Virus record (IMG/VR): IMGVR_UViG_3300041955_000247
Span: 1-64,000 of that record
Reading direction: 5' to 3' (one strand)
DNA length: 64,000 nucleotides
Origin: a virus
Part shown: positions 1 through 64,000 of the stretch, piece after piece
How the letters are laid out: the number at the start of each line of letters is the position of its first letter
Position numbering within the stretch: the stretch's first letter is position 1
Program-made: the position numbers and the translations under genes
The notes under the pieces: model-generated
The model's database searches: none
Told to the model about the DNA's origin: nothing
What the model saw: the letters and a program-made list of their open reading frames with translations, nothing else

Positions 1-1
1 A

Positions 2-490
2 GTGACGCTCAGTTCGTCGAACGTCATCAGCCAAATGAACGCCCTGTGGGTCCAATTGGTGCGCGGCCGGGATTACCCCGACCTGATCATCATGGACAAC
101 GTCATGTACCGCTACTATCTCCAGGCGCTGCAATCCATTCAGCGCATTGGTCCGGAAGCGGTGCCGGGTGACATGGCCGAAGCCGGGTTCCAGGTTCTCA
201 AGTACCTGAACTCCGACGTCGTGCTGGATGGTGGCTTCCAGGGCTTCAGCACCGATCCGCTGCCGCCTCAGGTGAGTTCGTCCACCAGTGCTGTTGGTGG
301 TGCGCCGTCAACCACGGCCTACTTCCTCAACACCAAGTACCTGCACTGGCGTCCGCATGCCCGGCGCAACATGGTCCCGCTTGATCCGGACCGTTTCTCG
401 ATCAACCAGGACGCCATGGTTCGGCTGATTGGCTGGGCGGGCAACATGACGCTGAGCAACGCCTTCCTCCAGGGTGTCCTCACCTCGTAA
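2..490 (+). CDS. Major capsid protein, C-terminal part (runs off window start)
   Basis: Open from base 1. C-terminus NQDAMVRLIGWAGNMTLSNAFLQGVL resembles capsid proteins of podovirus-like phages; heads the structural module. Confidence 0.75.
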   Translation: MTLSSSNVISQMNALWVQLVRGRDYPDLIIMDNVMYRYYLQALQSIQRIGPEAVPGDMAEAGFQVLKYLNSDVVLDGGFQGFSTDPLPPQVSSSTSAVGGAPSTTAYFLNTKYLHWRPHARRNMVPLDPDRFSINQDAMVRLIGWAGNMTLSNAFLQGVLTS

Positions 491-519
491 GGGGCGGAAC
501 CAGAAAGAGGAGAAAGACG

Positions 520-894
520 ATGCCTACAGCACAAGACCTTATGGGTCATGGCATGTCGTTTGGTGAGGCAGCGGAAATCGGCAACGACCCCGTTACCATC
601 AACGGTGCCGGTACGGCGCAGACTGGAGCAACGGCCATTCCTGAGAACTGCCGTTGTATCTCAGTGAATGGTCAAAGTGGCGCTACTGCCGTTGTGTTGC
701 CAAAGTCTGCCAAGATTGGCACGCCCTACTATGTGGTGGGTACCGGGGCGAGCCAGCCAATTGTGTACTGCCCTTCGGGTCAGTACATGAATGGTTCGCA
801 GAATGCCGGTGTCACGTTGTCTGCGGCTACTGCGGGTGGTCTCTTCATTCAGATATCACTGAACCATTGGATCACCATCCCACTGGCACCCTAA
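520..894 (+). CDS. Putative head decoration / minor capsid protein
   Basis: AGGAG RBS; small G/T/A-rich protein directly after the capsid gene. Confidence 0.5.
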   Translation: MPTAQDLMGHGMSFGEAAEIGNDPVTINGAGTAQTGATAIPENCRCISVNGQSGATAVVLPKSAKIGTPYYVVGTGASQPIVYCPSGQYMNGSQNAGVTLSAATAGGLFIQISLNHWITIPLAP

Positions 895-901
895 CAATTA
901 A

Positions 902-992
902 CCGGGGCAAACCAATGCCCCGGCTTTCTAGCGCGTAACACCGCATGGCAAACCAATGCCGAGGGGTGAGAGTTGAGTTCCCTTCAACCCCT
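902..992 (+). promoter_or_regulatory. Structured intergenic leader: two hairpins with identical GGCA-AACCAA-TGCC, then a third stem before the RBS
   Basis: CCGGGGCA-AACCAA-TGCCCCGG at 902-923; GGCAAACCAATGCC at 906-919 and 947-960; AGGGGT...ACCCCT at 962-992. Confidence 0.5.
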
Positions 993-1008
993 GTAGAGGA
1001 GGCCAAGA

Positions 1009-1587
1009 ATGGCCAACCCGATTATCTACTCTACGACGACCCAATCGGGGATCGACATCAACAGCGTGTTCCTGTTGGACACGGCTAGTCACCCTGAGTA
1101 CCCGGCACCGCCCTTCTACCCCGGCGAACAGGCATGGGGCACCGATGGCAGTGCGTGGGTCTACGCTACCGCCAGCCAAACGCTTCCGGCTGGTGACGTG
1201 GTGGTTGTGTCAGAAGTGCCCGGCTCCTGGTCGGTGGCCCCCATTGGCGGTGCCACCATTGCCACTGCCCCCACCGGTGATCTTCTCGGTGTGGTTGGTG
1301 GACCCAGCGGCACCGTTGCGGTTCCGGCTCCGTCGGGAACGCAAACGGCGGCGTACTTCTGGATCCAGCGTGCAGGCAATGCGCAGAACGTTAGCTGCGC
1401 GGCGTCGACCACGAAGGATGCACAACTGCACTCAAGCGCTACCGTTGCCGGTCAGGTGACCACCACGGCGGGTGGCTCAGGTACGAGCTACAACGTCAAC
1501 GGCATGGTCATCAGTCAGGCCACCGGTTCGTTGGCAGGTCCCAACACGGCAGTTCTCAACTGGCCGGTTGTTGGTGCCACGGGCTAA
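1009..1587 (+). CDS. Putative capsid cement/decoration protein
   Basis: GAGGAGG RBS; S/T/A/G-rich 192 aa in head module. Confidence 0.5.
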   Translation: MANPIIYSTTTQSGIDINSVFLLDTASHPEYPAPPFYPGEQAWGTDGSAWVYATASQTLPAGDVVVVSEVPGSWSVAPIGGATIATAPTGDLLGVVGGPSGTVAVPAPSGTQTAAYFWIQRAGNAQNVSCAASTTKDAQLHSSATVAGQVTTTAGGSGTSYNVNGMVISQATGSLAGPNTAVLNWPVVGATG

Positions 1588-1601
1588 CCTATGCTACCTT
1601 C

Positions 1602-1636
1602 CCCAGCCGGTCTAAACCCCGGCTGGGTTTGTCTTT
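1602..1636 (+). terminator. Rho-independent terminator
   Basis: CCCAGCCGG-8nt-CCGGCTGGG followed by TTTGTCTTT. Confidence 0.65.
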
Positions 1637-1653
1637 ACCACTAGGAGCATGGT

Positions 1654-3060
1654 ATGGAATCGTCTGCGCTCGACATGTTTCAGGCTGCAATCAAGAACCA
1701 AATGAAAGGAAATTTGCCCCAGGCCATGACACAGTTAGACGCTGTGTTGCTGGCCGATCAAACTTTCCACCCGGCGTGGGCCTCACGTGCTGGAATCTTG
1801 AAAGCGCTCGGCCATCCTTTTGATGCAGTTCTGAATTACAATTGCGCAATCAATCTGGTCCCCGACGACGCCAGCTACTACAATGATCGTGGCACGGCCT
1901 ATATGGACCTTGAGCGGTGGGGCACCGCGCTTGATGATTTCAAGCGGGCCAATGCCAGGGACAACAAGATACCAGAAGTCTATTTCAACATTGGTGCCAC
2001 TTTGCTGCGCCAGCGCAAGGTGCGTGAATCCTTGGAATACTTCCAAAAGGCTATTGCATTGAGGCCGGGTTATGCCAATGCGAAGCTGAGCCTTTCCATG
2101 GCCCATTTGATGCTTGGCGAACTTGAAACCGGCTTTGAGCAGTTTGAAGTGCGCTGGGATTGTGGGCAAATGAAGAAGCGCAACCTGCCTTATCCTGAGT
2201 GGGAGGGGGAACGGGCTGACGACCCCAATGACATTTTGCTGCTTTGCGGTGAGCAGGGCATGGGTGACTCCATTCAATTCTGCCGCTACGCCAAGCTGGT
2301 CAAGGCGCGATGGGGGGCGAAGGTTTATTTGGAAGTGCAACACCCCGTGGTGCGGCTGTTGCGTGGTGTGGAAGGGGTGGATGGCATTTTGGCCTTTGGG
2401 GAAAAGATGCCGTTCGGCATCAAAACCTGCATCACCATGCTATCGGCACCCCGCGTGCTGAAAACCACTCTGGACACCATACCCGGCGAATGCCCCTACC
2501 TGCCCTATGATGATTTTCGCGCCTCACTGTGGCGTGACCGGCTGAAGAACTTGCCACCTGGGCTTAAAGTAGGGCTTTGCTGGGCGGGCATGAACCGTGA
2601 GGACGATGTGACGGCTAGGTCCATTGATAGCCGTCGTTCCATGCAGCTTGCCGATTTCAAAACCTTGGGTGCCCTCAAGGGCATTTCTTGGGTTTCACTT
2701 CAGCTAGGCCCACCCAAGGAACAGCTTCGTCTCAACCCCGCAGGCATGACCATTGGTGATTGGACCAGCGATCTCTACGATTTCTTTGATACGGCAGCGT
2801 TGATCCAATGTCTTGATCTTGTGATTACCGTGGATACGTCGGTGGCGCACGTTGCTGCCGGTTTGGGCAAGCCCACATGGCTGCTCAGCCGCTATGACGC
2901 ATGCTGGCGATGGCTTATGGACCGCGACGACACACCGTGGTATCCTACCATGCGCCTCTTCACCCAGAAGAAGCCCTATGACTGGGAAGGTGTGCTGGAA
3001 CGCATGATCATGCCCTTGCAAACCTTGGCCAATCAAGCCCGACAGCGTGATGCTGCATAG
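1654..3060 (+). CDS. TPR-repeat glycosyltransferase (GT9 / heptosyltransferase-like C-terminus)
   Basis: N-terminal TPR-like repeats; EQGMGDSIQFCRY, VGLCWAG and DTAALIQCLDLVITVDTSVAHVAAGLGKPTW motifs. Confidence 0.85.
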   Translation: MESSALDMFQAAIKNQMKGNLPQAMTQLDAVLLADQTFHPAWASRAGILKALGHPFDAVLNYNCAINLVPDDASYYNDRGTAYMDLERWGTALDDFKRANARDNKIPEVYFNIGATLLRQRKVRESLEYFQKAIALRPGYANAKLSLSMAHLMLGELETGFEQFEVRWDCGQMKKRNLPYPEWEGERADDPNDILLLCGEQGMGDSIQFCRYAKLVKARWGAKVYLEVQHPVVRLLRGVEGVDGILAFGEKMPFGIKTCITMLSAPRVLKTTLDTIPGECPYLPYDDFRASLWRDRLKNLPPGLKVGLCWAGMNREDDVTARSIDSRRSMQLADFKTLGALKGISWVSLQLGPPKEQLRLNPAGMTIGDWTSDLYDFFDTAALIQCLDLVITVDTSVAHVAAGLGKPTWLLSRYDACWRWLMDRDDTPWYPTMRLFTQKKPYDWEGVLERMIMPLQTLANQARQRDAA

Positions 3061-3072
3061 AGGAGTTGACCT

Positions 3073-3885
3073 ATGAGTGATGTAGATTATGGCCCGGCTT
3101 TCCGTCCACAGGGCGTTGATTGGAATAATGCCGATCAGACCGTTGGTACCGTCAATTTCCAGGATCGCAACACCCATGCGATCTTTTACATGGATAAACG
3201 CCACAATCCAGCGAAATCTGAGGCTGCCGGTCACCCGGTATTTGACAACATTGCGTTCGTTCGCATTGGCAACCCCGGTGAGCGCTTGAATGTGGTCATT
3301 CGCCCCGCCACTGATGTGGACCGCAGGCGCTTTGCCCTTCAGTGGGCACAGTTCCAGCAGAATGCAGAGCAGCGGCCCGACGGCGCACCCATTTCGCTGC
3401 TTTACCCCAATGACCCGGCGAAGATAGGCTTGCTGGAAGGGTGCAGCGTGTTCACCATTGAGCAATTGGCCGAACTCTCAGGCAACGCCATTGAGAACAT
3501 TGGTATGGGCTGCCAAACCATGGTCAATGAGGCCCAGGCTTACCTGAAGATGGCCAGCAAAGGGGTTGGTGCCATTGAGTTCCGCAAGCAGCTCCAGGAA
3601 CGCGATCAGCGGCTTGCCGCGCAGCAACACCAAATTGACGAATTGAACAACACCGTGACCAAGTTGCTCCGGCAGCTTAAGTCCGGGGCCTTGCGTGAGG
3701 CTGATATTGAGAGCGCAGGCATGATGGAACGCCCCACACATATGCCGCATGCGCAGTTCGACGCGCAGTCGGAACAGATTGCCGCGCTTGATCGGCAGAA
3801 CCGTGGTGCGGGCCGCGTGAAAGCCCCGGCACCGAAGAAAACAGCGTCCAAACCGCGTAGAGAACGCACACGTCTTGCCGAATGA
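3073..3885 (+). CDS. Phage hypothetical protein (HhH-like segment, coiled coil)
   Basis: GAGGAG RBS; FTIEQLAELSGNAIENIGMG segment; 270 aa. Confidence 0.55.
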   Translation: MSDVDYGPAFRPQGVDWNNADQTVGTVNFQDRNTHAIFYMDKRHNPAKSEAAGHPVFDNIAFVRIGNPGERLNVVIRPATDVDRRRFALQWAQFQQNAEQRPDGAPISLLYPNDPAKIGLLEGCSVFTIEQLAELSGNAIENIGMGCQTMVNEAQAYLKMASKGVGAIEFRKQLQERDQRLAAQQHQIDELNNTVTKLLRQLKSGALREADIESAGMMERPTHMPHAQFDAQSEQIAALDRQNRGAGRVKAPAPKKTASKPRRERTRLAE

Positions 3886-3893
3886 GGCACTAG

Positions 3894-4166
3894 ATGGACC
3901 CCACCCAGGCTGCGGCAGCTCTTCAGAACTCAAATCCGGGGGGTATGCAGGGGGCTGCCCCGGTGCCTACCCCGCAGCAGCTCCTGACTATTCAGAACCT
4001 GATGAAAAATCCAGGTGGTCTGGGTGCGATGCAGCCTCAACCAATGCAACCCATGACACCCTCACCGGAGGCACAGCCGTTGAATATGTCACAGGGTGGC
4101 ATGATGCAGCCGATGCAAAATCAGCAACAGCTTTTGCAGTTAATGGGTACGCCGTCAGGCCAATAA
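3894..4166 (+). CDS. Q/P/M-rich small protein, possibly internal virion
   Basis: GAGG RBS; low complexity; tightly packed in operon. Confidence 0.5.
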   Translation: MDPTQAAAALQNSNPGGMQGAAPVPTPQQLLTIQNLMKNPGGLGAMQPQPMQPMTPSPEAQPLNMSQGGMMQPMQNQQQLLQLMGTPSGQ

Positions 4167-4167
4167 G

Positions 4168-5145
4168 ATGCTCACTGCATTAGAAATGGTGCAGGCTGCC
4201 GAAGCAGAACTGGGTTTGCCGCAGTCAACCAGCGCCTATACCACAGCCGCAGATAATACCGGCATGCAAATGGGGGCCTTGGCCAACCGCGTGCTGGACG
4301 AACTGCGCCGCATGAACCGCTGGACTGCCCAGCAATTTGAGTACAACTTGGTTGTCCTGCCACCCACCGATACTACCGGCAATATGGCCGCAGGAAGTGC
4401 GGTCATCACGAACATCCCCAGCACCACAGGGCTGTCTCCCAACTACTGGCAGGTGGCAGGCCCAGGTATCCCTGTGGCGGCACGGCTTCAGTCAGTGGAT
4501 TCCCCCACTCAAGTAACTATGGATATGGAGAACACGAACCCGGAAGCCATAACGGGGGCAGAGATCCAGTTCTTGCTGGATACCTACCCCATGCCGGTGG
4601 GATTTGATTGGTTCAACAACAGGACCATGTGGGACCGCACCAACAGGTGGGAACTGCTTGGCCCAGACAGCCCCCAAATTGACCAGTGGCACCGTTCAGG
4701 TATTGTGGCTACTGGTCCAAGAAGGCACTTCCGCAAAATAGGTCCTTACCCCAGCTCCTTCAGAATTTGGCCGCCACCGGCTGAAATCACCGCGCCGTTG
4801 CAGCTAGTGTTCGAATACCTAAGCATTGCGGCTGTGGCGGTGAACGGCAACATGGCAGATGGCGCTACTTTCTCCCAGTATTTTGAGAATGACGACGATG
4901 TGCCGCTGCTGGACGATCAGGCCATCACCATGGGCATAAAATGGATGTTTTGGGAGGCCAAGGGGTTTGGCTCATACGTCACGCTGCAAAACCGCTGGGT
5001 GGATTACGTGAAGCGGCTGATTGCACGCGACGGCGCTGCGCCGACAATCCCATTGGTGAGCCGGGTCAATCCGATCTTCGTTAGTCCGGCCAACGTTCAA
5101 GACGGTTTTTTCCCAGGTCCAGTCGGCCCAAATCAGGGGATTTAG
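4168..5145 (+). CDS. Head-tail adaptor / tail tubular protein A-like
   Basis: Position; helical N-terminus (AEAELGL), FRIWPPP, C-terminal DDVPLLDDQAITMGIKW. Confidence 0.6.
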   Translation: MLTALEMVQAAEAELGLPQSTSAYTTAADNTGMQMGALANRVLDELRRMNRWTAQQFEYNLVVLPPTDTTGNMAAGSAVITNIPSTTGLSPNYWQVAGPGIPVAARLQSVDSPTQVTMDMENTNPEAITGAEIQFLLDTYPMPVGFDWFNNRTMWDRTNRWELLGPDSPQIDQWHRSGIVATGPRRHFRKIGPYPSSFRIWPPPAEITAPLQLVFEYLSIAAVAVNGNMADGATFSQYFENDDDVPLLDDQAITMGIKWMFWEAKGFGSYVTLQNRWVDYVKRLIARDGAAPTIPLVSRVNPIFVSPANVQDGFFPGPVGPNQGI

Positions 5146-5196
5146 TTGACATTTTAGTAAATTTAATGTACCTCCTAGTTTTTGGAGGGTGTAACA

Positions 5197-5727
5197 GTGA
5201 AAGAACATCGTGGAAATGGAGTAGAATTCAGGGGTGACCCAAAAGGGCAGCTCCTGTCAAGAATATCAAAGAACCCTACCACCGGCTGCTGGATTTGGAT
5301 GGGTGCTTTGTTTCAGGGTAGCGGCTATGGTCAGTTCTCAAATAGGGAACTTTCAAAGTCGCCAACTACAGCACACCGTGCCGCCTGGGAAATTCTTAAA
5401 GGCCCTATTCCTGCTGGCAAAATGGTGCTCCATAAGTGTGATAACAGGAAGTGTGTGAACCCTGACCATTTGTATTGTGGCTCGAATGCTGAAAACATGC
5501 GTGATAGGAGTCTGCGTGGGTATGTACACCAGATGCGTCTTGACGAAGGAAAAGTTCGTGAGATGCGCAAGTTGAGACAAGCAGGGTGGCCTTGGCGTAA
5601 ATTAGCTGCAAAGTATGATGTTCATACTAACGCAATTATTGAGGCTACGATGGGTCGATCTTGGGCCTATGTGGACGAACCGATTCCTACAATAAAAATC
5701 GGTCCTGGCCGTCGTAAGGGTGGCTGA
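5197..5727 (+). CDS. HNH homing endonuclease
   Basis: CWIWMG...AHRAAW...VLHKCDNRKCVNPDHL...N motif; GTG at 5197 after GGAGG; AT-richer insertion. Confidence 0.9.
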   Translation: MKEHRGNGVEFRGDPKGQLLSRISKNPTTGCWIWMGALFQGSGYGQFSNRELSKSPTTAHRAAWEILKGPIPAGKMVLHKCDNRKCVNPDHLYCGSNAENMRDRSLRGYVHQMRLDEGKVREMRKLRQAGWPWRKLAAKYDVHTNAIIEATMGRSWAYVDEPIPTIKIGPGRRKGG

Positions 5728-5728
5728 T

Positions 5729-5851
5729 ATGGCATACAAGAACGGCGATCCACCCTGTCCAAACCCTCCGACGATCACGGTCAATACCGTGGTCATCAAG
5801 CGCGACGACAGCCCCCGCTACATTTACAACCCGGTTCGGCCACTGGGGTAA
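5729..5851 (+). CDS. Small hypothetical protein (40 aa)
   Basis: Read by hand: MAYKNGDPPCPNPPTITVNTVVIKRDDSPRYIYNPVRPLG; fills the gap exactly. Confidence 0.45.
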   Translation: MAYKNGDPPCPNPPTITVNTVVIKRDDSPRYIYNPVRPLG

Positions 5852-5861
5852 GGAGGACAAG

Positions 5862-6128
5862 ATGCCTTCTATAGACGAAATTGTTGCGGCATTGAAGGGT
5901 CAGCCCGTGGCCCCAATGCCTAACACAACAAATGCCCCTGCTGTCCCTCCCCAGCAATTTGCCCAGAACGTACCGCCACCCCAGCCTGCTTGGGCGGGGC
6001 TCCCCCTGCGATTACCGGCTGGTCAATTCACTTCCCCACAAGGACCATTGCAGGTTGTTGGCCCCGCTCAATACAGAAACGCCATGCGAGTGCTTGGTAT
6101 CCAGCCGACCGAGTACAACAAGAAGTGA
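5862..6128 (+). CDS. P/Q-rich small putative virion protein
   Basis: AGGAGG RBS; N-terminal IVAALKGQ. Confidence 0.5.
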   Translation: MPSIDEIVAALKGQPVAPMPNTTNAPAVPPQQFAQNVPPPQPAWAGLPLRLPAGQFTSPQGPLQVVGPAQYRNAMRVLGIQPTEYNKK

Positions 6129-6141
6129 ACGAGGGTGAATT

Positions 6142-7722
6142 ATGCCCTCACAGGCGGAAGTCATTCAGGCGCTGCGCAATGCCGGGCTTAGCCAAGTGCC
6201 GCCGCCGCAATCACCGGCCAGCGTCACCGCTGGCGCAGCACCTTTTGCCAGCGCCCTGGGGCTGCCTGAGGCTTTGCAGGCACTACGCGGCCAGCTAACC
6301 CCTGAGGAGGCCAAGGGCTTTGCGTTGACATCTGCTATGGGCCTGCTGCCGGGTGCCAAGACTGAAACCGCCGCAGTCAAGACCATGGGGGAACTGCTGC
6401 CCCATTTTTATCCTGAAGGGAGTACTTTTGCTAATATGACTCCTAAAGGCTATTTGACAGCCATGGGAAGTTCCCTGCCAGAAAAATTGCCTCAGGATGT
6501 GGAGAATGTACTGAAGCCCTATATGCAGCCTCCCAAAACCGGTAGGGTGCCGGGGCCGGTCAAGATTTATAACCCTCAGGGGAGCCTTGAAGATAAAAAA
6601 GACTTTGTGACCCAGCAACTTGCAGAAATGTGGCACAACGGGGAAAATCTGCCGGGGGCTACAACTAATTCAAAATTTGATATTGAGAATAATATTCTGC
6701 CAAAGCTTGGCATTGCAAAGCATGAATTTTGGGGTGCGGTCGAAGACATGTCCGATAAAATAGATGCTATTAAGCAAGCTGCTGCCAACCCCGGAAAAAT
6801 GCTGCCCCCTGGCATTACCCAAACAGATATTGACAAAGAACTAGCCAAGAACCCAGGTGCTTCAATCTTTGATATTGCCAAGACAAACATTGAGGGACCA
6901 AGTACCCAATACAGTCCTGCACCGCTGACCAATTCTATGTTGGGAACTAAAGGCTACGGCAGTGCTAATGAATCTACTATCCCGCGTGAGGGGGGAATTC
7001 AATATACGCCGCTTAAAGCGTCCATTCTTGGTACCAGCGAGAATCTTCTACATGGGACGAGAATGGGTGATTATGCGTGGAAAACGCCGACTGGTGGGCT
7101 TATGGGCACTGAAGCCGATGCTTTGCGTTTGCCTGATGACGAACTAGGGGTTCATTTTGGCAATCCAAAACAGGCACAGGTATTTGCCAGCAGTTATCTT
7201 GATGAAGGCTATAAGCCCCGGTACTACCCCGTTGTAGTGGCAACGAATAATCCACTCAGAATGCAAGATCTGGGGTCATGGGGCACAGATAATCTTGATA
7301 CTTCCCTGAGAAATTTGAATCGAGGTCGTTTTGGGGGTAAGTATAAGGCAAACATTTCGGGGGGAACAGACATACAGCGTAATTTGGACAGCCCAGAAAC
7401 TGTTGGTAAATTTCCCGACGAAGAAGTAGATAAATTGCATGGTATTCAGGATTACAGGGATTACATTGCGAGCAAAGGCTACGACAGCGTAGTCTATAAA
7501 AATACTGAAGAAGACCCAGGACACGACAGTTACATCAAATTCACGCCATCGCCTGAGGCCCCGGATTTTGTTACAGGTGTGCGTTCCCCGTTTGCCGCGT
7601 TTGACCCGGCCAAGATCATGCGCCCAGAACTGGCGGCAGGCATAGGTGGCGCGGCAGCCCTCAGCCCGCAGGGTCAGGAATACATTCAGGCCCTGCAAAA
7701 CGGGGGCCAGCAGAACCAATGA
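6142..7722 (+). CDS. Putative internal virion protein with C-terminal ADP-ribosyltransferase-like (polyvalent-protein ART) domain
   Basis: LHGT...GVHFG...YPVVVATNNPL...GYDSVVYKN.EE...VRSPFAAFDP pattern. Confidence 0.6.
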   Translation: MPSQAEVIQALRNAGLSQVPPPQSPASVTAGAAPFASALGLPEALQALRGQLTPEEAKGFALTSAMGLLPGAKTETAAVKTMGELLPHFYPEGSTFANMTPKGYLTAMGSSLPEKLPQDVENVLKPYMQPPKTGRVPGPVKIYNPQGSLEDKKDFVTQQLAEMWHNGENLPGATTNSKFDIENNILPKLGIAKHEFWGAVEDMSDKIDAIKQAAANPGKMLPPGITQTDIDKELAKNPGASIFDIAKTNIEGPSTQYSPAPLTNSMLGTKGYGSANESTIPREGGIQYTPLKASILGTSENLLHGTRMGDYAWKTPTGGLMGTEADALRLPDDELGVHFGNPKQAQVFASSYLDEGYKPRYYPVVVATNNPLRMQDLGSWGTDNLDTSLRNLNRGRFGGKYKANISGGTDIQRNLDSPETVGKFPDEEVDKLHGIQDYRDYIASKGYDSVVYKNTEEDPGHDSYIKFTPSPEAPDFVTGVRSPFAAFDPAKIMRPELAAGIGGAAALSPQGQEYIQALQNGGQQNQ

Positions 7723-9368
7723 GAAAAACCAAGAACATATCTAAAATACCGTTCCTAGCGCCGGACGTTGAAACGAAAATTATTCCTTCGCCTACCGATG
7801 GGTGGGATGCCATTTCACCATTGGCGGAGATGGACCCCAAGCGTGCCCCACACCTTGAGAACTGGGTGGCGCGGCCCGGTTACGTGGAAGTGCGACAGGG
7901 TGCTTACCCGTGGAACAAGCCCGACAGCGCCCCGCTTGAAACCATCATGGTCTACCGTGACCCTGAGGGTGAGACCATGTTCGCTGCCTGCGGCAGCACA
8001 ATCTATGATGTCTCAACCTATGGCCTTTCAGTTGCCGTGGTCACCGGCTTGGGTTCGGCCCGTTGGCAGTACGTCAATTTCACGCCCTCTGGTTCCAACA
8101 CCTTTTTGTCCTGCGTCAATGGCGTGGACCAAATGCAGCAGTGGAACGGCACCGCGTGGTCCGTTCCCGTGGTCAGCAACTTCCCCTCAGGTATCAGTTC
8201 CACCGCCCAAGCCATCAACATCTATGCCGCCAAGCAGCGCATTTGGCTGGTATGGAAGAACACCACCTTGGCCAGCTTCTTTGCCACCCAGGCCATCACG
8301 GGTGCGTTGGCGGGCACCCAGGATTTTGGCCCGTTGTTCACCAAGGGCGGCTACCTTGTGGCGGTCAGCGATTGGACAATTGACGGTGGCAACGGCCCTC
8401 AGGATTATGTGGCTTTCATCAGTTCGCGCGGTCAAATAGCGCTGTACTCAGGCACTGACCCGACGAATGCTTCCGCCTGGTCCCTGGTGGGTGTCTTCAA
8501 CCTAGCACCGCCTATGGGTTACCGCTGCGCCTATGGCATTGGTTCAGATATTGCCTTGATCACCCAGCAGGGTGTTCTGCCAATTTCACAGGCATTGCCG
8601 TTTGATCCCTCGGCGGATCGGTCAGTGGCCATCACCGCGCGCATCCAGAATGCGATGGCACAGGCTGCGCAGGTAGGTAACACGCTGTTCGGTTGGCAGT
8701 TGATGTCTTTTCCGCTTCAGCAATTGCTGATCCTCAACGTGCCAATTTCAGAGAATGAAAGCCAGAACCAGTTCGTGATGAATACATTGACCGGTGCGTG
8801 GTCGCAGTTCACCGGTTGGAATGCCAACTGCTTTGAGATCTTTGAGAACAATCTCTATTGGGGCGATAACACCGGTTCTATTTGGCAGGGCTATTCAGGC
8901 TATGCGGATGGCAATGTTGGCGTTCACATAGATATGCAATGCGCCTTCAACTGGTTCGACGAACCGGGGAAGGTCAAGCGCATGACCATGATGCAGCCGT
9001 TGCTGACGACGCAGGGCAACATCACGCCTGTGCTGGAGGTGGACACCGACTTCTCAACCACCTTGGCTGTGCAACCAATCAACATTACTGCGGTAGGTGT
9101 TCTTTGGGATTCCGCTATTTGGGATGTATCACTGTGGCCAGCAGGCACTACAAACTACACGCAATGGCTCACCGTGGAAGCCATTGGTCACTGCTTCGCG
9201 GCGCGTATTCACACTACATTGCCGATTGGAAGCGGTGCCACTGGCCTGTCGGTGTTTGATACAGCCACGTTTGACTTCTCAACTTTTGACGGTTCGCCCA
9301 ATGGCGCGGCCATCACGCTGCAAGTCAATGCTTTCAATGCTATTCTTGAGACCGGGGGCGCTATCTAA
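7719..9368 (+). CDS. Tail tubular / packaged-DNA stabilisation protein (P22 gp10-like)
   Basis: 549 aa, beta-rich and W-rich; position after adaptor. Confidence 0.7.
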   Translation: MRKTKNISKIPFLAPDVETKIIPSPTDGWDAISPLAEMDPKRAPHLENWVARPGYVEVRQGAYPWNKPDSAPLETIMVYRDPEGETMFAACGSTIYDVSTYGLSVAVVTGLGSARWQYVNFTPSGSNTFLSCVNGVDQMQQWNGTAWSVPVVSNFPSGISSTAQAINIYAAKQRIWLVWKNTTLASFFATQAITGALAGTQDFGPLFTKGGYLVAVSDWTIDGGNGPQDYVAFISSRGQIALYSGTDPTNASAWSLVGVFNLAPPMGYRCAYGIGSDIALITQQGVLPISQALPFDPSADRSVAITARIQNAMAQAAQVGNTLFGWQLMSFPLQQLLILNVPISENESQNQFVMNTLTGAWSQFTGWNANCFEIFENNLYWGDNTGSIWQGYSGYADGNVGVHIDMQCAFNWFDEPGKVKRMTMMQPLLTTQGNITPVLEVDTDFSTTLAVQPINITAVGVLWDSAIWDVSLWPAGTTNYTQWLTVEAIGHCFAARIHTTLPIGSGATGLSVFDTATFDFSTFDGSPNGAAITLQVNAFNAILETGGAI

Positions 9369-9832
9369 TGAGTACGGGTTTGCTTTTTCATAATGACGAA
9401 CGGGTGGCCCAGTACCTGTTCGCGAAGTATCACCTGATCCCCATGAAGTACGATCAGGCGGTAGGAATACTGGTTGAGGGTGATCTTAGTGGTGCCGTCT
9501 TGTTCCACGGCTGGAATGGCTTTAATGTGGAACTCAGCTACTACGGCGAATGGACCATGACGCCGGGGGTGATCAAATGCTTGGCGCGAATTTTGGTCTC
9601 AACTTTCAAGGTCAGCCGTGTTACGGTGACGGTCAACCAGCGTAATCGCAAGTTTATTCGCAGCTTGCAGAAGCTTGGTTTCGCGCTTGAGGGCGTACAG
9701 CGGCGTTTCTACGGTTCTCAGGACACAAGGCGTAATACGGGCGTGCGGTTGGTGATGTTCCGCGAACGTCTTGAGCAGTTGTGTCAGTGGCCTGTTGAAC
9801 AAGAGGTCAGCTATGTTCGCACCTACCAGTAA
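9368..9832 (+). CDS. GNAT-family acetyltransferase-like protein
   Basis: RVTVTV...N...LQKLGFALEG.R motif; usual position after gp10-like gene. Confidence 0.7.
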   Translation: MSTGLLFHNDERVAQYLFAKYHLIPMKYDQAVGILVEGDLSGAVLFHGWNGFNVELSYYGEWTMTPGVIKCLARILVSTFKVSRVTVTVNQRNRKFIRSLQKLGFALEGVQRRFYGSQDTRRNTGVRLVMFRERLEQLCQWPVEQEVSYVRTYQ

Positions 9833-10031
9833 TTCAAACGAATATAATCTTCATTCGCCGAACCAGCAGTTCAATCAGCTTATCGGCAAGCTGCCCAATT
9901 GGCAAAGCCGTTTAGGGGCAGGAACCACGGGCGGTGGTGTCAACCTCAGCACGCCGCAGCAGCAACAGGGCATGCCATTTGGTGGTAGCCCAAACGTGGC
10001 AATGATGATCCGCGCATTGATGGGCCACTAA
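9813..10031 (+). CDS. Small Q/G-rich putative virion protein
   Basis: ATG 9813 after GAGG; ends MIRALMGH. Confidence 0.45.
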   Translation: MFAPTSNSNEYNLHSPNQQFNQLIGKLPNWQSRLGAGTTGGGVNLSTPQQQQGMPFGGSPNVAMMIRALMGH

Positions 10032-10035
10032 TAAG

Positions 10036-10575
10036 ATGGATGGTTTCGGTACCAATCCGTTTGCTACGTCAGGGAGCACCCCGTTGGGTGGGCAGAATAG
10101 CGGCCAAAGCGGTGCATTTCCGTGGCTCAATAACAATAATTGGTGGCAGCCGCAGCAGCAGGGTGGTCAGCAGCCCGCATCAGCGGCCACTACAGCTCCT
10201 GCCGCGCCCGGTTCCAATCAGGCCATGGCAACTGCTTTGATGCAGCCTGCGTCAGCAGCCCCAGCCCCTGTGACGCCTCCAGCACCCCAATTTGATACTG
10301 GGTCACTTGGTACCCCTGCCGGGACGACAAATGCTCCCACAACCCCGCTTCCCGGCACACAGATTGGCCCGCAGATCATGAGTGATCCGGGGCAAGCCGG
10401 AACAACTATGAATCCTGCTTCGCTTGTGGGCAACGTGTCACCAACGCAGAACCAGCCCAGTGTGGTTGACCCAACTTCGACGACGTTGGTGAACCCTGCT
10501 GCGGCCGGTATTTCAGGGCAGCCTTTGGCTCAAAACAATGTTGCATCTTTGCTGAGTGCCGGGATAGGAACATAG
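10036..10575 (+). CDS. Low-complexity putative internal virion protein
   Basis: P/Q/T/A-rich 179 aa in ejection module. Confidence 0.5.
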   Translation: MDGFGTNPFATSGSTPLGGQNSGQSGAFPWLNNNNWWQPQQQGGQQPASAATTAPAAPGSNQAMATALMQPASAAPAPVTPPAPQFDTGSLGTPAGTTNAPTTPLPGTQIGPQIMSDPGQAGTTMNPASLVGNVSPTQNQPSVVDPTSTTLVNPAAAGISGQPLAQNNVASLLSAGIGT

Positions 10576-10576
10576 G

Positions 10577-11641
10577 ATGAGCGGTCTTGCATCGGCACTG
10601 GGTGAACCGTCACCCCCGAACCCGGCACAGGCGGGTAGCAACGCGCTTAATTTGGCTTCGCAAACCGCGACGGGCATCAACACGCCTATTGCAGAACAAA
10701 ATCAGGCCGGATCCAACTATCAGGAATATGGCCCCACTAGCAGTTTGACATATGGGCAGGTTGGCACTGGGCCGGGCGGTGTTCCTATCTATGGGGCCAC
10801 CACTCAGTACACACCACAGCAGGAAGCTCTTCTGCAAACTCTGCAAGGGACGCAAGCTACAGCAGGCGGTCAGGCAGGTTCACTTCTCAGCGGGGCCAAC
10901 TATGGGGCACAATCCCCAACAGCGGCTATTGGTAACCTGACTTCGGGGCTGACCGGGCAAAATGTTGCGTCCTATTTGTCTTCGGCTGATCCGTTCTTCC
11001 AAACGCAAGCCAGTCAACTGGATACGTCACTTCGAAATCAGGGCTTGGCCCCCGGTCAGCCTGCTTACGACAATGCGATGCGACAATTGAACACAAGCCA
11101 GGGACTTTCGGTTTATGGTGCGGCTGCGCAGTTCGAACCGCAGGCTTTCACTCAGGCCACCACAGAATACGAACTGCCCGCTGCCTTATCCGAAAACCTT
11201 GCGGGCTTTGCCGCACCCGCTTCGCCAACTGCCGGGCTTCAGGGCGGCTCAGCGCTCAACATCCAAACGCCAAATACAACCGGCGACGTCAGCGCGGAAG
11301 TGACAGCAGCGCAGAACCAATATACGGCGCAGCAAGCGCAGTACAATGCGATGGTCAACGGCTTAATGGGCGTTGGTACCGGTGCAGCGCTGGCATTGTC
11401 GGATGTTCGTCTTAAGAGAAATATAACCAAACTTGCAAAACTAGCCAACGGTTTGTTCTCTTATTGCTTCCGTTATCTTTGGGACAATACTTTCTATGTT
11501 GGTGTAATGGCACATGAGGTTGAGCGTCTCGTGCCTGATGCAATTGTCCACGGTTCTGATGGCTACCTGCGCGTCAATTACGGACGCCTTGGTCTACGGC
11601 TCATGACATTGGATGAATGGCTGGCCAACGAAGGCCATTAG
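10577..11641 (+). CDS. DNA ejection / pilot protein with C-terminal peptidase S74 (intramolecular chaperone) domain
   Basis: A/Q/G-rich body, then SDVRLKRNI...GVMAHEV...YLRVNY. Confidence 0.7.
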   Translation: MSGLASALGEPSPPNPAQAGSNALNLASQTATGINTPIAEQNQAGSNYQEYGPTSSLTYGQVGTGPGGVPIYGATTQYTPQQEALLQTLQGTQATAGGQAGSLLSGANYGAQSPTAAIGNLTSGLTGQNVASYLSSADPFFQTQASQLDTSLRNQGLAPGQPAYDNAMRQLNTSQGLSVYGAAAQFEPQAFTQATTEYELPAALSENLAGFAAPASPTAGLQGGSALNIQTPNTTGDVSAEVTAAQNQYTAQQAQYNAMVNGLMGVGTGAALALSDVRLKRNITKLAKLANGLFSYCFRYLWDNTFYVGVMAHEVERLVPDAIVHGSDGYLRVNYGRLGLRLMTLDEWLANEGH

Positions 11642-11651
11642 GAGAATACAA

Positions 11652-11957
11652 ATGGATCCAACACTTCAGCCTAATACTTCCTCTGGTTCTATCTCACCCT
11701 ATAACGCGCCCAACTCGCCATATGCAGCATCGTCACAGTTGGCTAACATGATTGCAGCGCTGAAAGGTGCAGGTAGTGGCACTCCTGCCGCGCAGCAACA
11801 GGCTGGGGGCGCGCAAGGTCAGGCCGCTGCACAAACAAATTCGGCTGCACCTCCAACTTCGCAGCAATGGCAGCAACTAGGACAATTGGGTGGGCAAGGA
11901 ATCCAGGCACTTGGTGGTGCAATTGGTAATGCAATAATCCCGTCTTTCACTCCCTAA
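11652..11957 (+). CDS. Small A/Q/G-rich putative ejection protein
   Basis: ATG 11652 after AGGAG; MIAALKGAG. Confidence 0.5.
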   Translation: MDPTLQPNTSSGSISPYNAPNSPYAASSQLANMIAALKGAGSGTPAAQQQAGGAQGQAAAQTNSAAPPTSQQWQQLGQLGGQGIQALGGAIGNAIIPSFTP

Positions 11958-11970
11958 CTCGGTTAAGTAG

Positions 11971-14343
11971 ATGCCTGACGATCAGACACCCATAGATCCG
12001 TCGCAGTATGCGACGCCCAATCAGCTTGTGCAGCAACGCCTGCTTGCCCAGAAGCTGCTTGACCAAGGGATGGGGCCAATCACTCCAAGCCCCGGTACCG
12101 GGGCGGTCAGTCCATTTCAGGGCATGGCCGGTATTCTCAATGCCTACGTGGGGCAAAAGAAGCTTCAGGATGCAGCGGCGCAGGAACGTGCTACCAATCA
12201 GGCTGCCGGTGCCGGTGCTGCGTCAATAACCACGGATGGCACTGACCCAAACCAGCAAGGCCCTCTCAGCGCAGCGCCGCCTGGGCCGGGCAGTCTTGTG
12301 GATAAGCTCTTGCCTGCGGTCGCGCGCAATGAGGGCAACAGTTCTTATGCGCAGCTTGGCCCGGTCACGAAAACAGGTGATCGTGCCTATGGCAAGTATC
12401 AGGTCATGGGTGCAAATATTCCGCAGTGGTCCAAGGAAGTTCTTGGCACCCCCATGACGCCGGAACAGTTCCTTGCCAATCCGCAGGCACAGGAAGCCAT
12501 TGCACGGACGAAACTTGGTCAATACGCCGCCCAATACGGCCCCGAGGGGGCGTTGAAGGCATGGTTCGCCGGTCCCACCGGCATGAACAACCCGAACGCC
12601 AAGGATCAGCTAGGCACGACCGTTGCGTCATATGCTCAGCGTGGCATGGACAGCATGGCGGGCATGCCCAAAATAGCCATGGCAGGGCCTGGGCTGCCCA
12701 CTGGGGCTATGGGGCCAAGCCCGGCCCCCGCAAGCGCACCAGCGGCCACCGCTGCCCCGGCAGGGGGCATGCTAGGCGCAACGCCACCACCCGCAGGCGG
12801 TCAGGTGGCCCAGAACACCCAAGTGGCAGCCGGTCCGCAAGGAATCTCACCTGCCGTGCCGCCGATGCCCAGCATGGGTGCACCCGCACAGGCCCCGGTT
12901 GACCCTAGTGGTCAGGTGCCCCCTGGGATGTTTGCTCAACGGCCAAGGATCAGCCAGCAGCAGTATTATGCCATCATGTCGAACCCGATGGCTTCTGATG
13001 CGATGAAGCAAAACGCCACTGCTATTTGGCAAAGCCAAAACCAGCCGGTATCGTTCAAGAATGCTTACGGCACTGTTGTCATGAACCCGCGTACGGGTCA
13101 GCAGCAATTCATCGGCGATATTGTCGATATGCCGCTTACTACTCCCTATGGGACGGTACCGAGGCGTTTTCAGTATCAGCAGGATGGAACACTCAAGCGC
13201 GTGCCAACCACTGGTTCCGCAGTCGCACCGGGTGGTGGCGGTCCATTAAATGCAGCACCACCTGCTCCAGGGGGTGGCCAACCGGCTGCGCCGCCAGGGC
13301 CGAGTGGGTCTTTGCCTCAGGCGATGCCAAAGTTTGCCATGGCGGGTACAGGAACTATGAATGACGCGGGGATGCTAGGTGCCAACCCGCCTGCCAAACC
13401 CGGCGCAGTTCCTGCCGCGCCGATCAATATACCAGCAGGTACTGGAGCGCAGGCAAATCCCGCAGCGGCGGCCGCTGGGCCACCGCCTGCCACCCCGGCT
13501 GGGCCTCAGTTGGCTCAGGCCGCACCGGGCGCTGGCCCGCTTGACCCAGAAGACACGGCAGAAATCCGCGCCATGCAGAACCTTGGCTTGGATTACAAAG
13601 GCCGAGAATCCATGGCTGGTGAAGTCGGCAAAGGCGCTGCTGAATACCTGGGTAAAACACGTCAGCAAGCCTATGATGCTCTCAATGACGAGAAGAACCT
13701 GAACCTGTTGCAAGGTGTGATGAATTCGCCCAATTACACGCCGGGCCTCCTCTCACCGGTCACCAATTTCAAGAAGCGGTTGGAAGCCAGCATTGCCCAA
13801 ACGTGGCCCGGTATGGCTCAGCAGTTAGGACTTGATCCTCATGCATCCAGTGCAAATGAGGTCGCTGAGAAGCTGACCAACGAACTTAACCTTGGATCAC
13901 TCAGGCAGAAACTGGGCGGTTTGGGTCAGGTTCGCATCTTTGAGGGGCAGATGGTCAAATCTGCATTTGCCAATATGGATAACTCAATTGCAGCCAACAA
14001 GGCTGTCCTTGCGTTGGCTCAAGCGGTCAATCAACGTGTTCAGGACGTGCAGAAGTATGTTGAAACGCTTCCTGGGCATTCGCAGGATATTGATATTCAG
14101 GACAAGGTGTACAATCATTTCCATAATTTGCCGATCATGTCCCCTGAGCAGGAAACTGAATTTGAAAAGCAAATTAAAACCGATTTGAACACACAAAAAG
14201 GTGCGGGTGCCCAAGGTGCTGCGGCTGGTAGTGGCCCTTTGACCGCAAAGCCCCCCGGAACACCGGGTGCCCCGACGGTACTGCCAACATTGCCCCCTGG
14301 GGCAACTGTTCGTCCGCGTGCACAGCCTGAGATTCCGCTTTAA
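11971..14343 (+). CDS. Internal virion protein with lysozyme / lytic-transglycosylase-like domain
   Basis: NEG...AYGKYQVM...AWFAG motif; P/A/G-rich linkers. Confidence 0.7.
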   Translation: MPDDQTPIDPSQYATPNQLVQQRLLAQKLLDQGMGPITPSPGTGAVSPFQGMAGILNAYVGQKKLQDAAAQERATNQAAGAGAASITTDGTDPNQQGPLSAAPPGPGSLVDKLLPAVARNEGNSSYAQLGPVTKTGDRAYGKYQVMGANIPQWSKEVLGTPMTPEQFLANPQAQEAIARTKLGQYAAQYGPEGALKAWFAGPTGMNNPNAKDQLGTTVASYAQRGMDSMAGMPKIAMAGPGLPTGAMGPSPAPASAPAATAAPAGGMLGATPPPAGGQVAQNTQVAAGPQGISPAVPPMPSMGAPAQAPVDPSGQVPPGMFAQRPRISQQQYYAIMSNPMASDAMKQNATAIWQSQNQPVSFKNAYGTVVMNPRTGQQQFIGDIVDMPLTTPYGTVPRRFQYQQDGTLKRVPTTGSAVAPGGGGPLNAAPPAPGGGQPAAPPGPSGSLPQAMPKFAMAGTGTMNDAGMLGANPPAKPGAVPAAPINIPAGTGAQANPAAAAAGPPPATPAGPQLAQAAPGAGPLDPEDTAEIRAMQNLGLDYKGRESMAGEVGKGAAEYLGKTRQQAYDALNDEKNLNLLQGVMNSPNYTPGLLSPVTNFKKRLEASIAQTWPGMAQQLGLDPHASSANEVAEKLTNELNLGSLRQKLGGLGQVRIFEGQMVKSAFANMDNSIAANKAVLALAQAVNQRVQDVQKYVETLPGHSQDIDIQDKVYNHFHNLPIMSPEQETEFEKQIKTDLNTQKGAGAQGAAAGSGPLTAKPPGTPGAPTVLPTLPPGATVRPRAQPEIPL

Positions 14344-16019
14344 TGGCTCAGCAGCAATACCAAGCTGGTGACATAGCGGACCTGCCTGGGGGCGGGACGG
14401 CGACGTTTGACGGTCAGAATTGGGTTGTCCAAGGGCAGGCCCCGGCTCAAGGCCCCGTGCCCTCAGCCGCAACGGCTATTGTACCCCCGAACAAGACTTA
14501 TTCTGAAATGACACGGTTGCCTAAAGCAATCGGTGCCGGTGCTGTGCAGGGGGCAACAGAAGCTGCTGGGATGTTGGGTGATGTTCAAAGTTTGGGTAAT
14601 GCAGCCATAAACCAATGGGCACCACAAGGCTCAGATATTGGAAATACCATTGCTGCTTTGAAACAGTCGCACGCACCTTTTCCGGCGATTAATTATGTAC
14701 CGCTGCCAACATCTAAAGATGTACAAGGTGCGGTTCAGAAATTTACCGGGCCACCTTTTCAGCCCCAAACCCCGACTGAGAAGATTGCCTATGCCGGGGG
14801 TGAAGCTTTGCCGTTTGGATTGCTGGGCGGCGAAACAGCCCCACTAAGGGTGTTGTCAAATGTAGGACGTGCCGGGTTGTCGGGGGCTGCGTCCGAAGGT
14901 GCCGGTGAGGCTGCGCAAGGAACCGGGCTTGAAACACCAGCACGGGTGGCTGGTGGGCTTCTCACCTATGGGGCAACTGGAGCACCTTTCAGGTTTGCCA
15001 TAACCCCGAATTCGGCAAGGTCAGGTGCAGCATCGGTACTTGAAAATGCCGGTGTACCTGGGGTAAGGGCATCTGATATTTCAGGGAACAGACTCACAGC
15101 CACGCTAGAAGGTGGAAGAACACCCGCTGATTTGGCTGATCCCATTACCAATACTTTGCAGCAGCAGGGTGGCGTGCCACGGCTGCCTGGAGATTCCAGG
15201 CCATATCGCGAAATCTTAAATGACCGGCGAACACAGCTTGGTGGTGTGGCAAACCAGCTTGGTGCCCAGACATCAATTCCGGCGTCTGCGGTGCCCCCGC
15301 TACGTGCGCAGCTAAATGGTGTTGTGCAGCAGCACGCTCATAACTTTGCCGGGGCGGAACATCCCGAAGTTGCCCAGGCCCTCGACAGGTTTGACACTCA
15401 TCTGACTGAGAATGCGTTGCAAGGTCGCCCTGGTTTGACCGGTCAGCAATACCAGCGTCTCCATCAGGAATGGGGAACTTCTCCCATTTATGAAGTGCGG
15501 CAGATGTCTGGTATTTTAGATAATGCCATGGACCAGGCGCACCCCGGCGTATGGCCGCAGTGGCGTCAAAATTTTGGTGATTTGACAGGCTTGGAAGCGG
15601 CACATGCCGCGCGGGCGGGTGATTTGGCTCCGATGGACCCTGCGCAGATCCTGAATAATCAGTATGCGGTAACCCCGATGTACCGAACTGCCGAAGCCGC
15701 AAAAACCATTCAAGGAAAGATACCACAACCATATAATGTAAACACCCCCGCTTTGGCTGCCACAACTGGTTTGCTTGGTGGCTTCGCCGGACATTACTAC
15801 GGTGGTGTTGAACCCGGCGTTGAGGGGTTCCTAATGGGGGGTGCGGTGCCGGTAGCCGGGTCAATGCTTGGATCTACCGTTGGTGCTTTGGCTAGGGGTA
15901 AGGTGGGGCAGAACGTGCTTCGCAACATGGATCCGAGGATGGTCGCGGCTTTGCTGGCTCAGCAGGGTATTCGTCCTAAAGGTGCCCCCGCCGAGCAGCC
16001 GCAGGGCGCTGGTCAGTAA
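14343..16019 (+). CDS. Internal virion / DNA ejection protein
   Basis: 558 aa, G/A-rich with hydrophobic glycine-rich stretches; coupled to upstream gene (TAATG). Confidence 0.6.
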   Translation: MAQQQYQAGDIADLPGGGTATFDGQNWVVQGQAPAQGPVPSAATAIVPPNKTYSEMTRLPKAIGAGAVQGATEAAGMLGDVQSLGNAAINQWAPQGSDIGNTIAALKQSHAPFPAINYVPLPTSKDVQGAVQKFTGPPFQPQTPTEKIAYAGGEALPFGLLGGETAPLRVLSNVGRAGLSGAASEGAGEAAQGTGLETPARVAGGLLTYGATGAPFRFAITPNSARSGAASVLENAGVPGVRASDISGNRLTATLEGGRTPADLADPITNTLQQQGGVPRLPGDSRPYREILNDRRTQLGGVANQLGAQTSIPASAVPPLRAQLNGVVQQHAHNFAGAEHPEVAQALDRFDTHLTENALQGRPGLTGQQYQRLHQEWGTSPIYEVRQMSGILDNAMDQAHPGVWPQWRQNFGDLTGLEAAHAARAGDLAPMDPAQILNNQYAVTPMYRTAEAAKTIQGKIPQPYNVNTPALAATTGLLGGFAGHYYGGVEPGVEGFLMGGAVPVAGSMLGSTVGALARGKVGQNVLRNMDPRMVAALLAQQGIRPKGAPAEQPQGAGQ

Positions 16020-16166
16020 GTCAAAGACAAACGTGAGAACAACGGTTACTATGTAGGCAACGAAGAGGGCACTCAAGTAGATCGCGAATACCGACGCGTC
16101 CGTGTGCAGGGCTACACAGTAGTTGACGACCAAGATAATCACGGCCAGTTGCAGGATGTACCACAT
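15861..16166 (-). CDS. Small antisense membrane protein
   Basis: Two hydrophobic segments in first ~55 aa, encoded in the gap between + strand genes; 3' end overlaps upstream gene. Confidence 0.45.
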   Translation of the reverse strand: MWYILQLAVIILVVNYCVALHTDASVFAIYLSALFVAYIVTVVLTFVFDLLTSALRLLGGGTFRTNTLLSQQSRDHPRIHVAKHVLPHLTPSQSTNGRSKH

Positions 16167-16177
16167 AGGAGGCTAGT

Positions 16178-17632
16178 ATTCCTCGCAATAATTCAGGCAC
16201 CTACTCGCTGCCGCAGGCCCCTTTCGTTCCGGGAACCGTCATTTCATCTGCGGCGGTGAACAGCGATTTTGCCGACATTGCAACGGCACTCACGGGTTCC
16301 GTGGCCTCCAACGGCGTGACGGCCATCACCGGGCAGCTTAAGAGCTCTGTCGTCAGCTCGCCAGCGTATTCCTCGAGTGCCGACGCCACCACTGGCTTTG
16401 GCAGTTCCACGGCTGGCGAAGCTGACATATGGGCCAGCGGCACGATCATTGTCCAAGTCACCAGTGCCGGGGCAACGGTTGATGGCAACGCCGCTGTTAC
16501 CGGGAACTTGGTGGTTGACGGCAGTGTTACCGCTGCTTCGTTCAATTTCAGCGGTACGGGTGCCATTGAGATTCCGTCCGGTACCACGGCACAGCGCCCT
16601 GCTTCGCCTGCCCAAGGTGACATTCGCTACAATTCCACAAACGGCAATTTTGAAGGTTATGACGGTGCCGAATGGGACATAATGTCCCTGATCAACCAAT
16701 CCTACACCCTGAGTGCGTCGGTCAGTGCTGGGCTTCTTACCGTCAACTTCCTTAATGCCCTGACCGGTGCTGCGCCTACGGCGGCCGATCCGGTTGCCAT
16801 CACCTTTCGTGATCCTACCTTGACCACAGGTGATACGGTTGCGGGGCTGGTCACAGCAGCGCTCAGCATCAACACCAATGGCATCGGTGCCACGCTTGGT
16901 TCTCAAAACGGTGTGCCATTCAGGCTTTGGATTATTGCCTGTTACAATGGTGGCACACCGGTTCTGGCGCTCAGGAACTGCTCCACAGTCATTTCTGGTG
17001 TTGGTAATATTTATCGACTACCAGAATTTATCTTGCATAACACGTTTGCAATTGGCAGCGCAGCCACAAGCCCCGGTGTATTCTACACGCCAAATGGTGT
17101 TGACCTAACCAATACACCAATAAAAATTCTTGGTTATGTGGAATATGCCAGCGGCCTGACTACCGCAGGCAATTATGCCAGCGGCCCAACTACAATTCAG
17201 TTATTTGGTCTTGGCATTCCTCGTCCCGGCGAAAGGGTACAACTCCAATCCGGCAAATCGACCACTTCAACATCCATCGGCACTGATACCCAGACATCCC
17301 TTTCGGCAGCAATTAGTCCGTCGTCCTCTGCCAATCCAATTTTTGCACAAGCTGACGTGAACTGGACATCGGGTGCGGCAAATGCCGAATTTGCCTCGGC
17401 ACAATTAAGTCGTGGAACAAGCCCAACCTATTTTGGTAACAAAGCCGAAACAGGAAGCAGTTTCATTAGCGGTGGTTCAACGTCTGTATCATCACCGCTT
17501 CGGGGCTTTGATTTGCCCGGCACTACATCTTCCACCACCTACTATGTCTACATGACAGTGGTAAACGGGGGTGCCACATTCAATAGCTATACTGCACCGC
17601 TTTATATGTATCTCGAAGAGATCATGGGCTGA
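16178..17632 (+). CDS. Tail fibre / tail spike protein, probable ATT start at 16178
   Basis: AGGAGG-5nt-ATT opens PRNNSGTYSLPQAPFVPGTVISSAAVNSDFADIATALT, in frame with ORF 16256; also GTTAQRP...GDIRYN...FEGY repeat motif. Confidence 0.75.
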   Translation: MPRNNSGTYSLPQAPFVPGTVISSAAVNSDFADIATALTGSVASNGVTAITGQLKSSVVSSPAYSSSADATTGFGSSTAGEADIWASGTIIVQVTSAGATVDGNAAVTGNLVVDGSVTAASFNFSGTGAIEIPSGTTAQRPASPAQGDIRYNSTNGNFEGYDGAEWDIMSLINQSYTLSASVSAGLLTVNFLNALTGAAPTAADPVAITFRDPTLTTGDTVAGLVTAALSINTNGIGATLGSQNGVPFRLWIIACYNGGTPVLALRNCSTVISGVGNIYRLPEFILHNTFAIGSAATSPGVFYTPNGVDLTNTPIKILGYVEYASGLTTAGNYASGPTTIQLFGLGIPRPGERVQLQSGKSTTSTSIGTDTQTSLSAAISPSSSANPIFAQADVNWTSGAANAEFASAQLSRGTSPTYFGNKAETGSSFISGGSTSVSSPLRGFDLPGTTSSTTYYVYMTVVNGGATFNSYTAPLYMYLEEIMG

Positions 17633-17643
17633 GGACGCAAACG

Positions 17644-18084
17644 ATGCCTTTCAACCCATCGACCGGCGTTTATACTCCTCCGAACGGGGCAGAAAATGCC
17701 TTCCCCGGTGAAGTCATTGCGTCGGCCACGTGGAATGCCATTTTCACCGACATTAGCACGGCATTGACCCAACTAGGGCAGCAACAGATCACCTTCCTGC
17801 CGCGTAGCGTTACCGTACCGGGCAATATCAGCATCGCGACAACGGATCGTGTTGTCTTGATCCAAGCCAACGTGGGCACCATCACGCTGCCTGCCAGCGC
17901 TACCAAGCTTAATCCTGTTACAATTGTTGGCAATGCGTCGGGTATCTTTGGTACTCACAACGCATTGATTACGCCCAACGGCAGTGAGAAGATAGACGGC
18001 CTCAACAACATGACGTTGGCGAACGATTACCAGTCAATCACGCTGCTGCCTTTGGCTTCGGGCGGCTGGGTGGCTACGTCGTAG
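17644..18084 (+). CDS. Tail fibre-associated protein
   Basis: N-terminus MPFNPSTGVYTPP...WNAIFTDISTALT parallels that of the 16178 protein. Confidence 0.6.
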   Translation: MPFNPSTGVYTPPNGAENAFPGEVIASATWNAIFTDISTALTQLGQQQITFLPRSVTVPGNISIATTDRVVLIQANVGTITLPASATKLNPVTIVGNASGIFGTHNALITPNGSEKIDGLNNMTLANDYQSITLLPLASGGWVATS

Positions 18085-18096
18085 GAAAATGAACCA

Positions 18097-19818
18097 ATGA
18101 AAAAACTTCTAGCTGCGTTGTTCTTGACGGCCCTGTGGGCAAGCCCGGCCTTTGCGCAATGCACTGGATTGGCACCTGCTTTTTCGGTGTGTGCTAACAC
18201 TACGGGGGGTGAGGGTTTTCCTATTTCGCAGCAGCAATTGACTGTTGCCGGTCCAATCGTTGAATCGTCTGCACAATCAACGATCATATCTCAAGATACC
18301 GGCACGTCCTTTGCCATTTTTAGAGCCAATGGTGGTGGTAGTGCTAATGGTACTTATTTTGGGCAAGAGGGCGCTTCCGGTGGCGCTTTGGTGGTGAATG
18401 ATGGTGCTTACGATGGCGTGTTTACCAATCTTGGTGGCACTTCCACCCATGTAGTTCTTGGTGTGAATAGTGTCGCCACTTTATGGGGGTTCCACAGTGG
18501 TGGTGTCAGCATTGGTGCAAATAGCCCGACTGACCCCGGCGCAGGCTCTCTGACAACACAGAATAAGTTGTTTGTTGGAAACGTTCCAAGTTACAGCTTT
18601 GAGAATTTCAACGTGCACACAGGTACGAACGAGAACTTTGAAGTTCAACCACACATCACTCTAAGTACGGGTATTCTGATTGGATCCGTCAATGACGCTG
18701 GTAATGCTAATGAAGGTCTGGAGATAGCTGCAACGAATGTTGATATTTCTGCCGGGGCTCTGGAACTGGGTCTTTCCGGGACCTCCGCTGGCACTATTAC
18801 CTTCCAAAATGCAACAAGTGGTGGGATTGCCCTGACTGTGCCAACAGGCGCTCTAAATGGGATTACTCTTACGCTGCCTAATACGGCTGGCAATGATACT
18901 CTTGCTGTCATTGGTTCTGCTCAAACCTTCACGGCTGCACAAACTTTCACCAATGGCGACTTCCTGCTCAAAGGTTCGTCCTCTGGCGCAATGACGTTGG
19001 AAGCGCCTGCGGCAGCATCTACCTACGTGATGACGTTCCCCGCAGCTACGGACACAGTAGCCGTATTGGGAACTGGTCAAACATTTAGTGCAGCCGAAAC
19101 TTTCACCGGTCAAGACCTATTCAATCAGGCATCAACGATAACATCAGCTACCGCTGCTGCCTTGGACGACATCCTTGTGAGCGCTGAAACGACAACCATT
19201 TCAGGGAACACCGGTTCACCGATAACTGCGCTGTCCAAAGTGCATTTGAAGCAGCCAACATTAACCGATTCGTCAACTGTCACGGTGACATCTGCTGCTA
19301 CTTTGACGATTGACAACGCACCCGCACAGGCTGGGTCGGTAACCATCACAAATCCATACGCTTTGTGGGTGGTAGCTGGCAAAACTCTATTGGCAGGCTC
19401 TTTGGTTAATAGCGGCATTGCCTCTACGGCTCAGGCTGACGTGGTTTGCACCACGTCTGCGGGGTTGCTCTCATATCAAGTATCCGCCACGGGTTGTGCT
19501 TCGTCGTCAATCAGGTTCAAGCAGGATCTGCACCGGATCAGCGACGACAAGGCGTTTGACATTGTGATGCACCTGACGCCAAAATCGTACTACTACCGGC
19601 CTGAGACCAAGATGGGTGACGATATTCATTTTGGCTTTGTGGCTGAGGATGTGGAAAAAATAGACCCAAGCCTCATTACATATGAGGATGACGGCAGGCC
19701 CCACGCGGTCAAATACAATGAGTTGTGGCCGTTTGTCGTTGGTGCTATTCAAAAACTGAGAGCAGACAATGACAACCTGCGTGCAGAAGTGCAGCAACTG
19801 AGGAGTAAAATACGATGA
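18097..19818 (+). CDS. Tail fibre-like protein with peptidase S74 domain and N-terminal signal-peptide-like sequence
   Basis: SSIRFKQDL...GFVAEDV...VKYNEL plus terminal coiled coil; N-terminus MKKLLAALFLTALWASPAFAQ. Confidence 0.75.
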   Translation: MKKLLAALFLTALWASPAFAQCTGLAPAFSVCANTTGGEGFPISQQQLTVAGPIVESSAQSTIISQDTGTSFAIFRANGGGSANGTYFGQEGASGGALVVNDGAYDGVFTNLGGTSTHVVLGVNSVATLWGFHSGGVSIGANSPTDPGAGSLTTQNKLFVGNVPSYSFENFNVHTGTNENFEVQPHITLSTGILIGSVNDAGNANEGLEIAATNVDISAGALELGLSGTSAGTITFQNATSGGIALTVPTGALNGITLTLPNTAGNDTLAVIGSAQTFTAAQTFTNGDFLLKGSSSGAMTLEAPAAASTYVMTFPAATDTVAVLGTGQTFSAAETFTGQDLFNQASTITSATAAALDDILVSAETTTISGNTGSPITALSKVHLKQPTLTDSSTVTVTSAATLTIDNAPAQAGSVTITNPYALWVVAGKTLLAGSLVNSGIASTAQADVVCTTSAGLLSYQVSATGCASSSIRFKQDLHRISDDKAFDIVMHLTPKSYYYRPETKMGDDIHFGFVAEDVEKIDPSLITYEDDGRPHAVKYNELWPFVVGAIQKLRADNDNLRAEVQQLRSKIR

Positions 19819-20048
19819 TGCGTTTGTTGGTTGGTACGGTGATGTTGACGTTCGTATCTGTAGCCTATGCCCAGCAACCCCCGCAACAATCCCCGATGGA
19901 CGAGGCGCTGAGCGGGAAGCTCCAGGAAGAATACAATCAGAACATTCAACTGCGTGCCGCACTGATTGAGGCACGCAAGGAACTGGCGGCGTTGAAGGAC
20001 AAAGAAGCCAAGGACGCCGACAAGAAACCCGATCCCAAGAAGCCATAG
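19815..20048 (+). CDS. Small exported coiled-coil protein
   Basis: Signal peptide ending AYA-Q; coiled coil. Confidence 0.55.
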   Translation: MMRLLVGTVMLTFVSVAYAQQPPQQSPMDEALSGKLQEEYNQNIQLRAALIEARKELAALKDKEAKDADKKPDPKKP

Positions 20049-20057
20049 GAGAGCGCC

Positions 20058-20270
20058 ATGAGAACCCTGATAGCTTTGGCTGTAGTCATTGCTTTGTCGG
20101 TGCCTGCTCAGGCTTCACACAAAAAACATCATCTTCACCCAATGATCGCCGGGTTGGGCATAGGCTTGATCTATATGCTCAGATACAGCAGGGCACATCA
20201 CGAGGGGGACCAGTGGGGCCAAGGCAAGTTTTCTTCAAACGCACCCTGTTCAGAACAGGGCTGTCGATAG
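20058..20270 (+). CDS. Small exported / membrane protein
   Basis: AGGAG RBS; signal peptide ending AQA. Confidence 0.5.
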   Translation: MRTLIALAVVIALSVPAQASHKKHHLHPMIAGLGIGLIYMLRYSRAHHEGDQWGQGKFSSNAPCSEQGCR

Positions 20271-20344
20271 TGCTAATCTTTGCGGTGGTGAGCATCACCA
20301 TTGCGGCACTGGCCTACTACGTGATCTTGTGAGGGTTGGTTCTC

Positions 20345-21184
20345 ATGCAGCACCCCTTCGAACAACTGAAGCCAGAATACACGTCATTGCTGGCCCATAT
20401 GCAGCCCACGCGGGCGACGCAGATCGATCTGACGGCAAAGACACTTATCAAGTACATTGACAACAAGGATTACAAGCCCGGCTGTGATGCCACGGGCGTT
20501 CCTCAAATTGTTGCGGCTGCTTCATTTGAGCGTGAGGCCTCCTCTAATTTCAAGCTGAACCCGGCCCAAGGCTGGCCGCTTAATTCACGATCAAGGGATG
20601 TGCCCTACAACGGGCCATTCACCAATTGGACCGCTGCGCAAATAGCCGCCTACAAAATTGATGGCTTGGACAAAATAGGTGCCCCGAACTGGTCATGGGA
20701 ACAAGCTTGCTATGAGGAGGAACTGTTCAACGGTTTTGGGTACCGGCAGTACGGTGTGCACTCACCTTACCTGTGGGCAGGCACGAACAACTACATCAAG
20801 GGTAAATTCACGTCCGATCATGGCTATGATCCGAACGAGGTGGACACTCAGCTTGGGGTGATCCCCATCATGTACCACATTGTGCAGTTACGGCCTGATT
20901 TGGCGCTGCCAATGGCCTTCCCCGGCCTCATGGGGGCCACCCCCATTGTTGCACCGATGCCAGCACCCATTGGGCTGCATGATGCTGAAGCCCTGCAAAC
21001 GGCCCTCAATAAACTGGGCGCTGACCCGCAACTTACCGTGGACGGCAACTACGGTCGTATGACCAGGAACGCTGTGCGTGACTTCCAGGCCAACATGGGC
21101 ATCACGGTAGATGGGCTTGCTGGCCCAGCGACGTGGTCCTGTATCACTGAGAAGTTGGCTGATCCGGCAGGGTTTACAACTTAA
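20345..21184 (+). CDS. Endolysin (lysozyme family) with C-terminal peptidoglycan-binding domain
   Basis: REAS, SPYLWAGTNNY..GKF..D, DTQLG; C-terminal LQTALNKLG...VDGNYG...AVRDFQ...VDGLAGP.T. Confidence 0.85.
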   Translation: MQHPFEQLKPEYTSLLAHMQPTRATQIDLTAKTLIKYIDNKDYKPGCDATGVPQIVAAASFEREASSNFKLNPAQGWPLNSRSRDVPYNGPFTNWTAAQIAAYKIDGLDKIGAPNWSWEQACYEEELFNGFGYRQYGVHSPYLWAGTNNYIKGKFTSDHGYDPNEVDTQLGVIPIMYHIVQLRPDLALPMAFPGLMGATPIVAPMPAPIGLHDAEALQTALNKLGADPQLTVDGNYGRMTRNAVRDFQANMGITVDGLAGPATWSCITEKLADPAGFTT

Positions 21185-21229
21185 GGCAAGCGGTTTAGGT
21201 TCTCATTCTCACGAAGGGGAGTAGTTTCA

Positions 21230-21466
21230 ATGAATTGGTCAGTCTTGGCAGGGCTGGTTAACTCCAGCAAGCTCGGTGGTTGGGTGCGCGCGGGTGCGGC
21301 TGCGGGCCTTGTATGGGTGGTCTCCCATTACTCACCGCTAGGTGACATTCTAACGCCTTCGGTGCAAACCGATATCGCTGGTCTTGCGGGCACACTTGTG
21401 GTGGGCATCTGGTCCCACTATGTGAAGCCTGCGGACGCAAAGACGACCGCACCTCTCAGCTCTTAA
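21230..21466 (+). CDS. Putative holin
   Basis: 78 aa, two hydrophobic segments, right after endolysin. Confidence 0.55.
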   Translation: MNWSVLAGLVNSSKLGGWVRAGAAAGLVWVVSHYSPLGDILTPSVQTDIAGLAGTLVVGIWSHYVKPADAKTTAPLSS

Positions 21467-21487
21467 CCTCAAACTGGAGAATGTACT

Positions 21488-21862
21488 ATGGGTGAAAACA
21501 TCCTTGCGGCACTTGGCGGCTTGTCGGGCCTCCTGACCTCCGCCCCCAGCGTTGGTATCCCGATCCTCAATGCTATCGGCCAACATATGCAGGGCAACAG
21601 CAACACCAATGCCAGCCTCAGCAACCTGCTCAGTCAGATGCAGAGCAACCCCGGCAGTGCTGCTACCTACGCGGCGCTGATTGCGTCCCTGCCAAACGTC
21701 CCGGCAGGTGTCCTCACCGAGGTCGAAGGGGCCGTTGCCCTTGCCTCTAACGTGACGGCTTACGTGCAAGCTATCGTTGCCGCCAAGCAAGCGCTGAATG
21801 AGGCCACTTCCAATAGCGGCATTGGTTCCATTCTTGCTGGCCTGACGGTACCCGCCGCGTAA
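21488..21862 (+). CDS. Hypothetical protein, lysis region
   Basis: GGAG RBS; 124 aa. Confidence 0.55.
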   Translation: MGENILAALGGLSGLLTSAPSVGIPILNAIGQHMQGNSNTNASLSNLLSQMQSNPGSAATYAALIASLPNVPAGVLTEVEGAVALASNVTAYVQAIVAAKQALNEATSNSGIGSILAGLTVPAA

Positions 21863-22170
21863 TGAATAGTATTCTGCTTCCCATCATTATGGCTCTGGTT
21901 GCAGGCCACCTGCCTGCGGCCGGGGCCATGATTGGGGCCATTACCGCGCAACAGTGGCTAACCATAGCCACTTCTGCCGCACAGGACGCCCCCGACGTCA
22001 TCAAGGCTTTCAATGCGCTGCCGGTGCCACAAAGCGGCGCTGAAATACTGCCGGAACTGGAAAAGGCGGTCATTACCGGGGTGGTCAGCGCAAGCTTGAA
22101 ACAATGGCTTGCAGCCAACGCTCAGTTTGCCATCGAAGTGCAGGATCAATCGATCCGCAATCAAAGGTGA
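21862..22170 (+). CDS. Hypothetical protein, lysis region
   Basis: Coupled start (TAATG); hydrophobic N-terminus. Confidence 0.5.
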   Translation: MNSILLPIIMALVAGHLPAAGAMIGAITAQQWLTIATSAAQDAPDVIKAFNALPVPQSGAEILPELEKAVITGVVSASLKQWLAANAQFAIEVQDQSIRNQR

Positions 22171-22174
22171 CGCT

Positions 22175-22648
22175 GTGAAGATCAGGTTCGTGCAGGGCAA
22201 CGAATTTGCATCAAAAATGATAATTGCGCAGGAGAAGACCTGCATGCCTTTTATCCCAAGCCACGTTGAGGCCGTCATGCCCGCCACTGGCATGTATGTC
22301 GGGGCACATTTCAAAGGCGGTGTACAGGCTAGGCCCCCAGGCTACGACAAGGATGTGACAACCCAAGAACTGATCCTTGAACTAGAAGCTACGCCAGCCC
22401 AAGACCTCATGTTCTACCAGTTTCTTGAGAAGCACATCGGTGAGCCTTACGATTGGGAAGCAATCATTGGCTTTGTCATACCCGAACACGCTCACATTCA
22501 AAATCATGTGATCTGCTCTGCACTAATTGCATTGGCGCTGCGCGCCTGTAATTGGTTCCCCTACCGGTTGGCGGCCCCAGCCCACTTGATAGACCCGCGA
22601 GATCTGCTACTAATGCTTAGTACGCGCATGCAAATCCCAGGAGTCTAG
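22175..22648 (+). CDS. Permuted papain-like (NlpC/P60, YiiX-type) protein
   Basis: SHVE...GEPYDW...CSAL (His before Cys); likely GTG start 22175. Confidence 0.65.
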   Translation: MKIRFVQGNEFASKMIIAQEKTCMPFIPSHVEAVMPATGMYVGAHFKGGVQARPPGYDKDVTTQELILELEATPAQDLMFYQFLEKHIGEPYDWEAIIGFVIPEHAHIQNHVICSALIALALRACNWFPYRLAAPAHLIDPRDLLLMLSTRMQIPGV

Positions 22649-22650
22649 CG

Positions 22651-23037
22651 ATGCTTAACCTTCTCTGGGGTAACAATTGGCGTAAATCATTGACTTCAAT
22701 CATTTCGTTGGTTGCTGCTACGGCGGGTGCCGTGGTGGCAGTGCCACCGGCATGGGAAGCCATGGGGCTGCCTGAAGTTGCCAGCAGGGTGTTTGTTGCT
22801 GGCAAGATTCAGGAAAAGATTGACCCGATGCTGCAAACGGAATCGAAGCTGCTCATTGCCCAGGCTCAGACCACAACCACCCTCAATCAAATTCTTTTGC
22901 AGCAGCTTCAATCGTCGCTTTATTCAGCGCAGAAGGATATGACGACAGCGCCGAGTCAAACCGTGCAGGCACGCATTGACGATCTCAACAGGCAAATACA
23001 CGATTTGCAGACGTCTTCAGGCGGTGGTCGAAATTGA
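22651..23037 (+). CDS. Membrane-anchored coiled-coil protein
   Basis: N-terminal TM, C-terminal coiled coil; AGGAG RBS. Confidence 0.5.
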   Translation: MLNLLWGNNWRKSLTSIISLVAATAGAVVAVPPAWEAMGLPEVASRVFVAGKIQEKIDPMLQTESKLLIAQAQTTTTLNQILLQQLQSSLYSAQKDMTTAPSQTVQARIDDLNRQIHDLQTSSGGGRN

Positions 23038-23168
23038 ATGACCCCAAAATTGGTGAGCGGTTGGGCACCGGCTTGGCAATCACGGTCATTGTCCTTATAA
23101 TGCTGATTGCTTATATTGTGTGGGCACCGTGGTGAATTTCACGCTTTGGGTGTTGAGCATGATGTTAA

Positions 23169-23429
23169 ATGACCACAAGCACAAAAGATACATGGCAATT
23201 CTGGCTGATGATGGCCAGCCTTATTGGTGGCTTCGTCACCGGGGCAATTTGGCTTGGTTCGAACTCAAACCAGATTGCAGTTAATACCAAACGCATGGAA
23301 AGGATGGAAGTGTTCATGGATGAAGTCCGTGAACACGACGCAAACACGACTGCCCGCATGACACCTATTGAGCGGCGTCTTGATCAATTGGAAAATTGGC
23401 AGCAGGCGATGAAACGTGGCAGTCCTTGA
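23169..23429 (+). CDS. Membrane-anchored coiled-coil protein
   Basis: One TM plus coiled coil. Confidence 0.5.
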   Translation: MTTSTKDTWQFWLMMASLIGGFVTGAIWLGSNSNQIAVNTKRMERMEVFMDEVREHDANTTARMTPIERRLDQLENWQQAMKRGSP

Positions 23430-23458
23430 TTGACATGCCCTCACTCAGTTTGTAGTTT
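23430..23458 (+). promoter_or_regulatory. Sigma70-type promoter
   Basis: TTGACA-17nt-TAGTTT. Confidence 0.55.
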
Positions 23459-23627
23459 CTCATGCTAACGGCAAACCACAGCACGGGGAATAGACCATGA
23501 CTGCACTTGCCACCAACCCACTCCGCTTCGGCAAGCGTTGAGAGGGCCTTCGCCTTTCTGACAAACAGGAGCTACTCAGACTGCCTCAGGGCAGTTCTTT
23601 GCGTTGCGTGCAAACACGGAGGGAACT

Positions 23628-24407
23628 ATGAGAACAATAATTGCTTTGCTGCTTGCTGCCTTCATTTGCAGCCCGGCTTATGCCAGCCATCACCCGGAAG
23701 CTTTTCAGCCCGTGCTGGATGTAGCCGCCATACCGGCATACCAGCCTTTTGCCTCACAAACGGTCACCCATTGGCGTCACGTGGTCAGGCGTCAGGGGTA
23801 CCACCACAGCTATGAAACGCACAGGCACCCCTTGCGCGGCCCAATGCGGGCACCTGTGCGGTCAATCATACCGCATACACCCCCGGCTGACGTAGACAGC
23901 ATTGAAGCCTCAGCCGCAGGGGCCGTTGTCGGGCTTGCTGAAGGCTTTGCTGACGGCATTGCCACTGCAATCAAAAGCCCAAGGGCCTGCGGCAACGATG
24001 GCCGTCATAATCTTGTGGATTGCAGGTCCGGGGCCTCAACGTCGGTTTCTGATGCCATGTTGCCCCATGCCCAGTGCCTGTTGCGCTGGCTGGATGCGGT
24101 TGGCTACCCGGTCAGGGACATTGGGGGCTTTGGTGAGCGTAACAATCCCTCTGCACACCCCACCGGCAATGCGCTGGATGTCAACCAGCTAGGACGCAAT
24201 GTAGTCAGTGTTCGGTTTCCAGCAGGTGTGACCCAAGCCGCTTCTGACTGCGGCTTGGTGCACGGCGCTATTTGGTCAAACCCGGATACCGGACATTTTG
24301 AGATGCCGAATAAGTATGGCTATGTAGGCTTTTGGCACCATTATGCCAGCCATCATTACCGGCACTATGCCCACCACTATACCCGACGTCGTTATGCGGG
24401 GGTTTGA
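23628..24407 (+). CDS. Secreted M15-like (Zn D-Ala/L-Ala) peptidase
   Basis: Signal peptide; R...SAH..GNALD...W..PD.GHFE motif; ATG after GGAGG. Confidence 0.65.
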   Translation: MRTIIALLLAAFICSPAYASHHPEAFQPVLDVAAIPAYQPFASQTVTHWRHVVRRQGYHHSYETHRHPLRGPMRAPVRSIIPHTPPADVDSIEASAAGAVVGLAEGFADGIATAIKSPRACGNDGRHNLVDCRSGASTSVSDAMLPHAQCLLRWLDAVGYPVRDIGGFGERNNPSAHPTGNALDVNQLGRNVVSVRFPAGVTQAASDCGLVHGAIWSNPDTGHFEMPNKYGYVGFWHHYASHHYRHYAHHYTRRRYAGV

Positions 24408-24489
24408 GGTTCTTTCTTTGCACCACCAAACCACGAAGTGTGTGGTGCCGCAGGGTCAGCCTTGATGCCAGAAGTATAACACACTAACC

Positions 24490-26049
24490 TCAATTTGGTT
24501 CAATATGTGATCCGGTGGCGTCTTTGACTATGGTAATGGTGCCCCGGTATGAGTAATCCAACAGGTTATGCTCAATGAGAAAGCTTCGCTTACCTTGATC
24601 CAGGGCACGCTGGTTGAGGGTTTCAGCCAAGTCAAACATGCCCTCTTGGCTCAGGTGCCTGCTGGGTTCGTCAAAGAACTCCATGGTGCTGCGCAACCCG
24701 GCGCGCTCCATGATCAGGTTGGCCAGCCCCAGGTCACCGGCCAGCCTGAGTCTTTGTGTGGCCCCACCCCCAAAGGCCTCCCACTTGACCGGCCCTGGCG
24801 CACCGGGCGCATGGACAAGCACCGTGAAGCCCTTGGTGATGCCCCCTGACTTGTTCTCACGTTCAACGTCCAGTTCTATGTGCCAATTCACAAGGCCCAA
24901 GGCGGTGAGGCTGTTATTGATCTCAAGTTCCAGTTGCCTCAGCGTTTCTTCCACAATGAACAGCCTCACCCGCTTGAAACCGCCCACCCAGTAGCTGACG
25001 GCGGTGTGGTCTTCATCAATGGTCTTAATTTCGTGTTCCAAGTGGGCAATCTTGTTCTTGGCCAGTTCCAATGCAGCCTTCTTTTGGGTGATTTGCTCGG
25101 CGTAGGGGTTTTGGCGGGGTGAGAAGTCATACCGCTTCAGTTCCCCCAGCATGTTGTCCTTCTCACGTTCCAGCTTGCGAAGCTGCCTTTCAAAATCAGA
25201 TTGATTATTCAGGAAAGCATTGAGTTCCTTGTCGGCCACCGGCTGCCCGCAGGTAGGGCACTTCTTGGCTCCACGCTCAGCGTTGGCCAATTTGACTTCC
25301 AAGTTCTTGAGAGCCTTTTGTGTGAAAGCTATTGAATCGGTAGTATTAGCCAGATATTCTTTTGCTGTGGCCGCTTCTTGTTTCAGGATTTTGATGCGTT
25401 GGCCTTCAGCCTCACCAAAGGTCTTGTTCTTGACCTTCAGGGCCTCAATGTCACCGTCAATGGTCTCAAGCTGGCCCTTGTGCCGGGCAATTTCACGCTC
25501 AGCGGTAATCTTGGCTTCCAGCAGTTCCTTGGCCAGCTTCGCGGCTTCCTCACTTTTGTCCAGCCAGTAATCCAGTTCCATGATCTGTGAGAACAGCGTC
25601 AGCTTGTCGCCGGGTGACAAGTCAAAGAAGGCATCACCGAACTGCGGGATCATCACCGCATACATGAAAGCCTGCGGGCCTATTCTGAGGGTCTTTTGTA
25701 GGGTCTCTTGGTCTACCGGCTGATTGTTCAGCCGCAGACTGTTGGGGCTTTGTGTGCGGGTGACGGTAATATCGTTGTTGCCTATAAGGGCATGCACGGT
25801 GACTGAGCAGCTTTTGGCATCCCAATTGATCACGTCACCGGCCTTGAGGCCCCGCGTCGTGCTTCCGTAAAAGCACCAGAATATTGCTTCTAGGAGGGTG
25901 GTTTTACCCGCGTCATTTGCGCCCAGACGCGGGTACACAAGGTTCTTGCCGGTAATGCCATAGAGGCCCGGCTTGGTGGGGAACTCAAAGCTGTGCTTGC
26001 CACGGAAGGATTTGAAATCCTCCAGTTCAACCTTGGTTATGTCAAACAC
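24490..26049 (-). CDS. sbcC: SbcC/Rad50-like ATPase
   Basis: FKSF, NDAGKTT Walker A, CPTCG zinc hook, GGG signature, FFDEP Walker B. Confidence 0.9.
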   Translation of the reverse strand: MFDITKVELEDFKSFRGKHSFEFPTKPGLYGITGKNLVYPRLGANDAGKTTLLEAIFWCFYGSTTRGLKAGDVINWDAKSCSVTVHALIGNNDITVTRTQSPNSLRLNNQPVDQETLQKTLRIGPQAFMYAVMIPQFGDAFFDLSPGDKLTLFSQIMELDYWLDKSEEAAKLAKELLEAKITAEREIARHKGQLETIDGDIEALKVKNKTFGEAEGQRIKILKQEAATAKEYLANTTDSIAFTQKALKNLEVKLANAERGAKKCPTCGQPVADKELNAFLNNQSDFERQLRKLEREKDNMLGELKRYDFSPRQNPYAEQITQKKAALELAKNKIAHLEHEIKTIDEDHTAVSYWVGGFKRVRLFIVEETLRQLELEINNSLTALGLVNWHIELDVERENKSGGITKGFTVLVHAPGAPGPVKWEAFGGGATQRLRLAGDLGLANLIMERAGLRSTMEFFDEPSRHLSQEGMFDLAETLNQRALDQGKRSFLIEHNLLDYSYRGTITIVKDATGSHIEPN

Positions 26050-26057
26050 AAAGCACC

Positions 26058-26291
26058 TTAGGCATCAGTCAGGATTTTGGCTGCTTTGAGCAGTGCTGTG
26101 AAGAGAGAAATATCAGTCACAGGACGCCATCGGCTGCGGAAGAATACAACATCATCGTAATCAACGCCAATACAACAACCACAGCTACTGAGTTCGCTCA
26201 CCTTGTGGATTGAGCCAAGAGCGTAGGGAAAAGGTGTGCCGGTACCAGTAGGTGACGCGTCGATACATTCTACTTTTTGACCTATGTGCAT
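26058..26291 (-). CDS. Hypothetical protein
   Basis: 77 aa, MHIGQKVECID start, in operon. Confidence 0.55.
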   Translation of the reverse strand: MHIGQKVECIDASPTGTGTPFPYALGSIHKVSELSSCGCCIGVDYDDVVFFRSRWRPVTDISLFTALLKAAKILTDA

Positions 26292-27274
26292 TTTAATAGT
26301 TCCTCACCCGCAGCCTTGATATTGCTTGCAACCCCTTCAGCCTTGCAGAACGCAGCCAAGATATCTTTAGGTGTAGTAGCCACGGCTTCCTCAAGCTTGA
26401 CCCGTTCACGCCGCGCCGTGGTTTTGATCTTCAGTTCTGCGCCGAATACTTCCAACTCACAATCACGGCAGGCAGCAAGTACCCGCTGCTTGATGGCTTG
26501 CCATTCCACCGCTTCCTCGCGCGCCATTTCAATGGTCAGCTTGACTTGATCGTGTGGCTTCAGTTCCTTGCTGTTCAATATATCATCAGCGTCACGAACG
26601 GTCAGTGAGAACTTGCGAGGGCAGTCAAAATGCAGGTCAATTTCACGGTCACCCTTGAGCAGAAGCACCCTGGGGGTGAAATTGTCACCGAACCGGCAGT
26701 GATAGGGTGCCCCTACATAGGTCACAGGGCCGCAGCGCTGAGGCACATGCACGTCCCCACTGTACACCCTCCCCGGCTTTAGTGCCTCAATGGGTGACGC
26801 GCTGAGGCCCGACAAAGTGGCACCTGTCTCAGCCCTCGAACCTGATATTGTCTGGTGAAGGGCTAGAAGCCGGGCTTTTTGGGGTAGTTGTTTGCAGGCT
26901 TCATCAAAAGTTCTTTGGTCACCACAGTGTGGGATGAAAGACACACCCAGTTCCTTGTTGTGGGTTGGGTTGACGATGAATGTGATTCCTTCAATGTGAT
27001 TGAGGAACTTGAAATAGGGGCTGCTTGGGTCGGTACCATCGTGGTTCCCTCTAAGGATATAAACGGGCGGTTTCAGCCGCAAAAGTTCTTCAACAATACG
27101 GTTCACCAGCAGCGACGAATGGCGGTCCTTCCTCTCCGTAATGTCTCCTAGCAGAAGTGTTGCATCAACCGCGTGCTTTTCCTGCTGCTTTGCCAACCAT
27201 CGAAATAAGCCAAAACGGTAGGCATCCCGTGGCTGGTCCGAACAATGTGTATCGGTGGTAAAAAGCAGGTTCAT
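26282..27274 (-). CDS. sbcD: SbcD/Mre11-like metallophosphoesterase
   Basis: DTH, GD, GNHD, GDVH motifs; ATG at 27274. Confidence 0.9.
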   Translation of the reverse strand: MNLLFTTDTHCSDQPRDAYRFGLFRWLAKQQEKHAVDATLLLGDITERKDRHSSLLVNRIVEELLRLKPPVYILRGNHDGTDPSSPYFKFLNHIEGITFIVNPTHNKELGVSFIPHCGDQRTFDEACKQLPQKARLLALHQTISGSRAETGATLSGLSASPIEALKPGRVYSGDVHVPQRCGPVTYVGAPYHCRFGDNFTPRVLLLKGDREIDLHFDCPRKFSLTVRDADDILNSKELKPHDQVKLTIEMAREEAVEWQAIKQRVLAACRDCELEVFGAELKIKTTARRERVKLEEAVATTPKDILAAFCKAEGVASNIKAAGEELLKCT

Positions 27275-27741
27275 ACGCCCATCAACTTTTGCCAAACATT
27301 TGGTGCTTGGGCCGCCCCAGCGGGGGCTCCTGGGACATTCGTGAATGGTGATTGCCATAACGCTCTCAACGCTTGCTTTTTAAATTCCGGGTCAACATAC
27401 GGTGGGGGTTGCCATGTTGACCCCACGCCGTATTGGCCCACACCACCAAGTTTATAAAGGCACCGATCTGGCTCTTTTGGGTCAAGAACCTTGAGTGCAC
27501 GTTTGTCGAACTTCTGCACGTGGCGCATCTTCACGAACTGCTGCTGGGCCATGATCGCCTGGGAAGGCATCCCAAGGAACACACCTATTCGCATTGAGAA
27601 CTTTGTGCCTAGCAATATGATATTGCCGGTTGGGTTCATTTCAAATGCCTCAAAGGGCAGATCACCCAGCAAATCAGTCAGGTAGTCGGTGATGGCATCA
27701 TCTGACGTTTCGGGTTGTCTTAGTTTGGTGATTACGGTCAT
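27271..27741 (-). CDS. Hypothetical protein (paralogue of 27738-28130)
   Basis: Shared MR.G.F...P.Q....FVKMR....DK..L.VLD....CLY motif. Confidence 0.6.
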   Translation of the reverse strand: MTVITKLRQPETSDDAITDYLTDLLGDLPFEAFEMNPTGNIILLGTKFSMRIGVFLGMPSQAIMAQQQFVKMRHVQKFDKRALKVLDPKEPDRCLYKLGGVGQYGVGSTWQPPPYVDPEFKKQALRALWQSPFTNVPGAPAGAAQAPNVWQKLMGV

Positions 27742-28130
27742 GGGCGTTTGCTCAGCTTCATGAGAAGTGCATTGTTCTTTAGAATAGTTTTGCTTAGTTC
27801 ACCCGTGCGGTTTCGCAGGGTGGTTCTAATAATATCACCCCAATTTTCTGCAAAAGCACCAATAGGTGGACGCCATTGATAGGTGTTGGAAAGGCCCGCT
27901 GTATAAAGGCAGGCCCTGTTGTTGCTTGCGTCTAAAACATGGAGATCCTTTTTGTCATACCACGGGGCCAAACGCATCTTGACGAATTCACCATGTGTTT
28001 GGATCACCTGAGTGGGACGGTTCATGAATAGTCCAACACGCATGTAGAACCATGTTCCACCGATGCGTAAGCGGCCAGTTTTTGTGGCTTCAAAATCCTC
28101 CCAGATGTGATCGTTCAAGTTCTCAATCAT
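27738..28130 (-). CDS. Hypothetical protein (paralogue of 27271-27741)
   Basis: ATG 28130 overlaps stop of resolvase gene; same shared motif. Confidence 0.6.
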   Translation of the reverse strand: MIENLNDHIWEDFEATKTGRLRIGGTWFYMRVGLFMNRPTQVIQTHGEFVKMRLAPWYDKKDLHVLDASNNRACLYTAGLSNTYQWRPPIGAFAENWGDIIRTTLRNRTGELSKTILKNNALLMKLSKRP

Positions 28131-28630
28131 TTGGGCCTCACGGCAGTTTTCAAGAAGTTGTCGAACAGCATCACCCGCAGGCCCATTGATGGCACCCACA
28201 AGTGAAAATTCAGCTTGAGCAGGTTCTGGCCCTCGCGGCTGAGGCATACAATAATAGGCTGCTGGTTCTGCTTGGCAATGAGCATGGGCAGCTTCTTGTA
28301 GTGCAGGGCTTGCTTGCGGGTTTCAAGCCAGAACTGCGCCAGCTTGCCGGTACGCTTCAATAGGCCCACGAAGTTGAGATCACGATATGACTTGCACTCA
28401 ATCAGGAAGGCATCGGTGAGTGGGGAACCGCTGGCGTGGATGCAGGAAATGTCACCGGCTTGGGCTGCTAGGCGCTTGCCTTTGCGGGAAGCTACCGTAG
28501 ACCTGCCCCCCGACATGGCGCTGCGCCAGTACAGATCTTCATTTTTGCCCGCGCTCATCCACAGTGAAAGTGACGTGCAGACCTCACGCTCAAAGCTGGC
28601 CCCCTTAAATTTTCCGCCTCCTTTACGCAT
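28127..28630 (-). CDS. Holliday junction resolvase (Hjc-like PD-(D/E)xK)
   Basis: KGASFERE, GDI, IECK motifs. Confidence 0.8.
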   Translation of the reverse strand: MRKGGGKFKGASFEREVCTSLSLWMSAGKNEDLYWRSAMSGGRSTVASRKGKRLAAQAGDISCIHASGSPLTDAFLIECKSYRDLNFVGLLKRTGKLAQFWLETRKQALHYKKLPMLIAKQNQQPIIVCLSREGQNLLKLNFHLWVPSMGLRVMLFDNFLKTAVRPK

Positions 28631-29633
28631 ATTTTTTGCGGGTGGGGAGAAAGCTGACTTCGATCTCAGCCCAAATGCGCTTGACCACCTTGGACACCGA
28701 TTCTTGCTCTTTTTGGTATTCCTCAGAACTCATATCACCTAGTTCTCCCAAATATTCCTTGAAATCGCTTTGGTTGACTTCAATCTCTTTAAGCCTGCCA
28801 ATTTCCTTGAGCCATTCAGCACAGGCTTCCACGTCCTCTACACCATAGCCAAATCTGAAGGTGAACCTAGCATCCCGGAATGGCAGCCCAATCTTGTTCT
28901 TCTTGGCTCTGGCTTTGATGTCTATGCCGTAGGGACGCTTGATCTTATTGATTTCCTTTGTCAGCGTTTCAAGGTGAGATAACCACAAAAATTGGGAGGC
29001 ATAGAAGTCGAGTGCATGACCGCCTGAGCGCTTGTGTTTCTCACCAAACATTGCACCAATGTTGTCGCGTACCTGCGACACTACCATCAGATGGGCACGG
29101 CTTTGCTCAATTTTGTGCACCCTTGTCCTGAAGAACAGACCCAGTAGCTTGGCCTTGGCAGTCCCAAACGTACCTTTGCCAATGTCACGTTCCATTTCAT
29201 CGGTATCTGATAGGGCATCAAGGCTGTCAACCACGTAGAAGCCGGGTGCATCGTTTTTGACGCACCGGCTCAGGAAGCTGTCAAAATCATCCGCGAACTG
29301 TTCCACGGTCTGAATATGCTCCTTGCCAAAATCAATGTCCTCAATGGGCATTCCCATAGCCTTGGCATATTGTTTATCAAAGGCCGCTTCAGTGTCACGG
29401 TAAGCTGCAATGCCCTTGGGGTACTTGCGCATGAAATTGACAACGGCCTCAGTAGCGAGGCCGGTTTTCGCAGTCGACTTATCCCCGATTATGTTGCTAA
29501 TTCTCCCAAGAGGATAACCACCGCCCAGGACGCAATCAATCAGGGTGCACCCGCTACTGACAAACTCATAGTGAGTTTTTTCATCCGCGAAGTAGGATGA
29601 CTTCTTTTCAACGACCCGTTCCCTTTTTGCCAT
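28623..29633 (-). CDS. recA: RecA/UvsX-like recombinase
   Basis: SSG...D..LGGGYP.GRI, GDKSTAKT, DTE, VVDSL, SGGHALDFYAS, KNK. Confidence 0.9.
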   Translation of the reverse strand: MAKRERVVEKKSSYFADEKTHYEFVSSGCTLIDCVLGGGYPLGRISNIIGDKSTAKTGLATEAVVNFMRKYPKGIAAYRDTEAAFDKQYAKAMGMPIEDIDFGKEHIQTVEQFADDFDSFLSRCVKNDAPGFYVVDSLDALSDTDEMERDIGKGTFGTAKAKLLGLFFRTRVHKIEQSRAHLMVVSQVRDNIGAMFGEKHKRSGGHALDFYASQFLWLSHLETLTKEINKIKRPYGIDIKARAKKNKIGLPFRDARFTFRFGYGVEDVEACAEWLKEIGRLKEIEVNQSDFKEYLGELGDMSSEEYQKEQESVSKVVKRIWAEIEVSFLPTRKKYA

Positions 29634-29962
29634 CAGCCGAACCTCGGGGCTCTTTTAACTGCCTCAGCGTAATTGGCCTTGCAGGTGGCCAGGAAGCGTT
29701 CCTCAGTCATGCCTACGTCCACCGCCGTGGCCGCTGCCATGCTGGTCAGTGAGGCCACTGATACCCGGTAGAACTTGTGAAAGTCGGGGCTGTGCCTGTC
29801 ACGGTGCTTGCCCCACACCTGCCACACGTCGGCGGTGAAAGCCTTGTGCATGTCAAAGGCTTCGGCCGGTATGCTGGGTGGGTGATTGCTCTCAACATCG
29901 TCGTTTGGCATTTTTCTCTTTTTCCCAGCGTTCGTAGGGCACACAGTCATTGAGTATTTCAC
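29633..29962 (-). CDS. Hypothetical protein
   Basis: ORF in operon; start uncertain. Confidence 0.5.
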   Translation of the reverse strand: MKYSMTVCPTNAGKKRKMPNDDVESNHPPSIPAEAFDMHKAFTADVWQVWGKHRDRHSPDFHKFYRVSVASLTSMAAATAVDVGMTEERFLATCKANYAEAVKRAPRFG

Positions 29963-30027
29963 TCAAAGGGCGACGGTCAACCCTTATAGGGTCAATGCCG
30001 CCGCGCCTGAGTGCCCCGGCCTGCCGT

Positions 30028-31041
30028 TCAGTCATCGTCATCGTCGGCGCTTTTGGAGCTGCTTTTACGGCGCTCCGCTAAACGCTCACGCAATGACTTC
30101 CTGGGGGCTTCACCATCAGCATCGTCGTCAGCGGCAGCCTTGCGCTTGGGCTTTTCATCCGGTTCGTCGTCATCGGCCTCTTCCTGTACCCGTGCACGGC
30201 GTGACGGCTTCTTGGGTTCGTCGTCACCCTCCGGTTCAGCACGGGCCTTGTGCTTTGGCTTTTCATCGACCTCGTCGTCATCATCAGCCACTTTGCGCTT
30301 GGGCTTCTCCTCATCCTCATCCTTGCCGCGTACCTGACCGTCAAACGCCGCGCTGATGGCGTCGGCATCATAGTATTGCAGGCAGTCAGGCACCGGGTTG
30401 TCCTTGACGAACCCAAGCCATTCATCCTGCACATCCTGATCCTCATGTAGCGGTGCGGCGTCCATCAGCTTCATGCGGCCACCGGGGTATTTGGTATTGA
30501 GGCCGCTGCCCTCCTTGTAGAAGCGCAGATCATGGCCTTCCTCAGGGTCATCCGGGTACACCACTTCCTTGGTGTCCTCATCCAGGCACAAGTTGACAAA
30601 ATCCTTGTCAACGCTGAACGGGATGTCCCAAAGCTGGGGGCCTTCGTCCTCATCCAGCCGGTCAATCACCCAAACCAGCACGCGCTGACGCGGTGCCAAT
30701 GCCTTGGCGGTGTCGTCGTCACCCTCGCGCTGAGCTTCCTTGCGGGCTGCGGCCAACGGGTCCTTGCCATACTCGCCCTCGGCATCCATTTTGCTCAGTG
30801 ACAGGTAGGATTGGTTGTCGGCGCCAATGCCATAATTGACAAAAATGTCGTAGCCGTAGTGCTTGGGCTTTTCCCATGTGGCAGGCAGGATGCGCACCAT
30901 GTTCTTGCCGTCACGCACCTTGTAGCGCTTGAATTCCTGCTTGATGTAGCTGTCAAAGCCACCGCCGCGCATATTGGCACGGGCCTTCACATCCTCACGG
31001 CTACGCTTCTGATAGTTAAAACTACGCTCACTCTTTGCCAT
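30028..31041 (-). CDS. Single-stranded DNA-binding protein (T4 gp32-like)
   Basis: VRILP, DPEEGHD, G.GLNTKY motifs; acidic C-terminus ending DDDD. Confidence 0.7.
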   Translation of the reverse strand: MAKSERSFNYQKRSREDVKARANMRGGGFDSYIKQEFKRYKVRDGKNMVRILPATWEKPKHYGYDIFVNYGIGADNQSYLSLSKMDAEGEYGKDPLAAARKEAQREGDDDTAKALAPRQRVLVWVIDRLDEDEGPQLWDIPFSVDKDFVNLCLDEDTKEVVYPDDPEEGHDLRFYKEGSGLNTKYPGGRMKLMDAAPLHEDQDVQDEWLGFVKDNPVPDCLQYYDADAISAAFDGQVRGKDEDEEKPKRKVADDDDEVDEKPKHKARAEPEGDDEPKKPSRRARVQEEADDDEPDEKPKRKAAADDDADGEAPRKSLRERLAERRKSSSKSADDDDD

Positions 31042-31183
31042 TGCTGGCTCCTTTCAGTTTATCCACAAGTTCGTTGATGTAGCCACGTTTGGCCTTGAAA
31101 TAGGTGCCAATGATGGCCTTGCACGTCAAGAACAGGATCAACGCGCCAATCAGCACGGGTGATAGGTAGTGCAGGAAAATCAT
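31028..31183 (-). CDS. Small membrane protein (51 aa)
   Basis: Read by hand: MIFLHYLSPVLIGALILFLTCKAIIGTYFKAKR...; fills gap. Confidence 0.5.
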   Translation of the reverse strand: MIFLHYLSPVLIGALILFLTCKAIIGTYFKAKRGYINELVDKLKGASNGKE

Positions 31184-31656
31184 CGCCGTTCGCGTGCCTC
31201 AGCTATGCGTTGTCTACCCTTACTATACGTCGCGCGGTTGGTCTCACCCGTGCCGCGAACTGATGCTTCTTCAAAGTAGTTCGCGTTGTATAGGCCGCAA
31301 AGATCACGAATCATGAAGCCTCGTGACACAAAGGCTTCCTTGAGGGCCAGCAGCAGGTCGGCCTGCTTCTTGGCGTCAAGGTATTTGAGGGTGGCAATTT
31401 CATGTGTCTTATTTGACTGCACTTCGGTTTTGATCATGGCCTCGGTGTATTTGCTGTCACCGTAATCCATGCGAATCTTGTTATCCAGCTTGGCATCAAC
31501 CGTGGCCAATTGCTCCTTGAGCATGTCGCGCTCGGCGGCAGCCTGTACAAAAGCTTCGCTGATTTGAAAGAGCAGCATGGGCTGCTCTTCCAGTTCTTGG
31601 TCCAGCGCGTGCTTGTCAATTTTCAAATACGCGCGGAATTCAGCAACATCAACCAC
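31180..31656 (-). CDS. UvsY-like recombination mediator
   Basis: LKID...LD.E...QP; helical; YTEAMIK; lies near RecA and SSB; likely GTG 31656. Confidence 0.55.
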   Translation of the reverse strand: MVDVAEFRAYLKIDKHALDQELEEQPMLLFQISEAFVQAAAERDMLKEQLATVDAKLDNKIRMDYGDSKYTEAMIKTEVQSNKTHEIATLKYLDAKKQADLLLALKEAFVSRGFMIRDLCGLYNANYFEEASVRGTGETNRATYSKGRQRIAEARERR

Positions 31657-31975
31657 GGTTGTCGCCCAAGGCCCCTTCGATGCGGGTGGCTTGCTCACCA
31701 ATGGCCCCAATGAGCATTGATTGCTCACGTGCGCGGCGCATGAGGCTCATGGTAAGACTGGCTGATGGTGCTTCCGGTTGCCCGGCTTTTTCAACGCCCT
31801 CAGGGCGTGACCCCAACAGGCGGTCGCCAAGGGTCGTAAGGTGCTGGAGAATTTCGTAGAGTCTTTTGTTGTGTACGTCTAGTTCTGCCAGATGGCTCCC
31901 GATTGTAGTGTTAGTTGCACTGGCTTGGGCAAGCTGCTTGGCGTTGCTTGAGGCACCATATGTCGCTTCACTCAT
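31649..31975 (-). CDS. Hypothetical protein
   Basis: 108 aa in operon. Confidence 0.55.
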   Translation of the reverse strand: MSEATYGASSNAKQLAQASATNTTIGSHLAELDVHNKRLYEILQHLTTLGDRLLGSRPEGVEKAGQPEAPSASLTMSLMRRAREQSMLIGAIGEQATRIEGALGDNRG

Positions 31976-31977
31976 TC

Positions 31978-32934
31978 CTAACCTCCGTTTTGATCCAAGT
32001 TGAGCGCCATGCCAATGGACATCAGCAAGGGTCCCATCTTGTCGGATTGATTATACGTCCGTGAGAACGCCTCAAGCAACCCAAGCAGTGGTGCGGCTTT
32101 GGCATCACCCTTGGTACCCATGAGAACCACATTCAGGTAGTTTACAACACCTATTCGCACGCTTTCGGCTTCAACGTCACCCATGGCCTTGACCAGCTTC
32201 ATGGCCTCAGCCCAGGTGCGCCCGCGCTGACCCAAGAGGAACCTGCATAAATCGATAACTTCCTTGGATTGGGCCGCGCTGCGCATGGCTGCGCGTGCCT
32301 CACCGGCTGTCTCACAATAGGAACAGGCTTCAAGGTAAACCAGCAGTTGACGTGGTGATCCCCCACACTCTTCAATGATGGCTTCTGCCACGTCATTGCT
32401 GATATCTATATTCTCAGCGGCAATAACCCGATCCAACAATTCCAACAGGTCTTCCTCAATGACCGGCTTCAGGTCGTAGCGCAGGCATCTGGTTCGAACA
32501 GTTTTTGGTATTTTGTCCGGATTGGTGGAACACAGCATCCAGTAAACGTGGGCTGGCGGTTCCTCCATGGGCTTCAGCAGCACGTCCCAAGCTGACCCTG
32601 AGAGCCTGTGACATTCATCAAGGATGATGGCCTTTACGGGTGACTGACCAATGGCACGGTACAGGCTGTGCTCTATGACTGTTCGCATGGCAGCCACACC
32701 GGTGTCGTCGGCAGCGGGGACTTCCTTGATATTGGCCACAGTACCTTGGGCACCCGCAAAGGTATTAGCAAGAATGCGAGCCAATGTAGTCTTGCCAGTG
32801 CCTGAAGGGCCTGAGAATAGAAAGCTGTGGGCGCGGTTGTCCTTAATCACCCGTTTGAGTGATTTGACCACGGCTTCTTGACCAACCACTTCCTCAAATT
32901 TCGAGGGGCGATATTTCACATGAAGACTTGCCAT
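31978..32934 (-). CDS. dnaX: Clamp loader ATPase (DNA pol III gamma/tau-like)
   Basis: KYRP..FEEVVGQE, GPSGTGKTT, DECHRLS, TRC. Confidence 0.9.
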   Translation of the reverse strand: MASLHVKYRPSKFEEVVGQEAVVKSLKRVIKDNRAHSFLFSGPSGTGKTTLARILANTFAGAQGTVANIKEVPAADDTGVAAMRTVIEHSLYRAIGQSPVKAIILDECHRLSGSAWDVLLKPMEEPPAHVYWMLCSTNPDKIPKTVRTRCLRYDLKPVIEEDLLELLDRVIAAENIDISNDVAEAIIEECGGSPRQLLVYLEACSYCETAGEARAAMRSAAQSKEVIDLCRFLLGQRGRTWAEAMKLVKAMGDVEAESVRIGVVNYLNVVLMGTKGDAKAAPLLGLLEAFSRTYNQSDKMGPLLMSIGMALNLDQNGG

Positions 32935-33505
32935 GATTACCCTTAAGGCTGCGGATCAATTGCTCACGTAGGACAATGCCGGATGCTACAAACGGCCATC
33001 CTTTGTATTTCTCTTCAATCCATGATTTATAGCGTTCAATTGAGTGGTCATAAGCATTTGCATGTGTCAGCGTGAACGTACCTTGCAGGAAGTCCCGTTC
33101 AAATGCTTGGGTGTATAGAAGTTGTGCACCATCAAAAGCTATTTGGCACAATCCATAATCGAATTTGCTAATTAGATCAAATGGTGTTTGAACATCTTGA
33201 ACGCCTATGATTTGCAGTGGCGGCTTGCCTTCCTCGGAGCGTTCAATCACATAGTCTATCTGGTAGACAGGCGAAAATTGTTGATACTGTTTCTCGTGCC
33301 AAGCACCCCATCCTAGGGCTCTTTTGATCTTGTCTGTCATAAATAGGTTCTTTGACAGGATGAAAATATCAATGTCCTTGGGTTGTTTTGCACAGTACAA
33401 ATCACGCAGACAACCCCCGGCTAGTACCGCCTCAAAGCCAGCCATGCGCAAGCACTCAACGTCAAGCAGCCATTGGTGTGGAAGCTTATTTGGGCGTAGG
33501 TGCAT
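32894..33505 (-). CDS. Nucleotidyltransferase (CCA / poly(A) polymerase head-like)
   Basis: AGGCLRD...KDIDIF, FDYGLCQ; likely ATG 33505. Confidence 0.75.
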   Translation of the reverse strand: MHLRPNKLPHQWLLDVECLRMAGFEAVLAGGCLRDLYCAKQPKDIDIFILSKNLFMTDKIKRALGWGAWHEKQYQQFSPVYQIDYVIERSEEGKPPLQIIGVQDVQTPFDLISKFDYGLCQIAFDGAQLLYTQAFERDFLQGTFTLTHANAYDHSIERYKSWIEEKYKGWPFVASGIVLREQLIRSLKGNHGKSSCEISPLEI

Positions 33506-33671
33506 CGGTGAAGTGCCTTTTGATGTTGCTAGGAAGTTCGTCAAAGGCTTCTTTGGTTTTGAAAAGGATGCCGTGCTGGGTGGCAATGTAGAAGTTATTG
33601 CATTTCATCAAGATTGCACACAGTTCCGGAGCGGTGATGTCGGGCTGCGGGGATAGGTATTTCTTATACAC
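33486..33671 (-). CDS. Hypothetical protein
   Basis: Likely GTG 33671; PQPDITAPEL. Confidence 0.45.
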   Translation of the reverse strand: MYKKYLSPQPDITAPELCAILMKCNNFYIATQHGILFKTKEAFDELPSNIKRHFTDAPTPK

Positions 33672-33672
33672 G

Positions 33673-33876
33673 TTATTTTTGCCCCATTTCCTGTGCCGGG
33701 TCTTTTGGCAGGTCATCCAGCACGTCAATAGTCTCAAGGCTGATGGATTGTCCTTGCTCCCTGCCGACTAGCCGCCCTGCGGCATAGCGGGCATTTTCCT
33801 CTGAAAAGTAAGCTCCCAAACGGCTTTTTTGGTTGACAAGATTAACACCTACAACGATGTAAAGCTTGTGTTTCAT
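33673..33876 (-). CDS. Hypothetical protein
   Basis: 67 aa, coupled to polymerase stop. Confidence 0.5.
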   Translation of the reverse strand: MKHKLYIVVGVNLVNQKSRLGAYFSEENARYAAGRLVGREQGQSISLETIDVLDDLPKDPAQEMGQK

Positions 33877-36557
33877 GATACGTCCTTGTGCGACCAGAAT
33901 TTACCAATCTCTTCCATCCCGAACCAATGCTTGCCCACTGAGCATGAGACGGACAGGGGCACGTTGATGAAGTCATAGTCCGGTGTGAGCATGACTGAAT
34001 ATACGTCCTTGATTGTGGCTTCCAAGGTCTTGTCGTCATCAGGCACCATCAGGGTCAGGTCGTCATGAATATTTAGAATAGGGTGCAGGTACCATTTGCC
34101 TTCTTCTGCCGCCAGTTCGGACAGGGTGTTCATGGAACGGCACACGATGTCGCAGGCTACTGATTGAATGGGATCATTGATGGCCTGATTGCGCGTCATG
34201 GGGTAGTGACGCCTCCGCCCGGTGGGGCTTTGGACATAGCCCTTTTCCCAGTAGCCTTCCATTAGCTTATTCTGCCATTCGTAGAGGCCATGAAAGGTTC
34301 GCCAAAACTCACGCATCAGCTTGTCAATGATCTCAACCGGTATGCCCAAGTAGCCCGCAATGGAAGTGTTCTGCGCACCAAAAATGGCTGGGAATGTCAG
34401 CTTGTTCTTAATCTTTGATCTAAACTTCTTCATCACGTCTTTGTCAGTCAGGTACTTCTTGCCACCAATGATCTCAGGGTACAGGTGAGCGGTCTTTTGC
34501 GCCCACTCCATATGAATATCGTAATCCTCCCAAAGCGCCTTGATCAGCACCTTGTCCTTGGAACACATGGCGGCGGTGCAGCCCTCTAGCTGTCCGTAGT
34601 CAAAGGCCAGCAGCGTATAACCGTCAGGGGCTACTATTTGGTTCCTCACCCAGGCATCGTTGCGCTGGGGGAAGTTCTGCATGTTGGGATCATCACTGCT
34701 GGTGCGGCCGGTTTCAGCAAAGGTACAATTGAAATTGCAATGGATCAGCCCATCGGGGTAGATCATTTTGCCTTTGCCAAGCTCCAGGCCGTCAACGTAG
34801 GTGGACAAAAGCTTGGCGCGGTTGCGGTACTGGATCACCAAATCAGCAAGTGGGTGGTCAATTTGGCTGAGGACATTTTTGTCAACTGAGAACTTGCCGG
34901 TTCGGTCATCGTCGAAGCGGCGCTTGCTGTCTGACGATTTGTTGAAATCATGGGCTTCGTAGCCCTCACGCTCAACCTCGACTTCCGGCCGTTTCAGGTA
35001 ATCCTTGAAGATCTCAAGAACCTGCCGGTCATTGGAAGCCGCGAACTCACCGTGATCCTTCACATAGGCTTTGACCACCTTCAGCCCGGCTATATCAGCC
35101 TCAATCTGCTTGATCTCAGGTTTCAGCTTGTTCTGGGCCTTTTTGACCTCTGCTTGATCTACCGGCACACCCAGGAACTGCATCATGGCCACGCTGGTTT
35201 GCCGTGGCAGAGCTTCCCGGTAGGCGTCATACAGGCCAAAGCGCTTGAGAAGCTTGGTCTGGTAGTGGTGCAGCCGCAGCGTGACCTTGGTGTCCACTGC
35301 ATTGTAGATCAGTGTCTCAGCAAGATCGGATTTTGACATATCCTTCTTGTCAAGCTTGAACATCGACTTATAGGTAAAGCCAAAATGCTGCTTCAGCAGG
35401 AAGTCCAACGCCTGATAGGCGGCGCGACGATCACTCTCCTCGTTGCTGCGTGACTTGCCCCGGCGCTCATCCAGGAAGTGGGCCTCCATCTGGGTGCAGT
35501 GCCAGTTGTGGTGCTGAAGCACGTCACGGCCCAGGTACCAGATCATCCACTCAACTTCGAACGGTGCATTATGGGCTATTTTGGTCGTATTCGTAGTGAG
35601 GGCAGCTTTGAGAGCCGCTTTGAGGGCGGTTTTTTGCTTGACCGTCCAACCGGCCTTTGGGTGGTCGAGTGCAAAGCTGAAATTGACGCTGCCGAAGCTA
35701 AAGGCGGCAGACATGATCGCGGCATCGGGCTTATATGGCCGTAATCCTTTGGTTTCAATGTCAAAGGCTTTTTCTTTGGCTTTTCCGGCCTGTTCAAGTA
35801 GGTATTGCACTCGATCAAAGGAATGTGGCCCCTCAAAGGTTTCAACATTGGCCCTAAGTTCCTTTTCGTCATCTATTTGTGGTTCCTCAAGCCATTCTAG
35901 GGCATCAAACGCTTTGCGTATGTCCATCCTGAAGCAGTGACCCATCATTGAGTTGAGGGGCTTGCGCTTGTCACGTGCTATGTGCAGCAGGAACGACGGA
36001 TGATAAGTTGGCATGAACCAGCAGGTGTGTTCGCCAAATTTGACGGCAAAGAACCTGCCGCGCATGCCCTTCAGGTCACCGCTGCCAAGCATGGCCTGCA
36101 ACGGCACCGCGCCCAGACCTACGATCAGCCGTGGCTTGACTTCCTGAATGTATTTCAGTCGGCGGGGCCTACAACACTCGATTTCAACCCAGGTGGGGGT
36201 TCGGTTTTTTGGTGGGTGGCAGTTCGCGACATTATCAAAGCTGCAAGGGCCATGGCCGTCAGGTATGCACTCACGAAGAATAGCACCAGACGGACCGGTG
36301 AGCGGCTTTCCCGTATTTTCATCTTCATCCCTCTCAGGGGCTTCAGCCAAGAAGTAGATCTCACCCCCTTTGGCCAAGGTGGGGACCATGTAGGGGGTTT
36401 GAATACCCGGCTGCTTGTTCAAAGGGCATGCTTTGCAGCCAAGCCTAGCAAGCGCCTGAGCGCTGTGTTTTGCAGCCCCGCTAGGGGTATAGCCTGCTGA
36501 TTTTGCCTTACCAGTGACCGCGCCACGGGCAGGCTGCTTGGTGAAGAAAAAACTGAT
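33873..36557 (-). CDS. polA: Family A DNA polymerase with N-terminal uracil-DNA-glycosylase-like and 3'-5' exonuclease domains; probable ATC start
   Basis: CKACPL / EAP / HPS (UDG-4-like); DIET / HNAPFE / YNAVD (exo); TGRTSS, DYGQLE, R..IK...F, IHDD (Pol A). Confidence 0.9.
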   Translation of the reverse strand: MSFFFTKQPARGAVTGKAKSAGYTPSGAAKHSAQALARLGCKACPLNKQPGIQTPYMVPTLAKGGEIYFLAEAPERDEDENTGKPLTGPSGAILRECIPDGHGPCSFDNVANCHPPKNRTPTWVEIECCRPRRLKYIQEVKPRLIVGLGAVPLQAMLGSGDLKGMRGRFFAVKFGEHTCWFMPTYHPSFLLHIARDKRKPLNSMMGHCFRMDIRKAFDALEWLEEPQIDDEKELRANVETFEGPHSFDRVQYLLEQAGKAKEKAFDIETKGLRPYKPDAAIMSAAFSFGSVNFSFALDHPKAGWTVKQKTALKAALKAALTTNTTKIAHNAPFEVEWMIWYLGRDVLQHHNWHCTQMEAHFLDERRGKSRSNEESDRRAAYQALDFLLKQHFGFTYKSMFKLDKKDMSKSDLAETLIYNAVDTKVTLRLHHYQTKLLKRFGLYDAYREALPRQTSVAMMQFLGVPVDQAEVKKAQNKLKPEIKQIEADIAGLKVVKAYVKDHGEFAASNDRQVLEIFKDYLKRPEVEVEREGYEAHDFNKSSDSKRRFDDDRTGKFSVDKNVLSQIDHPLADLVIQYRNRAKLLSTYVDGLELGKGKMIYPDGLIHCNFNCTFAETGRTSSDDPNMQNFPQRNDAWVRNQIVAPDGYTLLAFDYGQLEGCTAAMCSKDKVLIKALWEDYDIHMEWAQKTAHLYPEIIGGKKYLTDKDVMKKFRSKIKNKLTFPAIFGAQNTSIAGYLGIPVEIIDKLMREFWRTFHGLYEWQNKLMEGYWEKGYVQSPTGRRRHYPMTRNQAINDPIQSVACDIVCRSMNTLSELAAEEGKWYLHPILNIHDDLTLMVPDDDKTLEATIKDVYSVMLTPDYDFINVPLSVSCSVGKHWFGMEEIGKFWSHKDVS

Positions 36558-36566
36558 TTGAACCCC

Positions 36567-36983
36567 CTAAGCAGCCTTGGTTAGTGAGGCGTTGAATTCC
36601 TCAGGTGTCACGCCGTAAGGCATCAAGGTGAGGGCCAGTAACTTGGCATGGTTTTCGTTGTCGATGAAATATCCAATTTTGTACACAGTACTTATATGAA
36701 CGCCAAATCTGCCGAGACGTTGCCGTATCTTGCAAATGAAAACATCTACCGAACCACGCCCAGGCTGGTCAACTTCCGGCCTTAACCCATAGAGGTACTG
36801 CCACAAAACTTCTTTGGTAAGAACCCTGTTTTTGTGCTTGATAAAAACAGCAAGCAGAAGAGCTGCCTTGGGTGGTAAGTGAAAAGGCCAATGGTGTGCA
36901 GTGATACTCAATTCACGATTGATGTTGTTTATGTAGAATTCTAGTTCTTCAACGCGGGCGCGCAGGCGTTCAAGTTCGTCCAT
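36567..36983 (-). CDS. Stand-alone OmpR/PhoB-type winged helix, CtrA-like
   Basis: LTKE.L..YLYG...P....VDVFICKIRQRL...ISTVYKIGY; no receiver domain. Confidence 0.8.
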   Translation of the reverse strand: MDELERLRARVEELEFYINNINRELSITAHHWPFHLPPKAALLLAVFIKHKNRVLTKEVLWQYLYGLRPEVDQPGRGSVDVFICKIRQRLGRFGVHISTVYKIGYFIDNENHAKLLALTLMPYGVTPEEFNASLTKAA

Positions 36984-36986
36984 GGC

Positions 36987-38024
36987 TCACCCCATGTTGC
37001 TGACGACCATGTACAGCTCTTCACCCTTGCGGTACACGGTGCAGCGCTCAAGTATAGCCATTTCGTCACAAAGGCCAATAGCCCGTTGCACCATGGTGGC
37101 GGAGACATTGGCGGTGACCTGTTCTTGCCCTTTGGGGTAGGGCAACACGTCCTTGATCAGCCCCATTTGGGCATCAGTGGTCAGCCGCAAGCCGTTGTCC
37201 ACGTCAAGCACGGTTTTGGCGCTTTCAGGGTCAGCCACCACACGGGCGCGTGACAGGGCATGATCCAGCCCCTTGGGTACCGGCACAAAGCTGGGTTCAC
37301 CCTTGACGGTTTTGGTAATCAGTTCTTCATAGTCAACCGGATCGGTAGCCTCAATCAGCCGGCCATAAATTTGGTAGCCGGTGGTTAAACTGGCATACAC
37401 CCATTCCTCATTACAAAACAGGCTGCCAATTTCAGCCTTTGTCTCCCTGAAGATTTTAACCAAGGCTTCGCAGAACACGTTGGGCATCAGACATGAAATT
37501 GAATTCTTTGTCTTTGTAGTGAAGCGGGTGAGTGCATCACCGTCACAGGAATACAGCGTCATGTACTTACCGTAGGGCTGAAGATTGACGCCAAGAAGTT
37601 TTGGCTGAGCCAGATCACGCGAACTGGTCATCAAACAGGCTTCCATTCCTTCAAGGAAGGATGCATCAATTGCCACGTCAGCAGCATCCTTGCCAAAACT
37701 GGGCTTTGTGAAGACAAAATCTTCCTTTGGGAAGTAAGGCAGCTTGAAACGTGATTTGCCGGTTTTGACTGAAAGCTCTTGCTTGCTCTCAAGCGTGAAT
37801 TCCACTTCTTCAGCATGGCTATTCTTGAGCAGCCCCAAAAGCGTGCTGCCGTGCACCGCAAAGGCTTCAGCGGTTTTGCATGGGGCAATGATCCCAATGG
37901 TATCTGAATAGGCACTGACCGTTTTGGTATCAAAGCAATAGCAGCAAAAAAGGGGCACTAAATTGTTGGCCGCAAGGGCACCACCCACATATTCCAATAT
38001 CGTTACTAGTTCTGCGCGCTTCAT
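36987..38024 (-). CDS. dnaN: Sliding clamp (DNA pol III beta-like)
   Basis: 345 aa; L.GV, SCDG..L, GRLIE...DYEELI pattern; near DnaX and Pol. Confidence 0.7.
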
Positions 38025-38299
38025 GTGCGGTCTTCCCGTGTTACCATGGACCCATATTGGTCAATCAGGATGGTCAACGCATTGTGCGCGTTCTTGGCCA
38101 TCATCATAATACGTCCCAGTGAAAAGCGGAGATCCTCAAGGTCCTGTGCCCCGGCAATTTCATAGGTGGTTATTCGTGTATTGCAGTTCGCACATACCCG
38201 ACGCCTGCGCACTGCTGGCTGCTCCTCAATATGGGCCGGGCGGCTGTCAATGATCTTCATGCCAAAGCTGCATGCCGGGCATTTGAAGCTTTCAGACAT
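38021..38299 (-). CDS. NrdR-like zinc-ribbon protein
   Basis: CPAC...IIDSRP...[16 protein letters not shown]. Confidence 0.75.
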
Positions 38300-38302
38300 T
38301 GG

Positions 38303-39265
38303 CTACTCCGGTGTCTTGAATATGAGCAGTCTTTCATGGATAGGAACCAGCTTCTTATTACGCCAGCTATTGGTAGAGCGGATCGCTGCTGATCCCCAGT
38401 TGCGGCTAAGTATAATATCTTGATAGAAAAGAAATCCAACCTCTTTGAAATTCTCAATAGTGTGGCCGGGGAAATCGATCAACTCACCTTTTTTGTCACG
38501 AAAGTTTCCGACTACCATGCAAACAAAGCTGCCGGACTTCATTAGTTTTCGGTGAGCCAAAGCGGTAGAATACATTGCGAAGTTGAATTGTCCGTAGGTT
38601 CGAAGGTTGCTGAGGTCGTCGGGTCTGTCACTATACTTTTCAAGGTCGAAGTACGGCGGGCAAGACAAGGCAACATCAAATAGTCCAATTTCCTCCGCTT
38701 CCTGTAAATAGCGCCCATCACCACAGATATAACGCGCCCCTTCAAGGCTGAGTTCCTTGAGTACCCTGGTATTCTCATCTATTTGCTCCTGACGAATTTC
38801 GAAGCCCACATATTGATACCCCATAATAGTAGAGACAAGGCCGCGTGGGGGGCCACCCGCAAAAGCATCAAGTACCCGACCACCAGCATCACCACCATAA
38901 CGCAACAAAATCCATTCAACCAAAGGAGCAGCGAAAACACTGTGTGTTCCAGTATAAGAGCTGTCATGATCTGCCCTCATGGTCTCTGAGCGCTCACCGT
39001 CATGGCCGGTTTCGCCGGTTAAGCGCCGCCAATCACGCACGCTGCGCTTGATGATTTCATCCACGCGCCAGACCGAAGTGGTTGTCATGAACCACGATTT
39101 GCCCGCAGGTGGCCTTGTGTAGGCTTGCTGCGGGGTCAGCAGCAGCGGGCGTGACCGGTAAAGTGTCCTTCCCCCTGATTTAGTTTTGTAGAGCACTTTT
39201 GGGTGCCTGTTCCTTGGCTTTGTGATCCGCCTGCACCTTGGCCATGGTGGCAAGGAATGGCTCAA
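38303..39265 (-). CDS. DNA methyltransferase (N4/N6 type); start uncertain
   Basis: LDAFAGG (motif I) before SCPPY (motif IV). Confidence 0.8.
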   Translation of the reverse strand: MSHSLPPWPRCRRITKPRNRHPKVLYKTKSGGRTLYRSRPLLLTPQQAYTRPPAGKSWFMTTTSVWRVDEIIKRSVRDWRRLTGETGHDGERSETMRADHDSSYTGTHSVFAAPLVEWILLRYGGDAGGRVLDAFAGGPPRGLVSTIMGYQYVGFEIRQEQIDENTRVLKELSLEGARYICGDGRYLQEAEEIGLFDVALSCPPYFDLEKYSDRPDDLSNLRTYGQFNFAMYSTALAHRKLMKSGSFVCMVVGNFRDKKGELIDFPGHTIENFKEVGFLFYQDIILSRNWGSAAIRSTNSWRNKKLVPIHERLLIFKTPE

Positions 39266-39443
39266 TCATGGAAGCCGGTATGAACACCGCTACCCGGTGA
39301 GTGGGCGGTTCCCCGGCCATCAATGACTGTTCCCCAAAGGTCAGGCGCAGCCCCATATTGCTCAAGTTGAATTCTATGTTGTTGCAGTAGGTAGCCTGCA
39401 ACTTCATGATGGCCGCATTCTTGCTCTTGGTGTGGTCACTCAT
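39180..39443 (-). CDS. Hypothetical protein
   Basis: 87 aa, coupled to upstream gene. Confidence 0.55.
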   Translation of the reverse strand: MSDHTKSKNAAIMKLQATYCNNIEFNLSNMGLRLTFGEQSLMAGEPPTHRVAVFIPASMIEPFLATMAKVQADHKAKEQAPKSALQN

Positions 39444-40246
39444 TTCTTGCCCTTCTTGGCCAGATCCTCTTTATGGGTGATCTTGAAGATACCACCGGGG
39501 AAGCGCTCAACGTAGTGGCCCTTTCCCTCAAGTATTTTGAGGATATTGTAGAACCGGCCATCCAGCTTATCGCGTAGTTCAGCCGTGGTGCAACCCTTTT
39601 CATACATCATCACCGCGTCATGTGTCTTGGTGCCAATGTACAGCCCGTAGCGGTCCTTGGTGCCGGGTATTTCAGTGTAGTCACGCGCCTCGGTGGGACG
39701 CTTAGTGGTGCTGTTCACCTTGCCGGGGATTGACTTCCCGCCTGGGATTTTCAGCGGCTTCGGCGGTACTTCTTCAGCCGCAGCTTTTCCCTTGCTAGGT
39801 TTTTTGCTGCCAACCTTTCCTGCTTTAGCTGGAACTTTACCGGATCGGGCCTTTTTGCCCTGCGCTGCTTCCTCAGCCTCCGCGTCCGCTTCAGCCTCGG
39901 CGGCTTCGTCAGTTCCAGGATCATCCTCAGAGCTGTCACCGTCATCGGCCCCGGTGGTTTCTGTGTCGCCGTCTGTATCAGCCTCGTCACCACCTGCTTC
40001 GTCAGGTTCCTCACCTGTGTCCTGATCCGCATCTTCAAATTCCTCAATTTCAGTTTTGGCATTGAGTGCCTTGATGGCGGCTGAGACCCAGTTCGCAGCT
40101 TCGTTGCTCAGTTCGTCGAACTCAGCGTCGGTCATCTTGTTGGACAGCCGGGCCAACGCCGCCAAATGATCCTGACGGTCATCATAGCCGCTTTTGGGCG
40201 GTTTGAAGCCGCTGGCCTTGGTCAGTTCCTTCTCAATTTCACTCAT
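39440..40246 (-). CDS. Hypothetical protein with acidic and lysine-rich blocks
   Basis: AGGAG RBS; D/E block then K block. Confidence 0.65.
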   Translation of the reverse strand: MSEIEKELTKASGFKPPKSGYDDRQDHLAALARLSNKMTDAEFDELSNEAANWVSAAIKALNAKTEIEEFEDADQDTGEEPDEAGGDEADTDGDTETTGADDGDSSEDDPGTDEAAEAEADAEAEEAAQGKKARSGKVPAKAGKVGSKKPSKGKAAAEEVPPKPLKIPGGKSIPGKVNSTTKRPTEARDYTEIPGTKDRYGLYIGTKTHDAVMMYEKGCTTAELRDKLDGRFYNILKILEGKGHYVERFPGGIFKITHKEDLAKKGKK

Positions 40247-40254
40247 GGTTGCTC

Positions 40255-40779
40255 CTAGTTGAACAGCAGGTCATAAAGGGCGTCTTTCAGGTCAAAAGTG
40301 TCTGACAAACCCAGAATACGTCTCAGCTTCATATTCAGGTTCTCAAGCGGTTGCAGTTCTTCATTCAGCGTCATGGCAATGGCCAATTTCAGTTCTTGAG
40401 GGGCTTCATTGAGCAGCGCACTCAGGTAACCCGCATTGGTGGTGTCGCCGGTCATATTGTAACAGTAGTTGTTGACGTCCTCAGGCAGCACCGTGTAGGC
40501 GTTCTTGCGCCGTGAAATATAGCTTGATTTGTCGTTGAGGAGGTTTGTGAGGCACTTTTTGAAAAGCCCCATGAATTTGGCAGGCTCAAGAACCCGTGGG
40601 TAGCGTTCTGTCAGCTTCCAAAATAACAGGTGGGCTTCCTGGAGCAGATCATCCTGGCCGTGCAGCCGATCACACCGCCATAGTTCGTGTCTTATGAATG
40701 ACGTTGCCCAGTTCTTGATTGGCCCTTCCCAAATTGGTTCGCAATTCAACTGTACGCGCACATGTGTTGCATGCGGCAT
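40255..40779 (-). CDS. Putative sigma-factor-like protein (region 2)
   Basis: DDLLQEAHLLFWK...KFMGLF...N.L.D pattern. Confidence 0.5.
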   Translation of the reverse strand: MPHATHVRVQLNCEPIWEGPIKNWATSFIRHELWRCDRLHGQDDLLQEAHLLFWKLTERYPRVLEPAKFMGLFKKCLTNLLNDKSSYISRRKNAYTVLPEDVNNYCYNMTGDTTNAGYLSALLNEAPQELKLAIAMTLNEELQPLENLNMKLRRILGLSDTFDLKDALYDLLFN

Positions 40780-40889
40780 TGTAAGCCCCGTTGCTGATGA
40801 TGAAGAACCCTCAATGAATTGGTAAGGCTACAATGCCGCAAGACCACGAAGCAACAGGAATAAAATTACACTCCTATGCCTTCTTGCGA

Positions 40890-40988
40890 TTACGAGCCTA
40901 TTGCCTTGTAATAGGCATACCACGTTAGATAGGTTGCGCCTTGCGTGCCTGGGCCATGCGGTTCGATAAGAGTCAATTTGAGTTTCAC
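40890..40988 (-). CDS. Cassette micro-ORF (32 aa)
   Basis: GTG after AGGAG: MKLKLTLIEPHGPGTQGATYLTWYAYYKAIGS. Confidence 0.45.
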   Translation of the reverse strand: MKLKLTLIEPHGPGTQGATYLTWYAYYKAIGS

Positions 40989-40996
40989 GGCCGCTC

Positions 40997-41143
40997 CTAT
41001 TCCTCGTTGAGGTATTTGAGAAGATCGTCCACGTTATCAAAGGAGGCTTCGGGCGGCGCTGCATCAGCCTCCATAATAGAACGCACGAAAGTGGGATCGT
41101 ATCCATCCCACCAACATCGCAATCGAAACCAAAGATCGCGCAC
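40997..41143 (-). CDS. Cassette ORF (48 aa), C-terminus like RelB/DinJ antitoxin tails
   Basis: MRDLWFRLRCWWDGYDPTFVRSIMEADAAPPEASFDNVDDLLKYLNEE; stop is the junction TAG. Confidence 0.6.
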   Translation of the reverse strand: MRDLWFRLRCWWDGYDPTFVRSIMEADAAPPEASFDNVDDLLKYLNEE

Positions 41144-41160
41144 GCCGGTCTCCTATATCT

Positions 41161-41580
41161 CTACGGGGTTGCTGGTAAAATCTGTTTGACGATCCATCTT
41201 CGCATTCGGGCAAATCGCTGCTCTGGCGTTTCTTTTATATTAAAACCAAAATCATCGTCGTTTTCAAAAACGACTTCGCGAGCCATCGCCGATGCAATCC
41301 CAAACACCGCAGACACTTTATCGGCGTCCTCATAGTCGAGGCCGAGCATATCAATGCCGCGAGCCTTGCCTACCGCGCCTATGGCACAGACAGCGCCAGT
41401 ATCAGGTTCAACAAGTTCACCGGCAATCAGTTTCTTTTCCGGTAACGCATCGAGCGCCGCAAGCATTTCCTTTAGGAAGGCTTGACCACGCCGACCTTTG
41501 ATCGCGCTGGCGACCGCACCACGGTAAAGGTAGCCAGAATTATCCTCACCATAATCATCGCTGTAGCCGCTGCGGCTCAT
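41161..41580 (-). CDS. Cassette: phage hypothetical protein (MSRSGYSDD type)
   Basis: 139 aa between junctions 41150 and 41587. Confidence 0.75.
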   Translation of the reverse strand: MSRSGYSDDYGEDNSGYLYRGAVASAIKGRRGQAFLKEMLAALDALPEKKLIAGELVEPDTGAVCAIGAVGKARGIDMLGLDYEDADKVSAVFGIASAMAREVVFENDDDFGFNIKETPEQRFARMRRWIVKQILPATP

Positions 41581-41589
41581 GCTGGCTTC

Positions 41590-41907
41590 CTAATTCTCTT
41601 GGCCTGATTGTTGAACAATCGGCGTCGTAGGCACGCTGCACATCCCCCCGCCGCCAGTATGCTTAACGAAGAACTCAAGATGATCTGGCGAGCCTTCATC
41701 AAACACAATATCAAAGCCACACTCCCACATGCCGTCGCGTATTCGAGGCTCGACAAACTTTTTGAAACGTCCCTTGCGACCGTTGCTTAGAGTAAACTCT
41801 GTGCCGAACGGCAATCGCGCCCATATTTCTCGGATGACTTCTGGCATTTCACCGTATAGTCCCGGCAAGTGTTCATCGAGGAAGTCTTGTGCCTCGTCCC
41901 GATTCAT
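41590..41907 (-). CDS. Cassette hypothetical protein (105 aa)
   Basis: ATG 41907 after AGGAAC; stop is the junction TAG. Confidence 0.65.
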   Translation of the reverse strand: MNRDEAQDFLDEHLPGLYGEMPEVIREIWARLPFGTEFTLSNGRKGRFKKFVEPRIRDGMWECGFDIVFDEGSPDHLEFFVKHTGGGGMCSVPTTPIVQQSGQEN

Positions 41908-41947
41908 GGTGGTTCCTATCATGCTTATCCGGTTTAGACACACAGCC

Positions 41948-42229
41948 CTACATCTTGTGTTCGAGTTTTTGTCGAGCAATCGCGGCCTGATCTTCGGCAA
42001 CAATCCGCGCGTAGTTTGCGGTTTTGGCTTCATCGTCCGCCTTGCGCCGGGCCGCAAAGCCATCAAGAGCGCGCTGGAACGCCTGCCTTGGCGTCAGCCC
42101 CTGCTTAAAAAGCGGATACCAGTGCGATGTGTAGATAGTGAACTCACCGCGCTCGTAGCCAAATTCGCCTTGAATTACGTCCTCGTCGAGGGTCTGAATC
42201 CATTTTCTAAATTGTTTGCTCTGGATCAT
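41948..42229 (-). CDS. Passenger hypothetical protein (93 aa)
   Basis: GGAGAG RBS; inside IR element. Confidence 0.65.
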   Translation of the reverse strand: MIQSKQFRKWIQTLDEDVIQGEFGYERGEFTIYTSHWYPLFKQGLTPRQAFQRALDGFAARRKADDEAKTANYARIVAEDQAAIARQKLEHKM

Positions 42230-42244
42230 GGTTTCTCTCCCCGA

Positions 42245-42499
42245 CTAGATGATCATCCGCAGCGGGATTGCATCGACGGTCGGACGCGGGTCCGCTTGCC
42301 GTTTCAGATCGCGCTCGAACTCGGCCGTCAATTCGTCAATATCCGGGTCGGATTTTGGAATTTCCGGTGCAATTCTCGTGATGAAGCACTGCACCGGAAT
42401 GCCGCCATCGGTCTCGCCCTGCCAAACACGCGCCGGAACGTCCCGGCCGCCGACTACGAGCGTCACGATCTTGCTGGTGCTCTCGATTCTGATCTTCAT
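42245..42499 (-). CDS. Passenger hypothetical protein (84 aa)
   Basis: GAGG RBS; PARVWQGET.GGIPV. Confidence 0.7.
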   Translation of the reverse strand: MKIRIESTSKIVTLVVGGRDVPARVWQGETDGGIPVQCFITRIAPEIPKSDPDIDELTAEFERDLKRQADPRPTVDAIPLRMII

Positions 42500-42561
42500 T
42501 TGCCGCCTCTATATCTAGTAGGTCTCAGCGTTTGTGTGTGGCAACCGGATAAGCATGGTTC

Positions 42562-42753
42562 CTATTTTGGCAAGCGTATTAACTTGCGTGCGTTGGGCAG
42601 CATATTGTTATCATAATAAAGCAGCCCGGTCATGCCGTCGTCCCATCTGACGAGAACGCAATAGTCGTCAGCGCGCTCGACTACACCGTGAGATGTGGCG
42701 ACCACAACATCGGGCTGCTCAACCCGATCACCGACCTTTAGATGCGCCTTCAT
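42562..42753 (-). CDS. Cassette small SH3-like protein (63 aa)
   Basis: ATG 42753 after AGGAG; LKVGDRV...VLVRWDDG. Confidence 0.65.
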   Translation of the reverse strand: MKAHLKVGDRVEQPDVVVATSHGVVERADDYCVLVRWDDGMTGLLYYDNNMLPNARKLIRLPK

Positions 42754-42761
42754 GACCGCTC

Positions 42762-42968
42762 CTATTTTGCTAATGCCGTTCGCGGCGAAAGTTTCTGTTT
42801 GACGGCACTCCAACGCACACGCCGCCGCGACAGTTCATTCTCTATCATTTTTAGGTTGCCGTAGATAATATCAGTCGGCATTCCACAGTCGCGGCGGCGC
42901 TTGAAATAGATGTTGATACGCTCCTGCAAATGGAGCAATCGCTCCGTATCTATTTCAGCCACGCGCAC
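42762..42968 (-). CDS. Cassette hypothetical protein (68 aa)
   Basis: GTG after AGGAG; ends ALAK at junction TAG. Confidence 0.6.
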   Translation of the reverse strand: MRVAEIDTERLLHLQERINIYFKRRRDCGMPTDIIYGNLKMIENELSRRRVRWSAVKQKLSPRTALAK

Positions 42969-42979
42969 GCGAAAAACTC

Positions 42980-43234
42980 CTATACCTTCAGGCTGATTGC
43001 ATCCGAAAAGAAAGTCTCGGCTTTTGTTCGCAACCCAGTATGGTGATCCATCATCTTAGCGCCGCTGATTTTGTATTCGGCAAATGCGGTTTTTACCTCC
43101 TGCTCAGAGAGGCCGAGTGCGCACTGAATATCGAACACAACGCACCGCAAGTGACCGAGGCGCCGCAGTGCGCGTAGGTATTCGTTGATAGCCGTAGCTA
43201 TCTCTCTAGATGATGGCCGAGGAACGCTGGACAC
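42980..43234 (-). CDS. Cassette hypothetical protein (84 aa), possible HTH
   Basis: GTG after AGGAG; DIQCALGLSEQEVK; stop at junction. Confidence 0.6.
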   Translation of the reverse strand: MSSVPRPSSREIATAINEYLRALRRLGHLRCVVFDIQCALGLSEQEVKTAFAEYKISGAKMMDHHTGLRTKAETFFSDAISLKV

Positions 43235-43315
43235 GTTTGGCTCCTATTTTGCTAATGCCGTTCGCGGTCATGCACCCAACGGCCCTTGCGATCATTTGTT
43301 CACGCAAGCAGTCTC

Positions 43316-43573
43316 CTATTTTGACTTTGGCGGTTTAGGCAAAGGCATCCAATGTGTCATGCCCACCCAATTAGGTTCTTCATCGCCATCACATAAATGC
43401 CACTCGCAGAGACAGCTACACCAGAACATGACAACATAATCAGAACGGGGCTTATCGCCCTTGGCTGGCTTCCCGTATCCCAAACGGGGCTTATCGCCCT
43501 TGGCTGGCTTCCCGTATCCCAAAATGCTGCGTCCGTCTTTCGGCGCAGTTTTGATGGATTGCCACGCGCTCAT
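43316..43573 (-). CDS. Cassette DUF551-like protein
   Basis: WQSIKTAPKDG...THWMPLPKPP. Confidence 0.8.
   Translation of the reverse strand: MSAWQSIKTAPKDGRSILGYGKPAKGDKPRLGYGKPAKGDKPRSDYVVMFWCSCLCEWHLCDGDEEPNWVGMTHWMPLPKPPKSK
43444..43521. repeat. Perfect 39-bp tandem duplication
   Basis: AACGGGGCTTATCGCCCTTGGCTGGCTTCCCGTATCCCA x2; encodes LGYGKPAKGDKPR twice. Confidence 0.95.
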
Positions 43574-43581
43574 GGCCGCTC

Positions 43582-43830
43582 CTATTCCTCGTCGGGCTTA
43601 TTGACGACATTGTAACCAGCCGCGTTCGATTTGCCATCTTCGTGCATGAACCAATACGCAGACATCAAGCCGCCTGTGGTGGACTCGTCAATGCCGAGGC
43701 GATGAATTTGACGAGTAGGAAAAGAGCCATCAGCGCGTGGTCCCCATTGCTTCCAGCCAGCGAAATTTGTCTCAACAAGAACACACGATTCACCGTTCTC
43801 AAACTGAATTGGCTTGTTCCAATCAATCAC
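43582..43830 (-). CDS. Cassette hypothetical protein (82 aa)
   Basis: MIDWNKPI; stop at junction. Confidence 0.65.
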   Translation of the reverse strand: MIDWNKPIQFENGESCVLVETNFAGWKQWGPRADGSFPTRQIHRLGIDESTTGGLMSAYWFMHEDGKSNAAGYNVVNKPDEE

Positions 43831-43841
43831 GCTACCCGCTC

Positions 43842-44015
43842 CTATTTTGACTTTGGTTTACCGTTGACAGCTTCTATTGCAAATCGCCGAAGGGCATCTG
43901 CTGGACAAGCCGTGGCTCGATGTATTCGCCTTAGCTCACGTTCGTAGTAGCGCGCAACGCGGCGAAATGCTTTCCAGTCCTTCGGTCCAAGTTCGACCCT
44001 CGATAATCGGGACAT
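43842..44015 (-). CDS. Cassette basic protein (57 aa)
   Basis: Read by hand: MSRLSRVELGPKDWKAFRRVARYYERELRRIHRATACPADALRRFAIEAVNGKPKSK. Confidence 0.6.
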   Translation of the reverse strand: MSRLSRVELGPKDWKAFRRVARYYERELRRIHRATACPADALRRFAIEAVNGKPKSK

Positions 44016-44024
44016 GCCGCACTC

Positions 44025-44213
44025 CTATTTTGCTAGTTCGATTTCAGCGACGAGGCCAAGAAGGTCCCGCTCCATCGCGTCCAACTCTTTAAGCCGAGAG
44101 GCGATTTGTTTGCGCTCCGCGTCGATTTTGCCTAGGCGGCCATCCACGCAATCGCATGACGCATAATGATGGTTCATCTTACCGCAGCTTTGGCACTTCC
44201 GGGGCAAACGCAC
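44025..44213 (-). CDS. Cassette Zn-knuckle / coiled-coil protein (62 aa)
   Basis: CQSCGK..H...C; ends ELAK at junction. Confidence 0.6.
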   Translation of the reverse strand: MRLPRKCQSCGKMNHHYASCDCVDGRLGKIDAERKQIASRLKELDAMERDLLGLVAEIELAK

Positions 44214-44221
44214 GGCCGCTC

Positions 44222-44434
44222 CTATTCCTTCATCGCCTGTTTGGCGTGTTGCTTACAGAACCTTTGATCCGGCCCATAGCCACGTCTGCGGCGGCACTGA
44301 TGGAACAAATAAGACACTCCATCGGCAACCTCTGCAATGCAATCGCCCCATCGCTCGGCGTGGCCGTTCGGGTTACCAGCCCATGCGCCATACCGGCGCT
44401 TGCCGTCTTTTCCGGGGTTGGGGACGAGAACCAC
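44222..44434 (-). CDS. Cassette Cys/His-containing protein (70 aa)
   Basis: YGAWAGNPNG...C...QC...FCKQH; stop at junction. Confidence 0.65.
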   Translation of the reverse strand: MVLVPNPGKDGKRRYGAWAGNPNGHAERWGDCIAEVADGVSYLFHQCRRRRGYGPDQRFCKQHAKQAMKE

Positions 44435-44443
44435 ACGAGTCTC

Positions 44444-45061
44444 CTATATCTCTTTCCGCTTCCTGTCCGCCGCGCGCTTGCGCACGAATCGGCCTTTCCC
44501 GACCTGCTTCCAGTGGCCGTACACACTGGCGGTCGAAACCCCCAGCTTCTCGGCCACCTTGGGGCCGGTCATGCCGCCGTTTAGAAGCTCGCCCACGCGC
44601 TTAATTCTGTCGGGTGTCATGTACACTTTCGGCCCCCAACTCTTGTCCTTGCGGCGCGCTCGTAGCGCGGCAATGCCCGCAGAGGTTCGCTGCGCGATGA
44701 TCTGGCGCTCGAACTCGGCAACAAGGCCTAAAACACCAAGCACAAGTTTCCCCGATACAGTCCCGAAGTCGAAGTTTTCTTGGAGCGAGCGAAAATACGC
44801 GCCTTTGGCGTAAATTGCGTCGAGGCGAGCGTAAAGCTGCCGCATAGACCGCGCCAGCCGGTCAAGCCGCCACACAACGAAAGTATCGCCTTCGCGTAAA
44901 TCCTTGATGGCGTAATCCAGCGCCGGGCGCTTAGCGGATGCCCCGGATACCTTTTCAACGTGCAGATTGTCCGGCTTGACCCCCGCCGCCTTGAGGGCGT
45001 CGGTTTGCAGGTCAAGCGATTGATCTTCGGTCGAGACGCGGGCATAGCCGACAAGTGCCAT
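44444..45061 (-). CDS. Small serine recombinase (resolvase/invertase family)
   Basis: GYARVST (Ser10), VWRLDRLAR, AEFER..I.QRT..G, C-terminal HTH VAEKLGVSTASVY. Confidence 0.95.
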   Translation of the reverse strand: MALVGYARVSTEDQSLDLQTDALKAAGVKPDNLHVEKVSGASAKRPALDYAIKDLREGDTFVVWRLDRLARSMRQLYARLDAIYAKGAYFRSLQENFDFGTVSGKLVLGVLGLVAEFERQIIAQRTSAGIAALRARRKDKSWGPKVYMTPDRIKRVGELLNGGMTGPKVAEKLGVSTASVYGHWKQVGKGRFVRKRAADRKRKEI

Positions 45062-45087
45062 TTCCTGTACCTAAGCAGATTGGCAGC

Positions 45088-45130
45088 ATACTATATGGGA
45101 CTTGACAACCTGTCAAGACCGTGATTTGAT
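45088..45130. promoter_or_regulatory. Divergent promoter with palindrome CTTGACA-ACC-TGTCAAG
   Basis: Minus strand TTGACA (45116-45111)-17nt-TAGTAT (45093-45088); plus strand TTGACA 45102-45107 with weaker -10. Confidence 0.7.
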
Positions 45131-45157
45131 TAAAAGACAGAATGGAGATTCAGGCCG

Positions 45158-45454
45158 ATGCCATGCTATCAGCCCAATGGAACGCCACTGACTGACCGAG
45201 AGCGTGAAGTGTTGGTCATTCTGATGGAAGAATGCGCCGAGGTCATTCAGGCAGCGAGCAAGCTGATCCGGTTTGGCAAAGAGACCCGTCCCGATGATTT
45301 GCATTTGCCGAATAGCGAAGTTCTCGGCATCGAGATTGGCGATCTAAAATGTATGATTGACAATGTGTTGTTCGAGGGGATCATCAGCCAAGAACACTTG
45401 ACGCTCGGCGCGAAACGCAAGCAAGCTCGGCTTGCTCAGTATATGCAGACGTAA
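45158..45454 (+). CDS. MazG-like NTP pyrophosphohydrolase
   Basis: EECAEVIQAASK..RFG...EIGDL. Confidence 0.75.
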   Translation: MPCYQPNGTPLTDREREVLVILMEECAEVIQAASKLIRFGKETRPDDLHLPNSEVLGIEIGDLKCMIDNVLFEGIISQEHLTLGAKRKQARLAQYMQT

Positions 45455-45471
45455 ATTGAAGGAATAGGCCG

Positions 45472-45795
45472 ATGGTTCAGACGCGCGATTTTCCCACTGC
45501 CGTTATCGCATCAATTTCGACCGGCATATTGCTCTGTGACTTTGGCAAGATGCAGGAAGCGGCCGAGTATCTCATGGGGCACCCGATCTGGACGCATCAT
45601 TTCGCTGACAAAACTCTTACTTTGGAAATGAAACGAACGATTGCCGAGCAATGTCCTGGTATGCCGATGGAGATTGATGGTGTGACGAAGGACAACTATC
45701 TGGAAAAACTAGCCGTCATCGAAGCTGAAATCGGCAAGACCGTTCGCATCCGTAAGGGCCGCGGCCTCACCGCGATGTTGCCGGCCGGTGGTTGA
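45472..45795 (+). CDS. Cassette hypothetical protein (107 aa)
   Basis: ATG directly after junction; SISTGILLC...YLMGHPIWTH. Confidence 0.7.
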   Translation: MVQTRDFPTAVIASISTGILLCDFGKMQEAAEYLMGHPIWTHHFADKTLTLEMKRTIAEQCPGMPMEIDGVTKDNYLEKLAVIEAEIGKTVRIRKGRGLTAMLPAGG

Positions 45796-45925
45796 GAACT
45801 GCGCCGTCGATGATTGTCGCAAGCGCGAATATATCGCGGAGATCGAGTTGCTTCGCGCGGAGATCGAGGCGCTTAAACTTGAAATCAAGATGTACGAACA
45901 GAGGTTTGCCGAGTTGGCAAAATAG
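45788..45925 (+). CDS. Cassette coiled-coil micro-ORF (45 aa)
   Basis: MVENCAVDDCRKREYIAEIELLRAEIEALKLEIKMYEQRFAELAK; stop is the junction TAG. Confidence 0.5.
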   Translation: MVENCAVDDCRKREYIAEIELLRAEIEALKLEIKMYEQRFAELAK

Positions 45926-45929
45926 GCCG

Positions 45930-46229
45930 ATGACAGCGGATTTGGGTAAAGAGGCGTTTTATGCGTCCTTGGCGATTATTGGCTTCGTTCTGGGAATGCT
46001 CGGCATTCATTGTCATCGATGGAACTCCTTACTACGAGTAGCCGCAATCTTTTTTGGCTTATTCCTCTGTGCCTTTGGCCTCGGTTCTACTTTGATCGTG
46101 CGTTCTGAGCGCGTCTCCGCCGCCCCCGGGATCATAATCGCCCTTTCGCCTTTGGCCCTGACCGATCCAAGGCTTTTGAAACCCATAGAAAACGGGAGGC
46201 TTACGAGGTTTGCCGAGTTGGCAAAATAG
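45930..46229 (+). CDS. Cassette membrane protein (99 aa)
   Basis: ATG after junction; two TM segments; ends RFAELAK. Confidence 0.6.
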   Translation: MTADLGKEAFYASLAIIGFVLGMLGIHCHRWNSLLRVAAIFFGLFLCAFGLGSTLIVRSERVSAAPGIIIALSPLALTDPRLLKPIENGRLTRFAELAK

Positions 46230-46249
46230 CCCGCTAATACGGAATTAAC

Positions 46250-46354
46250 ATGGATCAACGCACACGAACACTGTTGCTCGCGATTTACGGCACCAAGGCT
46301 GCGGCTGGAGTAATTGTGTTAGCCGTGCTGCTTATCTATCACTTCTGGGGCTGA
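46250..46354 (+). CDS. Cassette single-TM micro-ORF (34 aa)
   Basis: MDQRTRTLLLAIYGTKAAAGVIVLAVLLIYHFWG. Confidence 0.45.
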   Translation: MDQRTRTLLLAIYGTKAAAGVIVLAVLLIYHFWG

Positions 46355-46544
46355 TGGTGATGCGCGGAACGATAATCGTTGCCTCCGTTGTATTTGGGGG
46401 GGTCCTCGGTGGGCAACAGCAACCATTTGCGGCTGGGCTGTTCTTTGGTCCGGTCTGTTTGCCTGCTACGATTTGGCGCGTTAATGACAGATTAACAGGA
46501 ACAAGGAATAGGCCGCTAATGCGTCGTTAGTCGGGATTTGCACG

Positions 46545-46832
46545 ATGATCGAAATGGTTCCTAGGCCCCACATCGTTCGCCGCACTTGTGGCGGTTACTT
46601 GGCCGTTGCATCAAAGCGAGCCCGGTTCCGAATTGGCGTCACGGCGGAAACAGAGGCGGCGGCCGAACATAAGTTCTGGTTCACCTACGTCCGATGGTGC
46701 GAACTGGTCCCACTGGAAGCTGTCGGCGAGTGCACCCAATTAACAGCGCCTCATCTTCGTGGTGAGCGTGAGCCTATCGAGAGGTTGGCTTGGGGGTGCA
46801 CTCACCAGCAGCGTCAAACAAAATCGGTCTAA
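46545..46832 (+). CDS. Cassette hypothetical protein (95 aa)
   Basis: Between junctions 46507 and 46855; RIGVTAETE. Confidence 0.55.
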   Translation: MIEMVPRPHIVRRTCGGYLAVASKRARFRIGVTAETEAAAEHKFWFTYVRWCELVPLEAVGECTQLTAPHLRGEREPIERLAWGCTHQQRQTKSV

Positions 46833-46864
46833 CACGGGGTTAGCAGAAACAAGGAATAGGCCGG

Positions 46865-47809
46865 TTATAATTGCAAGACTTGCTTTGCAGTAAGCAGGCC
46901 GGGGTCTTTCACCCCTGACGGCAACATAGCAATTTGCACATTGGCCCCCGGCAGGCTGTCGCAAAGGCTCAGCGCACTACCTAAAGCTTCGCTGTCAAAC
47001 AGCACCCGCACCTTGTCATACTTTGGAATGAGCGCTTGCAGGGCAGCAAGTTGCCCCGCCGTGGGGTTAACCCCAAAAGTGCAGGTGGCCCGATGCCCAT
47101 GTGGTGCCCCGTAGTAATCCACCTTGATGGCGTCAAACGGCCCCTCTGTCACAAACAGCGTCTCACCGCCGTGACTGAGATCATGCTCATTGAACACCAC
47201 GGTTTTGATAGCCGCCGACGAACTGAGATAGCGCGGTGCGTGAGTGGTAGGTTGAATGGCGCGGGCTGTCCAACCCGCCAGTTCGCCGTTGCTTTGCTGA
47301 ATGGGTATGATGATCCGGTCCTTCCACCTGCCATGCTGGCAGCACAACAAGTCGTATTGCTCAATCAGGGTGCTAACATCATCAAAGCCCCTGCCCTCAA
47401 GGTACCGCCAAAAACGCCCTGTAAGCCCCGTGGGCTTGATTTGCCTAAATTCAGGGGGTAGCTGGCTGGGCAATTCATCACGCTGTACGGGCTGCGCTGA
47501 GCCACCCAGGGCCATTATGGCCTGCTCAAGGGTTTCAGGGTCGGCGGCGCTGTGCTGCCCCACAATCAACCGGGCTTGGCTGAATGAACAGCTCAGCAGG
47601 GCCGCCACAAGGCTGTAGGGCTTGCGCCCAGCGTGCTTGGCGTTGCGCCAGCAGCCAAAGGCGTCCTTGGTCAGTGAGATGGAAAGATGTTCGCTTGGAT
47701 CATCAGGACCGCACCAGGGGCACTTTAGGGCAAGCTGGCCCTTTCGGACGTTAGGCCCACTGGTGACATAATCAATATGATTGGCTTCTAGGAACGCTAC
47801 CCAGTCCAT
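46865..47809 (-). CDS. DNA primase (Zn finger + TOPRIM)
   Basis: CPWC...H...CWR; RIIIP; TEGPFD; DPG. Confidence 0.9.
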   Translation of the reverse strand: MDWVAFLEANHIDYVTSGPNVRKGQLALKCPWCGPDDPSEHLSISLTKDAFGCWRNAKHAGRKPYSLVAALLSCSFSQARLIVGQHSAADPETLEQAIMALGGSAQPVQRDELPSQLPPEFRQIKPTGLTGRFWRYLEGRGFDDVSTLIEQYDLLCCQHGRWKDRIIIPIQQSNGELAGWTARAIQPTTHAPRYLSSSAAIKTVVFNEHDLSHGGETLFVTEGPFDAIKVDYYGAPHGHRATCTFGVNPTAGQLAALQALIPKYDKVRVLFDSEALGSALSLCDSLPGANVQIAMLPSGVKDPGLLTAKQVLQL

Positions 47810-48192
47810 CAGTATGGTATCTCGTTGACAGGTGCTACATCAAATTCAACAAAGCTGGTGCGTTGATTGGCCCGCTGTTCTTTCTTGGTAGCCCATTGGC
47901 AATTGTCCTTAAAGTAACCGAGATTGCCGTCTTTGCGGTCCAAAGTCATTTCCCTGCAAGGTCGCTCACCCATGTCCTCGAGGAAGTTCCTGAAGGCATC
48001 AGGCGAACCGCGCCGCCAGCGTTCGCAGACCTCAATGCCACGGCCACCATACAAATGGTACCACTTGTGGGTGCTTTGATAGCAACGCGAATTCATGGAT
48101 TCCCACGACAAGTAAGTGGGTGATTTCTTGACCTTCCATTTGCCTTTGATGTTGCGGGTGCGTGACGTGTGGCCGTGGCGCTTCCCTGTCAT
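47809..48192 (-). CDS. HNH-type endonuclease
   Basis: SW..M..RC...YGGRGIEVCERW...DMGERP...TLDR.D...NCQWAT. Confidence 0.8.
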   Translation of the reverse strand: MTGKRHGHTSRTRNIKGKWKVKKSPTYLSWESMNSRCYQSTHKWYHLYGGRGIEVCERWRRGSPDAFRNFLEDMGERPCREMTLDRKDGNLGYFKDNCQWATKKEQRANQRTSFVEFDVAPVNEIPY

Positions 48193-48737
48193 TTATAGGC
48201 CCTCATGGCATGATGGTTACAATACGTGTGGTCGGTCCATGCACCACAAAAGAAAAAGTCTTTGTCACCCACGTCTCCAACGGCCCATCGGCATGTGTGG
48301 CCGTTGAGTTGCAGCAGTGTAAGCCGCTGTTCCTGAGGAATGGCTTTATCGTATTCTGAGGGTTTGATATGAATGGGTTCGGTGGGGGTGCTGTCGGGTA
48401 TGTCAACGGCAAGGGCGATACGGAGGCGTCGCTTCTTGGTGAAATGGGTGTAGGCTTGAATAACCTTTTGCGGATTGGGCTGAACTGGTCTGACTGTTGC
48501 ACCTTTGGCCCGATGCCGGGGGCGGCCTCCTGGGCTGGCCTTGTTCTTGAAAATATGTAAACGGTGCATTTTGCCTATGACGGCATTACGGGTGGCAAAC
48601 CCTAGTTTGTCGGCTATTGCACTGGCTGATAATCCAGCCGCTGCATATTCTCTAAGCTCAGCCTCTTTCTTTTTGTCCCATCCTGGGTTCTGGTTCTGTT
48701 TGTACTTTTGTTCGGACGGTGTATCCAAATATGTCAC
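48189..48737 (-). CDS. gcrA: GcrA cell-cycle regulator homologue
   Basis: GLSASAIA..LG..TRNAVIGKMHRL; C-terminal TCRWAVGD....FFFCG....YC..H. Confidence 0.9.
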   Translation of the reverse strand: MTYLDTPSEQKYKQNQNPGWDKKKEAELREYAAAGLSASAIADKLGFATRNAVIGKMHRLHIFKNKASPGGRPRHRAKGATVRPVQPNPQKVIQAYTHFTKKRRLRIALAVDIPDSTPTEPIHIKPSEYDKAIPQEQRLTLLQLNGHTCRWAVGDVGDKDFFFCGAWTDHTYCNHHAMRAYK

Positions 48738-48748
48738 GTAACCCCTCC

Positions 48749-50299
48749 TCAGAGTTTGGTACGCCCAGCGATGATTGATTGTAGCAAGTTCTCACCAGCG
48801 AGGTTGCTGGCATGTAAAGCGAAATCTTTGGTTTGCCGGACCAGCAAATCATAGATCAGTACCCGCTTTGACTGACCGGGACGCCATACCCGGCGCTCCG
48901 CTTGCTGGCGGTCAATGGGGTTGTCGGGCTGTTCGAAAAACACAAGATAGTTTGCGAACTGAAGATTGAGGCTTGATGAACCCGACCTGACATTGATCAC
49001 CAGCACGCGCACGTTAGGGTCTGATTTGAATTTCTGCAACTGGCCAATGGGATCACGTGATTTGCCCCATACCCGTGCGTGCTTGATTTTAAGCTCTGTG
49101 AGCCGGTCACTGATAAGCTGGTTGGTGTACACAAAATGGTGAAAGATAACCATCTTGGAAGTGGAAGGCATGGACTCAATCAGGTCAACCAATGCTTCCA
49201 GCTTTGGGTTGTCTTCAAACTTGACCTGTAGCTTTTCGTTGTCCTCCCCACGCAGCGTCATGAAGCCGGATGAGAGCTGCCTGAGTCTTAGGTAGCTGTT
49301 TTCGGCCTCTTTCAGCTTGCCACCCTTGATGGCCTCATAGAACTGCTTCAAGGCTGCCTTGCAGTATCCCTCGCTGTCCTTTGGTGCGGGCAGTGACTTC
49401 TTGACGTAAATCTTGGGTGGCATATCGTGCAGCTCGTCAATGCCATAATAGATGGACCTGTTCTTCACCATGCGGTGCAGGTCAGGTTCGAGCTTTTTCT
49501 TGAATGTGAACTCGTAGCCGCCCCAGTAATTCGTGCCCTCTGAGTAGAACACGGCCCTGAAGAACTCAACGGTGGTGCCCAGCGTTTCACCAAAATCAAT
49601 CAGGTTGAACTGCGGTTGCAGCCCAATGGGGTCCTTGCCAAAGGGTGTCCCGGTGAGGCCAAAGGCCCATTCACACTGGGAACTGATGGCTTTGCACATG
49701 CGGTAGGTGAGTGACGAAGCAGATGAGCATTTGTGTATTTCGTCACACACCAGCATATCAAAACCGGCGAAGTATTCCTTCACCTGCTTGGCTGTGAGTT
49801 GCCATTTGTTCTTACCCTTGCGCTTGTCAAAGACGGTTTCAGTTACCATGGCGACCGCACTTTGGTAGCAGATCACGAACAGGTCACCAGGGGTTTGTAA
49901 GGCCGCTAGGTTCTCAGTAGATGAACCGAGGAGTGGCACTATGCGTAGATGAGGGGCCTTATCGGCAACTTCATCAATCCATGTCAGTACGCTGGTGATG
50001 TAGGGGACAAACACAATTGCCTTTGGGTTGTCCCCGCGCTGCTTCCTGTAGCTCAGCAGCATCAAAGATAAAGCCGTCTTGCCCCCACCCATGTCAATGT
50101 TAAACATGAAGCGTTTTATCTCAAGCATCAGTAGAAAACAAGCCGTTTGGTGTTCCCAAGGAATCAGCTTGCCAAACTCTGGCTTGGGTGTGAGACTGGC
50201 CAGTTCCTGATCTAGCTGTGGCTTGCGGTAGGCTTTCACAAAATCATAGTTTTGGAGCTTGCGCTCAAGGAACCGCTTGATGGCACGCTTGTTGATCAC
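48749..50299 (-). CDS. SNF2-family helicase
   Basis: DMGGGKT, DEIH, LTGTP, LNLQ, QAERRVWRPGQ. Confidence 0.9.
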   Translation of the reverse strand: MINKRAIKRFLERKLQNYDFVKAYRKPQLDQELASLTPKPEFGKLIPWEHQTACFLLMLEIKRFMFNIDMGGGKTALSLMLLSYRKQRGDNPKAIVFVPYITSVLTWIDEVADKAPHLRIVPLLGSSTENLAALQTPGDLFVICYQSAVAMVTETVFDKRKGKNKWQLTAKQVKEYFAGFDMLVCDEIHKCSSASSLTYRMCKAISSQCEWAFGLTGTPFGKDPIGLQPQFNLIDFGETLGTTVEFFRAVFYSEGTNYWGGYEFTFKKKLEPDLHRMVKNRSIYYGIDELHDMPPKIYVKKSLPAPKDSEGYCKAALKQFYEAIKGGKLKEAENSYLRLRQLSSGFMTLRGEDNEKLQVKFEDNPKLEALVDLIESMPSTSKMVIFHHFVYTNQLISDRLTELKIKHARVWGKSRDPIGQLQKFKSDPNVRVLVINVRSGSSSLNLQFANYLVFFEQPDNPIDRQQAERRVWRPGQSKRVLIYDLLVRQTKDFALHASNLAGENLLQSIIAGRTKL

Positions 50300-50670
50300 T
50301 TGAATTTCTGCTTCTGCACGTTCCAGCCAACCCGCACCAGCTTCTGCTCAAACGCATAGGCGTGCAGGTAATTGTCAAACACAAAGAACGTCGGCAGGAA
50401 GCTGCGGTTGAAGAACTTCCTGTGGCACACGGTTTCACCTGTACTGTACAGCATTTGATCGCCCCTCATGGTCAGGTGGTTCTTGGGTTCCTTGAATTGC
50501 AGCAGCGTGTTCTTTTTGTCTATCTCTACTACAAACAGGTAGATGGGCTTTGTTGAGCTATTGACCAGCAGCGTGACACCTTCCCAGGTTTGCACGGCAC
50601 CGGCAGGCAGTTCCCTGATGACCTGCGTAATGGTATCTTGCGGTTCCTCAGGCGGTGTCCACAGGGTCAC
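50296..50670 (-). CDS. Hypothetical protein; start uncertain
   Basis: C-terminal FDNYLHAYA shared with neighbour. Confidence 0.5.
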   Translation of the reverse strand: MTLWTPPEEPQDTITQVIRELPAGAVQTWEGVTLLVNSSTKPIYLFVVEIDKKNTLLQFKEPKNHLTMRGDQMLYSTGETVCHRKFFNRSFLPTFFVFDNYLHAYAFEQKLVRVGWNVQKQKFK

Positions 50671-50941
50671 GGGCTTTGGCCTTGCATTTGAGACTGTAGG
50701 CGTAGGCGTGGAAGTAGTTGGAGAAACAGTATCCATCTTTGGCATCTGATTCGTATAAAAAATTGAACCAGCTCGTATCAGGGCAAACAAAGCGTTTTTG
50801 AAGGTATCCATCTGAAGCAAAGACAACATACCAGGGGCCTCGCATTGTACGGGCTTCAAGTATTGTTAACGTCCCTGGGGGACTAGGCTTCCTCTTCATC
50901 GTCAAACCCATCTTGCGGTATGTTTTCGAAGTAGTTGCCAA
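50648..50941 (-). CDS. Hypothetical protein; start uncertain
   Basis: FSNYFHAYAY motif. Confidence 0.5.
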   Translation of the reverse strand: MATTSKTYRKMGLTMKRKPSPPGTLTILEARTMRGPWYVVFASDGYLQKRFVCPDTSWFNFLYESDAKDGYCFSNYFHAYAYSLKCKAKARDPVDTA

Positions 50942-52292
50942 CCATCAGGGAACTATCAACAACGAAAGTGCCCATGCCATACTGCTGGCTGATTACAATG
51001 CTTATCTTGTCCTGATCACTACGCCCTGCCGCTACGAACAGCCGGGCCAAGCCCAGCTTACGTTCCTGCGGGGTTTGGGTATAGGTGATGTTAGTGTCAC
51101 TGTTAGCCACCGTGCCATAGGCTTCACCCACGTTTTCAGCGCCCACCTGCTTTGATTTGGCGGCAGCCCGGTGTGATTGGCTCACCACCGCTGCCGCTAG
51201 GTTACGCTTCACCGCAATGCCACGTATGTCCATAAACGCTTGGTCAAGGTCAAGTCTGATATTGGTGGGATCCAGCTTCATCAGACGCGGATAGTCAACA
51301 ATCAGCAAATCAGGCGTGAACCGTTCGGTCTGCTCCAGGTTGTCCAAGTAGGCTTCCAAGTGCCTCACCGTCAGTGAGCCGGTAGGGAAGTCACGGATCA
51401 CAATGTTCTCAAGCAGCCGGTCGGCATAGCGGTCAATGCGCCGCTCAAGCTTGCGCCTGATCTTAGGGTCGTCATAGCTCAACGAGGGCTGTACCCGCAC
51501 GTCCTTGTAGCCGGTAATGCGGCCAAGTTTGTCCTTCTCAAACTTGGTGTTCCTGAAGGTCTCTTTGCGCTTTGAAATGGCGAACAGGCTTTGGTAGTAC
51601 CGTTGAGCGCAGCGCTCACGCGACATTTCCAAGCTGATATGGCATATTTTCAGCCGGTGCAGCGCGGCCATTTTGGCAAGCTGGATGAGCATCCATGTCT
51701 TGCCTGACTTGGTATTGGCAATGAAATGCCACAGCTCCTTGCGCGTAGGGCCAAATGACCGTTTGTCCAATTCAGGAATGCCGGTGGGGAAGCTGTGCTC
51801 CTGCATGTCCAGGAAGGACAACGACTTCTTGTCGCTGAGCCTGATGCCGGGGTCAAAGACACTCAGCGTTTGAGTGTTGGCCTTGGCCATGAGGTTCGCG
51901 GCTTCCTCAAGTGATTCCTCGGTGTCCTTCAATAGTGCCTTGTTGAAATCAACCGCTATGGCGCGCAATGATTGCCGCTTGACGTAAGTCTCCAACTGAG
52001 ACATCACGTAGGGAATATTTATCGTAGATGAGGCATCATGGATGCTCGTAATGGTATCTTCATACAGTTGGGCCTCGCGCCCAATCTTGCTGTCCAGCTT
52101 GTCGCTTAGAATATCAGCAATATGATCTTTGGGGGCCTTCTTGAACCTGTCAATGTAGTCGTAAATTCTACTACTGATTTGTCGATAATGGCCGCCGAAA
52201 AGCTCCAAGGGCACGGTGTTGCGAATGATGATTGCCTGCTCAGTGTGATAGGCAAGCAATACGATAATGTTCTCTTGAAGAATACCTAACAT
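50883..52292 (-). CDS. dnaB: Replicative helicase (DnaB-like)
   Basis: PTGIPELD, ANTKSGKT, SLEM, IVDY, SQ.HR. Confidence 0.85.
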   Translation of the reverse strand: MLGILQENIIVLLAYHTEQAIIIRNTVPLELFGGHYRQISSRIYDYIDRFKKAPKDHIADILSDKLDSKIGREAQLYEDTITSIHDASSTINIPYVMSQLETYVKRQSLRAIAVDFNKALLKDTEESLEEAANLMAKANTQTLSVFDPGIRLSDKKSLSFLDMQEHSFPTGIPELDKRSFGPTRKELWHFIANTKSGKTWMLIQLAKMAALHRLKICHISLEMSRERCAQRYYQSLFAISKRKETFRNTKFEKDKLGRITGYKDVRVQPSLSYDDPKIRRKLERRIDRYADRLLENIVIRDFPTGSLTVRHLEAYLDNLEQTERFTPDLLIVDYPRLMKLDPTNIRLDLDQAFMDIRGIAVKRNLAAAVVSQSHRAAAKSKQVGAENVGEAYGTVANSDTNITYTQTPQERKLGLARLFVAAGRSDQDKISIVISQQYGMGTFVVDSSLMVGNYFENIPQDGFDDEEEA

Positions 52293-52757
52293 TCACTTGC
52301 CGGTAACCCGTTGCAGTATGATGGCGCTTGCCCCACCCTCAATGTAGCCGGGGAAGGCTGCCTTGAAGACTTCTGGGCAGCGCTCCAAGTTGGTGCACAC
52401 GCTGCCTGTTGAAATGGGCACTTTGCGTTCCTTCAAGTCATCAATCAGGCAATCCAGCATCAGCGATAACATGCCGTTGTAGGTCACCCGGTTGTCGCAG
52501 GCTTGCGGGAACGCCTTGGCGACGAACTCAACCACGGCCGTTTCACCCCGCCTGTAGGCTTTATACGTCGCAGCAGGCAGGTTGCCCAAGCCCGTGCGCA
52601 GGCCAAGGGTGCGTTGAATTACGTCAAACAGGGGGGTAGCGGGGGCATCATTTGGCGCTGCCACAGGGCCTAGCAGGGCCTCAGCCGCTGCCCTGATTTG
52701 GGCAAGGTCAGGCTTGCTTAGGGTTGGCAACGCTGCAATGATTTTGTCAGGTTTCAT
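52293..52757 (-). CDS. Hypothetical protein
   Basis: 154 aa upstream of DnaB; AFPGY motif. Confidence 0.6.
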   Translation of the reverse strand: MKPDKIIAALPTLSKPDLAQIRAAAEALLGPVAAPNDAPATPLFDVIQRTLGLRTGLGNLPAATYKAYRRGETAVVEFVAKAFPQACDNRVTYNGMLSLMLDCLIDDLKERKVPISTGSVCTNLERCPEVFKAAFPGYIEGGASAIILQRVTGK

Positions 52758-53145
52758 CAGCGATCACCAGATCGGTCAGCTTCACATCACCCAACCGGCC
52801 ATTGTTGAAATCACCGGGCAGCAAGACAAAGCCGCTGTGGCTGCCGCCGTCAAGCACGGCTTCAAACGTCCATGCGGGGTAGATGTTGGGAACCACGAAC
52901 TTCATGGCCACCAGCATACCTTGAGAACAGACCGCAATGGCCTTGCGCCGCAGGAAGCACCCCATGCGGCCGGTAAATTCAGGGCCGCACCGTGACGCGC
53001 TGAAAGGGCGCTGCACCACCCATTCCCAGGTCTTGCCACGCAACAGGTTCCTGAGATCATCCAGGGTAAATTCTTGAGACACAGGAGGTTCGTAGAACTT
53101 GTGCGGGTAGCGGTATATGTCAGTCGTTTGTTTTAATGCAGTCAT
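52747..53145 (-). CDS. Hypothetical protein (three-member paralogue family)
   Basis: TLDDLRNLLRGKTW; GGAGG RBS. Confidence 0.6.
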   Translation of the reverse strand: MTALKQTTDIYRYPHKFYEPPVSQEFTLDDLRNLLRGKTWEWVVQRPFSASRCGPEFTGRMGCFLRRKAIAVCSQGMLVAMKFVVPNIYPAWTFEAVLDGGSHSGFVLLPGDFNNGRLGDVKLTDLVIADET

Positions 53146-53551
53146 CATCCCCTCCAACCGGATCCATGATTGAGCACCAAGCTCGCAACAGGGCATTTGC
53201 ACCATTGTTGAGCATATAACCCTTGTATTGATTGGTCTTTCTCTTGTAGAGCATATCTGCATCTACCAAGAAGTGGCCACCACCATTTAGGATTGGTTCA
53301 ATCATTGACCTGATTGGGCACACGCAAGGGATGAACCGGATCATGGTGTTACCTGCAAATACCCCAACTCCAGTTACCTTTAGAAAGAACCCATAACGGG
53401 CCTGGAAGTTGATCTTCCGGTAGCGAACAGTTTTTGGATGATCCGTGTATTTACTGACGAACTGAGACCATTTGAGTGATTTGGCCAGTTCTTGCAGTTC
53501 TTCAATTGAGTAGTTCTTGGTTTGCAAGTGTCTTGGGACAGTTTTGCTCAT
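53120..53551 (-). CDS. Hypothetical protein (three-member paralogue family)
   Basis: SIEELQELAKSLKW. Confidence 0.6.
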   Translation of the reverse strand: MSKTVPRHLQTKNYSIEELQELAKSLKWSQFVSKYTDHPKTVRYRKINFQARYGFFLKVTGVGVFAGNTMIRFIPCVCPIRSMIEPILNGGGHFLVDADMLYKRKTNQYKGYMLNNGANALLRAWCSIMDPVGGDDDCIKTND

Positions 53552-54224
53552 AGGACAGCTTCCTATTGTTGGAAGTTCTACTGGAAGTTCTTAATTCCAC
53601 TATAAATCCTATTCTTGAACCTGGGTTTGATCCCATTAAGGCACAGTACCCCCATGGGGAACAAAAACACTAAGATCAAATGTTCTTGTTCCACCATGGA
53701 GTTCTTGAACCTTGGGAATCACCCAATAAGGCTACTACGCAAGCTTTTTCACTGCTGTTGCAGTGGTGTCAGAGGCCCCTGCGATCCGAACACCTCTAGG
53801 CGTGTCGACACTCCCACCCTGATCCGCCCTTTGTTCATTGGGTTCCAGCGGTGCCGTAAAGCGACTGACAAAACCCGATGCCCATTTGCCGTTTGGGGCA
53901 AGCCGCATGAGTGCGGTTGTCGTTGTGATGGCGGGGTGCAATGCTTGCTGAGTGCCGCGACAAACTGCCCGGTTCCCCGGTCGCCGGTCACCCCGGCTTC
54001 CACTGTTGGGGCTAGGTGTCTACCTAGCTTGAACCATGTGGGCTTGGCTGGGCTGGAAAACCGGGCTGGCTGATGTGGTTGACGGGTGGAGGGGTTCCTT
54101 GGTATAGAGGCCCCGCGCCGCGTCACGCTTTGGTTTCAGCCGTCAAGCCAACCAAAGCCGACCCAGGTTCGGATGACACCGGCCTGGGTCCCGGCGTCTT
54201 TATAGGCCCCTGAAATTGTCCGCG

Positions 54225-54683
54225 TCAAGCTTCGTCATCAAACTGAAATGTTGGCACCACGAACTCATTGTACATTCTCGTTGAACGGATAAAATCTATC
54301 TCAATGCCTTTTTTGGCCAATGTCGTGGGCCTTATGACTTCCGGCTTATATAGCAAAAGCGCTGCAAGCCCCGTCGTAGCCTCTTTGGCTACGTTGAGAT
54401 TATTGATTGTCTCTTTGTAGGTAGAGGGAATTGGTTTCAACACCACCCATCGGGCATTGGCCGCGATGGCACAAGTGTAGCGCCCAAGATAGATACCAAT
54501 GCCACAGGCAAACTTGACCCCGCCAATTGTCTGAACTCGTTCATTGCCCCAATAGCCCCACTTCAAGCCGCGCAGCATGTCACGCAGTTCGTCCGTGGTG
54601 GGCGGCTGATGCTTAGGCGCACGCCTATCCTGCTGCCGCGCCTGAAACTCCTGCAATGAGCTACGCTGCTGCCACCTGCTCAT
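54225..54683 (-). CDS. Hypothetical protein (three-member paralogue family)
   Basis: TTDELRDMLRGLKW; likely ATG 54683. Confidence 0.6.
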   Translation of the reverse strand: MSRWQQRSSLQEFQARQQDRRAPKHQPPTTDELRDMLRGLKWGYWGNERVQTIGGVKFACGIGIYLGRYTCAIAANARWVVLKPIPSTYKETINNLNVAKEATTGLAALLLYKPEVIRPTTLAKKGIEIDFIRSTRMYNEFVVPTFQFDDEA

Positions 54684-54687
54684 GACA

Positions 54688-55179
54688 TCAGTGCACCAGG
54701 GTTGAGCGCATATCAGCCATAAGGTCAGCGGTGGGGCGCAGCACCGGCACCCGGTAGCGCTTATGGCAGCGCTTGTCAGCCGGGTAGCGGCCCTTTGGGT
54801 CAGGCAATACCACCTGCTGCACAAGGTAATCATTGGATTGAAAGAACTCGGTTGCCTGCAAGGTGTACTGGGTGCGGGCAATAGGAGTGGTATCCCATAC
54901 CTGCAATTCATGAGTACCGCCAAGGCTTACCCGCTGGCCATTTGAGAAGCGTTTACCGGCTTCAATCATTTGCTCAGATAACGTATTGAGGATGGCCGTT
55001 GCGGCCTTTGGTTCAAAGTTGCCGATGATCAATAGTTCGGGCACCTCCCTGGCCGCGTTGCCAATGGTGTAATAGAAGCCCGGCTGCTTGCCGTCGGGCG
55101 CAATGGCAAGAACCTGCCTGCCGTGCTGTTGAATGGTTTGAGCTATCTTTATATAAAACGGGTCGTTATGCTTGACCAT
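54688..55179 (-). CDS. DUF4262-like protein
   Basis: FYYTIG....PELLIIG...LN...QVVLPD.KGRYP. Confidence 0.75.
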   Translation of the reverse strand: MVKHNDPFYIKIAQTIQQHGRQVLAIAPDGKQPGFYYTIGNAAREVPELLIIGNFEPKAATAILNTLSEQMIEAGKRFSNGQRVSLGGTHELQVWDTTPIARTQYTLQATEFFQSNDYLVQQVVLPDPKGRYPADKRCHKRYRVPVLRPTADLMADMRSTLVH

Positions 55180-55190
55180 TATCGGTTCCT

Positions 55191-55397
55191 TTACTGATTG
55201 ATTCGTTGTAGTATGAAGTGTGCAAACTTCATACATTCTTCGGGTGAGTTGAAATCCTTTTCATCTACAGTAAGAACTGCACCTGTTGAACGGACACTGC
55301 TGGAAGCTGTAGGCCCGTAAATCAACCACGCAGGAGTAATGCAGTCATATCCTCCTACTTCATCATACTCAATGGTGTATTTTTCTTTGTCCATCAT
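55191..55397 (-). CDS. Hypothetical protein
   Basis: AAGGA RBS; 68 aa. Confidence 0.55.
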   Translation of the reverse strand: MMDKEKYTIEYDEVGGYDCITPAWLIYGPTASSSVRSTGAVLTVDEKDFNSPEECMKFAHFILQRINQ

Positions 55398-55650
55398 CGG
55401 TTCCTTTACGGTTGAATAAGTTGGCTGCCTAATGGTGTTTCAGCGGCATGAACCCACTGGCGCGCGATGGACACCGCGCCACCTGATAGGAGGACCGCAA
55501 CACCACCTTGTCGCGCCTAGCTGGCCTGGGTCAATCATGGAACGCCCAAGCCCATTCACGCTCGCCCGTTGACAGCCACGGCTGCGGGAGGAAATGCCCT
55601 CCTTCAGGTCGTAGGTGTAAGGCTAATTCAAGCGGGTCACTTCCGCCAGC

Positions 55651-55857
55651 CTAAAGTTCGACCACCCTGAATTGCAGGTTTGGGTTCCAGTTCTCAATCC
55701 AGCGGTTGCGCAGGTGTTCAATTTCCTCCTGTGCCTTGTCACGGCAGGTGCCTTCATGCCCGTAAGGCAGATGAGGTATTTGCACGGTGTTGAGGATGCC
55801 CCATTCATCAATGGATGACTTGCGGGCTTGCAGTTGCAGGTGCGTTATGGTCTTCAT
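55651..55857 (-). CDS. Hypothetical protein
   Basis: AGGAG RBS before ATG 55857. Confidence 0.55.
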   Translation of the reverse strand: MKTITHLQLQARKSSIDEWGILNTVQIPHLPYGHEGTCRDKAQEEIEHLRNRWIENWNPNLQFRVVEL

Positions 55858-56168
55858 GGTTTTCTCCTGTCTCCTTCTTGTAACCATTCAATTTTCATTG
55901 AGGGCATTTTCTTGACACGGCCGATCAAGTCCCAATGGTCCTTCACGTAGTTGTACGGCTGACGGCTTGCCCCAACGACATTGCCTTGGGCATCAACGTG
56001 GATAAACACCACACAGTTCCATGGGTGCCTGCCGTTGACCTTATCAACAACACCAACACAGATGCGGAAGTCCCTGAAGGCTGGTGCTCTGTTGTTTCCA
56101 TACACATTACCCTCAAGGACTTCACCACCTCGTGTTGGGTAAATGCGTGGGTCAATCTTGACCTTCAT
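55854..56168 (-). CDS. Hypothetical protein
   Basis: ATGA-coupled in operon. Confidence 0.55.
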   Translation of the reverse strand: MKVKIDPRIYPTRGGEVLEGNVYGNNRAPAFRDFRICVGVVDKVNGRHPWNCVVFIHVDAQGNVVGASRQPYNYVKDHWDLIGRVKKMPSMKIEWLQEGDRRKP

Positions 56169-56392
56169 GGTTTTACTATCCTGTTGCGTTTATTCCAGTG
56201 GAGCATGGCTTCTCGCCGAGTAGCACGAGGTGCAAAGTGCCGATGCTCTTTGCTGCATTTTGGGTTTGAACATTCAATCTCAATTTCAGAGAAAAGGTAA
56301 TCGTTTGTTGGCTTGAAATGTACATCAACCGAACGCAAGTGTGGTAATGAACCGCAGAAGCGGCACTTTACTGGGTCAGGGATTACCTTCAT
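56165..56392 (-). CDS. Lar-like (restriction alleviation) zinc-finger protein
   Basis: CRFCG...IEC...C...EA...WNKR. Confidence 0.65.
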   Translation of the reverse strand: MKVIPDPVKCRFCGSLPHLRSVDVHFKPTNDYLFSEIEIECSNPKCSKEHRHFAPRATRREAMLHWNKRNRIVKP

Positions 56393-56631
56393 GGCTTCAC
56401 CATTTCAACATAGGTGTCTGAGTTATCGTGAATTGCGTAGATAAGGACGGGTTTTGACTTGTCCTCTTTGAGGAGTAGATGAGCGTGGGCTCGCGCTTCC
56501 TTCAGCGTTTTGTGCTCCTGCCGCTCATACTTCCTCTGGATCATGCGGACCGTGGTGAAGAGCTGAGCGTTAGCGATGATCCAATCTTCACGCTCTTTGG
56601 CACTGGCGAAGTTGAGTGGTCTATTGGTCAT
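56389..56631 (-). CDS. Hypothetical protein
   Basis: 80 aa, coupled. Confidence 0.55.
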   Translation of the reverse strand: MTNRPLNFASAKEREDWIIANAQLFTTVRMIQRKYERQEHKTLKEARAHAHLLLKEDKSKPVLIYAIHDNSDTYVEMVKP

Positions 56632-56634
56632 GAT

Positions 56635-56826
56635 TTATCCGTTCCTGAGTTGTTCAGCATAGAAGTTCAGGGCGTCAACAATTAGATTACGTTCTGCCTC
56701 AGAAAGTCGCGGATGAATTTTGGGTGTGTTGGGGTATGTGTATCTAGTGCCTGCTTTCAGCGACTTCAATTTGGCAGCAAGGGCATCCATTTCTTTAGCT
56801 ATTTCATCCCATGATTTTTCTTCCAT
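56635..56826 (-). CDS. Hypothetical protein
   Basis: AGGAG RBS before ATG 56826. Confidence 0.55.
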   Translation of the reverse strand: MEEKSWDEIAKEMDALAAKLKSLKAGTRYTYPNTPKIHPRLSEAERNLIVDALNFYAEQLRNG

Positions 56827-56845
56827 AGTCCACTCCTTAGATATG

Positions 56846-56873
56846 AAAAGGGGCCGGAATTGCTTCCGACCCC
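56846..56873 (-). terminator. Rho-independent terminator
   Basis: Minus strand GGGGTCGGAA-GCAA-TTCCGGCCCC-TTTT. Confidence 0.7.
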
Positions 56874-56978
56874 CTACGCAACGCAACGCTTACAAATTTC
56901 CCGCATGGCCCGACCTGCGGCCTTTTGTCCTTAGGTGGTCAGCCAGTTGACAAGGGGCGCGGGCTCCCAGCCTGAAGC

Positions 56979-57434
56979 TTAGTCCTTGCCGTGGAGCTTG
57001 TAGCGGGTCACCATGCGGCCGGTGCTGGACTTGACTTCGGTCTTGTCCACCTTGTGGCCGTTGCCCTCAAGCTCCGTGAGCAGGTTGAACTGGACGGAGC
57101 CAAGCACTTCCTTGACCTCACCCAGTGTTGCGCCCTTGCCCTTGGCATACATGGCGGCGGCCTTGGACTTGATGCTGTCCTTGCGGAAGCCAAAGGCGTC
57201 CAGCTTGGCCGGGTCACGCTGCCGTTCAGCCTTTTTGGCTTTGCCTTTTGCGGCCTTTGGCGTGGCGCTGGGTAGGGCCTTTTTGCCCTGGGCCTTCACA
57301 GCGGGTTTAGCTTTGCCGTTACCAGCGGCCTTTACAGGGGCTTTACGGGGCTTGGCAGCCTTGGGGGTTTTTGCGGGGGTCACCGGGGCCTCAGTGTCCT
57401 GGGCCTCAGTGGCTTCATCATCGTGCTTGGTCAT
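56979..57434 (-). CDS. K/A-rich putative DNA-binding protein (frame stays open upstream to 57620)
   Basis: Histone-like K/A/P region plus C-terminal winged-helix-like segment; GAGG RBS before ATG 57434. Confidence 0.6.
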   Translation of the reverse strand: MTKHDDEATEAQDTEAPVTPAKTPKAAKPRKAPVKAAGNGKAKPAVKAQGKKALPSATPKAAKGKAKKAERQRDPAKLDAFGFRKDSIKSKAAAMYAKGKGATLGEVKEVLGSVQFNLLTELEGNGHKVDKTEVKSSTGRMVTRYKLHGKD

Positions 57435-57591
57435 TGGTGGTACCTCTTTCTCGCTGGTTACAGTTACAGTCTCACGCCGCAAGAAAGCTGGTATGCTGCC
57501 GTCCTCGGGTAGGGACGTATCAAGCGGCTTCTGATTTGGATCCTGTATGTGGCACACTCTAAGGTTGGCCGCAGTCAGCACCACTCGCTTG

Positions 57592-57620
57592 GATATAGGA
57601 GGGGCCAAAACGGCTGTCAA
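57592..57620 (-). promoter_or_regulatory. Sigma70-type promoter
   Basis: TTGACA-17nt-TATATC on minus strand. Confidence 0.5.
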
Positions 57621-57638
57621 GAGATTATTTTCGTGAGT

Positions 57639-58028
57639 TTAGGATGAGGCACCAAGCTTCAGAACGGTACCAACCAAACAATAGGACGCGGTACCCACGC
57701 GCCTGATCTTTTCAGCAGCAAGCAGCCGATGAAGGATGGGGCTTACGCTATTGCCGCTGAAGCGGTGTTTCTCAAAGGCAGCTTCAATTTCCTTGACATG
57801 AAACACCCGTGGCTCCTTGCCTAAGGTTTGGAGCAACAGGTCTTCACCGCTGATGCCTTTGTTGCGCTTGTTGTCCACATAATGGAAGTCACGTGCGGTG
57901 GGCTTCTCAGCTTTGGCTTCCTCAGTAGGGGTCACGCTGACCAGCTTGGCACTTCCAGCTATTGCACCCAGGATGGTGGGGAGTTCCTTTTCCCCAACAT
58001 GCAGGGTAACGAGATACACGGTAGTCAT
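57639..58028 (-). CDS. Hypothetical protein, possible winged helix
   Basis: GAGGAG RBS before ATG 58028. Confidence 0.55.
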   Translation of the reverse strand: MTTVYLVTLHVGEKELPTILGAIAGSAKLVSVTPTEEAKAEKPTARDFHYVDNKRNKGISGEDLLLQTLGKEPRVFHVKEIEAAFEKHRFSGNSVSPILHRLLAAEKIRRVGTASYCLVGTVLKLGASS

Positions 58029-58038
58029 GATTTGCTCC

Positions 58039-59286
58039 TCAGTAGTTGGGTGAATCGACGTGAACAATAGAACCGAAGCCGGGCTTGAATGTGAGGAGCC
58101 TAGCTTCAGTCGTATAAGCCCCCCACAGCACCGGGCATGGGGGTTCCTTACCAAACGAACACGTTTCCATGTCGGTCAGGTACACAACGCAGGCAGCGTC
58201 AGGCACGTTCTTAGCCAGCCATTCAAAGCTGTTGTCGAAGTCAGTGCCGCCGCCGTCAGGACACTTGGCGGTGACTACATCGCCCGGTATGTATTCGTCA
58301 ACCACCCGAACCTCAGTGTCGGCATACACCACCCACAGGTGATCGCATGTGCCGGTGTCCAACGCGCCTGCTACTTCGCTGACAAACGCCTTGATCATCT
58401 CAGGTGAAACCGAACCTGAGCAGTCAACGAACATGACCATTTCATGCAGCGCATCCGCCACATTGCCCGGCAGGATCAACCCGCTGTGAATGTAGCGCCG
58501 GTTAGGTCGCCTGAAGCTGTAATCGGTGGTCATGCTTTGGTCAATGAACTGGGCCGTCAAGTCACGCCATGACACTTTGGGGCGCTGCAACTGTGTTACA
58601 AGCCGCTCAAGGTAGCCGGGGGTTTGCCCCGCATTGTTGGCCCGTGCCACGCTCACAGCCATGCGCACGTTTGCTTGCCATTCATGCGCAACTTGCTCAG
58701 GGCTTAACTTGGCCCCGCCTTGGCCGTTGCCTTTACCGTCATTGTCAGGGTCACCGGGGCCACTACCTGCATCCAGCACGGCACCACAGCCGCCGATGTC
58801 CACGACAATATAGCCGCCACCACCGGGCTGCTTGGGCGGGTCGGGGATCTTTTCATAGATCTCCTCGGTACTCATGTCCTTGAACTGCGGATCATACAGG
58901 TGGAACTTCTCACCCTTCGAGTTCATGCACTCAGCCAGTGTCGCCGGTTTGTAGGGCAACTGGAAGGGCACCTTTTTGAGATCATCATTGATCCTGAAAT
59001 CACCCGCCATGTTGAATTTGGTATGGTCGCGGTGACCCCGCCGTGAGAAGTGCGAGTACACGCAGTGCATGACTTCGTGAGCCATCACGCCCACAAGTTC
59101 CTCCTCACCACACTCAAGGACAAACTTGGGGTTAAAATATAGATTAACCCCATCCACGCCGCACGTCGGCACCCGCTCAGTCTCAACCAAGTTGAGTTGC
59201 AGGCACAGGTGCCCAAAGAAAGGTTCTCTGACAATCATCTGCGTTCGTGCACGCAGGATGGCCTGCTTGGCTTTGCTGTTAGGCAT
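58039..59286 (-). CDS. Metallopeptidase-like + VWA domain protein (DUF2201 type)
   Basis: HEVMH; DCSGS MIDAS; GGGTDF; YLTD. Confidence 0.85.
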   Translation of the reverse strand: MPNSKAKQAILRARTQMIVREPFFGHLCLQLNLVETERVPTCGVDGVNLYFNPKFVLECGEEELVGVMAHEVMHCVYSHFSRRGHRDHTKFNMAGDFRINDDLKKVPFQLPYKPATLAECMNSKGEKFHLYDPQFKDMSTEEIYEKIPDPPKQPGGGGYIVVDIGGCGAVLDAGSGPGDPDNDGKGNGQGGAKLSPEQVAHEWQANVRMAVSVARANNAGQTPGYLERLVTQLQRPKVSWRDLTAQFIDQSMTTDYSFRRPNRRYIHSGLILPGNVADALHEMVMFVDCSGSVSPEMIKAFVSEVAGALDTGTCDHLWVVYADTEVRVVDEYIPGDVVTAKCPDGGGTDFDNSFEWLAKNVPDAACVVYLTDMETCSFGKEPPCPVLWGAYTTEARLLTFKPGFGSIVHVDSPNY

Positions 59287-59467
59287 TGGTCAGTTCCTCC
59301 TTAAGCCAATCCAAGAGCAACTCAGCGCTTGGGAACACAAAGCGGTTTATGGTCCGGTCATTGCCTTGGACAACCGTGGACACTTTGACAAGCCAACCAT
59401 TGTAGACTTCGTCAATGGTGAAGCGGTTCCAGTTGTCGTCAGTACGGGTTGGTTCGCGTGTTGCCAT
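59279..59467 (-). CDS. Hypothetical protein
   Basis: AGGAG RBS; NGWLV. Confidence 0.55.
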   Translation of the reverse strand: MATREPTRTDDNWNRFTIDEVYNGWLVKVSTVVQGNDRTINRFVFPSAELLLDWLKEELTNA

Positions 59468-59479
59468 GATCTATCTCCT

Positions 59480-59824
59480 TCAGCGAGGTTCGAATGTTAT
59501 CCTTTGGTCCTCGCTGTCCTTGGCATACTCAGCGTAGACCTTGGGGTTGCCTTCCTTCAGCGCCTTTTGATCCAGCCGCGTGGTGGGCACAATGGTCAGC
59601 TTTGCTTTCCATTGCTCCCCGTTCACGTAGCCTTCCTTGCCCTTGCACTTGGCCTTGATCTCATCCTTGACCATTTCATCAATGGTCTTGATATGCTTGC
59701 CCAACGTCCGGATGCGGGCACATACGTCGATGCGCTCCTCACGCTTCATGTCGGGAAGCCGCTTGACAAGGTCCTCCATGATCAGGGCCATGTCCTCAAG
59801 ATCGGCTTTGGTCAGCTTTTGCAT
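59480..59824 (-). CDS. Hypothetical protein
   Basis: GGAG RBS before ATG 59824; RLDQKALKE..P.VYAEY. Confidence 0.6.
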   Translation of the reverse strand: MQKLTKADLEDMALIMEDLVKRLPDMKREERIDVCARIRTLGKHIKTIDEMVKDEIKAKCKGKEGYVNGEQWKAKLTIVPTTRLDQKALKEGNPKVYAEYAKDSEDQRITFEPR

Positions 59825-59994
59825 TAGATTAACTCCATATTGCCTTGTGTTATTCTCAATACCCAATAGCCATCGGGCCTTTGGACCCATTGACCAAAGG
59901 ATATACTCCGGCCTTCGTCATTTTCAACCTCGACAAAGCGCCCAGCTTCTGGCCCTGGTGGGCCGTCAAAAACGATGTCAACATACTTGTTCAT
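59824..59994 (-). CDS. Hypothetical protein (56 aa)
   Basis: FDGPPGPEAGRFVEVE; GAGG RBS. Confidence 0.6.
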   Translation of the reverse strand: MNKYVDIVFDGPPGPEAGRFVEVENDEGRSISFGQWVQRPDGYWVLRITQGNMELI

Positions 59995-60001
59995 GATACC
60001 C

Positions 60002-61006
60002 TCACAGGTGCAGGTCGTTGTTCTTGTTGGCCCACTCAAGCCACGCCTTGGTGTCGCACAGCGTGCTGTCTCGCTTGGTGGCGTCCAGTGCGGTGACGGT
60101 TTCAAAGTCACGGCCGAACTCACTGCGCTGCACGTATGAGACAATACCCGCAAAGTTCTGCCGCGTGGCGAACCTAGCCAGCATGGAACTCAGCGCATAC
60201 TTGCTTGAGGGTTCCTTGGGAATGGGGGCCTTCTTGGGGTTGGCCAGGATCTCATCCAGTGACGGCAGGTTGAGGCCCTTCATGTAGACCTCGAACTCAC
60301 CGGCCGCACCCTCACCCACAAGCCCGGCGACCAGCCGGAACCGCAGTGAGGCATCCGCATGCACGCATTTGGCAACACGCGCCCAGGCGCGCGGGGTAGG
60401 GAACGCCCGCAAGTCAGCGCCTTCCATGCTGTACAGCAGGGCAGGGCGGAACCTGATGAAGCCGGGGATCAGCGGGTCAATGTCGTTGGCATTGCACCAC
60501 TCAATGAAGGCTTCAGGGTCGCTACGCACATCCACGTGCGCGAACCTATTGGCAAGCGCAGTGGACATGGTGACCGCAGCGGCGCGGTCCTCACGCCGGT
60601 TGCCTGCCGCGCAACGGTAGCAGTTCTCACCCAGTTCGTGCGGCCCTGCCCTGCCGTTGAGGATCAACTGGTAAGCTGCCGACTGCATCACCCGGCTGAT
60701 GTCGGCAATTTCATCAAACAAGATGATGCAGGGTTCCTTGCTGCCAACCTTGGGCATCCACGCCGGGCGGTTCCATTGGGTCACGCCATTGTTGATGGAT
60801 TGCAAACCGAGAAGGTCCACGGGGTCCATGGTCGCAAGCCTGAGATCAATCAAGGCGCGTTTTGACTGCTTTGCAATCTGCTCCCAACACTCACTCTTTC
60901 CGACCCCTGGAGGGCCACTAAGCAGTACAGGGATGTTCTGCTGCATATAGAATATGCACAGTTCCCGTGCACTTTTGATCGTTTCAGTAAGCTTGTTCTC
61001 AGCCAT
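60002..61006 (-). CDS. MoxR-like AAA+ ATPase
   Basis: GPPGVGKS, FDEI, AAGN, ALANRF, TPRAW. Confidence 0.9.
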   Translation of the reverse strand: MAENKLTETIKSARELCIFYMQQNIPVLLSGPPGVGKSECWEQIAKQSKRALIDLRLATMDPVDLLGLQSINNGVTQWNRPAWMPKVGSKEPCIILFDEIADISRVMQSAAYQLILNGRAGPHELGENCYRCAAGNRREDRAAAVTMSTALANRFAHVDVRSDPEAFIEWCNANDIDPLIPGFIRFRPALLYSMEGADLRAFPTPRAWARVAKCVHADASLRFRLVAGLVGEGAAGEFEVYMKGLNLPSLDEILANPKKAPIPKEPSSKYALSSMLARFATRQNFAGIVSYVQRSEFGRDFETVTALDATKRDSTLCDTKAWLEWANKNNDLHL

Positions 61007-61041
61007 GATAGGCTCTCCTTTGGTTTGAGTAGATTAGCACA

Positions 61042-61908
61042 CTAAGCGAGATACGCGCCAACTTTTCTTGCGAGCTTTTCAGCCTTGGTTGCGACTTGCT
61101 TTCTGACCTTGGCATCGCTGCGCAAGATCTCAGGGCTGTGTTGCACAAGATCAGCCTTCAATTGCTTGGCCAGATCATCCAACCGCTTGTCGTCAGCTAT
61201 ATTCAACGACGGCAAGAGGTCAGCAAGCTGGGCGACGTTATACACAAGGCTGTCTCTGAATGTGCCTTCCTGACCTTCAGCACCCTCATAAGCATTGAGC
61301 CGCTCGGCCATCTTTCCGGTAACAGCCACCACCCGCTCAAATACGTCCTTGACGGCGTTCTCAATGCGCTCCTGAGTTCGCCGTTCAATATCTTTCGTGA
61401 TGGCTTTCAGGGTGTTGTCCGCAAGCTTGGTGCGGAAGTCACCTGCGTCCGGTATTGGTTTGATTTCTACGTCGACCACGTAGCGCTTCGCGACTTCACC
61501 GGCATCCGGGTAGTCAGCCTTGTTGAACATGGTGCCAAGCCGTGTCTTGGCCTCCTTGATATGTTCGTCAAAGCTGGCTGCGAACTCCTTGGCGGCTGCT
61601 TCCACGGCCAGCCGGTGAAGGCGCATCTGCTGCGTGTAGTGCATGTAGCCCTGTGCGCTGAGAATACGCGCGCTGTCGTCCCACGGTAAGGTCAGCAACT
61701 TGTGGGTTTGCCGCGTCACGGCAATCTTGCCCAGCACCTTGCGCAAGGCTTTTTTCGACACAAGCTGCTTGCTATACCTGCCTGAGTCCTTCAGGTCAGC
61801 GTTGTGGCTTTCAGCCGTTTCCTCAGTCACCTGACGGTCCACCGCTTGGCCCGACCACGCGCTGAGATGAAGGCTGCTCAACATTGCCCTATCTTGTAGC
61901 TTAACCAT
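61042..61908 (-). CDS. DUF3150-like protein
   Basis: WSG, TLPW, YP, LPSLN pattern; beside AAA/VWA pair. Confidence 0.6.
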   Translation of the reverse strand: MVKLQDRAMLSSLHLSAWSGQAVDRQVTEETAESHNADLKDSGRYSKQLVSKKALRKVLGKIAVTRQTHKLLTLPWDDSARILSAQGYMHYTQQMRLHRLAVEAAAKEFAASFDEHIKEAKTRLGTMFNKADYPDAGEVAKRYVVDVEIKPIPDAGDFRTKLADNTLKAITKDIERRTQERIENAVKDVFERVVAVTGKMAERLNAYEGAEGQEGTFRDSLVYNVAQLADLLPSLNIADDKRLDDLAKQLKADLVQHSPEILRSDAKVRKQVATKAEKLARKVGAYLA

Positions 61909-61924
61909 GATAGTCTCTCCTTTG

Positions 61925-62161
61925 TTAACGAATCACGCTCCACCGCCTGAAGTCCGGAGCGTGCTGTTTTGCATCTTCAGGCGAAATTCTGAGGCCAATG
62001 CGCTTGTGTCTGTCGAACACTTCCAGTACCACCGACCCATCCTCATTGAACATGACGGCCAAGCCTTCACCTTGTAGCAACGTCTTTTCCTTGCTGCTGC
62101 CATATGTGCATGAGAAAGCGGTGCTTGGCGTTGCCTCAATTAGCTTCACACGTTCACGCAT
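61925..62161 (-). CDS. Hypothetical protein
   Basis: 78 aa in early operon. Confidence 0.5.
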   Translation of the reverse strand: MRERVKLIEATPSTAFSCTYGSSKEKTLLQGEGLAVMFNEDGSVVLEVFDRHKRIGLRISPEDAKQHAPDFRRWSVIR

Positions 62162-62272
62162 TGTTTAGCCTTTGCTGCCCCTAGGGCGGTCATTGAATGG
62201 GGTTATGCCGCAGGGTGCCATGTAACGGCACCCACAAAAACGTCAATGGGCGGTCAATTATGAGGGTTTGGC

Positions 62273-62722
62273 CTATATGCAGTTGTCTATCAGCCACATG
62301 ACCACGGCAGCTTGGTGCTTCTTAGCCACATGAACGCGGTACAATGCGCTGTCCGTACCGGCACCCTCAATCCAACTGAGACGCACCATTGGTTGTCCAA
62401 CCAAGTGCCTAAATACTCGACTGCCTAAAGCAGTGCCAAAGACGCGCACGACCTTCTTGACCCGAAGCATCAAGCTTTCAAACTCATCGTTTTCAAGGGA
62501 AAACTCAAGCTTTGAGATAATGGCTGCAACTGGCCGCGCAACTTTTCCCCTGAAAAGGCAGCTACGGACCCTTTCAACCGGGACGAACGGCAACAGGCCG
62601 GGATGCAGATGAGCATACCTTTGCTCACCGCTATGGGTCCTGACCTGATGGCAGATGATCTGCATTTCCTGGTGCGTGAGCCGGTCCAGAAATTGGGTCA
62701 TCTTGGGTTCGTTGTTCTTCAT
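62273..62722 (-). CDS. Hypothetical protein
   Basis: 149 aa. Confidence 0.55.
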   Translation of the reverse strand: MKNNEPKMTQFLDRLTHQEMQIICHQVRTHSGEQRYAHLHPGLLPFVPVERVRSCLFRGKVARPVAAIISKLEFSLENDEFESLMLRVKKVVRVFGTALGSRVFRHLVGQPMVRLSWIEGAGTDSALYRVHVAKKHQAAVVMWLIDNCI

Positions 62723-62725
62723 GAC

Positions 62726-62965
62726 TTACCCCGCATTGAAGCTGGCGCAGATGACGCCTGCTTTCGTGCCTTTCTTTGCAGTTCCAATCAACTCAACCTT
62801 GACCTTATCAGGGCCGGAACACCACGCGCCGTATTGCTTTCCGAACTTTTCATACTCAGAAGGCATCGTGTTCCTGGCCGCGTCTTCAGTTTCAGCGGCA
62901 ACCACAGCGCTGTCGTAGGTGTCATAGCCGTTGTTTTCGTCTTGAGATATAAACCACAGCTTCAT
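62726..62965 (-). CDS. Phage hypothetical protein
   Basis: MKLW.ISQ..N.GYDTYDSAVVAAE...SFNAG; AGGAG RBS. Confidence 0.65.
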   Translation of the reverse strand: MKLWFISQDENNGYDTYDSAVVAAETEDAARNTMPSEYEKFGKQYGAWCSGPDKVKVELIGTAKKGTKAGVICASFNAG

Positions 62966-63028
62966 CACACAGCTCCTTTGCAAGTGTTCCCTGAAGCCCA
63001 CCAGATGAGTGGTGGGCTCTAGTAACAC

Positions 63029-63538
63029 TCAGGCAGCTTCCTTCTTCAGCGCGTCGGCGTAGAAGTCGTCAAACGTGCCGTTGAAGATCAGGTTCTCACC
63101 GACTGGCCCGGTGTACTTGTTGTCCACCCACCAATTGCCGGTGAACGCCTTGACGTGCAGCTTGGTCTTGGCCTGCCACACTTCGTAACGGTACTCAATG
63201 TCGCTGCAATTCTTGCACGCGACAAGTGTAGGATCACCCTGCGGCATCATGCGGACACCGCCGCCGTTCCCGCCATGCTTCTTGTACTGACCATTGACGC
63301 CGTAGTCGGCCCACCACTCGAGCAGTTGTTCCTTGGTCTCAATCCAACTGCCCATTTTGCCAGCGGCGATGAACGCCGTGGCAAAGGCATCAGACTCATA
63401 GCGGGGCAACGGCCACGCGAACAGGTCCATGGCCATCTTGATGGTTCTTGCAGCACCAGACACATAACCGTCATGGTGTTTGTAGACGTTCCAGTCACCT
63501 TCGTTGCCTTTGAAAGTGTAGAGTGCACGTGTCGACAT
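63029..63538 (-). CDS. Phage hypothetical protein
   Basis: MSTRA...YKHHDGY...DIEYRY; AGGAG RBS. Confidence 0.7.
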   Translation of the reverse strand: MSTRALYTFKGNEGDWNVYKHHDGYVSGAARTIKMAMDLFAWPLPRYESDAFATAFIAAGKMGSWIETKEQLLEWWADYGVNGQYKKHGGNGGGVRMMPQGDPTLVACKNCSDIEYRYEVWQAKTKLHVKAFTGNWWVDNKYTGPVGENLIFNGTFDDFYADALKKEAA

Positions 63539-63599
63539 GATCGTAGCTCCTTTGTTGCTAGGGTTTCACCAAGATGCACGGTGTAGTTTCCTAGGTTTG

Positions 63600-63824
63600 T
63601 TAGTTGGCAAGTTCGAGTTTGATAATTTCGTTAGCTTCCTCAGCTAACACACCCATTGAAGTAAGCAAATCGTACATGTAGTTTTGAGCATGGTTGTTTT
63701 TCAACCCTCTACGAAATTGTTCGAGTGCCTTTACTACTTGTTTGTGCTGCTCTTCTGTTAAGCGGTCTTCCCAATATTCAAGCATCTTCGTCATGGTGTG
63801 TTCCTTTTTGTAGTATGCGTTCAT
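63600..63824 (-). CDS. Hypothetical protein
   Basis: AGGAG RBS before ATG 63824. Confidence 0.5.
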   Translation of the reverse strand: MNAYYKKEHTMTKMLEYWEDRLTEEQHKQVVKALEQFRRGLKNNHAQNYMYDLLTSMGVLAEEANEIIKLELAN

Positions 63825-64000
63825 GATAGTTCTCCTTGTTGAAAATTGACTAACAGGTGGGGCGCAGAACAAGCGCCGCCACCCAAATTCTTGGTATGTT
63901 CCAACTTCAAGCCTTGTTTGCCTGCCAATCAAAGCAATGCGGCGCGGCATTGGTCAAGGTGTATTCGTTGGTGAGTGTTCTTGTTCACCTTCAGCTATGG

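Follow-up and report, generated by a model that had tools for sequence, protein, structure and literature searches.

The window analysed here comprises 64,000 nucleotides (positions 1 to 64,000) of the virus record IMGVR_UViG_3300041955_000247, whose whole genome has 76,451 bp. The host is probably an alphaproteobacterium, because a GcrA gene is present. A 6-kb block of the window holds the gene of a small serine recombinase (REC) between two gene strings (Table 1). Both strings consist of tiny unrelated ORFs pointing outward from the recombinase gene, and between the genes lies one repeated signal in which a stop codon is placed inside a ribosome-binding site (RBS). A first-pass annotation, made from the sequence alone, had described a 205-aa resolvase amid an island of ~6 kb with small ORFs facing away on both sides; the PF00239 gene and the two outward strings agree with this description.

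Table 1. Features of the recombinase-linked island (positions in the window)
Feature	Position	Strand	Remarks
Left island end, orphan left-type junction	40857..40877	-	ATAGGAG 40871-40877, no start codon behind; TATTCC 40857-40862
Distal left cassettes (whole block)	40890..41907	-	junctions at 40994, 41150, 41589
Distal left cassette, 32 aa	40890-40988	-	
Distal left cassette, 48 aa	40997-41143	-	
Distal left cassette, 139 aa	41161-41580	-	phrog_25637
Distal left cassette, 105 aa	41590-41907	-	
IS1595-family non-autonomous element	41920..42557	.	25-bp terminal inverted repeats, 8-bp target duplication ATAGGAAC
Left cassette, 63 aa	42562-42753	-	
Left cassette, 68 aa	42762-42968	-	
Left cassette, 84 aa	42980-43234	-	
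Decayed cassette remnant	43241..43310	-	GTG + two codons + TGA, then 3' junction half only
Left cassettes, 85, 82, 57, 62 and 70 aa	43316..44434	-	85-aa cassette: DUF551 with 39-bp tandem repeat
Small serine recombinase REC, 205 aa	44444..45061	-	PF00239 resolvase, E = 2.9e-38
Divergent control region	45062..45157	.	TTGACA-N3-TGTCAA dyad (45102-45116)
Right-arm cassettes (whole block)	45158..46832	+	internal junctions AATAGGCCG 45463, 45921, 46507; AATAGCCCG 46225
Right cassette, 98 aa	45158-45454	+	NTP pyrophosphohydrolase-like
Right cassette, 107 aa	45472-45795	+	DUF7736
Right cassette, 45 aa	45788-45925	+	
Right cassette, 99 aa	45930-46229	+	
Right cassette, 34 aa	46250-46354	+	
Right cassette, 58 aa	46354-46530	+	
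Right cassette, 95 aa	46545-46832	+	
Right island end, orphan right-type junction GGAATAGGCCG	46853..46863	+	adjoins primase stop (46865-46867)

The left operon opens with REC, which terminates at the TAG of the first left junction, as had been annotated before. The catalytic domain is N-terminal with the nucleophilic serine in YARVS (S10, invariant in nine homologues). The C-terminal HTH_7 scored 18.8 bits, which is under the cut-off of 23.8, and this region aligns with the DNA-binding domain of the Gin invertase, the closest solved relative of REC (E = 3e-33). In NCBIfam, a weak match of the catalytic domain to CcrB/CcrC was obtained. REC is thus of the serine type and not a tyrosine recombinase such as IntI; no PF00589 match was found anywhere in the 76-kb record. 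By consensus match, the control region contains a promoter-like TTGACA-17-TAGTAT directed toward REC (45116 to 45088, 10/12), and no better promoter-like site of this kind was found within the arms. The dyad and the block following it are conserved upstream of REC homologues. This dyad of 15-23 bp is located in the promoter region and not at the junctions; similar dyads are found in the backbone at 30593 and 35333.

The left arm (40871-44447) contains 12 exact copies of ATAGGAG on the minus strand, which are all 12 minus-strand copies of the genome (p ~7e-16). Four further junctions are variants (AATAGGAAC at 42561, GATAGGAAC at 41915, ATTAGGAAG at 41589 and AATAGGCTC at 40897), so the 15 left-arm junctions counted earlier are about right. 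TAG terminates 15 of the 16 left-arm ORFs versus 27 of 100 backbone ORFs (p = 4e-7), and the backbone TAG stops are followed by GAG in only three cases and by GCC in one. Each of the five cassettes next to REC ends with ..A-TAG-GAG, and an ATG or GTG follows 8-11 nt on. The IS1595-family element, which carries two small ORFs (41948-42229 and 42245-42499), sits within a junction. In the right arm, all four genome copies of exact AATAGGCCG were found (the three internal ones and one at 46855) together with the single AATAGCCCG, matching the five junctions previously counted there. The first right-arm gene has the start context AGGCCG-ATG (45152-45160), though it has no gene upstream. A mini-ORF is located in this arm at 46516.

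The left junctions have the form ..AA-TAG-GAG-(CGRCC)-RTG, in which the stop codon lies within the Shine-Dalgarno sequence and the next start codon 8-11 nt past the stop; the right junctions have the form ..AA-TAG-GCC(G)-N0-4-ATG. Across 93 motif copies from 11 arrays, a start codon (ATG, GTG or TTG) was located 4-11 nt after the TAG in 84 cases (~90%), and in 50 of the 52 left-type copies, always on the coding strand. Outside the hexamer only the two A's before the TAG were conserved among the 93 copies, and the conserved information of a junction amounts to only ~8-10 nt coinciding with stop, RBS and start. Related arrays with TGA, TAA or a displaced stop retain AGGAGCGACC-RTG or AGGCC..ATG. 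The consensus has no dyad symmetry, and a search for inverted repeats revealed no palindrome at the junctions; neither a dimer-type crossover site (two inverted half-sites around a central dinucleotide) nor promoter-like or terminator-like sites were found there. The earlier question of whether the motif is enriched over stop/RBS junctions of the backbone is answered in the affirmative, as the motif is island-specific and backbone junctions do not use it. Around TAGG, left halves (GCAAAA, GTCAAAA, GAAGGAA, GAGATA) are freely combined with right halves, both inside single loci or arms and across them, and each arm holds to its own right half. Two more details of the first-pass annotation hold: the match across the arms (44024-44040 and 45910-45926) is real, with 82% identity over 17 nt, and the core persists where it is not a stop codon, the TAG at 40871, 41150, 45463, 46507 and 46855 not being the stop of a preceding ORF and the copy at 43241 lying in the decayed remnant.

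The 6-kb block is an insert. Its right end, a junction ending at 46863, is separated from the primase stop by the one nucleotide previously reported. In a related phage (L001, backbone proteins 60-80% identical), the sigma-like gene directly follows the primase gene, which is the empty primase/sigma junction that the annotation had suggested looking for; neither REC nor a motif cluster is present in the 95 kb of this relative. Homology to the empty site picks up again at the TATTCC of the left end. GGAATA is present at both island ends and at the empty site, beside a junction-like ACAA(N)GGAATA.

REC homologues with ~54-85% identity were found in unrelated phage backbones, with TAGGAG junctions downstream on the REC strand and TAGGCC on the divergent arm, so that motif arrays do accompany the homologues, as had been proposed for checking. 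Where REC is at least 70% identical, TAGGAG occurs downstream 5.8 times per 4 kb on the same strand versus 0.22 on the opposite strand, and TAGGCC upstream 3.5 times per 4 kb on the divergent strand versus 0.64. Loci with a recombinase less than 49% identical gave values of 0.65 and 0.33 in the same comparison. In four whole phage records, WTAGGAG clusters were present only beside REC, and REC and the arrays were never apart in the records examined. The array-bearing uncultured phages originate from soil, wetland and freshwater samples. Apart from the recombinase, the island has no conserved protein. Transfer between distant phages is indicated by a phage (L002) whose REC is 85% identical, while its helicase and SNF2 proteins are 32-36% identical.

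Small accessory genes of phages turn over very fast by poorly known mechanisms, and many are likely to serve counter-defence or host takeover. Almost none of the cassette genes are common to different arrays, while the recombinase stays 70-87% identical; the variable cassette content anticipated earlier amounts to near-total turnover. There was a single clean cassette transfer at high identity: over 235 nt, two arrays (L003 and L010) with ~71% identical REC genes have a cassette in common at 97% identity, and the homology runs from the upstream TAG to the TAG of the cassette itself. Together with the flanking repeats and diverging contigs described next, this is too small a sample for statistics. 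Identical direct repeats flank units in the window (28, 18, 25 and 29 nt) and elsewhere (12 nt in L003, 96 nt in L008), and they take in the 3' end of the preceding gene. The 28-nt repeat (42758-42785 and 43240-43267, 100% identical) brackets the 68-aa and 84-aa cassettes, and the 18-nt repeat (43313 and 43839) two of the five cassettes next to REC. Because these long identical left halves flank inserted units, they point to homology-driven rather than core-only site-specific exchange. Soil metagenome contigs match the window as far as a junction (44441, 46863, 45152) and then diverge, which weakly supports the explanation preferred below. Unrelated Pseudomonas and Ralstonia phages also have homologues of cassettes among their ordinary genes.

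In our best explanation, to which we assign about an even chance, start-associated stop/RBS junctions lie in a mobile, recombinase-linked accessory island and double as microhomology for cassette exchange. The island would be a self-contained, horizontally mobile accessory-gene block of phages, whose two polycistronic operons are transcribed from a bidirectional host-type promoter region (45062-45157), with the Gin-like recombinase heading one of them. At the RNA level, the anatomy of the junction suggests a start-associated termination-reinitiation signal. At the DNA level, every gene boundary in all islands of the family repeats the same 10-30 nt, so the junctions would provide portable microhomology; the breakpoints and flanking direct repeats suggest gain, loss and swapping of single cassettes between islands through homology- or annealing-based recombination. 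The recombinase would most likely serve the whole island (insertion, inversion or resolution) and not cassette exchange. Several observations speak against this explanation. A model built on translation or homology alone does not account for the strict linkage between the arrays and one recombinase clade, the AGGCC of the right arm is a poor Shine-Dalgarno sequence and yet conserved, and the outermost junctions (40871, 46855) have no gene behind them. The CGRCC spacer and the AA before the TAG are conserved beyond the needs of ribosome pairing, and the clean transfer is a single case.

Alternatively, the junction might be a translational coupling signal only, inherited with the island, with cassette differences arising from illegitimate recombination and decay and the recombinase being a passenger, for example an invertase or dimer resolvase. 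The association of the motif with starts and its little extra information are in line with this rather unlikely reading, as are the ordinary gene decay inside the array (the remnant at 43241-43310 and the 46516 mini-ORF), the insertion of a DDE transposon into it and the occurrence of cassette homologues as ordinary phage genes. It is opposed by the junction breakpoints of the recent transfer and of the diverging contigs, by the 100% identical junction segments bracketing one or two cassettes in several arrays, by near-total cassette turnover beside a conserved recombinase and by the constant company of recombinase and arrays in the records examined.

A recombinase that recognises the junctions (core TAGG), excises cassette circles, integrates them at other junctions and inserted the island at a junction-like backbone site would make the locus an integron-like platform, which we regard as improbable. 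The restriction of arrays to this recombinase clade and their absence from the recombinase-free relative would fit such a platform, and so would the reassortment of junction halves around TAGG, the orphan junctions at both island ends, the GGAATA beside the junction-like sequence at island ends and empty site, and the TAG...TAG breakpoints of the one transfer. However, the junctions lack dyad symmetry, unlike the ~26-28 bp dimer sites bound by the small serine recombinases that have been solved and studied, and their ~8-10 conserved nucleotides are those of stop, RBS and start. Core-only exchange of circular cassettes would mix the arm-specific right halves and does not foresee long identical left halves in the flanking repeats. 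Moreover, arrays with nearly the same core, the SAS of cluster K mycobacteriophages, are linked to no recombinase in the paper describing them (PMC3203893). The cassette platform run by a serine recombinase that the first-pass annotation had proposed is partly supported: three of its four grounds for rejection were checked, and none of the three applied. It stands in its integron-like outcome, the arrays of homologues and the variable content; recombination at the junctions by the recombinase is unsupported, given the asymmetric stop/RBS/start signal and the long flanking repeats. It is similarly doubtful that a Gin-like recombinase clade runs a two-armed phage cassette platform in which a single sequence acts as stop codon, ribosome site and recombination site, as a serine counterpart of the integron on a genome-hopping island. 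If the recombinase does act on the junctions, the locus would represent a novel type of cassette system.

Least probable of all, the junction types (AATAGGAG.. and AATAGGCC..) could be mRNA or DNA sites bound or cleaved by a factor from host or phage (a translational repressor, an RNase or a stoperator-like repressor) giving different expression per arm, as arm-specific variants kept down to ~54% recombinase identity and conserved non-16S-pairing positions (AA before TAG, CGRCC, GCC; the SAS authors argue likewise, PMC3203893) might suggest, but apart from the recombinase no conserved candidate factor is encoded in the islands compared.

The island family forms a small module that is readily recognised by its one recombinase clade, one bidirectional promoter and two junction types, and this module marks hypervariable gene sets in uncultured phages. 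The junction could also serve as a portable stop-restart linker in synthetic operons.

Among known systems, the Gin/Hin/Cin invertases and Tn3/gamma-delta resolvases share with REC the fold family, the N-terminal catalytic serine and, probably, the C-terminal HTH, and REC is preceded by a dyad-containing divergent control region, as at the res site of Tn3/gamma-delta. In contrast to Gin/Hin/Cin, the island has no invertible tail-fibre segment and its junctions no 12-2-12 crossover site, and the upstream dyad also occurs at two backbone positions. SCC composite arrays (CcrAB) are serine-recombinase-linked tandem mobile units separated by repeated sites, as is the array here, but they involve large serine recombinases, kb-scale elements and the chromosomal target rlmH, whereas a small recombinase and single-gene units are found in the island. 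The layout is integron-like in outcome, not in demonstrated mechanism: a recombinase gene beside short, mostly promoterless unrelated ORFs, highly variable content and, probably, a platform promoter are common to both, whereas integrons use the tyrosine-type IntI, and the island has two arms, units flanked by long direct repeats and junctions that are neither imperfect palindromes (attC) nor folded-strand sites. T4-type phages have PeSL (promoter-early stem-loop) cassettes, whose motif copies recombine with one another; genes are thereby shuffled, deleted or replaced, and mini-circles can arise (Arbiol et al., 2010, PMC2839356; Comeau et al., 2014, PMC4122927). In the preferred explanation, the junctions would serve cassette exchange in a similar way. 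In both systems, the small non-essential ORFs of hyperplastic regions are separated by a conserved regulatory motif. PeSL is a promoter plus terminator of ~50 bp, whereas the junction, linked to a recombinase gene, lies within operons and combines stop, RBS and start in 10-30 nt.

A close parallel in form, which we treat as an analogy, is the SAS of cluster K mycobacteriophages (consensus GGGATAGGAGCCC, function unknown; Pope et al., 2011, PMC3203893). SAS copies lie a few nucleotides upstream of the start codons of small non-structural genes of differing families, in a single orientation and across the right half of the genome, and no recombinase, discrete mobile island or AGGCC second arm was described (PMC3203893). 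The left junction is likewise a short asymmetric repeat with AGGAG near start codons, often including the TAG of the upstream gene, in one orientation relative to transcription, confined to small non-structural genes and rare elsewhere in the genome. ATAGGAGC is common to the SAS consensus and the left junction, and positions unable to pair with rRNA are conserved in both (PMC3203893). SAS hosts are actinobacteria, in contrast to the probable alphaproteobacterial host of the island. Should the role of the junctions be limited to translational coupling and microhomology, the unexplained SAS phenomenon would reach beyond actinobacteriophages to phages of probable alphaproteobacteria and be tied to modular shuffling.

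The record containing the window is a single contig of 76,451 bp, of which the window represents the first 64 kb. Its genes are encoded on the plus strand up to ~24.4 kb and on the minus strand beyond, with a short plus-strand block (45158-46832) as the sole exception. In the centre of a ~6-kb island lies the gene of a small serine recombinase, here termed REC, whose closest solved relative is the Gin invertase. The left arm of the island comprises 15 small ORFs (32-139 aa) located downstream of REC on the same strand, the right arm seven ORFs (34-107 aa) transcribed divergently from it; all gene calls are our own ORF picks. The few cassettes (small ORFs between two repeated junctions) with family matches encode typical phage accessory proteins (DUF551, NTP pyrophosphohydrolase-like, DUF7736, phrog_25637). 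Three consecutive right-arm cassettes of 99, 34, and 58 aa, for which no family match was obtained, are strongly hydrophobic as judged by eye and may encode small membrane proteins. The DUF551 cassette contains a perfect tandem duplication repeating the peptide GYGKPAKGDKPR; in two other metagenomes, contigs have this unit only once (joint 43444 to 43484).

Features of the island and the surrounding phage genome
Feature	Position	Strand	Description
REC	44444-45061	-	205 aa, resolvase-family serine recombinase, PF00239, E = 3e-38
IS1595-derived element	41920-42557		638 bp, inside a junction
Tandem duplication in DUF551 cassette	43444-43521		39-bp repeat
Cassettes judged hydrophobic by eye	45930-46530	+	Three ORFs in the right arm
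GcrA homologue	48189-48737		Cell-cycle regulator, PF07750, E = 5e-28
Dyad TTGACA..TTGTCAA	30593-30611		
Dyad TTGACA..TTGTCAA	35333-35353		

The element interrupting one junction has 25-bp terminal inverted repeats and two small ORFs, and is flanked by the 8-bp duplication ATAGGAAC. Its ends are the same as those of a 1.7-kb element encoding an IS1595-family DDE transposase in the uncultured contig L006 (12414-14145). In three other metagenomes, the ends reached 25-88x depth; their flanks varied and the interior had been replaced. The element is therefore a member of a multi-copy IS1595-derived family with variable cargo. The phage-encoded GcrA homologue, with a methyltransferase and a sigma-like gene nearby, suggests that the host is an alphaproteobacterium.

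The island represents an insertion. L001, the closest relative found, shares 60-81% identity with the window in its helicase, SNF2, primase, and clamp proteins. The first-pass annotation had suggested looking for an empty sigma-like/primase junction in related phages, and L001 provides it: the primase gene is followed by ~90 nt and then by the sigma-like gene, and neither a REC homologue nor a clustering of WTAGGAG was detected in the complete 95-kb record. The homology of the window to L001 resumes at TTATTCC (40857-40863), and the island ends on the right with GGAATAGGCCG (46853-46863). GGAATA/TATTCC is present at both island ends and in the empty site of L001. On the primase side, the C-terminal ends of the two primases differ, which leaves the boundary uncertain by ~20 nt and also makes it uncertain whether the repeat is meaningful. 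Elsewhere, the methyltransferase homologue of L001 matched in two pieces (12518-13111 and 14246-14605) ~1.1 kb apart, and this split (12518-14605) may reflect a mobile insertion in the gene. A second copy of a 127-aa protein family is found in L001 at 15100-15348.

The motif counts and coordinates reported previously were borne out by our recount. The window contains 18 copies of ATAGGAG (3.2 expected), and the 12 copies found on the minus strand of the whole genome all fall within 40871-44447 (p about 7e-16). AATAGGCCG occurs exactly four times, always on the plus strand of the right arm. TAG terminates 15 of 16 ORFs in the left arm compared to 27 of 100 in the backbone (p = 4e-7), and only three backbone TAG stops are directly followed by GAG; the motif is thus island-specific and commoner than at backbone junctions. 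In left-arm junctions, the TAG stop is embedded in AGGAG, with the following ATG/GTG start 8-11 nt past the stop, whereas in right-arm junctions TAG is followed by GCC(G) and the ATG is positioned 4-8 nt past the stop. Among 11 arrays, a start codon was found 4-11 nt behind TAG in 84 of 93 motif copies, and besides the chosen hexamer, the two A's preceding TAG were the only positions with much information. AGGCCG-ATG precedes the first right-arm gene although there is no gene upstream, and related arrays keep AGGAGCGACC-RTG or AGGCC..ATG even where the stop is TGA/TAA or lies a few nucleotides upstream; the conserved element is therefore start-associated. No dyad symmetry was found in it. Translation alone does not account for two properties. 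No gene lies behind the outermost motif copy of either arm (40871, 46855), and the sequence directly 5' of TAG belongs to one of a few sub-families (..GCAAAA, ..GTCAAAA, ..GAAGGAA, ..GAGATA), which recur across both arms and other loci, so that unrelated proteins end in the same C-terminal residues.

Homologues of REC with 54-85% identity were found on about twenty viral and metagenome contigs, all from uncultured sources; a contig with a 57% identical homologue (L093) was binned as Beijerinckiaceae. The first-pass annotation had proposed comparing the flanks of such homologues, and the same motif was indeed found beside them, with almost wholly different cassettes. For recombinases at least 70% identical to REC, TAGGAG occurs downstream 5.8 times per 4 kb on the same strand versus 0.22 on the opposite strand, and TAGGCC occurs upstream 3.5 times per 4 kb on the divergent strand versus 0.64. 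The corresponding figures for recombinases below 49% identity are 0.65 and 0.33. In four whole phage records, WTAGGAG clusters were located only directly behind REC, and the array of L219, which at first appeared to lack the recombinase, is connected to REC through the ends of its contig, which is terminally repeated. Exact junction-word scans of viral contigs (GGAATAGGAGCGGCC; GCAAAATAGGAGCNNNNRTG) yielded 35 and 33 single matches, about chance level, and matches represented true arrays only where a REC homologue was also present. The layout of the arrays is characteristic of a single recombinase clade. In L005 (REC 78% identical), the promoter region is present and the arrays are absent. The backbones differ widely: L002 encodes an 85% identical REC, yet its helicase and SNF2 proteins are only 32-36% identical. 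The TAGGAG array of this 103-kb record (G003) seems to span the record ends (99999-103399 and 104-3739), which, assuming a circularly permuted record, would amount to ~13 junctions within about 7 kb. The island occurs in either orientation versus backbone genes; its orientation relative to a shared backbone gene differs among the island-bearing contigs L003, L004, L007, and L010, and this difference could not be traced to a single inversion. When the island was searched by blastn against 50,697 phage records, no match was obtained, and primases of cultured phages are just 30-34% identical to that of the window.

No counterparts of the window's cassettes were detected in other arrays by tblastn, and only a handful of families are common to different arrays. 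In the one high-identity transfer available, L003 and L010 share a cassette with 97% identity over 235 nt; their REC genes are ~71% identical at the DNA level. The homology extends from the TAG of the upstream junction to the cassette's own TAG, and in L003 copies of the 12-nt repeat TTGAAGGATTAG lie on both sides of the unit. In the window itself, direct repeats extending into the end of the preceding gene are found on either side of single cassettes or cassette pairs (28 nt, 100%; 18 nt, 100%; 25 nt, identical, at the start of a 42-nt repeat with 83% identity; 29 nt, 86%). L008 contains a 96-nt repeat (100% identical), and a junction segment is repeated in L010. The window was also compared with short assembled contigs of four metagenomes. 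In an independent soil metagenome, single short contigs match as far as a junction (44441, 46863) or starting from one (45152) and diverge beyond it, which weakly supports breakpoints at junctions. A joint of 46547 to 46829 in the data sets X2 and X3 (side 35) gives a hint that one ORF was replaced while its flanks were kept. The probable source run yielded no clean joints indicative of inversion or deletion between junctions; the only joints seen were 45157 to 45904 and 45157 to 46839, whose 20-letter side makes them unreliable. Since these Logan contigs miss rare variants, the search says nothing about recombinase activity.

We propose that the junction would serve as a stop-restart translation signal and would double as microhomology for cassette exchange, with REC having a putative island-level function. 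The long common left halves are of the kind that a single crossover within an identity stretch would produce. The first-pass annotation had favoured an integron-like arrangement in which REC itself recombines the cassettes at the junctions. The strict linkage of REC and array, the conserved positions that do not pair, and the orphan motif copies at the arm termini, none of which our proposal accounts for, leave this alternative a low probability. However, each arm retains its own right half, whereas freely inserted circular cassettes would mix the halves, and long identical left halves are not expected if unrelated sites are exchanged at a 2-bp core. Considering also the absent dyad symmetry, catalysis by REC at the junctions appears unlikely.

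Upstream of REC, a TTGACA..TGTCAA dyad and a second block are conserved in most homologues, and the region scores as a promoter in the window. The dyad was rejected as a res- or hix-like recombinase site, because its spacing varies by at least 4 bp among homologues and the backbone contains two dyads like it; a pair of -35 boxes is the more likely explanation. In total, three such dyads were found in the window (0.76 expected), and they may represent a common early-promoter or operator design of this phage. TTAGCAAAA, which we take to resemble invertase half-sites (hix/gix), was dropped as such a half-site, as no inverted partner exists.

We found no description in the literature of arrays of this kind tied to a small serine recombinase. 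In cluster K mycobacteriophages, the start-associated sequence (GGGATAGGAGCCC, 11-19 copies) is the closest described feature to the junction; it has no known function and is located 3-7 bp before the start codons of non-structural genes, sometimes with the upstream TAG inside (PMC3203893). A precedent for a regulatory motif driving module shuffling, as proposed here for the junctions, is given by the promoter-early stem-loops of T4-type phages, which mediate modular shuffling and mini-circles (PMC2839356).

Follow-up and report, generated by a model that had tools for sequence, protein, structure and literature searches.

The window (64,000 nt, record IMGVR_UViG_3300041955_000247; WIN in the locus comparisons) contains a module in which two arms of small cassette genes diverge from a single recombinase gene (Table 1). 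The recombinase matches the Pfam Resolvase model PF00239 (E 2.9e-38) and the phrog_125 DNA invertase family (E 8.8e-56), and its closest solved structure is that of the Gin invertase (4m6f/3uj3, E 3e-33); residues 3-181 align to Gin (4m6f), with YARVSTEDQ corresponding to YVRVSTNDQ. The N-terminal serine catalytic domain is present, including the conserved Ser near residue 10. HTH_7 scored 18.8 bits, under its cut-off of 23.8, in a region that the Gin alignment also spans, and the NCBIfam Ccr models scored far under their cut-offs on this protein. A scan of 43 backbone ORFs identified a UvsX-like recombinase, SSB and SbcCD, and the phage is of the lytic type.

Table 1. Features of the recombinase module, in window coordinates
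Feature	Position	Strand	Basis or content
Left arm	40871..44447	-	about 14 small ORFs + one 72-bp non-coding unit
Inserted 636-bp inverted-repeat element	41920..42557	-	terminal inverted repeats begin ATGCTTATCCGGTT
Short non-coding unit between two joints	43248..43312	-	3' end repeats 28 bp of L7
Small serine recombinase, Gin/Hin-like, 205 aa	44444..45061	-	Pfam, PHROG, structure match
Divergent control region	45062..45157	.	promoter scan, relatives' homology
Primary right joint (putative), within 5' leader	45150..45157	+	TCAGGCCG here; TTAGGCCG in L052/L053
R1	45158-45454	+	cassette bounded by joints
Right arm	45463..46863	+	5 AATAG(G/C)CCG joints bounding cassettes
R2+R3	45472-45925	+	cassette bounded by joints
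R4	45930-46229	+	cassette bounded by joints
R5+R6	46250-46530	+	cassette bounded by joints
R7	46545-46832	+	cassette bounded by joints
R7 non-coding 3' tail	46829..46863	+	form TTAGCARRAACARGGWWTAGGCC

The control region between the arms holds a 17-bp palindrome, CTTGACAACCTGTCAAG, at 45100-45116, and a minus-strand promoter-like TTGACA-17-TAGTAT was detected there by promoter scan (45116-45088). The right-arm leader within it ends GGAGATT-CAGGCCG. Palindrome and leader are both kept in relatives, and the homology to loci L052 and L053 spans the control region and ends after AGGCCG. The sequence AGGCCGATG, said in the original prediction to start the first right-arm gene, is found there at 45152-45160. 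The AGGCCG ahead of this gene appears to be a point-mutated primary joint, as L052 and L053 read TAGGCCG; no reading frame lies upstream of it.

Joints of the two arms

All 15 left junctions carry W-TAGGA(G/A), as had been claimed, and all lie on the minus strand in the interval 40871-44447 (start positions 40871, 40994, 41150, 41587, 41913, 42559, 42759, 42977, 43241, 43313, 43579, 43839, 44022, 44219 and 44441); the first of them outward from the center is the TAG stop codon of the recombinase gene itself. Over both strands of the whole window this pattern has 32 matches, against 14.3 +/- 3.7 in 100 dinucleotide-preserving shuffles of the window, none of which reached 32. The five right junctions likewise all read AATAG(G/C)CCG on the plus strand (45463, 45921, 46225, 46507 and 46855), a pattern with 7 matches in the window against 0.62 expected; no shuffle reached 7. 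The start codons also lie where they had been placed, with ATG or GTG found 2-9 nt past the hexamer at 14 of the 15 left joints (the outermost, 40871, is without one) and ATG immediately following the right joints at 45463 and 45921.

In the left arm, 11 genes take their stop codon from the TAG of the joint that follows them. The inserted element carries L9 (42245-42499) and L10 (41948-42229), and the joints at 41913 and 42559 form a 9-bp direct repeat, ATAGGAACC, flanking it; these are one left joint duplicated by insertion of the element, so that the independent left joints number 14. Two gene boundaries within the element, at about 42230-42245 and 42500-42512, are without the motif. The partner of the 28-bp repeat in the short non-coding unit is the 3' end of L7 (42759-42786). 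In the right arm the joint TAG ends the preceding gene for R3 and R4 only; R1 and R7 stop earlier, at TAA, and R6 passes through the joint in a different frame. No joint is seen at the R2/R3 or R5/R6 boundary of this arm, and certain cassettes therefore consist of two genes. A tail of the TTAGCARRAACARGGWWTAGGCC form, similar to the right-arm leader, occurs again at 46487-46515 and also in L052 and L053. Both TAGGCC and TAGCCC are present on right arms.

The joint begins with an upstream half of about 9 nt (consensus W-G-R-M-R-R-A-W) which, together with the TAG, is common to both arms; CAAAA-type halves (6 left, 2 right) and GGAA-type halves (3 left, 3 right) do occur on both, as had been noted. 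The bases that come next differ between the arms, being G-AG where the arm is cotranscribed with the recombinase and (G/C)-CC where it is divergent. Small serine recombinases such as Hin, Gin and the resolvases act on sites made of 12-bp half-sites and a 2-bp crossover. Conservation around the TAG spans -8 to +5, which is the size of one such half-site plus the crossover; no dyad-symmetric 26-30-bp site of the Hin/Gin type is visible at the joints, where one half only is conserved.

The left downstream half was taken in the original prediction for a Shine-Dalgarno sequence, and it does form a ribosome-binding site at normal spacing; on arms downstream of the recombinase, GGAG lies 8-9 nt ahead of the start in 34 of 68 sites. 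The companion suggestion of a weakly translated right arm was not borne out: the upstream half often contains a ribosome-binding motif, AAGGA or GAGGA, placed 8-11 nt ahead of the start codon, and G occupies -4 in 31 of 45 divergent-arm joints versus 25 of 62 in the arm downstream of the recombinase. Only 4-8 nt separate the TAG from the start codon in the right arm, a distance that suits reinitiation. No promoter or terminator was detected at the joints by scanning, the single good promoter being in the central region, and the totals of promoter-like and terminator-like sequences are at the shuffled level (5 vs 5.1 expected and 10 vs 7.6 expected, respectively). The joint is probably more than a stop codon, acting at the DNA or RNA level, because the leader TAGGCC has no frame to terminate, because the upstream half is retained where the gene has already been ended by TAA or TGA, and because some joint-bounded units are non-coding (the 72-bp unit in the window and one of 62 bp that occurs in two copies in L010).

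The arm rule and cassette turnover in related loci

The contrast between the arms extends to relatives. Across 21 loci with recombinase identity of 55% or more, GAG-type joints outnumber GCC-type joints by 63 to 7 on the arm downstream of the recombinase, and GCC-type joints prevail over GAG-type by 47 to 7 on the divergent arm; the background on the inward strand is 3-6. Sites picked blind to the downstream bases gave the same picture: GAG 43, GAA 4 and GCC 0 (n=68) downstream of the recombinase, and GCC 28, CCC 6 and GAG 3 (n=64) on the divergent arm, while the inward-strand controls yielded 31 and 27 sites, among which no triplet occurred more than 3 times. The purity that had been emphasized thus holds in the window, and the arms are seldom mixed in relatives, but it is not absolute: the divergent arm of L055 has three TAGGAG joints and one TAGGCC joint, interleaved rather than in a distal block, that of L006 has one TAGGAG, and that of L008/L009 uses TAGGAG. 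These are real exceptions. The joint of one cassette family is TAGGAG in L055 but TAGGCC in L057. Arm-specific insertion, as earlier proposed, is in keeping with the finding that cassette families common to two loci keep to one arm type in 6 of 7 pairs, which fits arm-specific pools.

Several variants of the joint were also seen. One with two extra bases (TAG-AG-GAG, TAG-AG-GCC) obeys the arm rule; the spacing from TAG to AGGAG or AGGCC is therefore not strict, which an RNA-level signal fits better than a fixed crossover does. In more distant relatives the recombinase gene ends TGA-GGAG, and TAA-GGAG forms exist as well. The backbone of this phage itself has a TAGGAG overlap of stop and ribosome-binding site at about 5 gene boundaries.

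The joint spelling is confined to this clade of Gin-like serine recombinases. Among 43 loci whose recombinases show 35-48% identity, none had at least three joint hits, and none of 19 phage loci with homologues of cassettes L12 or R2 had the recombinase or an array. The flanking backbone genes have the opposite orientation or position with respect to the module in WIN versus L002, and also in L007 versus L004 and L010; from these comparisons the arm rule appears to track the recombinase rather than the backbone.

The cassettes themselves turn over between close relatives. In L052, L053 and L054 the recombinase protein is 97-99% identical, and DNA homology to near-identical relatives stops exactly after TAGGAG on the left and TAGGCCG on the right; comparison with 9 other loci turned up no homologue of any window cassette in their arms. 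Contigs from other runs have breakpoints at 44441, 45152, 46515/46516, 46863, 43313 and 40867. L003 and L010 share a cassette, the one such case that is well resolved, 97% identical over 235 bp with TAG at both ends, in which two of the three bases past the 5' TAG differ, as do those directly past the 3' TAG; no single fixed crossover seems to account for these differences. Chimeric cassettes with breakpoints inside genes were seen in L002 and L057. No circles were found among the contigs, and no strand change among the 15 of 24 contig joints listed; as these are contigs only, rare isoforms would be missed.

Possible modes of cassette exchange

The interpretation that we favor, tentatively and at somewhat less than even confidence, is that of a two-operon array of exchangeable cassettes around a Gin-like recombinase, the joints being the exchange points and the arm-specific bases keeping the arms apart. 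Cassettes would be exchanged at the joints, most likely by the adjacent recombinase, and the bases that differ between the arms, which stand at +4/+5 after the T of TAG, would lie in or beside the 2-bp crossover. Only like joints would recombine productively, and such like-only pairing would stop the oppositely oriented arms from inverting against each other. Each arm may have copied its joints from a primary joint of its own, which would be ..GAGATA-TAGGAG at the recombinase stop for the left arm and ..GGAGATT-TAGGCCG in the leader for the right. A left joint would double as the ribosome-binding site of the next gene, and starts in the right arm would rely on reinitiation or on an upstream half with an AAGGA-like motif. 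This reading draws on the arm rule in the window and in relatives, on the attachment of the spelling to one recombinase clade, on the homology breakpoints at joints and on the size of the conserved span; the enzyme responsible, the place of the crossover and the difference in translation between the arms are inferred. Weighing against it are the single conserved half, the loose spacing shown by the variant with two extra bases, the TAGGAG overlaps in the backbone, the TGA-GGAG ends in more distant relatives, the TAGGAG joints of L055, the cassette shared by L003 and L010, the mix of TAGGCC and TAGCCC on right arms, the UvsX-like recombinase of the phage, and the fact that no recombination product was seen among the contigs.

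Another possibility, which we consider rather unlikely, is that the joints serve to punctuate translation, each being a stop followed by a ribosome-binding site or reinitiation context and recurring at every boundary of two packed operons, with independent initiation on GGAG in the recombinase operon and coupling in the divergent one, and that the phage's own homologous recombination, acting on these short repeats, shuffles cassettes between co-infecting phages in PeSL-like fashion, the recombinase merely occupying a dispensable region. The normal spacing of the left-arm GGAG, the TAGGAG overlaps in the backbone, the +2, TGA-GGAG and TAA-GGAG forms, the mixed joints of L055 and the within-gene breakpoints of the L002 and L057 chimeras all favor this view, the phage encodes a UvsX-like recombinase, SSB and SbcCD of its own, and PMC2839356 provides a precedent in PeSL-mediated shuffling. 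It is harder to reconcile with an AGGCC lying 0-6 nt before ATG, where it has no known role in translation, with a leader TAGGCC that follows no gene, with joints that have neither promoter nor terminator, or with a spelling bound to one recombinase clade in otherwise unrelated backbones; moreover, the shared sequence, only about 7-17 nt, is short for strand-exchange recombination.

It is also conceivable, though improbable, that the recombinase exchanges at or beside the TAG and that the downstream half simply travels as the 5' untranslated start of each cassette, with the arms kept pure by selection against cassettes whose start is poorly expressed on the other operon rather than by any inability of unlike joints to recombine. 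The homology between L003 and L010 does begin at or just past the TAG, sharing within the same arm prevails (6 of 7 pairs), and wrong-type joints occasionally persist in L055 and L006. Yet the family that has different joints in L055 and L057, and the two of three bases past TAG that differ between L003 and L010 in spite of 97% cassette identity, suggest a downstream core that is not tied to its cassette. Finally, a shufflon, or multiple inversion in which a Gin-like invertase flips the DNA bounded by a left and a right joint, redistributing genes over the two operons, is very improbable even though the recombinase is closest in sequence to DNA invertases, the left and right joints are inverted relative to each other with W-TAGG in common, and the whole module occurs in either orientation to the backbone genes across phages: inversion at inner joints predicts GCC-type joints downstream of the recombinase, where the ratio observed is 63:7, with 0 GCC among the 68 blind sites, the L055 exceptions are interleaved, no gene has alternative ends, and no strand change appears among the 15 of 24 contig joints listed (contigs drop rare forms). 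The two downstream types are unmixed in the window and seldom mixed in relatives, as is to be expected of a module without fixed left-by-right inversions, which likewise makes a shufflon unlikely.

Comparison with known systems

The invertible segments of Hin and Gin are bounded by two inverted 26-bp dyad-symmetric sites, switch gene ends or a promoter, and require a Fis-bound enhancer for inversion. Shufflons invert often among many sites, so that one population contains segments in mixed order and orientation. The present module resembles the Gin/Hin/Cin/Min segments and the R64 shufflon in its Gin-like recombinase and in the short repeated sites that surround it in both orientations, but it lacks alternative gene ends as well as 26-bp sites with dyad symmetry, and its arms are unmixed. 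SCC elements are serine-recombinase cassettes at the 3' end of a gene, where they can be tandem, with a direct-repeat core that includes the stop codon; their Ccr enzymes are large serine recombinases, and the cassettes, tens of kb long, lie in the bacterial chromosome. Tandem cassettes at gene 3' ends with core repeats that include the stop codon are thus common to both, while here a small serine enzyme and small-gene phage cassettes take the place of the large Ccr and its tens-of-kb element.

As in an integron, the recombinase gene lies beside a promoter region, with the primary site adjoining it, and serves promoterless arrays of small genes; these arrays turn over completely from one close relative to the next, and the breakpoints fall on a boundary site that is repeated. 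Integrons use the tyrosine recombinase IntI, whereas the enzyme here is a small serine recombinase, and no tyrosine integrase was found among the 43 backbone ORFs and 29 array and flanking ORFs scanned. The attC sites of integrons, which lie at the 3' ends of cassettes, are imperfectly palindromic and about 60-140 bp long. No attC was found here: the boundary of about 15 nt overlaps the stop codon without a folded attC, joint conservation runs only from about -9 to +6, and Rfam gave no match at 40500-47300 (E up to 1). Two divergent arms with different cores, in a lytic-type phage, are further differences. That the Gin-like recombinase runs an integron-like gene capture in lytic phages, with AG versus CC crossover dinucleotides, directly past a common half-site that ends in a stop codon, preventing recombination between two divergent cassette arms, must be considered doubtful; if it were so, one enzyme would keep two gene libraries with different modes of translation, and any captured gene could, thanks to the scarless joints, end and pass on translation correctly. 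Exchange by the recombinase at 15-nt joints would amount to a serine-recombinase gene-capture system in virulent phages, compact enough for study and possibly for use as a borrowed tool.

The boundary signal of a PeSL is a sigma-70 promoter plus a stem-loop terminator. For T4-type phages, PMC2839356 describes PeSL-mediated shuffling together with mini-circles; both there and here, a variable region of a lytic phage holds small non-essential genes bounded by a repeated expression signal that serves as the swap point. PeSLs pair a promoter with a stem-loop terminator and depend on homologous recombination, whereas the repeat in this module is far shorter, a stop/start joint that has neither promoter nor terminator and goes with one clade of site-specific recombinases. 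The module bears on the way in which phages turn over small accessory genes -- candidates for host takeover or counter-defence -- far faster than core genes, and even if the joints are only translational punctuation they would still be an example of expression signals acting as fixed swap points.

The phage and its recombinase locus

The window forms the first 64 kb of a 76.4-kb virus record. Besides a DNA methylase and a GcrA-like regulator, domain and profile scans of its ORFs identified a DNA polymerase, a clamp and clamp loader, a DnaB-like helicase, a primase, an SSB, a UvsX-like recombinase and an SbcCD-like nuclease; the same scans recognised neither a tyrosine integrase nor a transposase. 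Because it has its own replication and recombination genes, with neither of those two recognised, this looks, by its gene content, like a lytic-type phage with an alphaproteobacterial host, the GcrA domain being the sole basis for the host. Three HNH endonuclease genes are dispersed in the backbone, one of them directly adjoining the primase gene next to the right arm.

The small serine recombinase (see table) also matches phrog_125, "DNA invertase", and its closest solved structure is the Gin invertase (E 3e-33); its HTH_7 match lies below that profile's cut-off. Small ORFs extend outward from it in both directions, about 14 on the minus strand, reaching 40871 and co-transcribed with the recombinase, and about 7 on the plus strand, reaching 46863. 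Pfam and phrog profile scans leave most of these array ORFs without a family. No match was found by blastn of 40500-47200 against a phage GenBank collection, nor by Rfam over 40500-47300 at E up to 1. The 39-40 bp tandem repeat inside left-arm gene L5 varies in copy number, and contigs of sequencing runs X2 and X3 skip one copy.

A strong promoter-like site, TTGACA-17-TAGTAT, is directed into the recombinase operon and overlaps a 17-bp palindrome containing two opposed -35-like hexamers; the palindrome is also found in related loci L003, L004, L005, L006, L055, L057 and L058. Its odd length suggests an operator for a repressor, not a site of crossover. Each arm is probably a single operon, since no promoter-like or terminator-like matches lie at the joints and the scan totals stay at the level of shuffled sequence.

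Features of the recombinase locus and of the backbone genes discussed
Feature	Position	Strand	Description
Small serine recombinase, 205 aa	44444-45061	minus	Pfam Resolvase, E 2.9e-38
17-bp palindrome	45100-45116		TTGACA-NNN-TGTCAA, between the two operons
R1	right arm	plus	weak likeness to nucleoside triphosphate pyrophosphohydrolase
R2	right arm	plus	DUF7736
L5	left arm	minus	DUF551
L12	left arm	minus	phrog_25637
Tandem repeat in L5	43444-43484		39-40 bp, DUF551-like gene
72-bp unit	43248-43312		non-coding, joint-bounded
Inserted 636-bp element	41920-42557		cargo L9 and L10; terminal inverted repeats starting ATGCTTATCCGGTT
295-codon open frame	41729-42616	plus	antisense to L11, L10, L9 and L8
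15 nt at recombinase 3' end	44441-44455		AGAGATATAGGAGAC
Recurrence of the 15 nt	41150-41164		non-coding, just past the L12 stop, 3.3 kb off
5' leader region of R7-type cassette	46516-46547		right arm
HNH endonuclease gene	5182-5727		backbone
HNH endonuclease gene	47809-48192		backbone
HNH endonuclease gene	58039-59286		backbone

Joints and the arm rule

As originally predicted, all 15 left joints (the short motifs at gene boundaries) read W-TAGGA(G/A), with ATG or GTG after 14 of them, and all five right joints read AATAG(G/C)CCG, two leading straight into ATG; AGGCCGATG precedes the first right-arm gene, R1, and both types of upstream half occur on both arms. Across the window the left motif occurs 32 times (14.3 +/- 3.7 in shuffles), and 15 of these occurrences, all on the minus strand, fall within 3.6 kb; the right motif occurs 7 times, with 0.62 expected, and five of its occurrences, all on the plus strand, fall within 1.4 kb. 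TAG closes 14 of the 15 left-arm genes (recombinase counted) as against 14 of 51 backbone ORFs, and in 11 of those 14 genes the TAG of the joint itself serves as the stop. Right-arm joints often have a TAG that is not a stop codon: R1 and R7 end earlier at TAA, and R6 crosses the joint in another frame. One cassette is common to R2 and R3, and another to R5 and R6.

Fifteen nucleotides from the recombinase 3' end recur within the left array, and the right-arm leader is similar to the non-coding tails of R6 and R7; thus the upstream halves of the primary sites, those nearest the recombinase, have copies inside the arrays. In run X1 this leader stands behind other sequence.

A search of viral, genome and metagenome collections with the recombinase identified relatives at 57-100% protein identity. 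Joint motifs with a start codon after them were counted in 21 loci, within 4 kb to either side; the outward strand had 63 TAGGAR and 7 TAG(G/C)C(C/A) on the arm downstream of the recombinase, as against 7 and 47 on the divergent arm, with an inward-strand background of 3-6 each. As a guard against circularity, a blind set was drawn from 20 loci, taking every W-TAG with ATG or GTG 1-13 nt on that opens at least 35 codons. Downstream of the recombinase (n=68) the triplet after TAG was GAG in 43, AGG in 7, GAA in 4 and GCC in none; on the divergent arm (n=64) it was GCC in 28, CCC in 6, CCA in 2 and GAG in 3; in the inward-strand controls (n=31 and 27) every triplet occurred at most 3 times. A gene-chain heuristic for blind boundaries was set aside, as it cut arms at spurious antisense ORFs and misread upstream halves of the GGAA type as AGGAR; its table (30, 1 / 10, 27) points in the same direction.

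The observation is thus real and non-random and extends to a family, and the comparative counts support the original prediction of arm-specific pools rather than a shufflon. The purity seen in the window does not carry over entirely. Wrong-type matches are mostly far out and background-like, but some are real: L055 carries on its divergent arm three TAGGAG joints (TAGGAG-NN-CGCCGCC-ATG) plus one TAGGCC, L006 carries one TAGGAG joint on its divergent arm, and L008 and L009, the 57%-identity pair, have TAGGAG on both arms. The arm rule is therefore a strong family trait in the clade above about 60% identity, not an absolute one.

Three controls link the joints to the recombinase. Where recombinase identity is only 35-48%, no locus out of 43 reaches three motif matches on either arm. 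Neither recombinase nor arrays are found in 19 phage loci encoding homologs of L12 or R2, which there have ordinary upstream regions. Phages with recombinases 74-92% alike have almost nothing else in common, their backbone proteins being about 35% alike, and none of the window cassettes has a homolog in either arm of the 9 loci compared at the outset. The backbone genes flanking the module differ in orientation or position between the window and L002, and between L007 and L004/L010, so arm type tracks the recombinase and not the backbone strand.

Cassette turnover and an inserted element

The recombinases of L052, L053 and L054 are 97-99% identical to that of the window in protein and 88-95% in DNA, and homology stops directly after ..GAGATA-TAGGAG on the left and ..GGAGATT-(T/C)AGGCCG on the right; these breakpoints, falling past the whole core, do not place the crossover. 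Contigs of three other runs (90% likeness) place single cassettes of the window array in other surroundings, with breaks at 44441, 45152, 46515/46516, 46863, 43313 and 40867, and in one contig the L5b unit follows a different neighbour. Loci L003 and L010 have one cassette in common (97% over 235 bp, TAG at both ends); as the only clean pair for placing the crossover from shared cassettes it proved internally inconsistent, and that approach was dropped. Joint-bounded non-coding units also exist, a 72-bp one in the window and a 62-bp one in two copies in L010. In L002 and L057 some cassettes are chimeric, with breakpoints that fall within genes, which indicates that more than one process operates. 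No change of strand was seen at the 15 contig junctions listed, out of 24, in Logan contigs of four runs (X1 possibly being the source sample), a comparison silent on rare inverted or circular forms.

Cassettes of the R7 type, in the window and L053, have in common a 21-nt 5' leader containing a 3-codon mini-ORF (ATG CGT CGT TAG/TAA) and a 34-nt 3' tail; leader and tail enclose different genes in the two, and X2 and X3 contigs link them across other content.

The joints at 41913 and 42559 are one joint, duplicated on insertion of the 636-bp element, which is flanked on both sides by the direct repeat ATAGGAACC. The insertion explains two of the three TAGGAA spellings and the odd upstream half GCATGA, as well as the two left gene boundaries without the motif. 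The element's inverted ends are about 30-45 bp long, one of them holding a 13-codon mini-ORF (MLIRLPHTN..) followed by TAG-ATG. Similar elements lie at L013:2863-3558, L054:784-832 and in loci L150-L229, and the terminal 14-mer is found in more than 144 IMG/VR stretches, often as plus/minus pairs 270-1190 bp apart. Of 21 distinct elements, 12 have an 8-9-bp direct repeat immediately outside their ends, whereas among 420 mismatched control pairs 1 does; most of the cargo ORFs (67-343 aa) show no relation to one another. In X2 and X3, contig depth over the bins holding the ends (41862-42088 and 42316-42542) exceeds that of neighbouring bins many-fold, and many contigs link the ends across other content. 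The element has the appearance of a mobile one. The 295-codon antisense frame, unusually long given DNA of about 53% G+C, shares its register with L9 and L10, and its start is in frame with the ATG in the inverted end of the element; this frame is a probable by-product.

Recombination site or translational punctuation

We think that both layers are real, the joints being exchange points for the adjacent recombinase whose sequence is also shaped by the needs of stopping and starting. Several features favour a site at the DNA level. The first right joint of L052 and L053, TTAGGCCG, falls within a 5' leader where there is nothing to terminate (in the window a T there is changed to C). Ahead of TAG, the upstream half W-G-R-M-R-R-A-W has an identical consensus on both arms and is retained even where the gene is already closed by TAA or TGA. 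We know of no role in initiation for AGGCC 0-6 nt 5' of a start, and the conserved joint span, -8 to +5, matches in size a half-site plus crossover of a small serine recombinase. A translational role is favoured by GGAG 8-9 nt before the start in 34 of the 68 downstream-arm blind sites, by TAGGAG overlaps at about 5 backbone gene boundaries, by a +2 variant (TAG-AG-GAG or TAG-AG-GCC) that obeys the arm rule, so that spacing is not strict, and by the TGA-GGAG that closes the recombinase gene in more distant relatives. A T7-type promoter reading of ..TATAGGAGA was rejected: conservation ends at -9, and the scans of its ORFs recognised no RNA polymerase.

The base that discriminates between the arms is +4 (A or C); in the motif-selected sets +4/+5 is AG at 57 of 62 downstream-arm joints and CC at 42 of 45 divergent-arm joints, and the blind set agrees. 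Were the crossover to lie at this dinucleotide, a left joint could not be religated to a right one, the two inverted arms would be kept from inverting against each other, and each arm's joints would look like copies of its own primary joint, at the recombinase stop or in the right-arm leader. It would thus explain both the lack of arm inversion and the likeness to the primary joints. That the recombinase exchanges cassettes at the joints, with an AG/CC crossover separating the arms, is a plausible but tentative reading, somewhat short of probable. Against the AG/CC crossover count the lack of a visible second half-site at the joints, the mixture of TAGGCC and TAGCCC on right arms, the +2 variant, the mixed joints of L055, and the L003/L010 pair, which one fixed crossover does not explain. 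The mechanism is directly testable.

Alternatively, the joints could be punctuation shuffled by the phage's own homologous recombination, a PeSL-like explanation (PMC2839356) that we regard as rather doubtful. The window array is similar to PeSL shuffling in that an expression signal is the swap point, but its joints have no promoter or terminator. It is unlikely that the recombinase performs the exchange while selection on expression maintains arm purity. The original prediction of well and weakly translated arms needs revision. The GGAA-type upstream half is commoner on the divergent arm, where 31 of 45 joints have G at -4, compared with 25 of 62 for the arm downstream of the recombinase; this places an AAGGA motif 8-11 nt before the start, and starts lie 4-8 nt past the TAG, so that weak translation there is not established. 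A shufflon is highly improbable. The protein groups with the Hin/Gin invertases, yet their site architecture is missing from the locus and no mixing is seen.

The array works like an integron in that its recombinase gene lies beside a promoter, a primary site is present, and cassettes turn over fast at repeated sites; it is not one, because its enzyme is a serine recombinase and attC is absent. No description of a serine-recombinase or invertase cassette array in phages was found in the full-text literature searched, which lay outside subscription journals. The CAAAA-type upstream halves presumably resemble a Hin/Gin half-site, a likeness that we take as a lead rather than as evidence.
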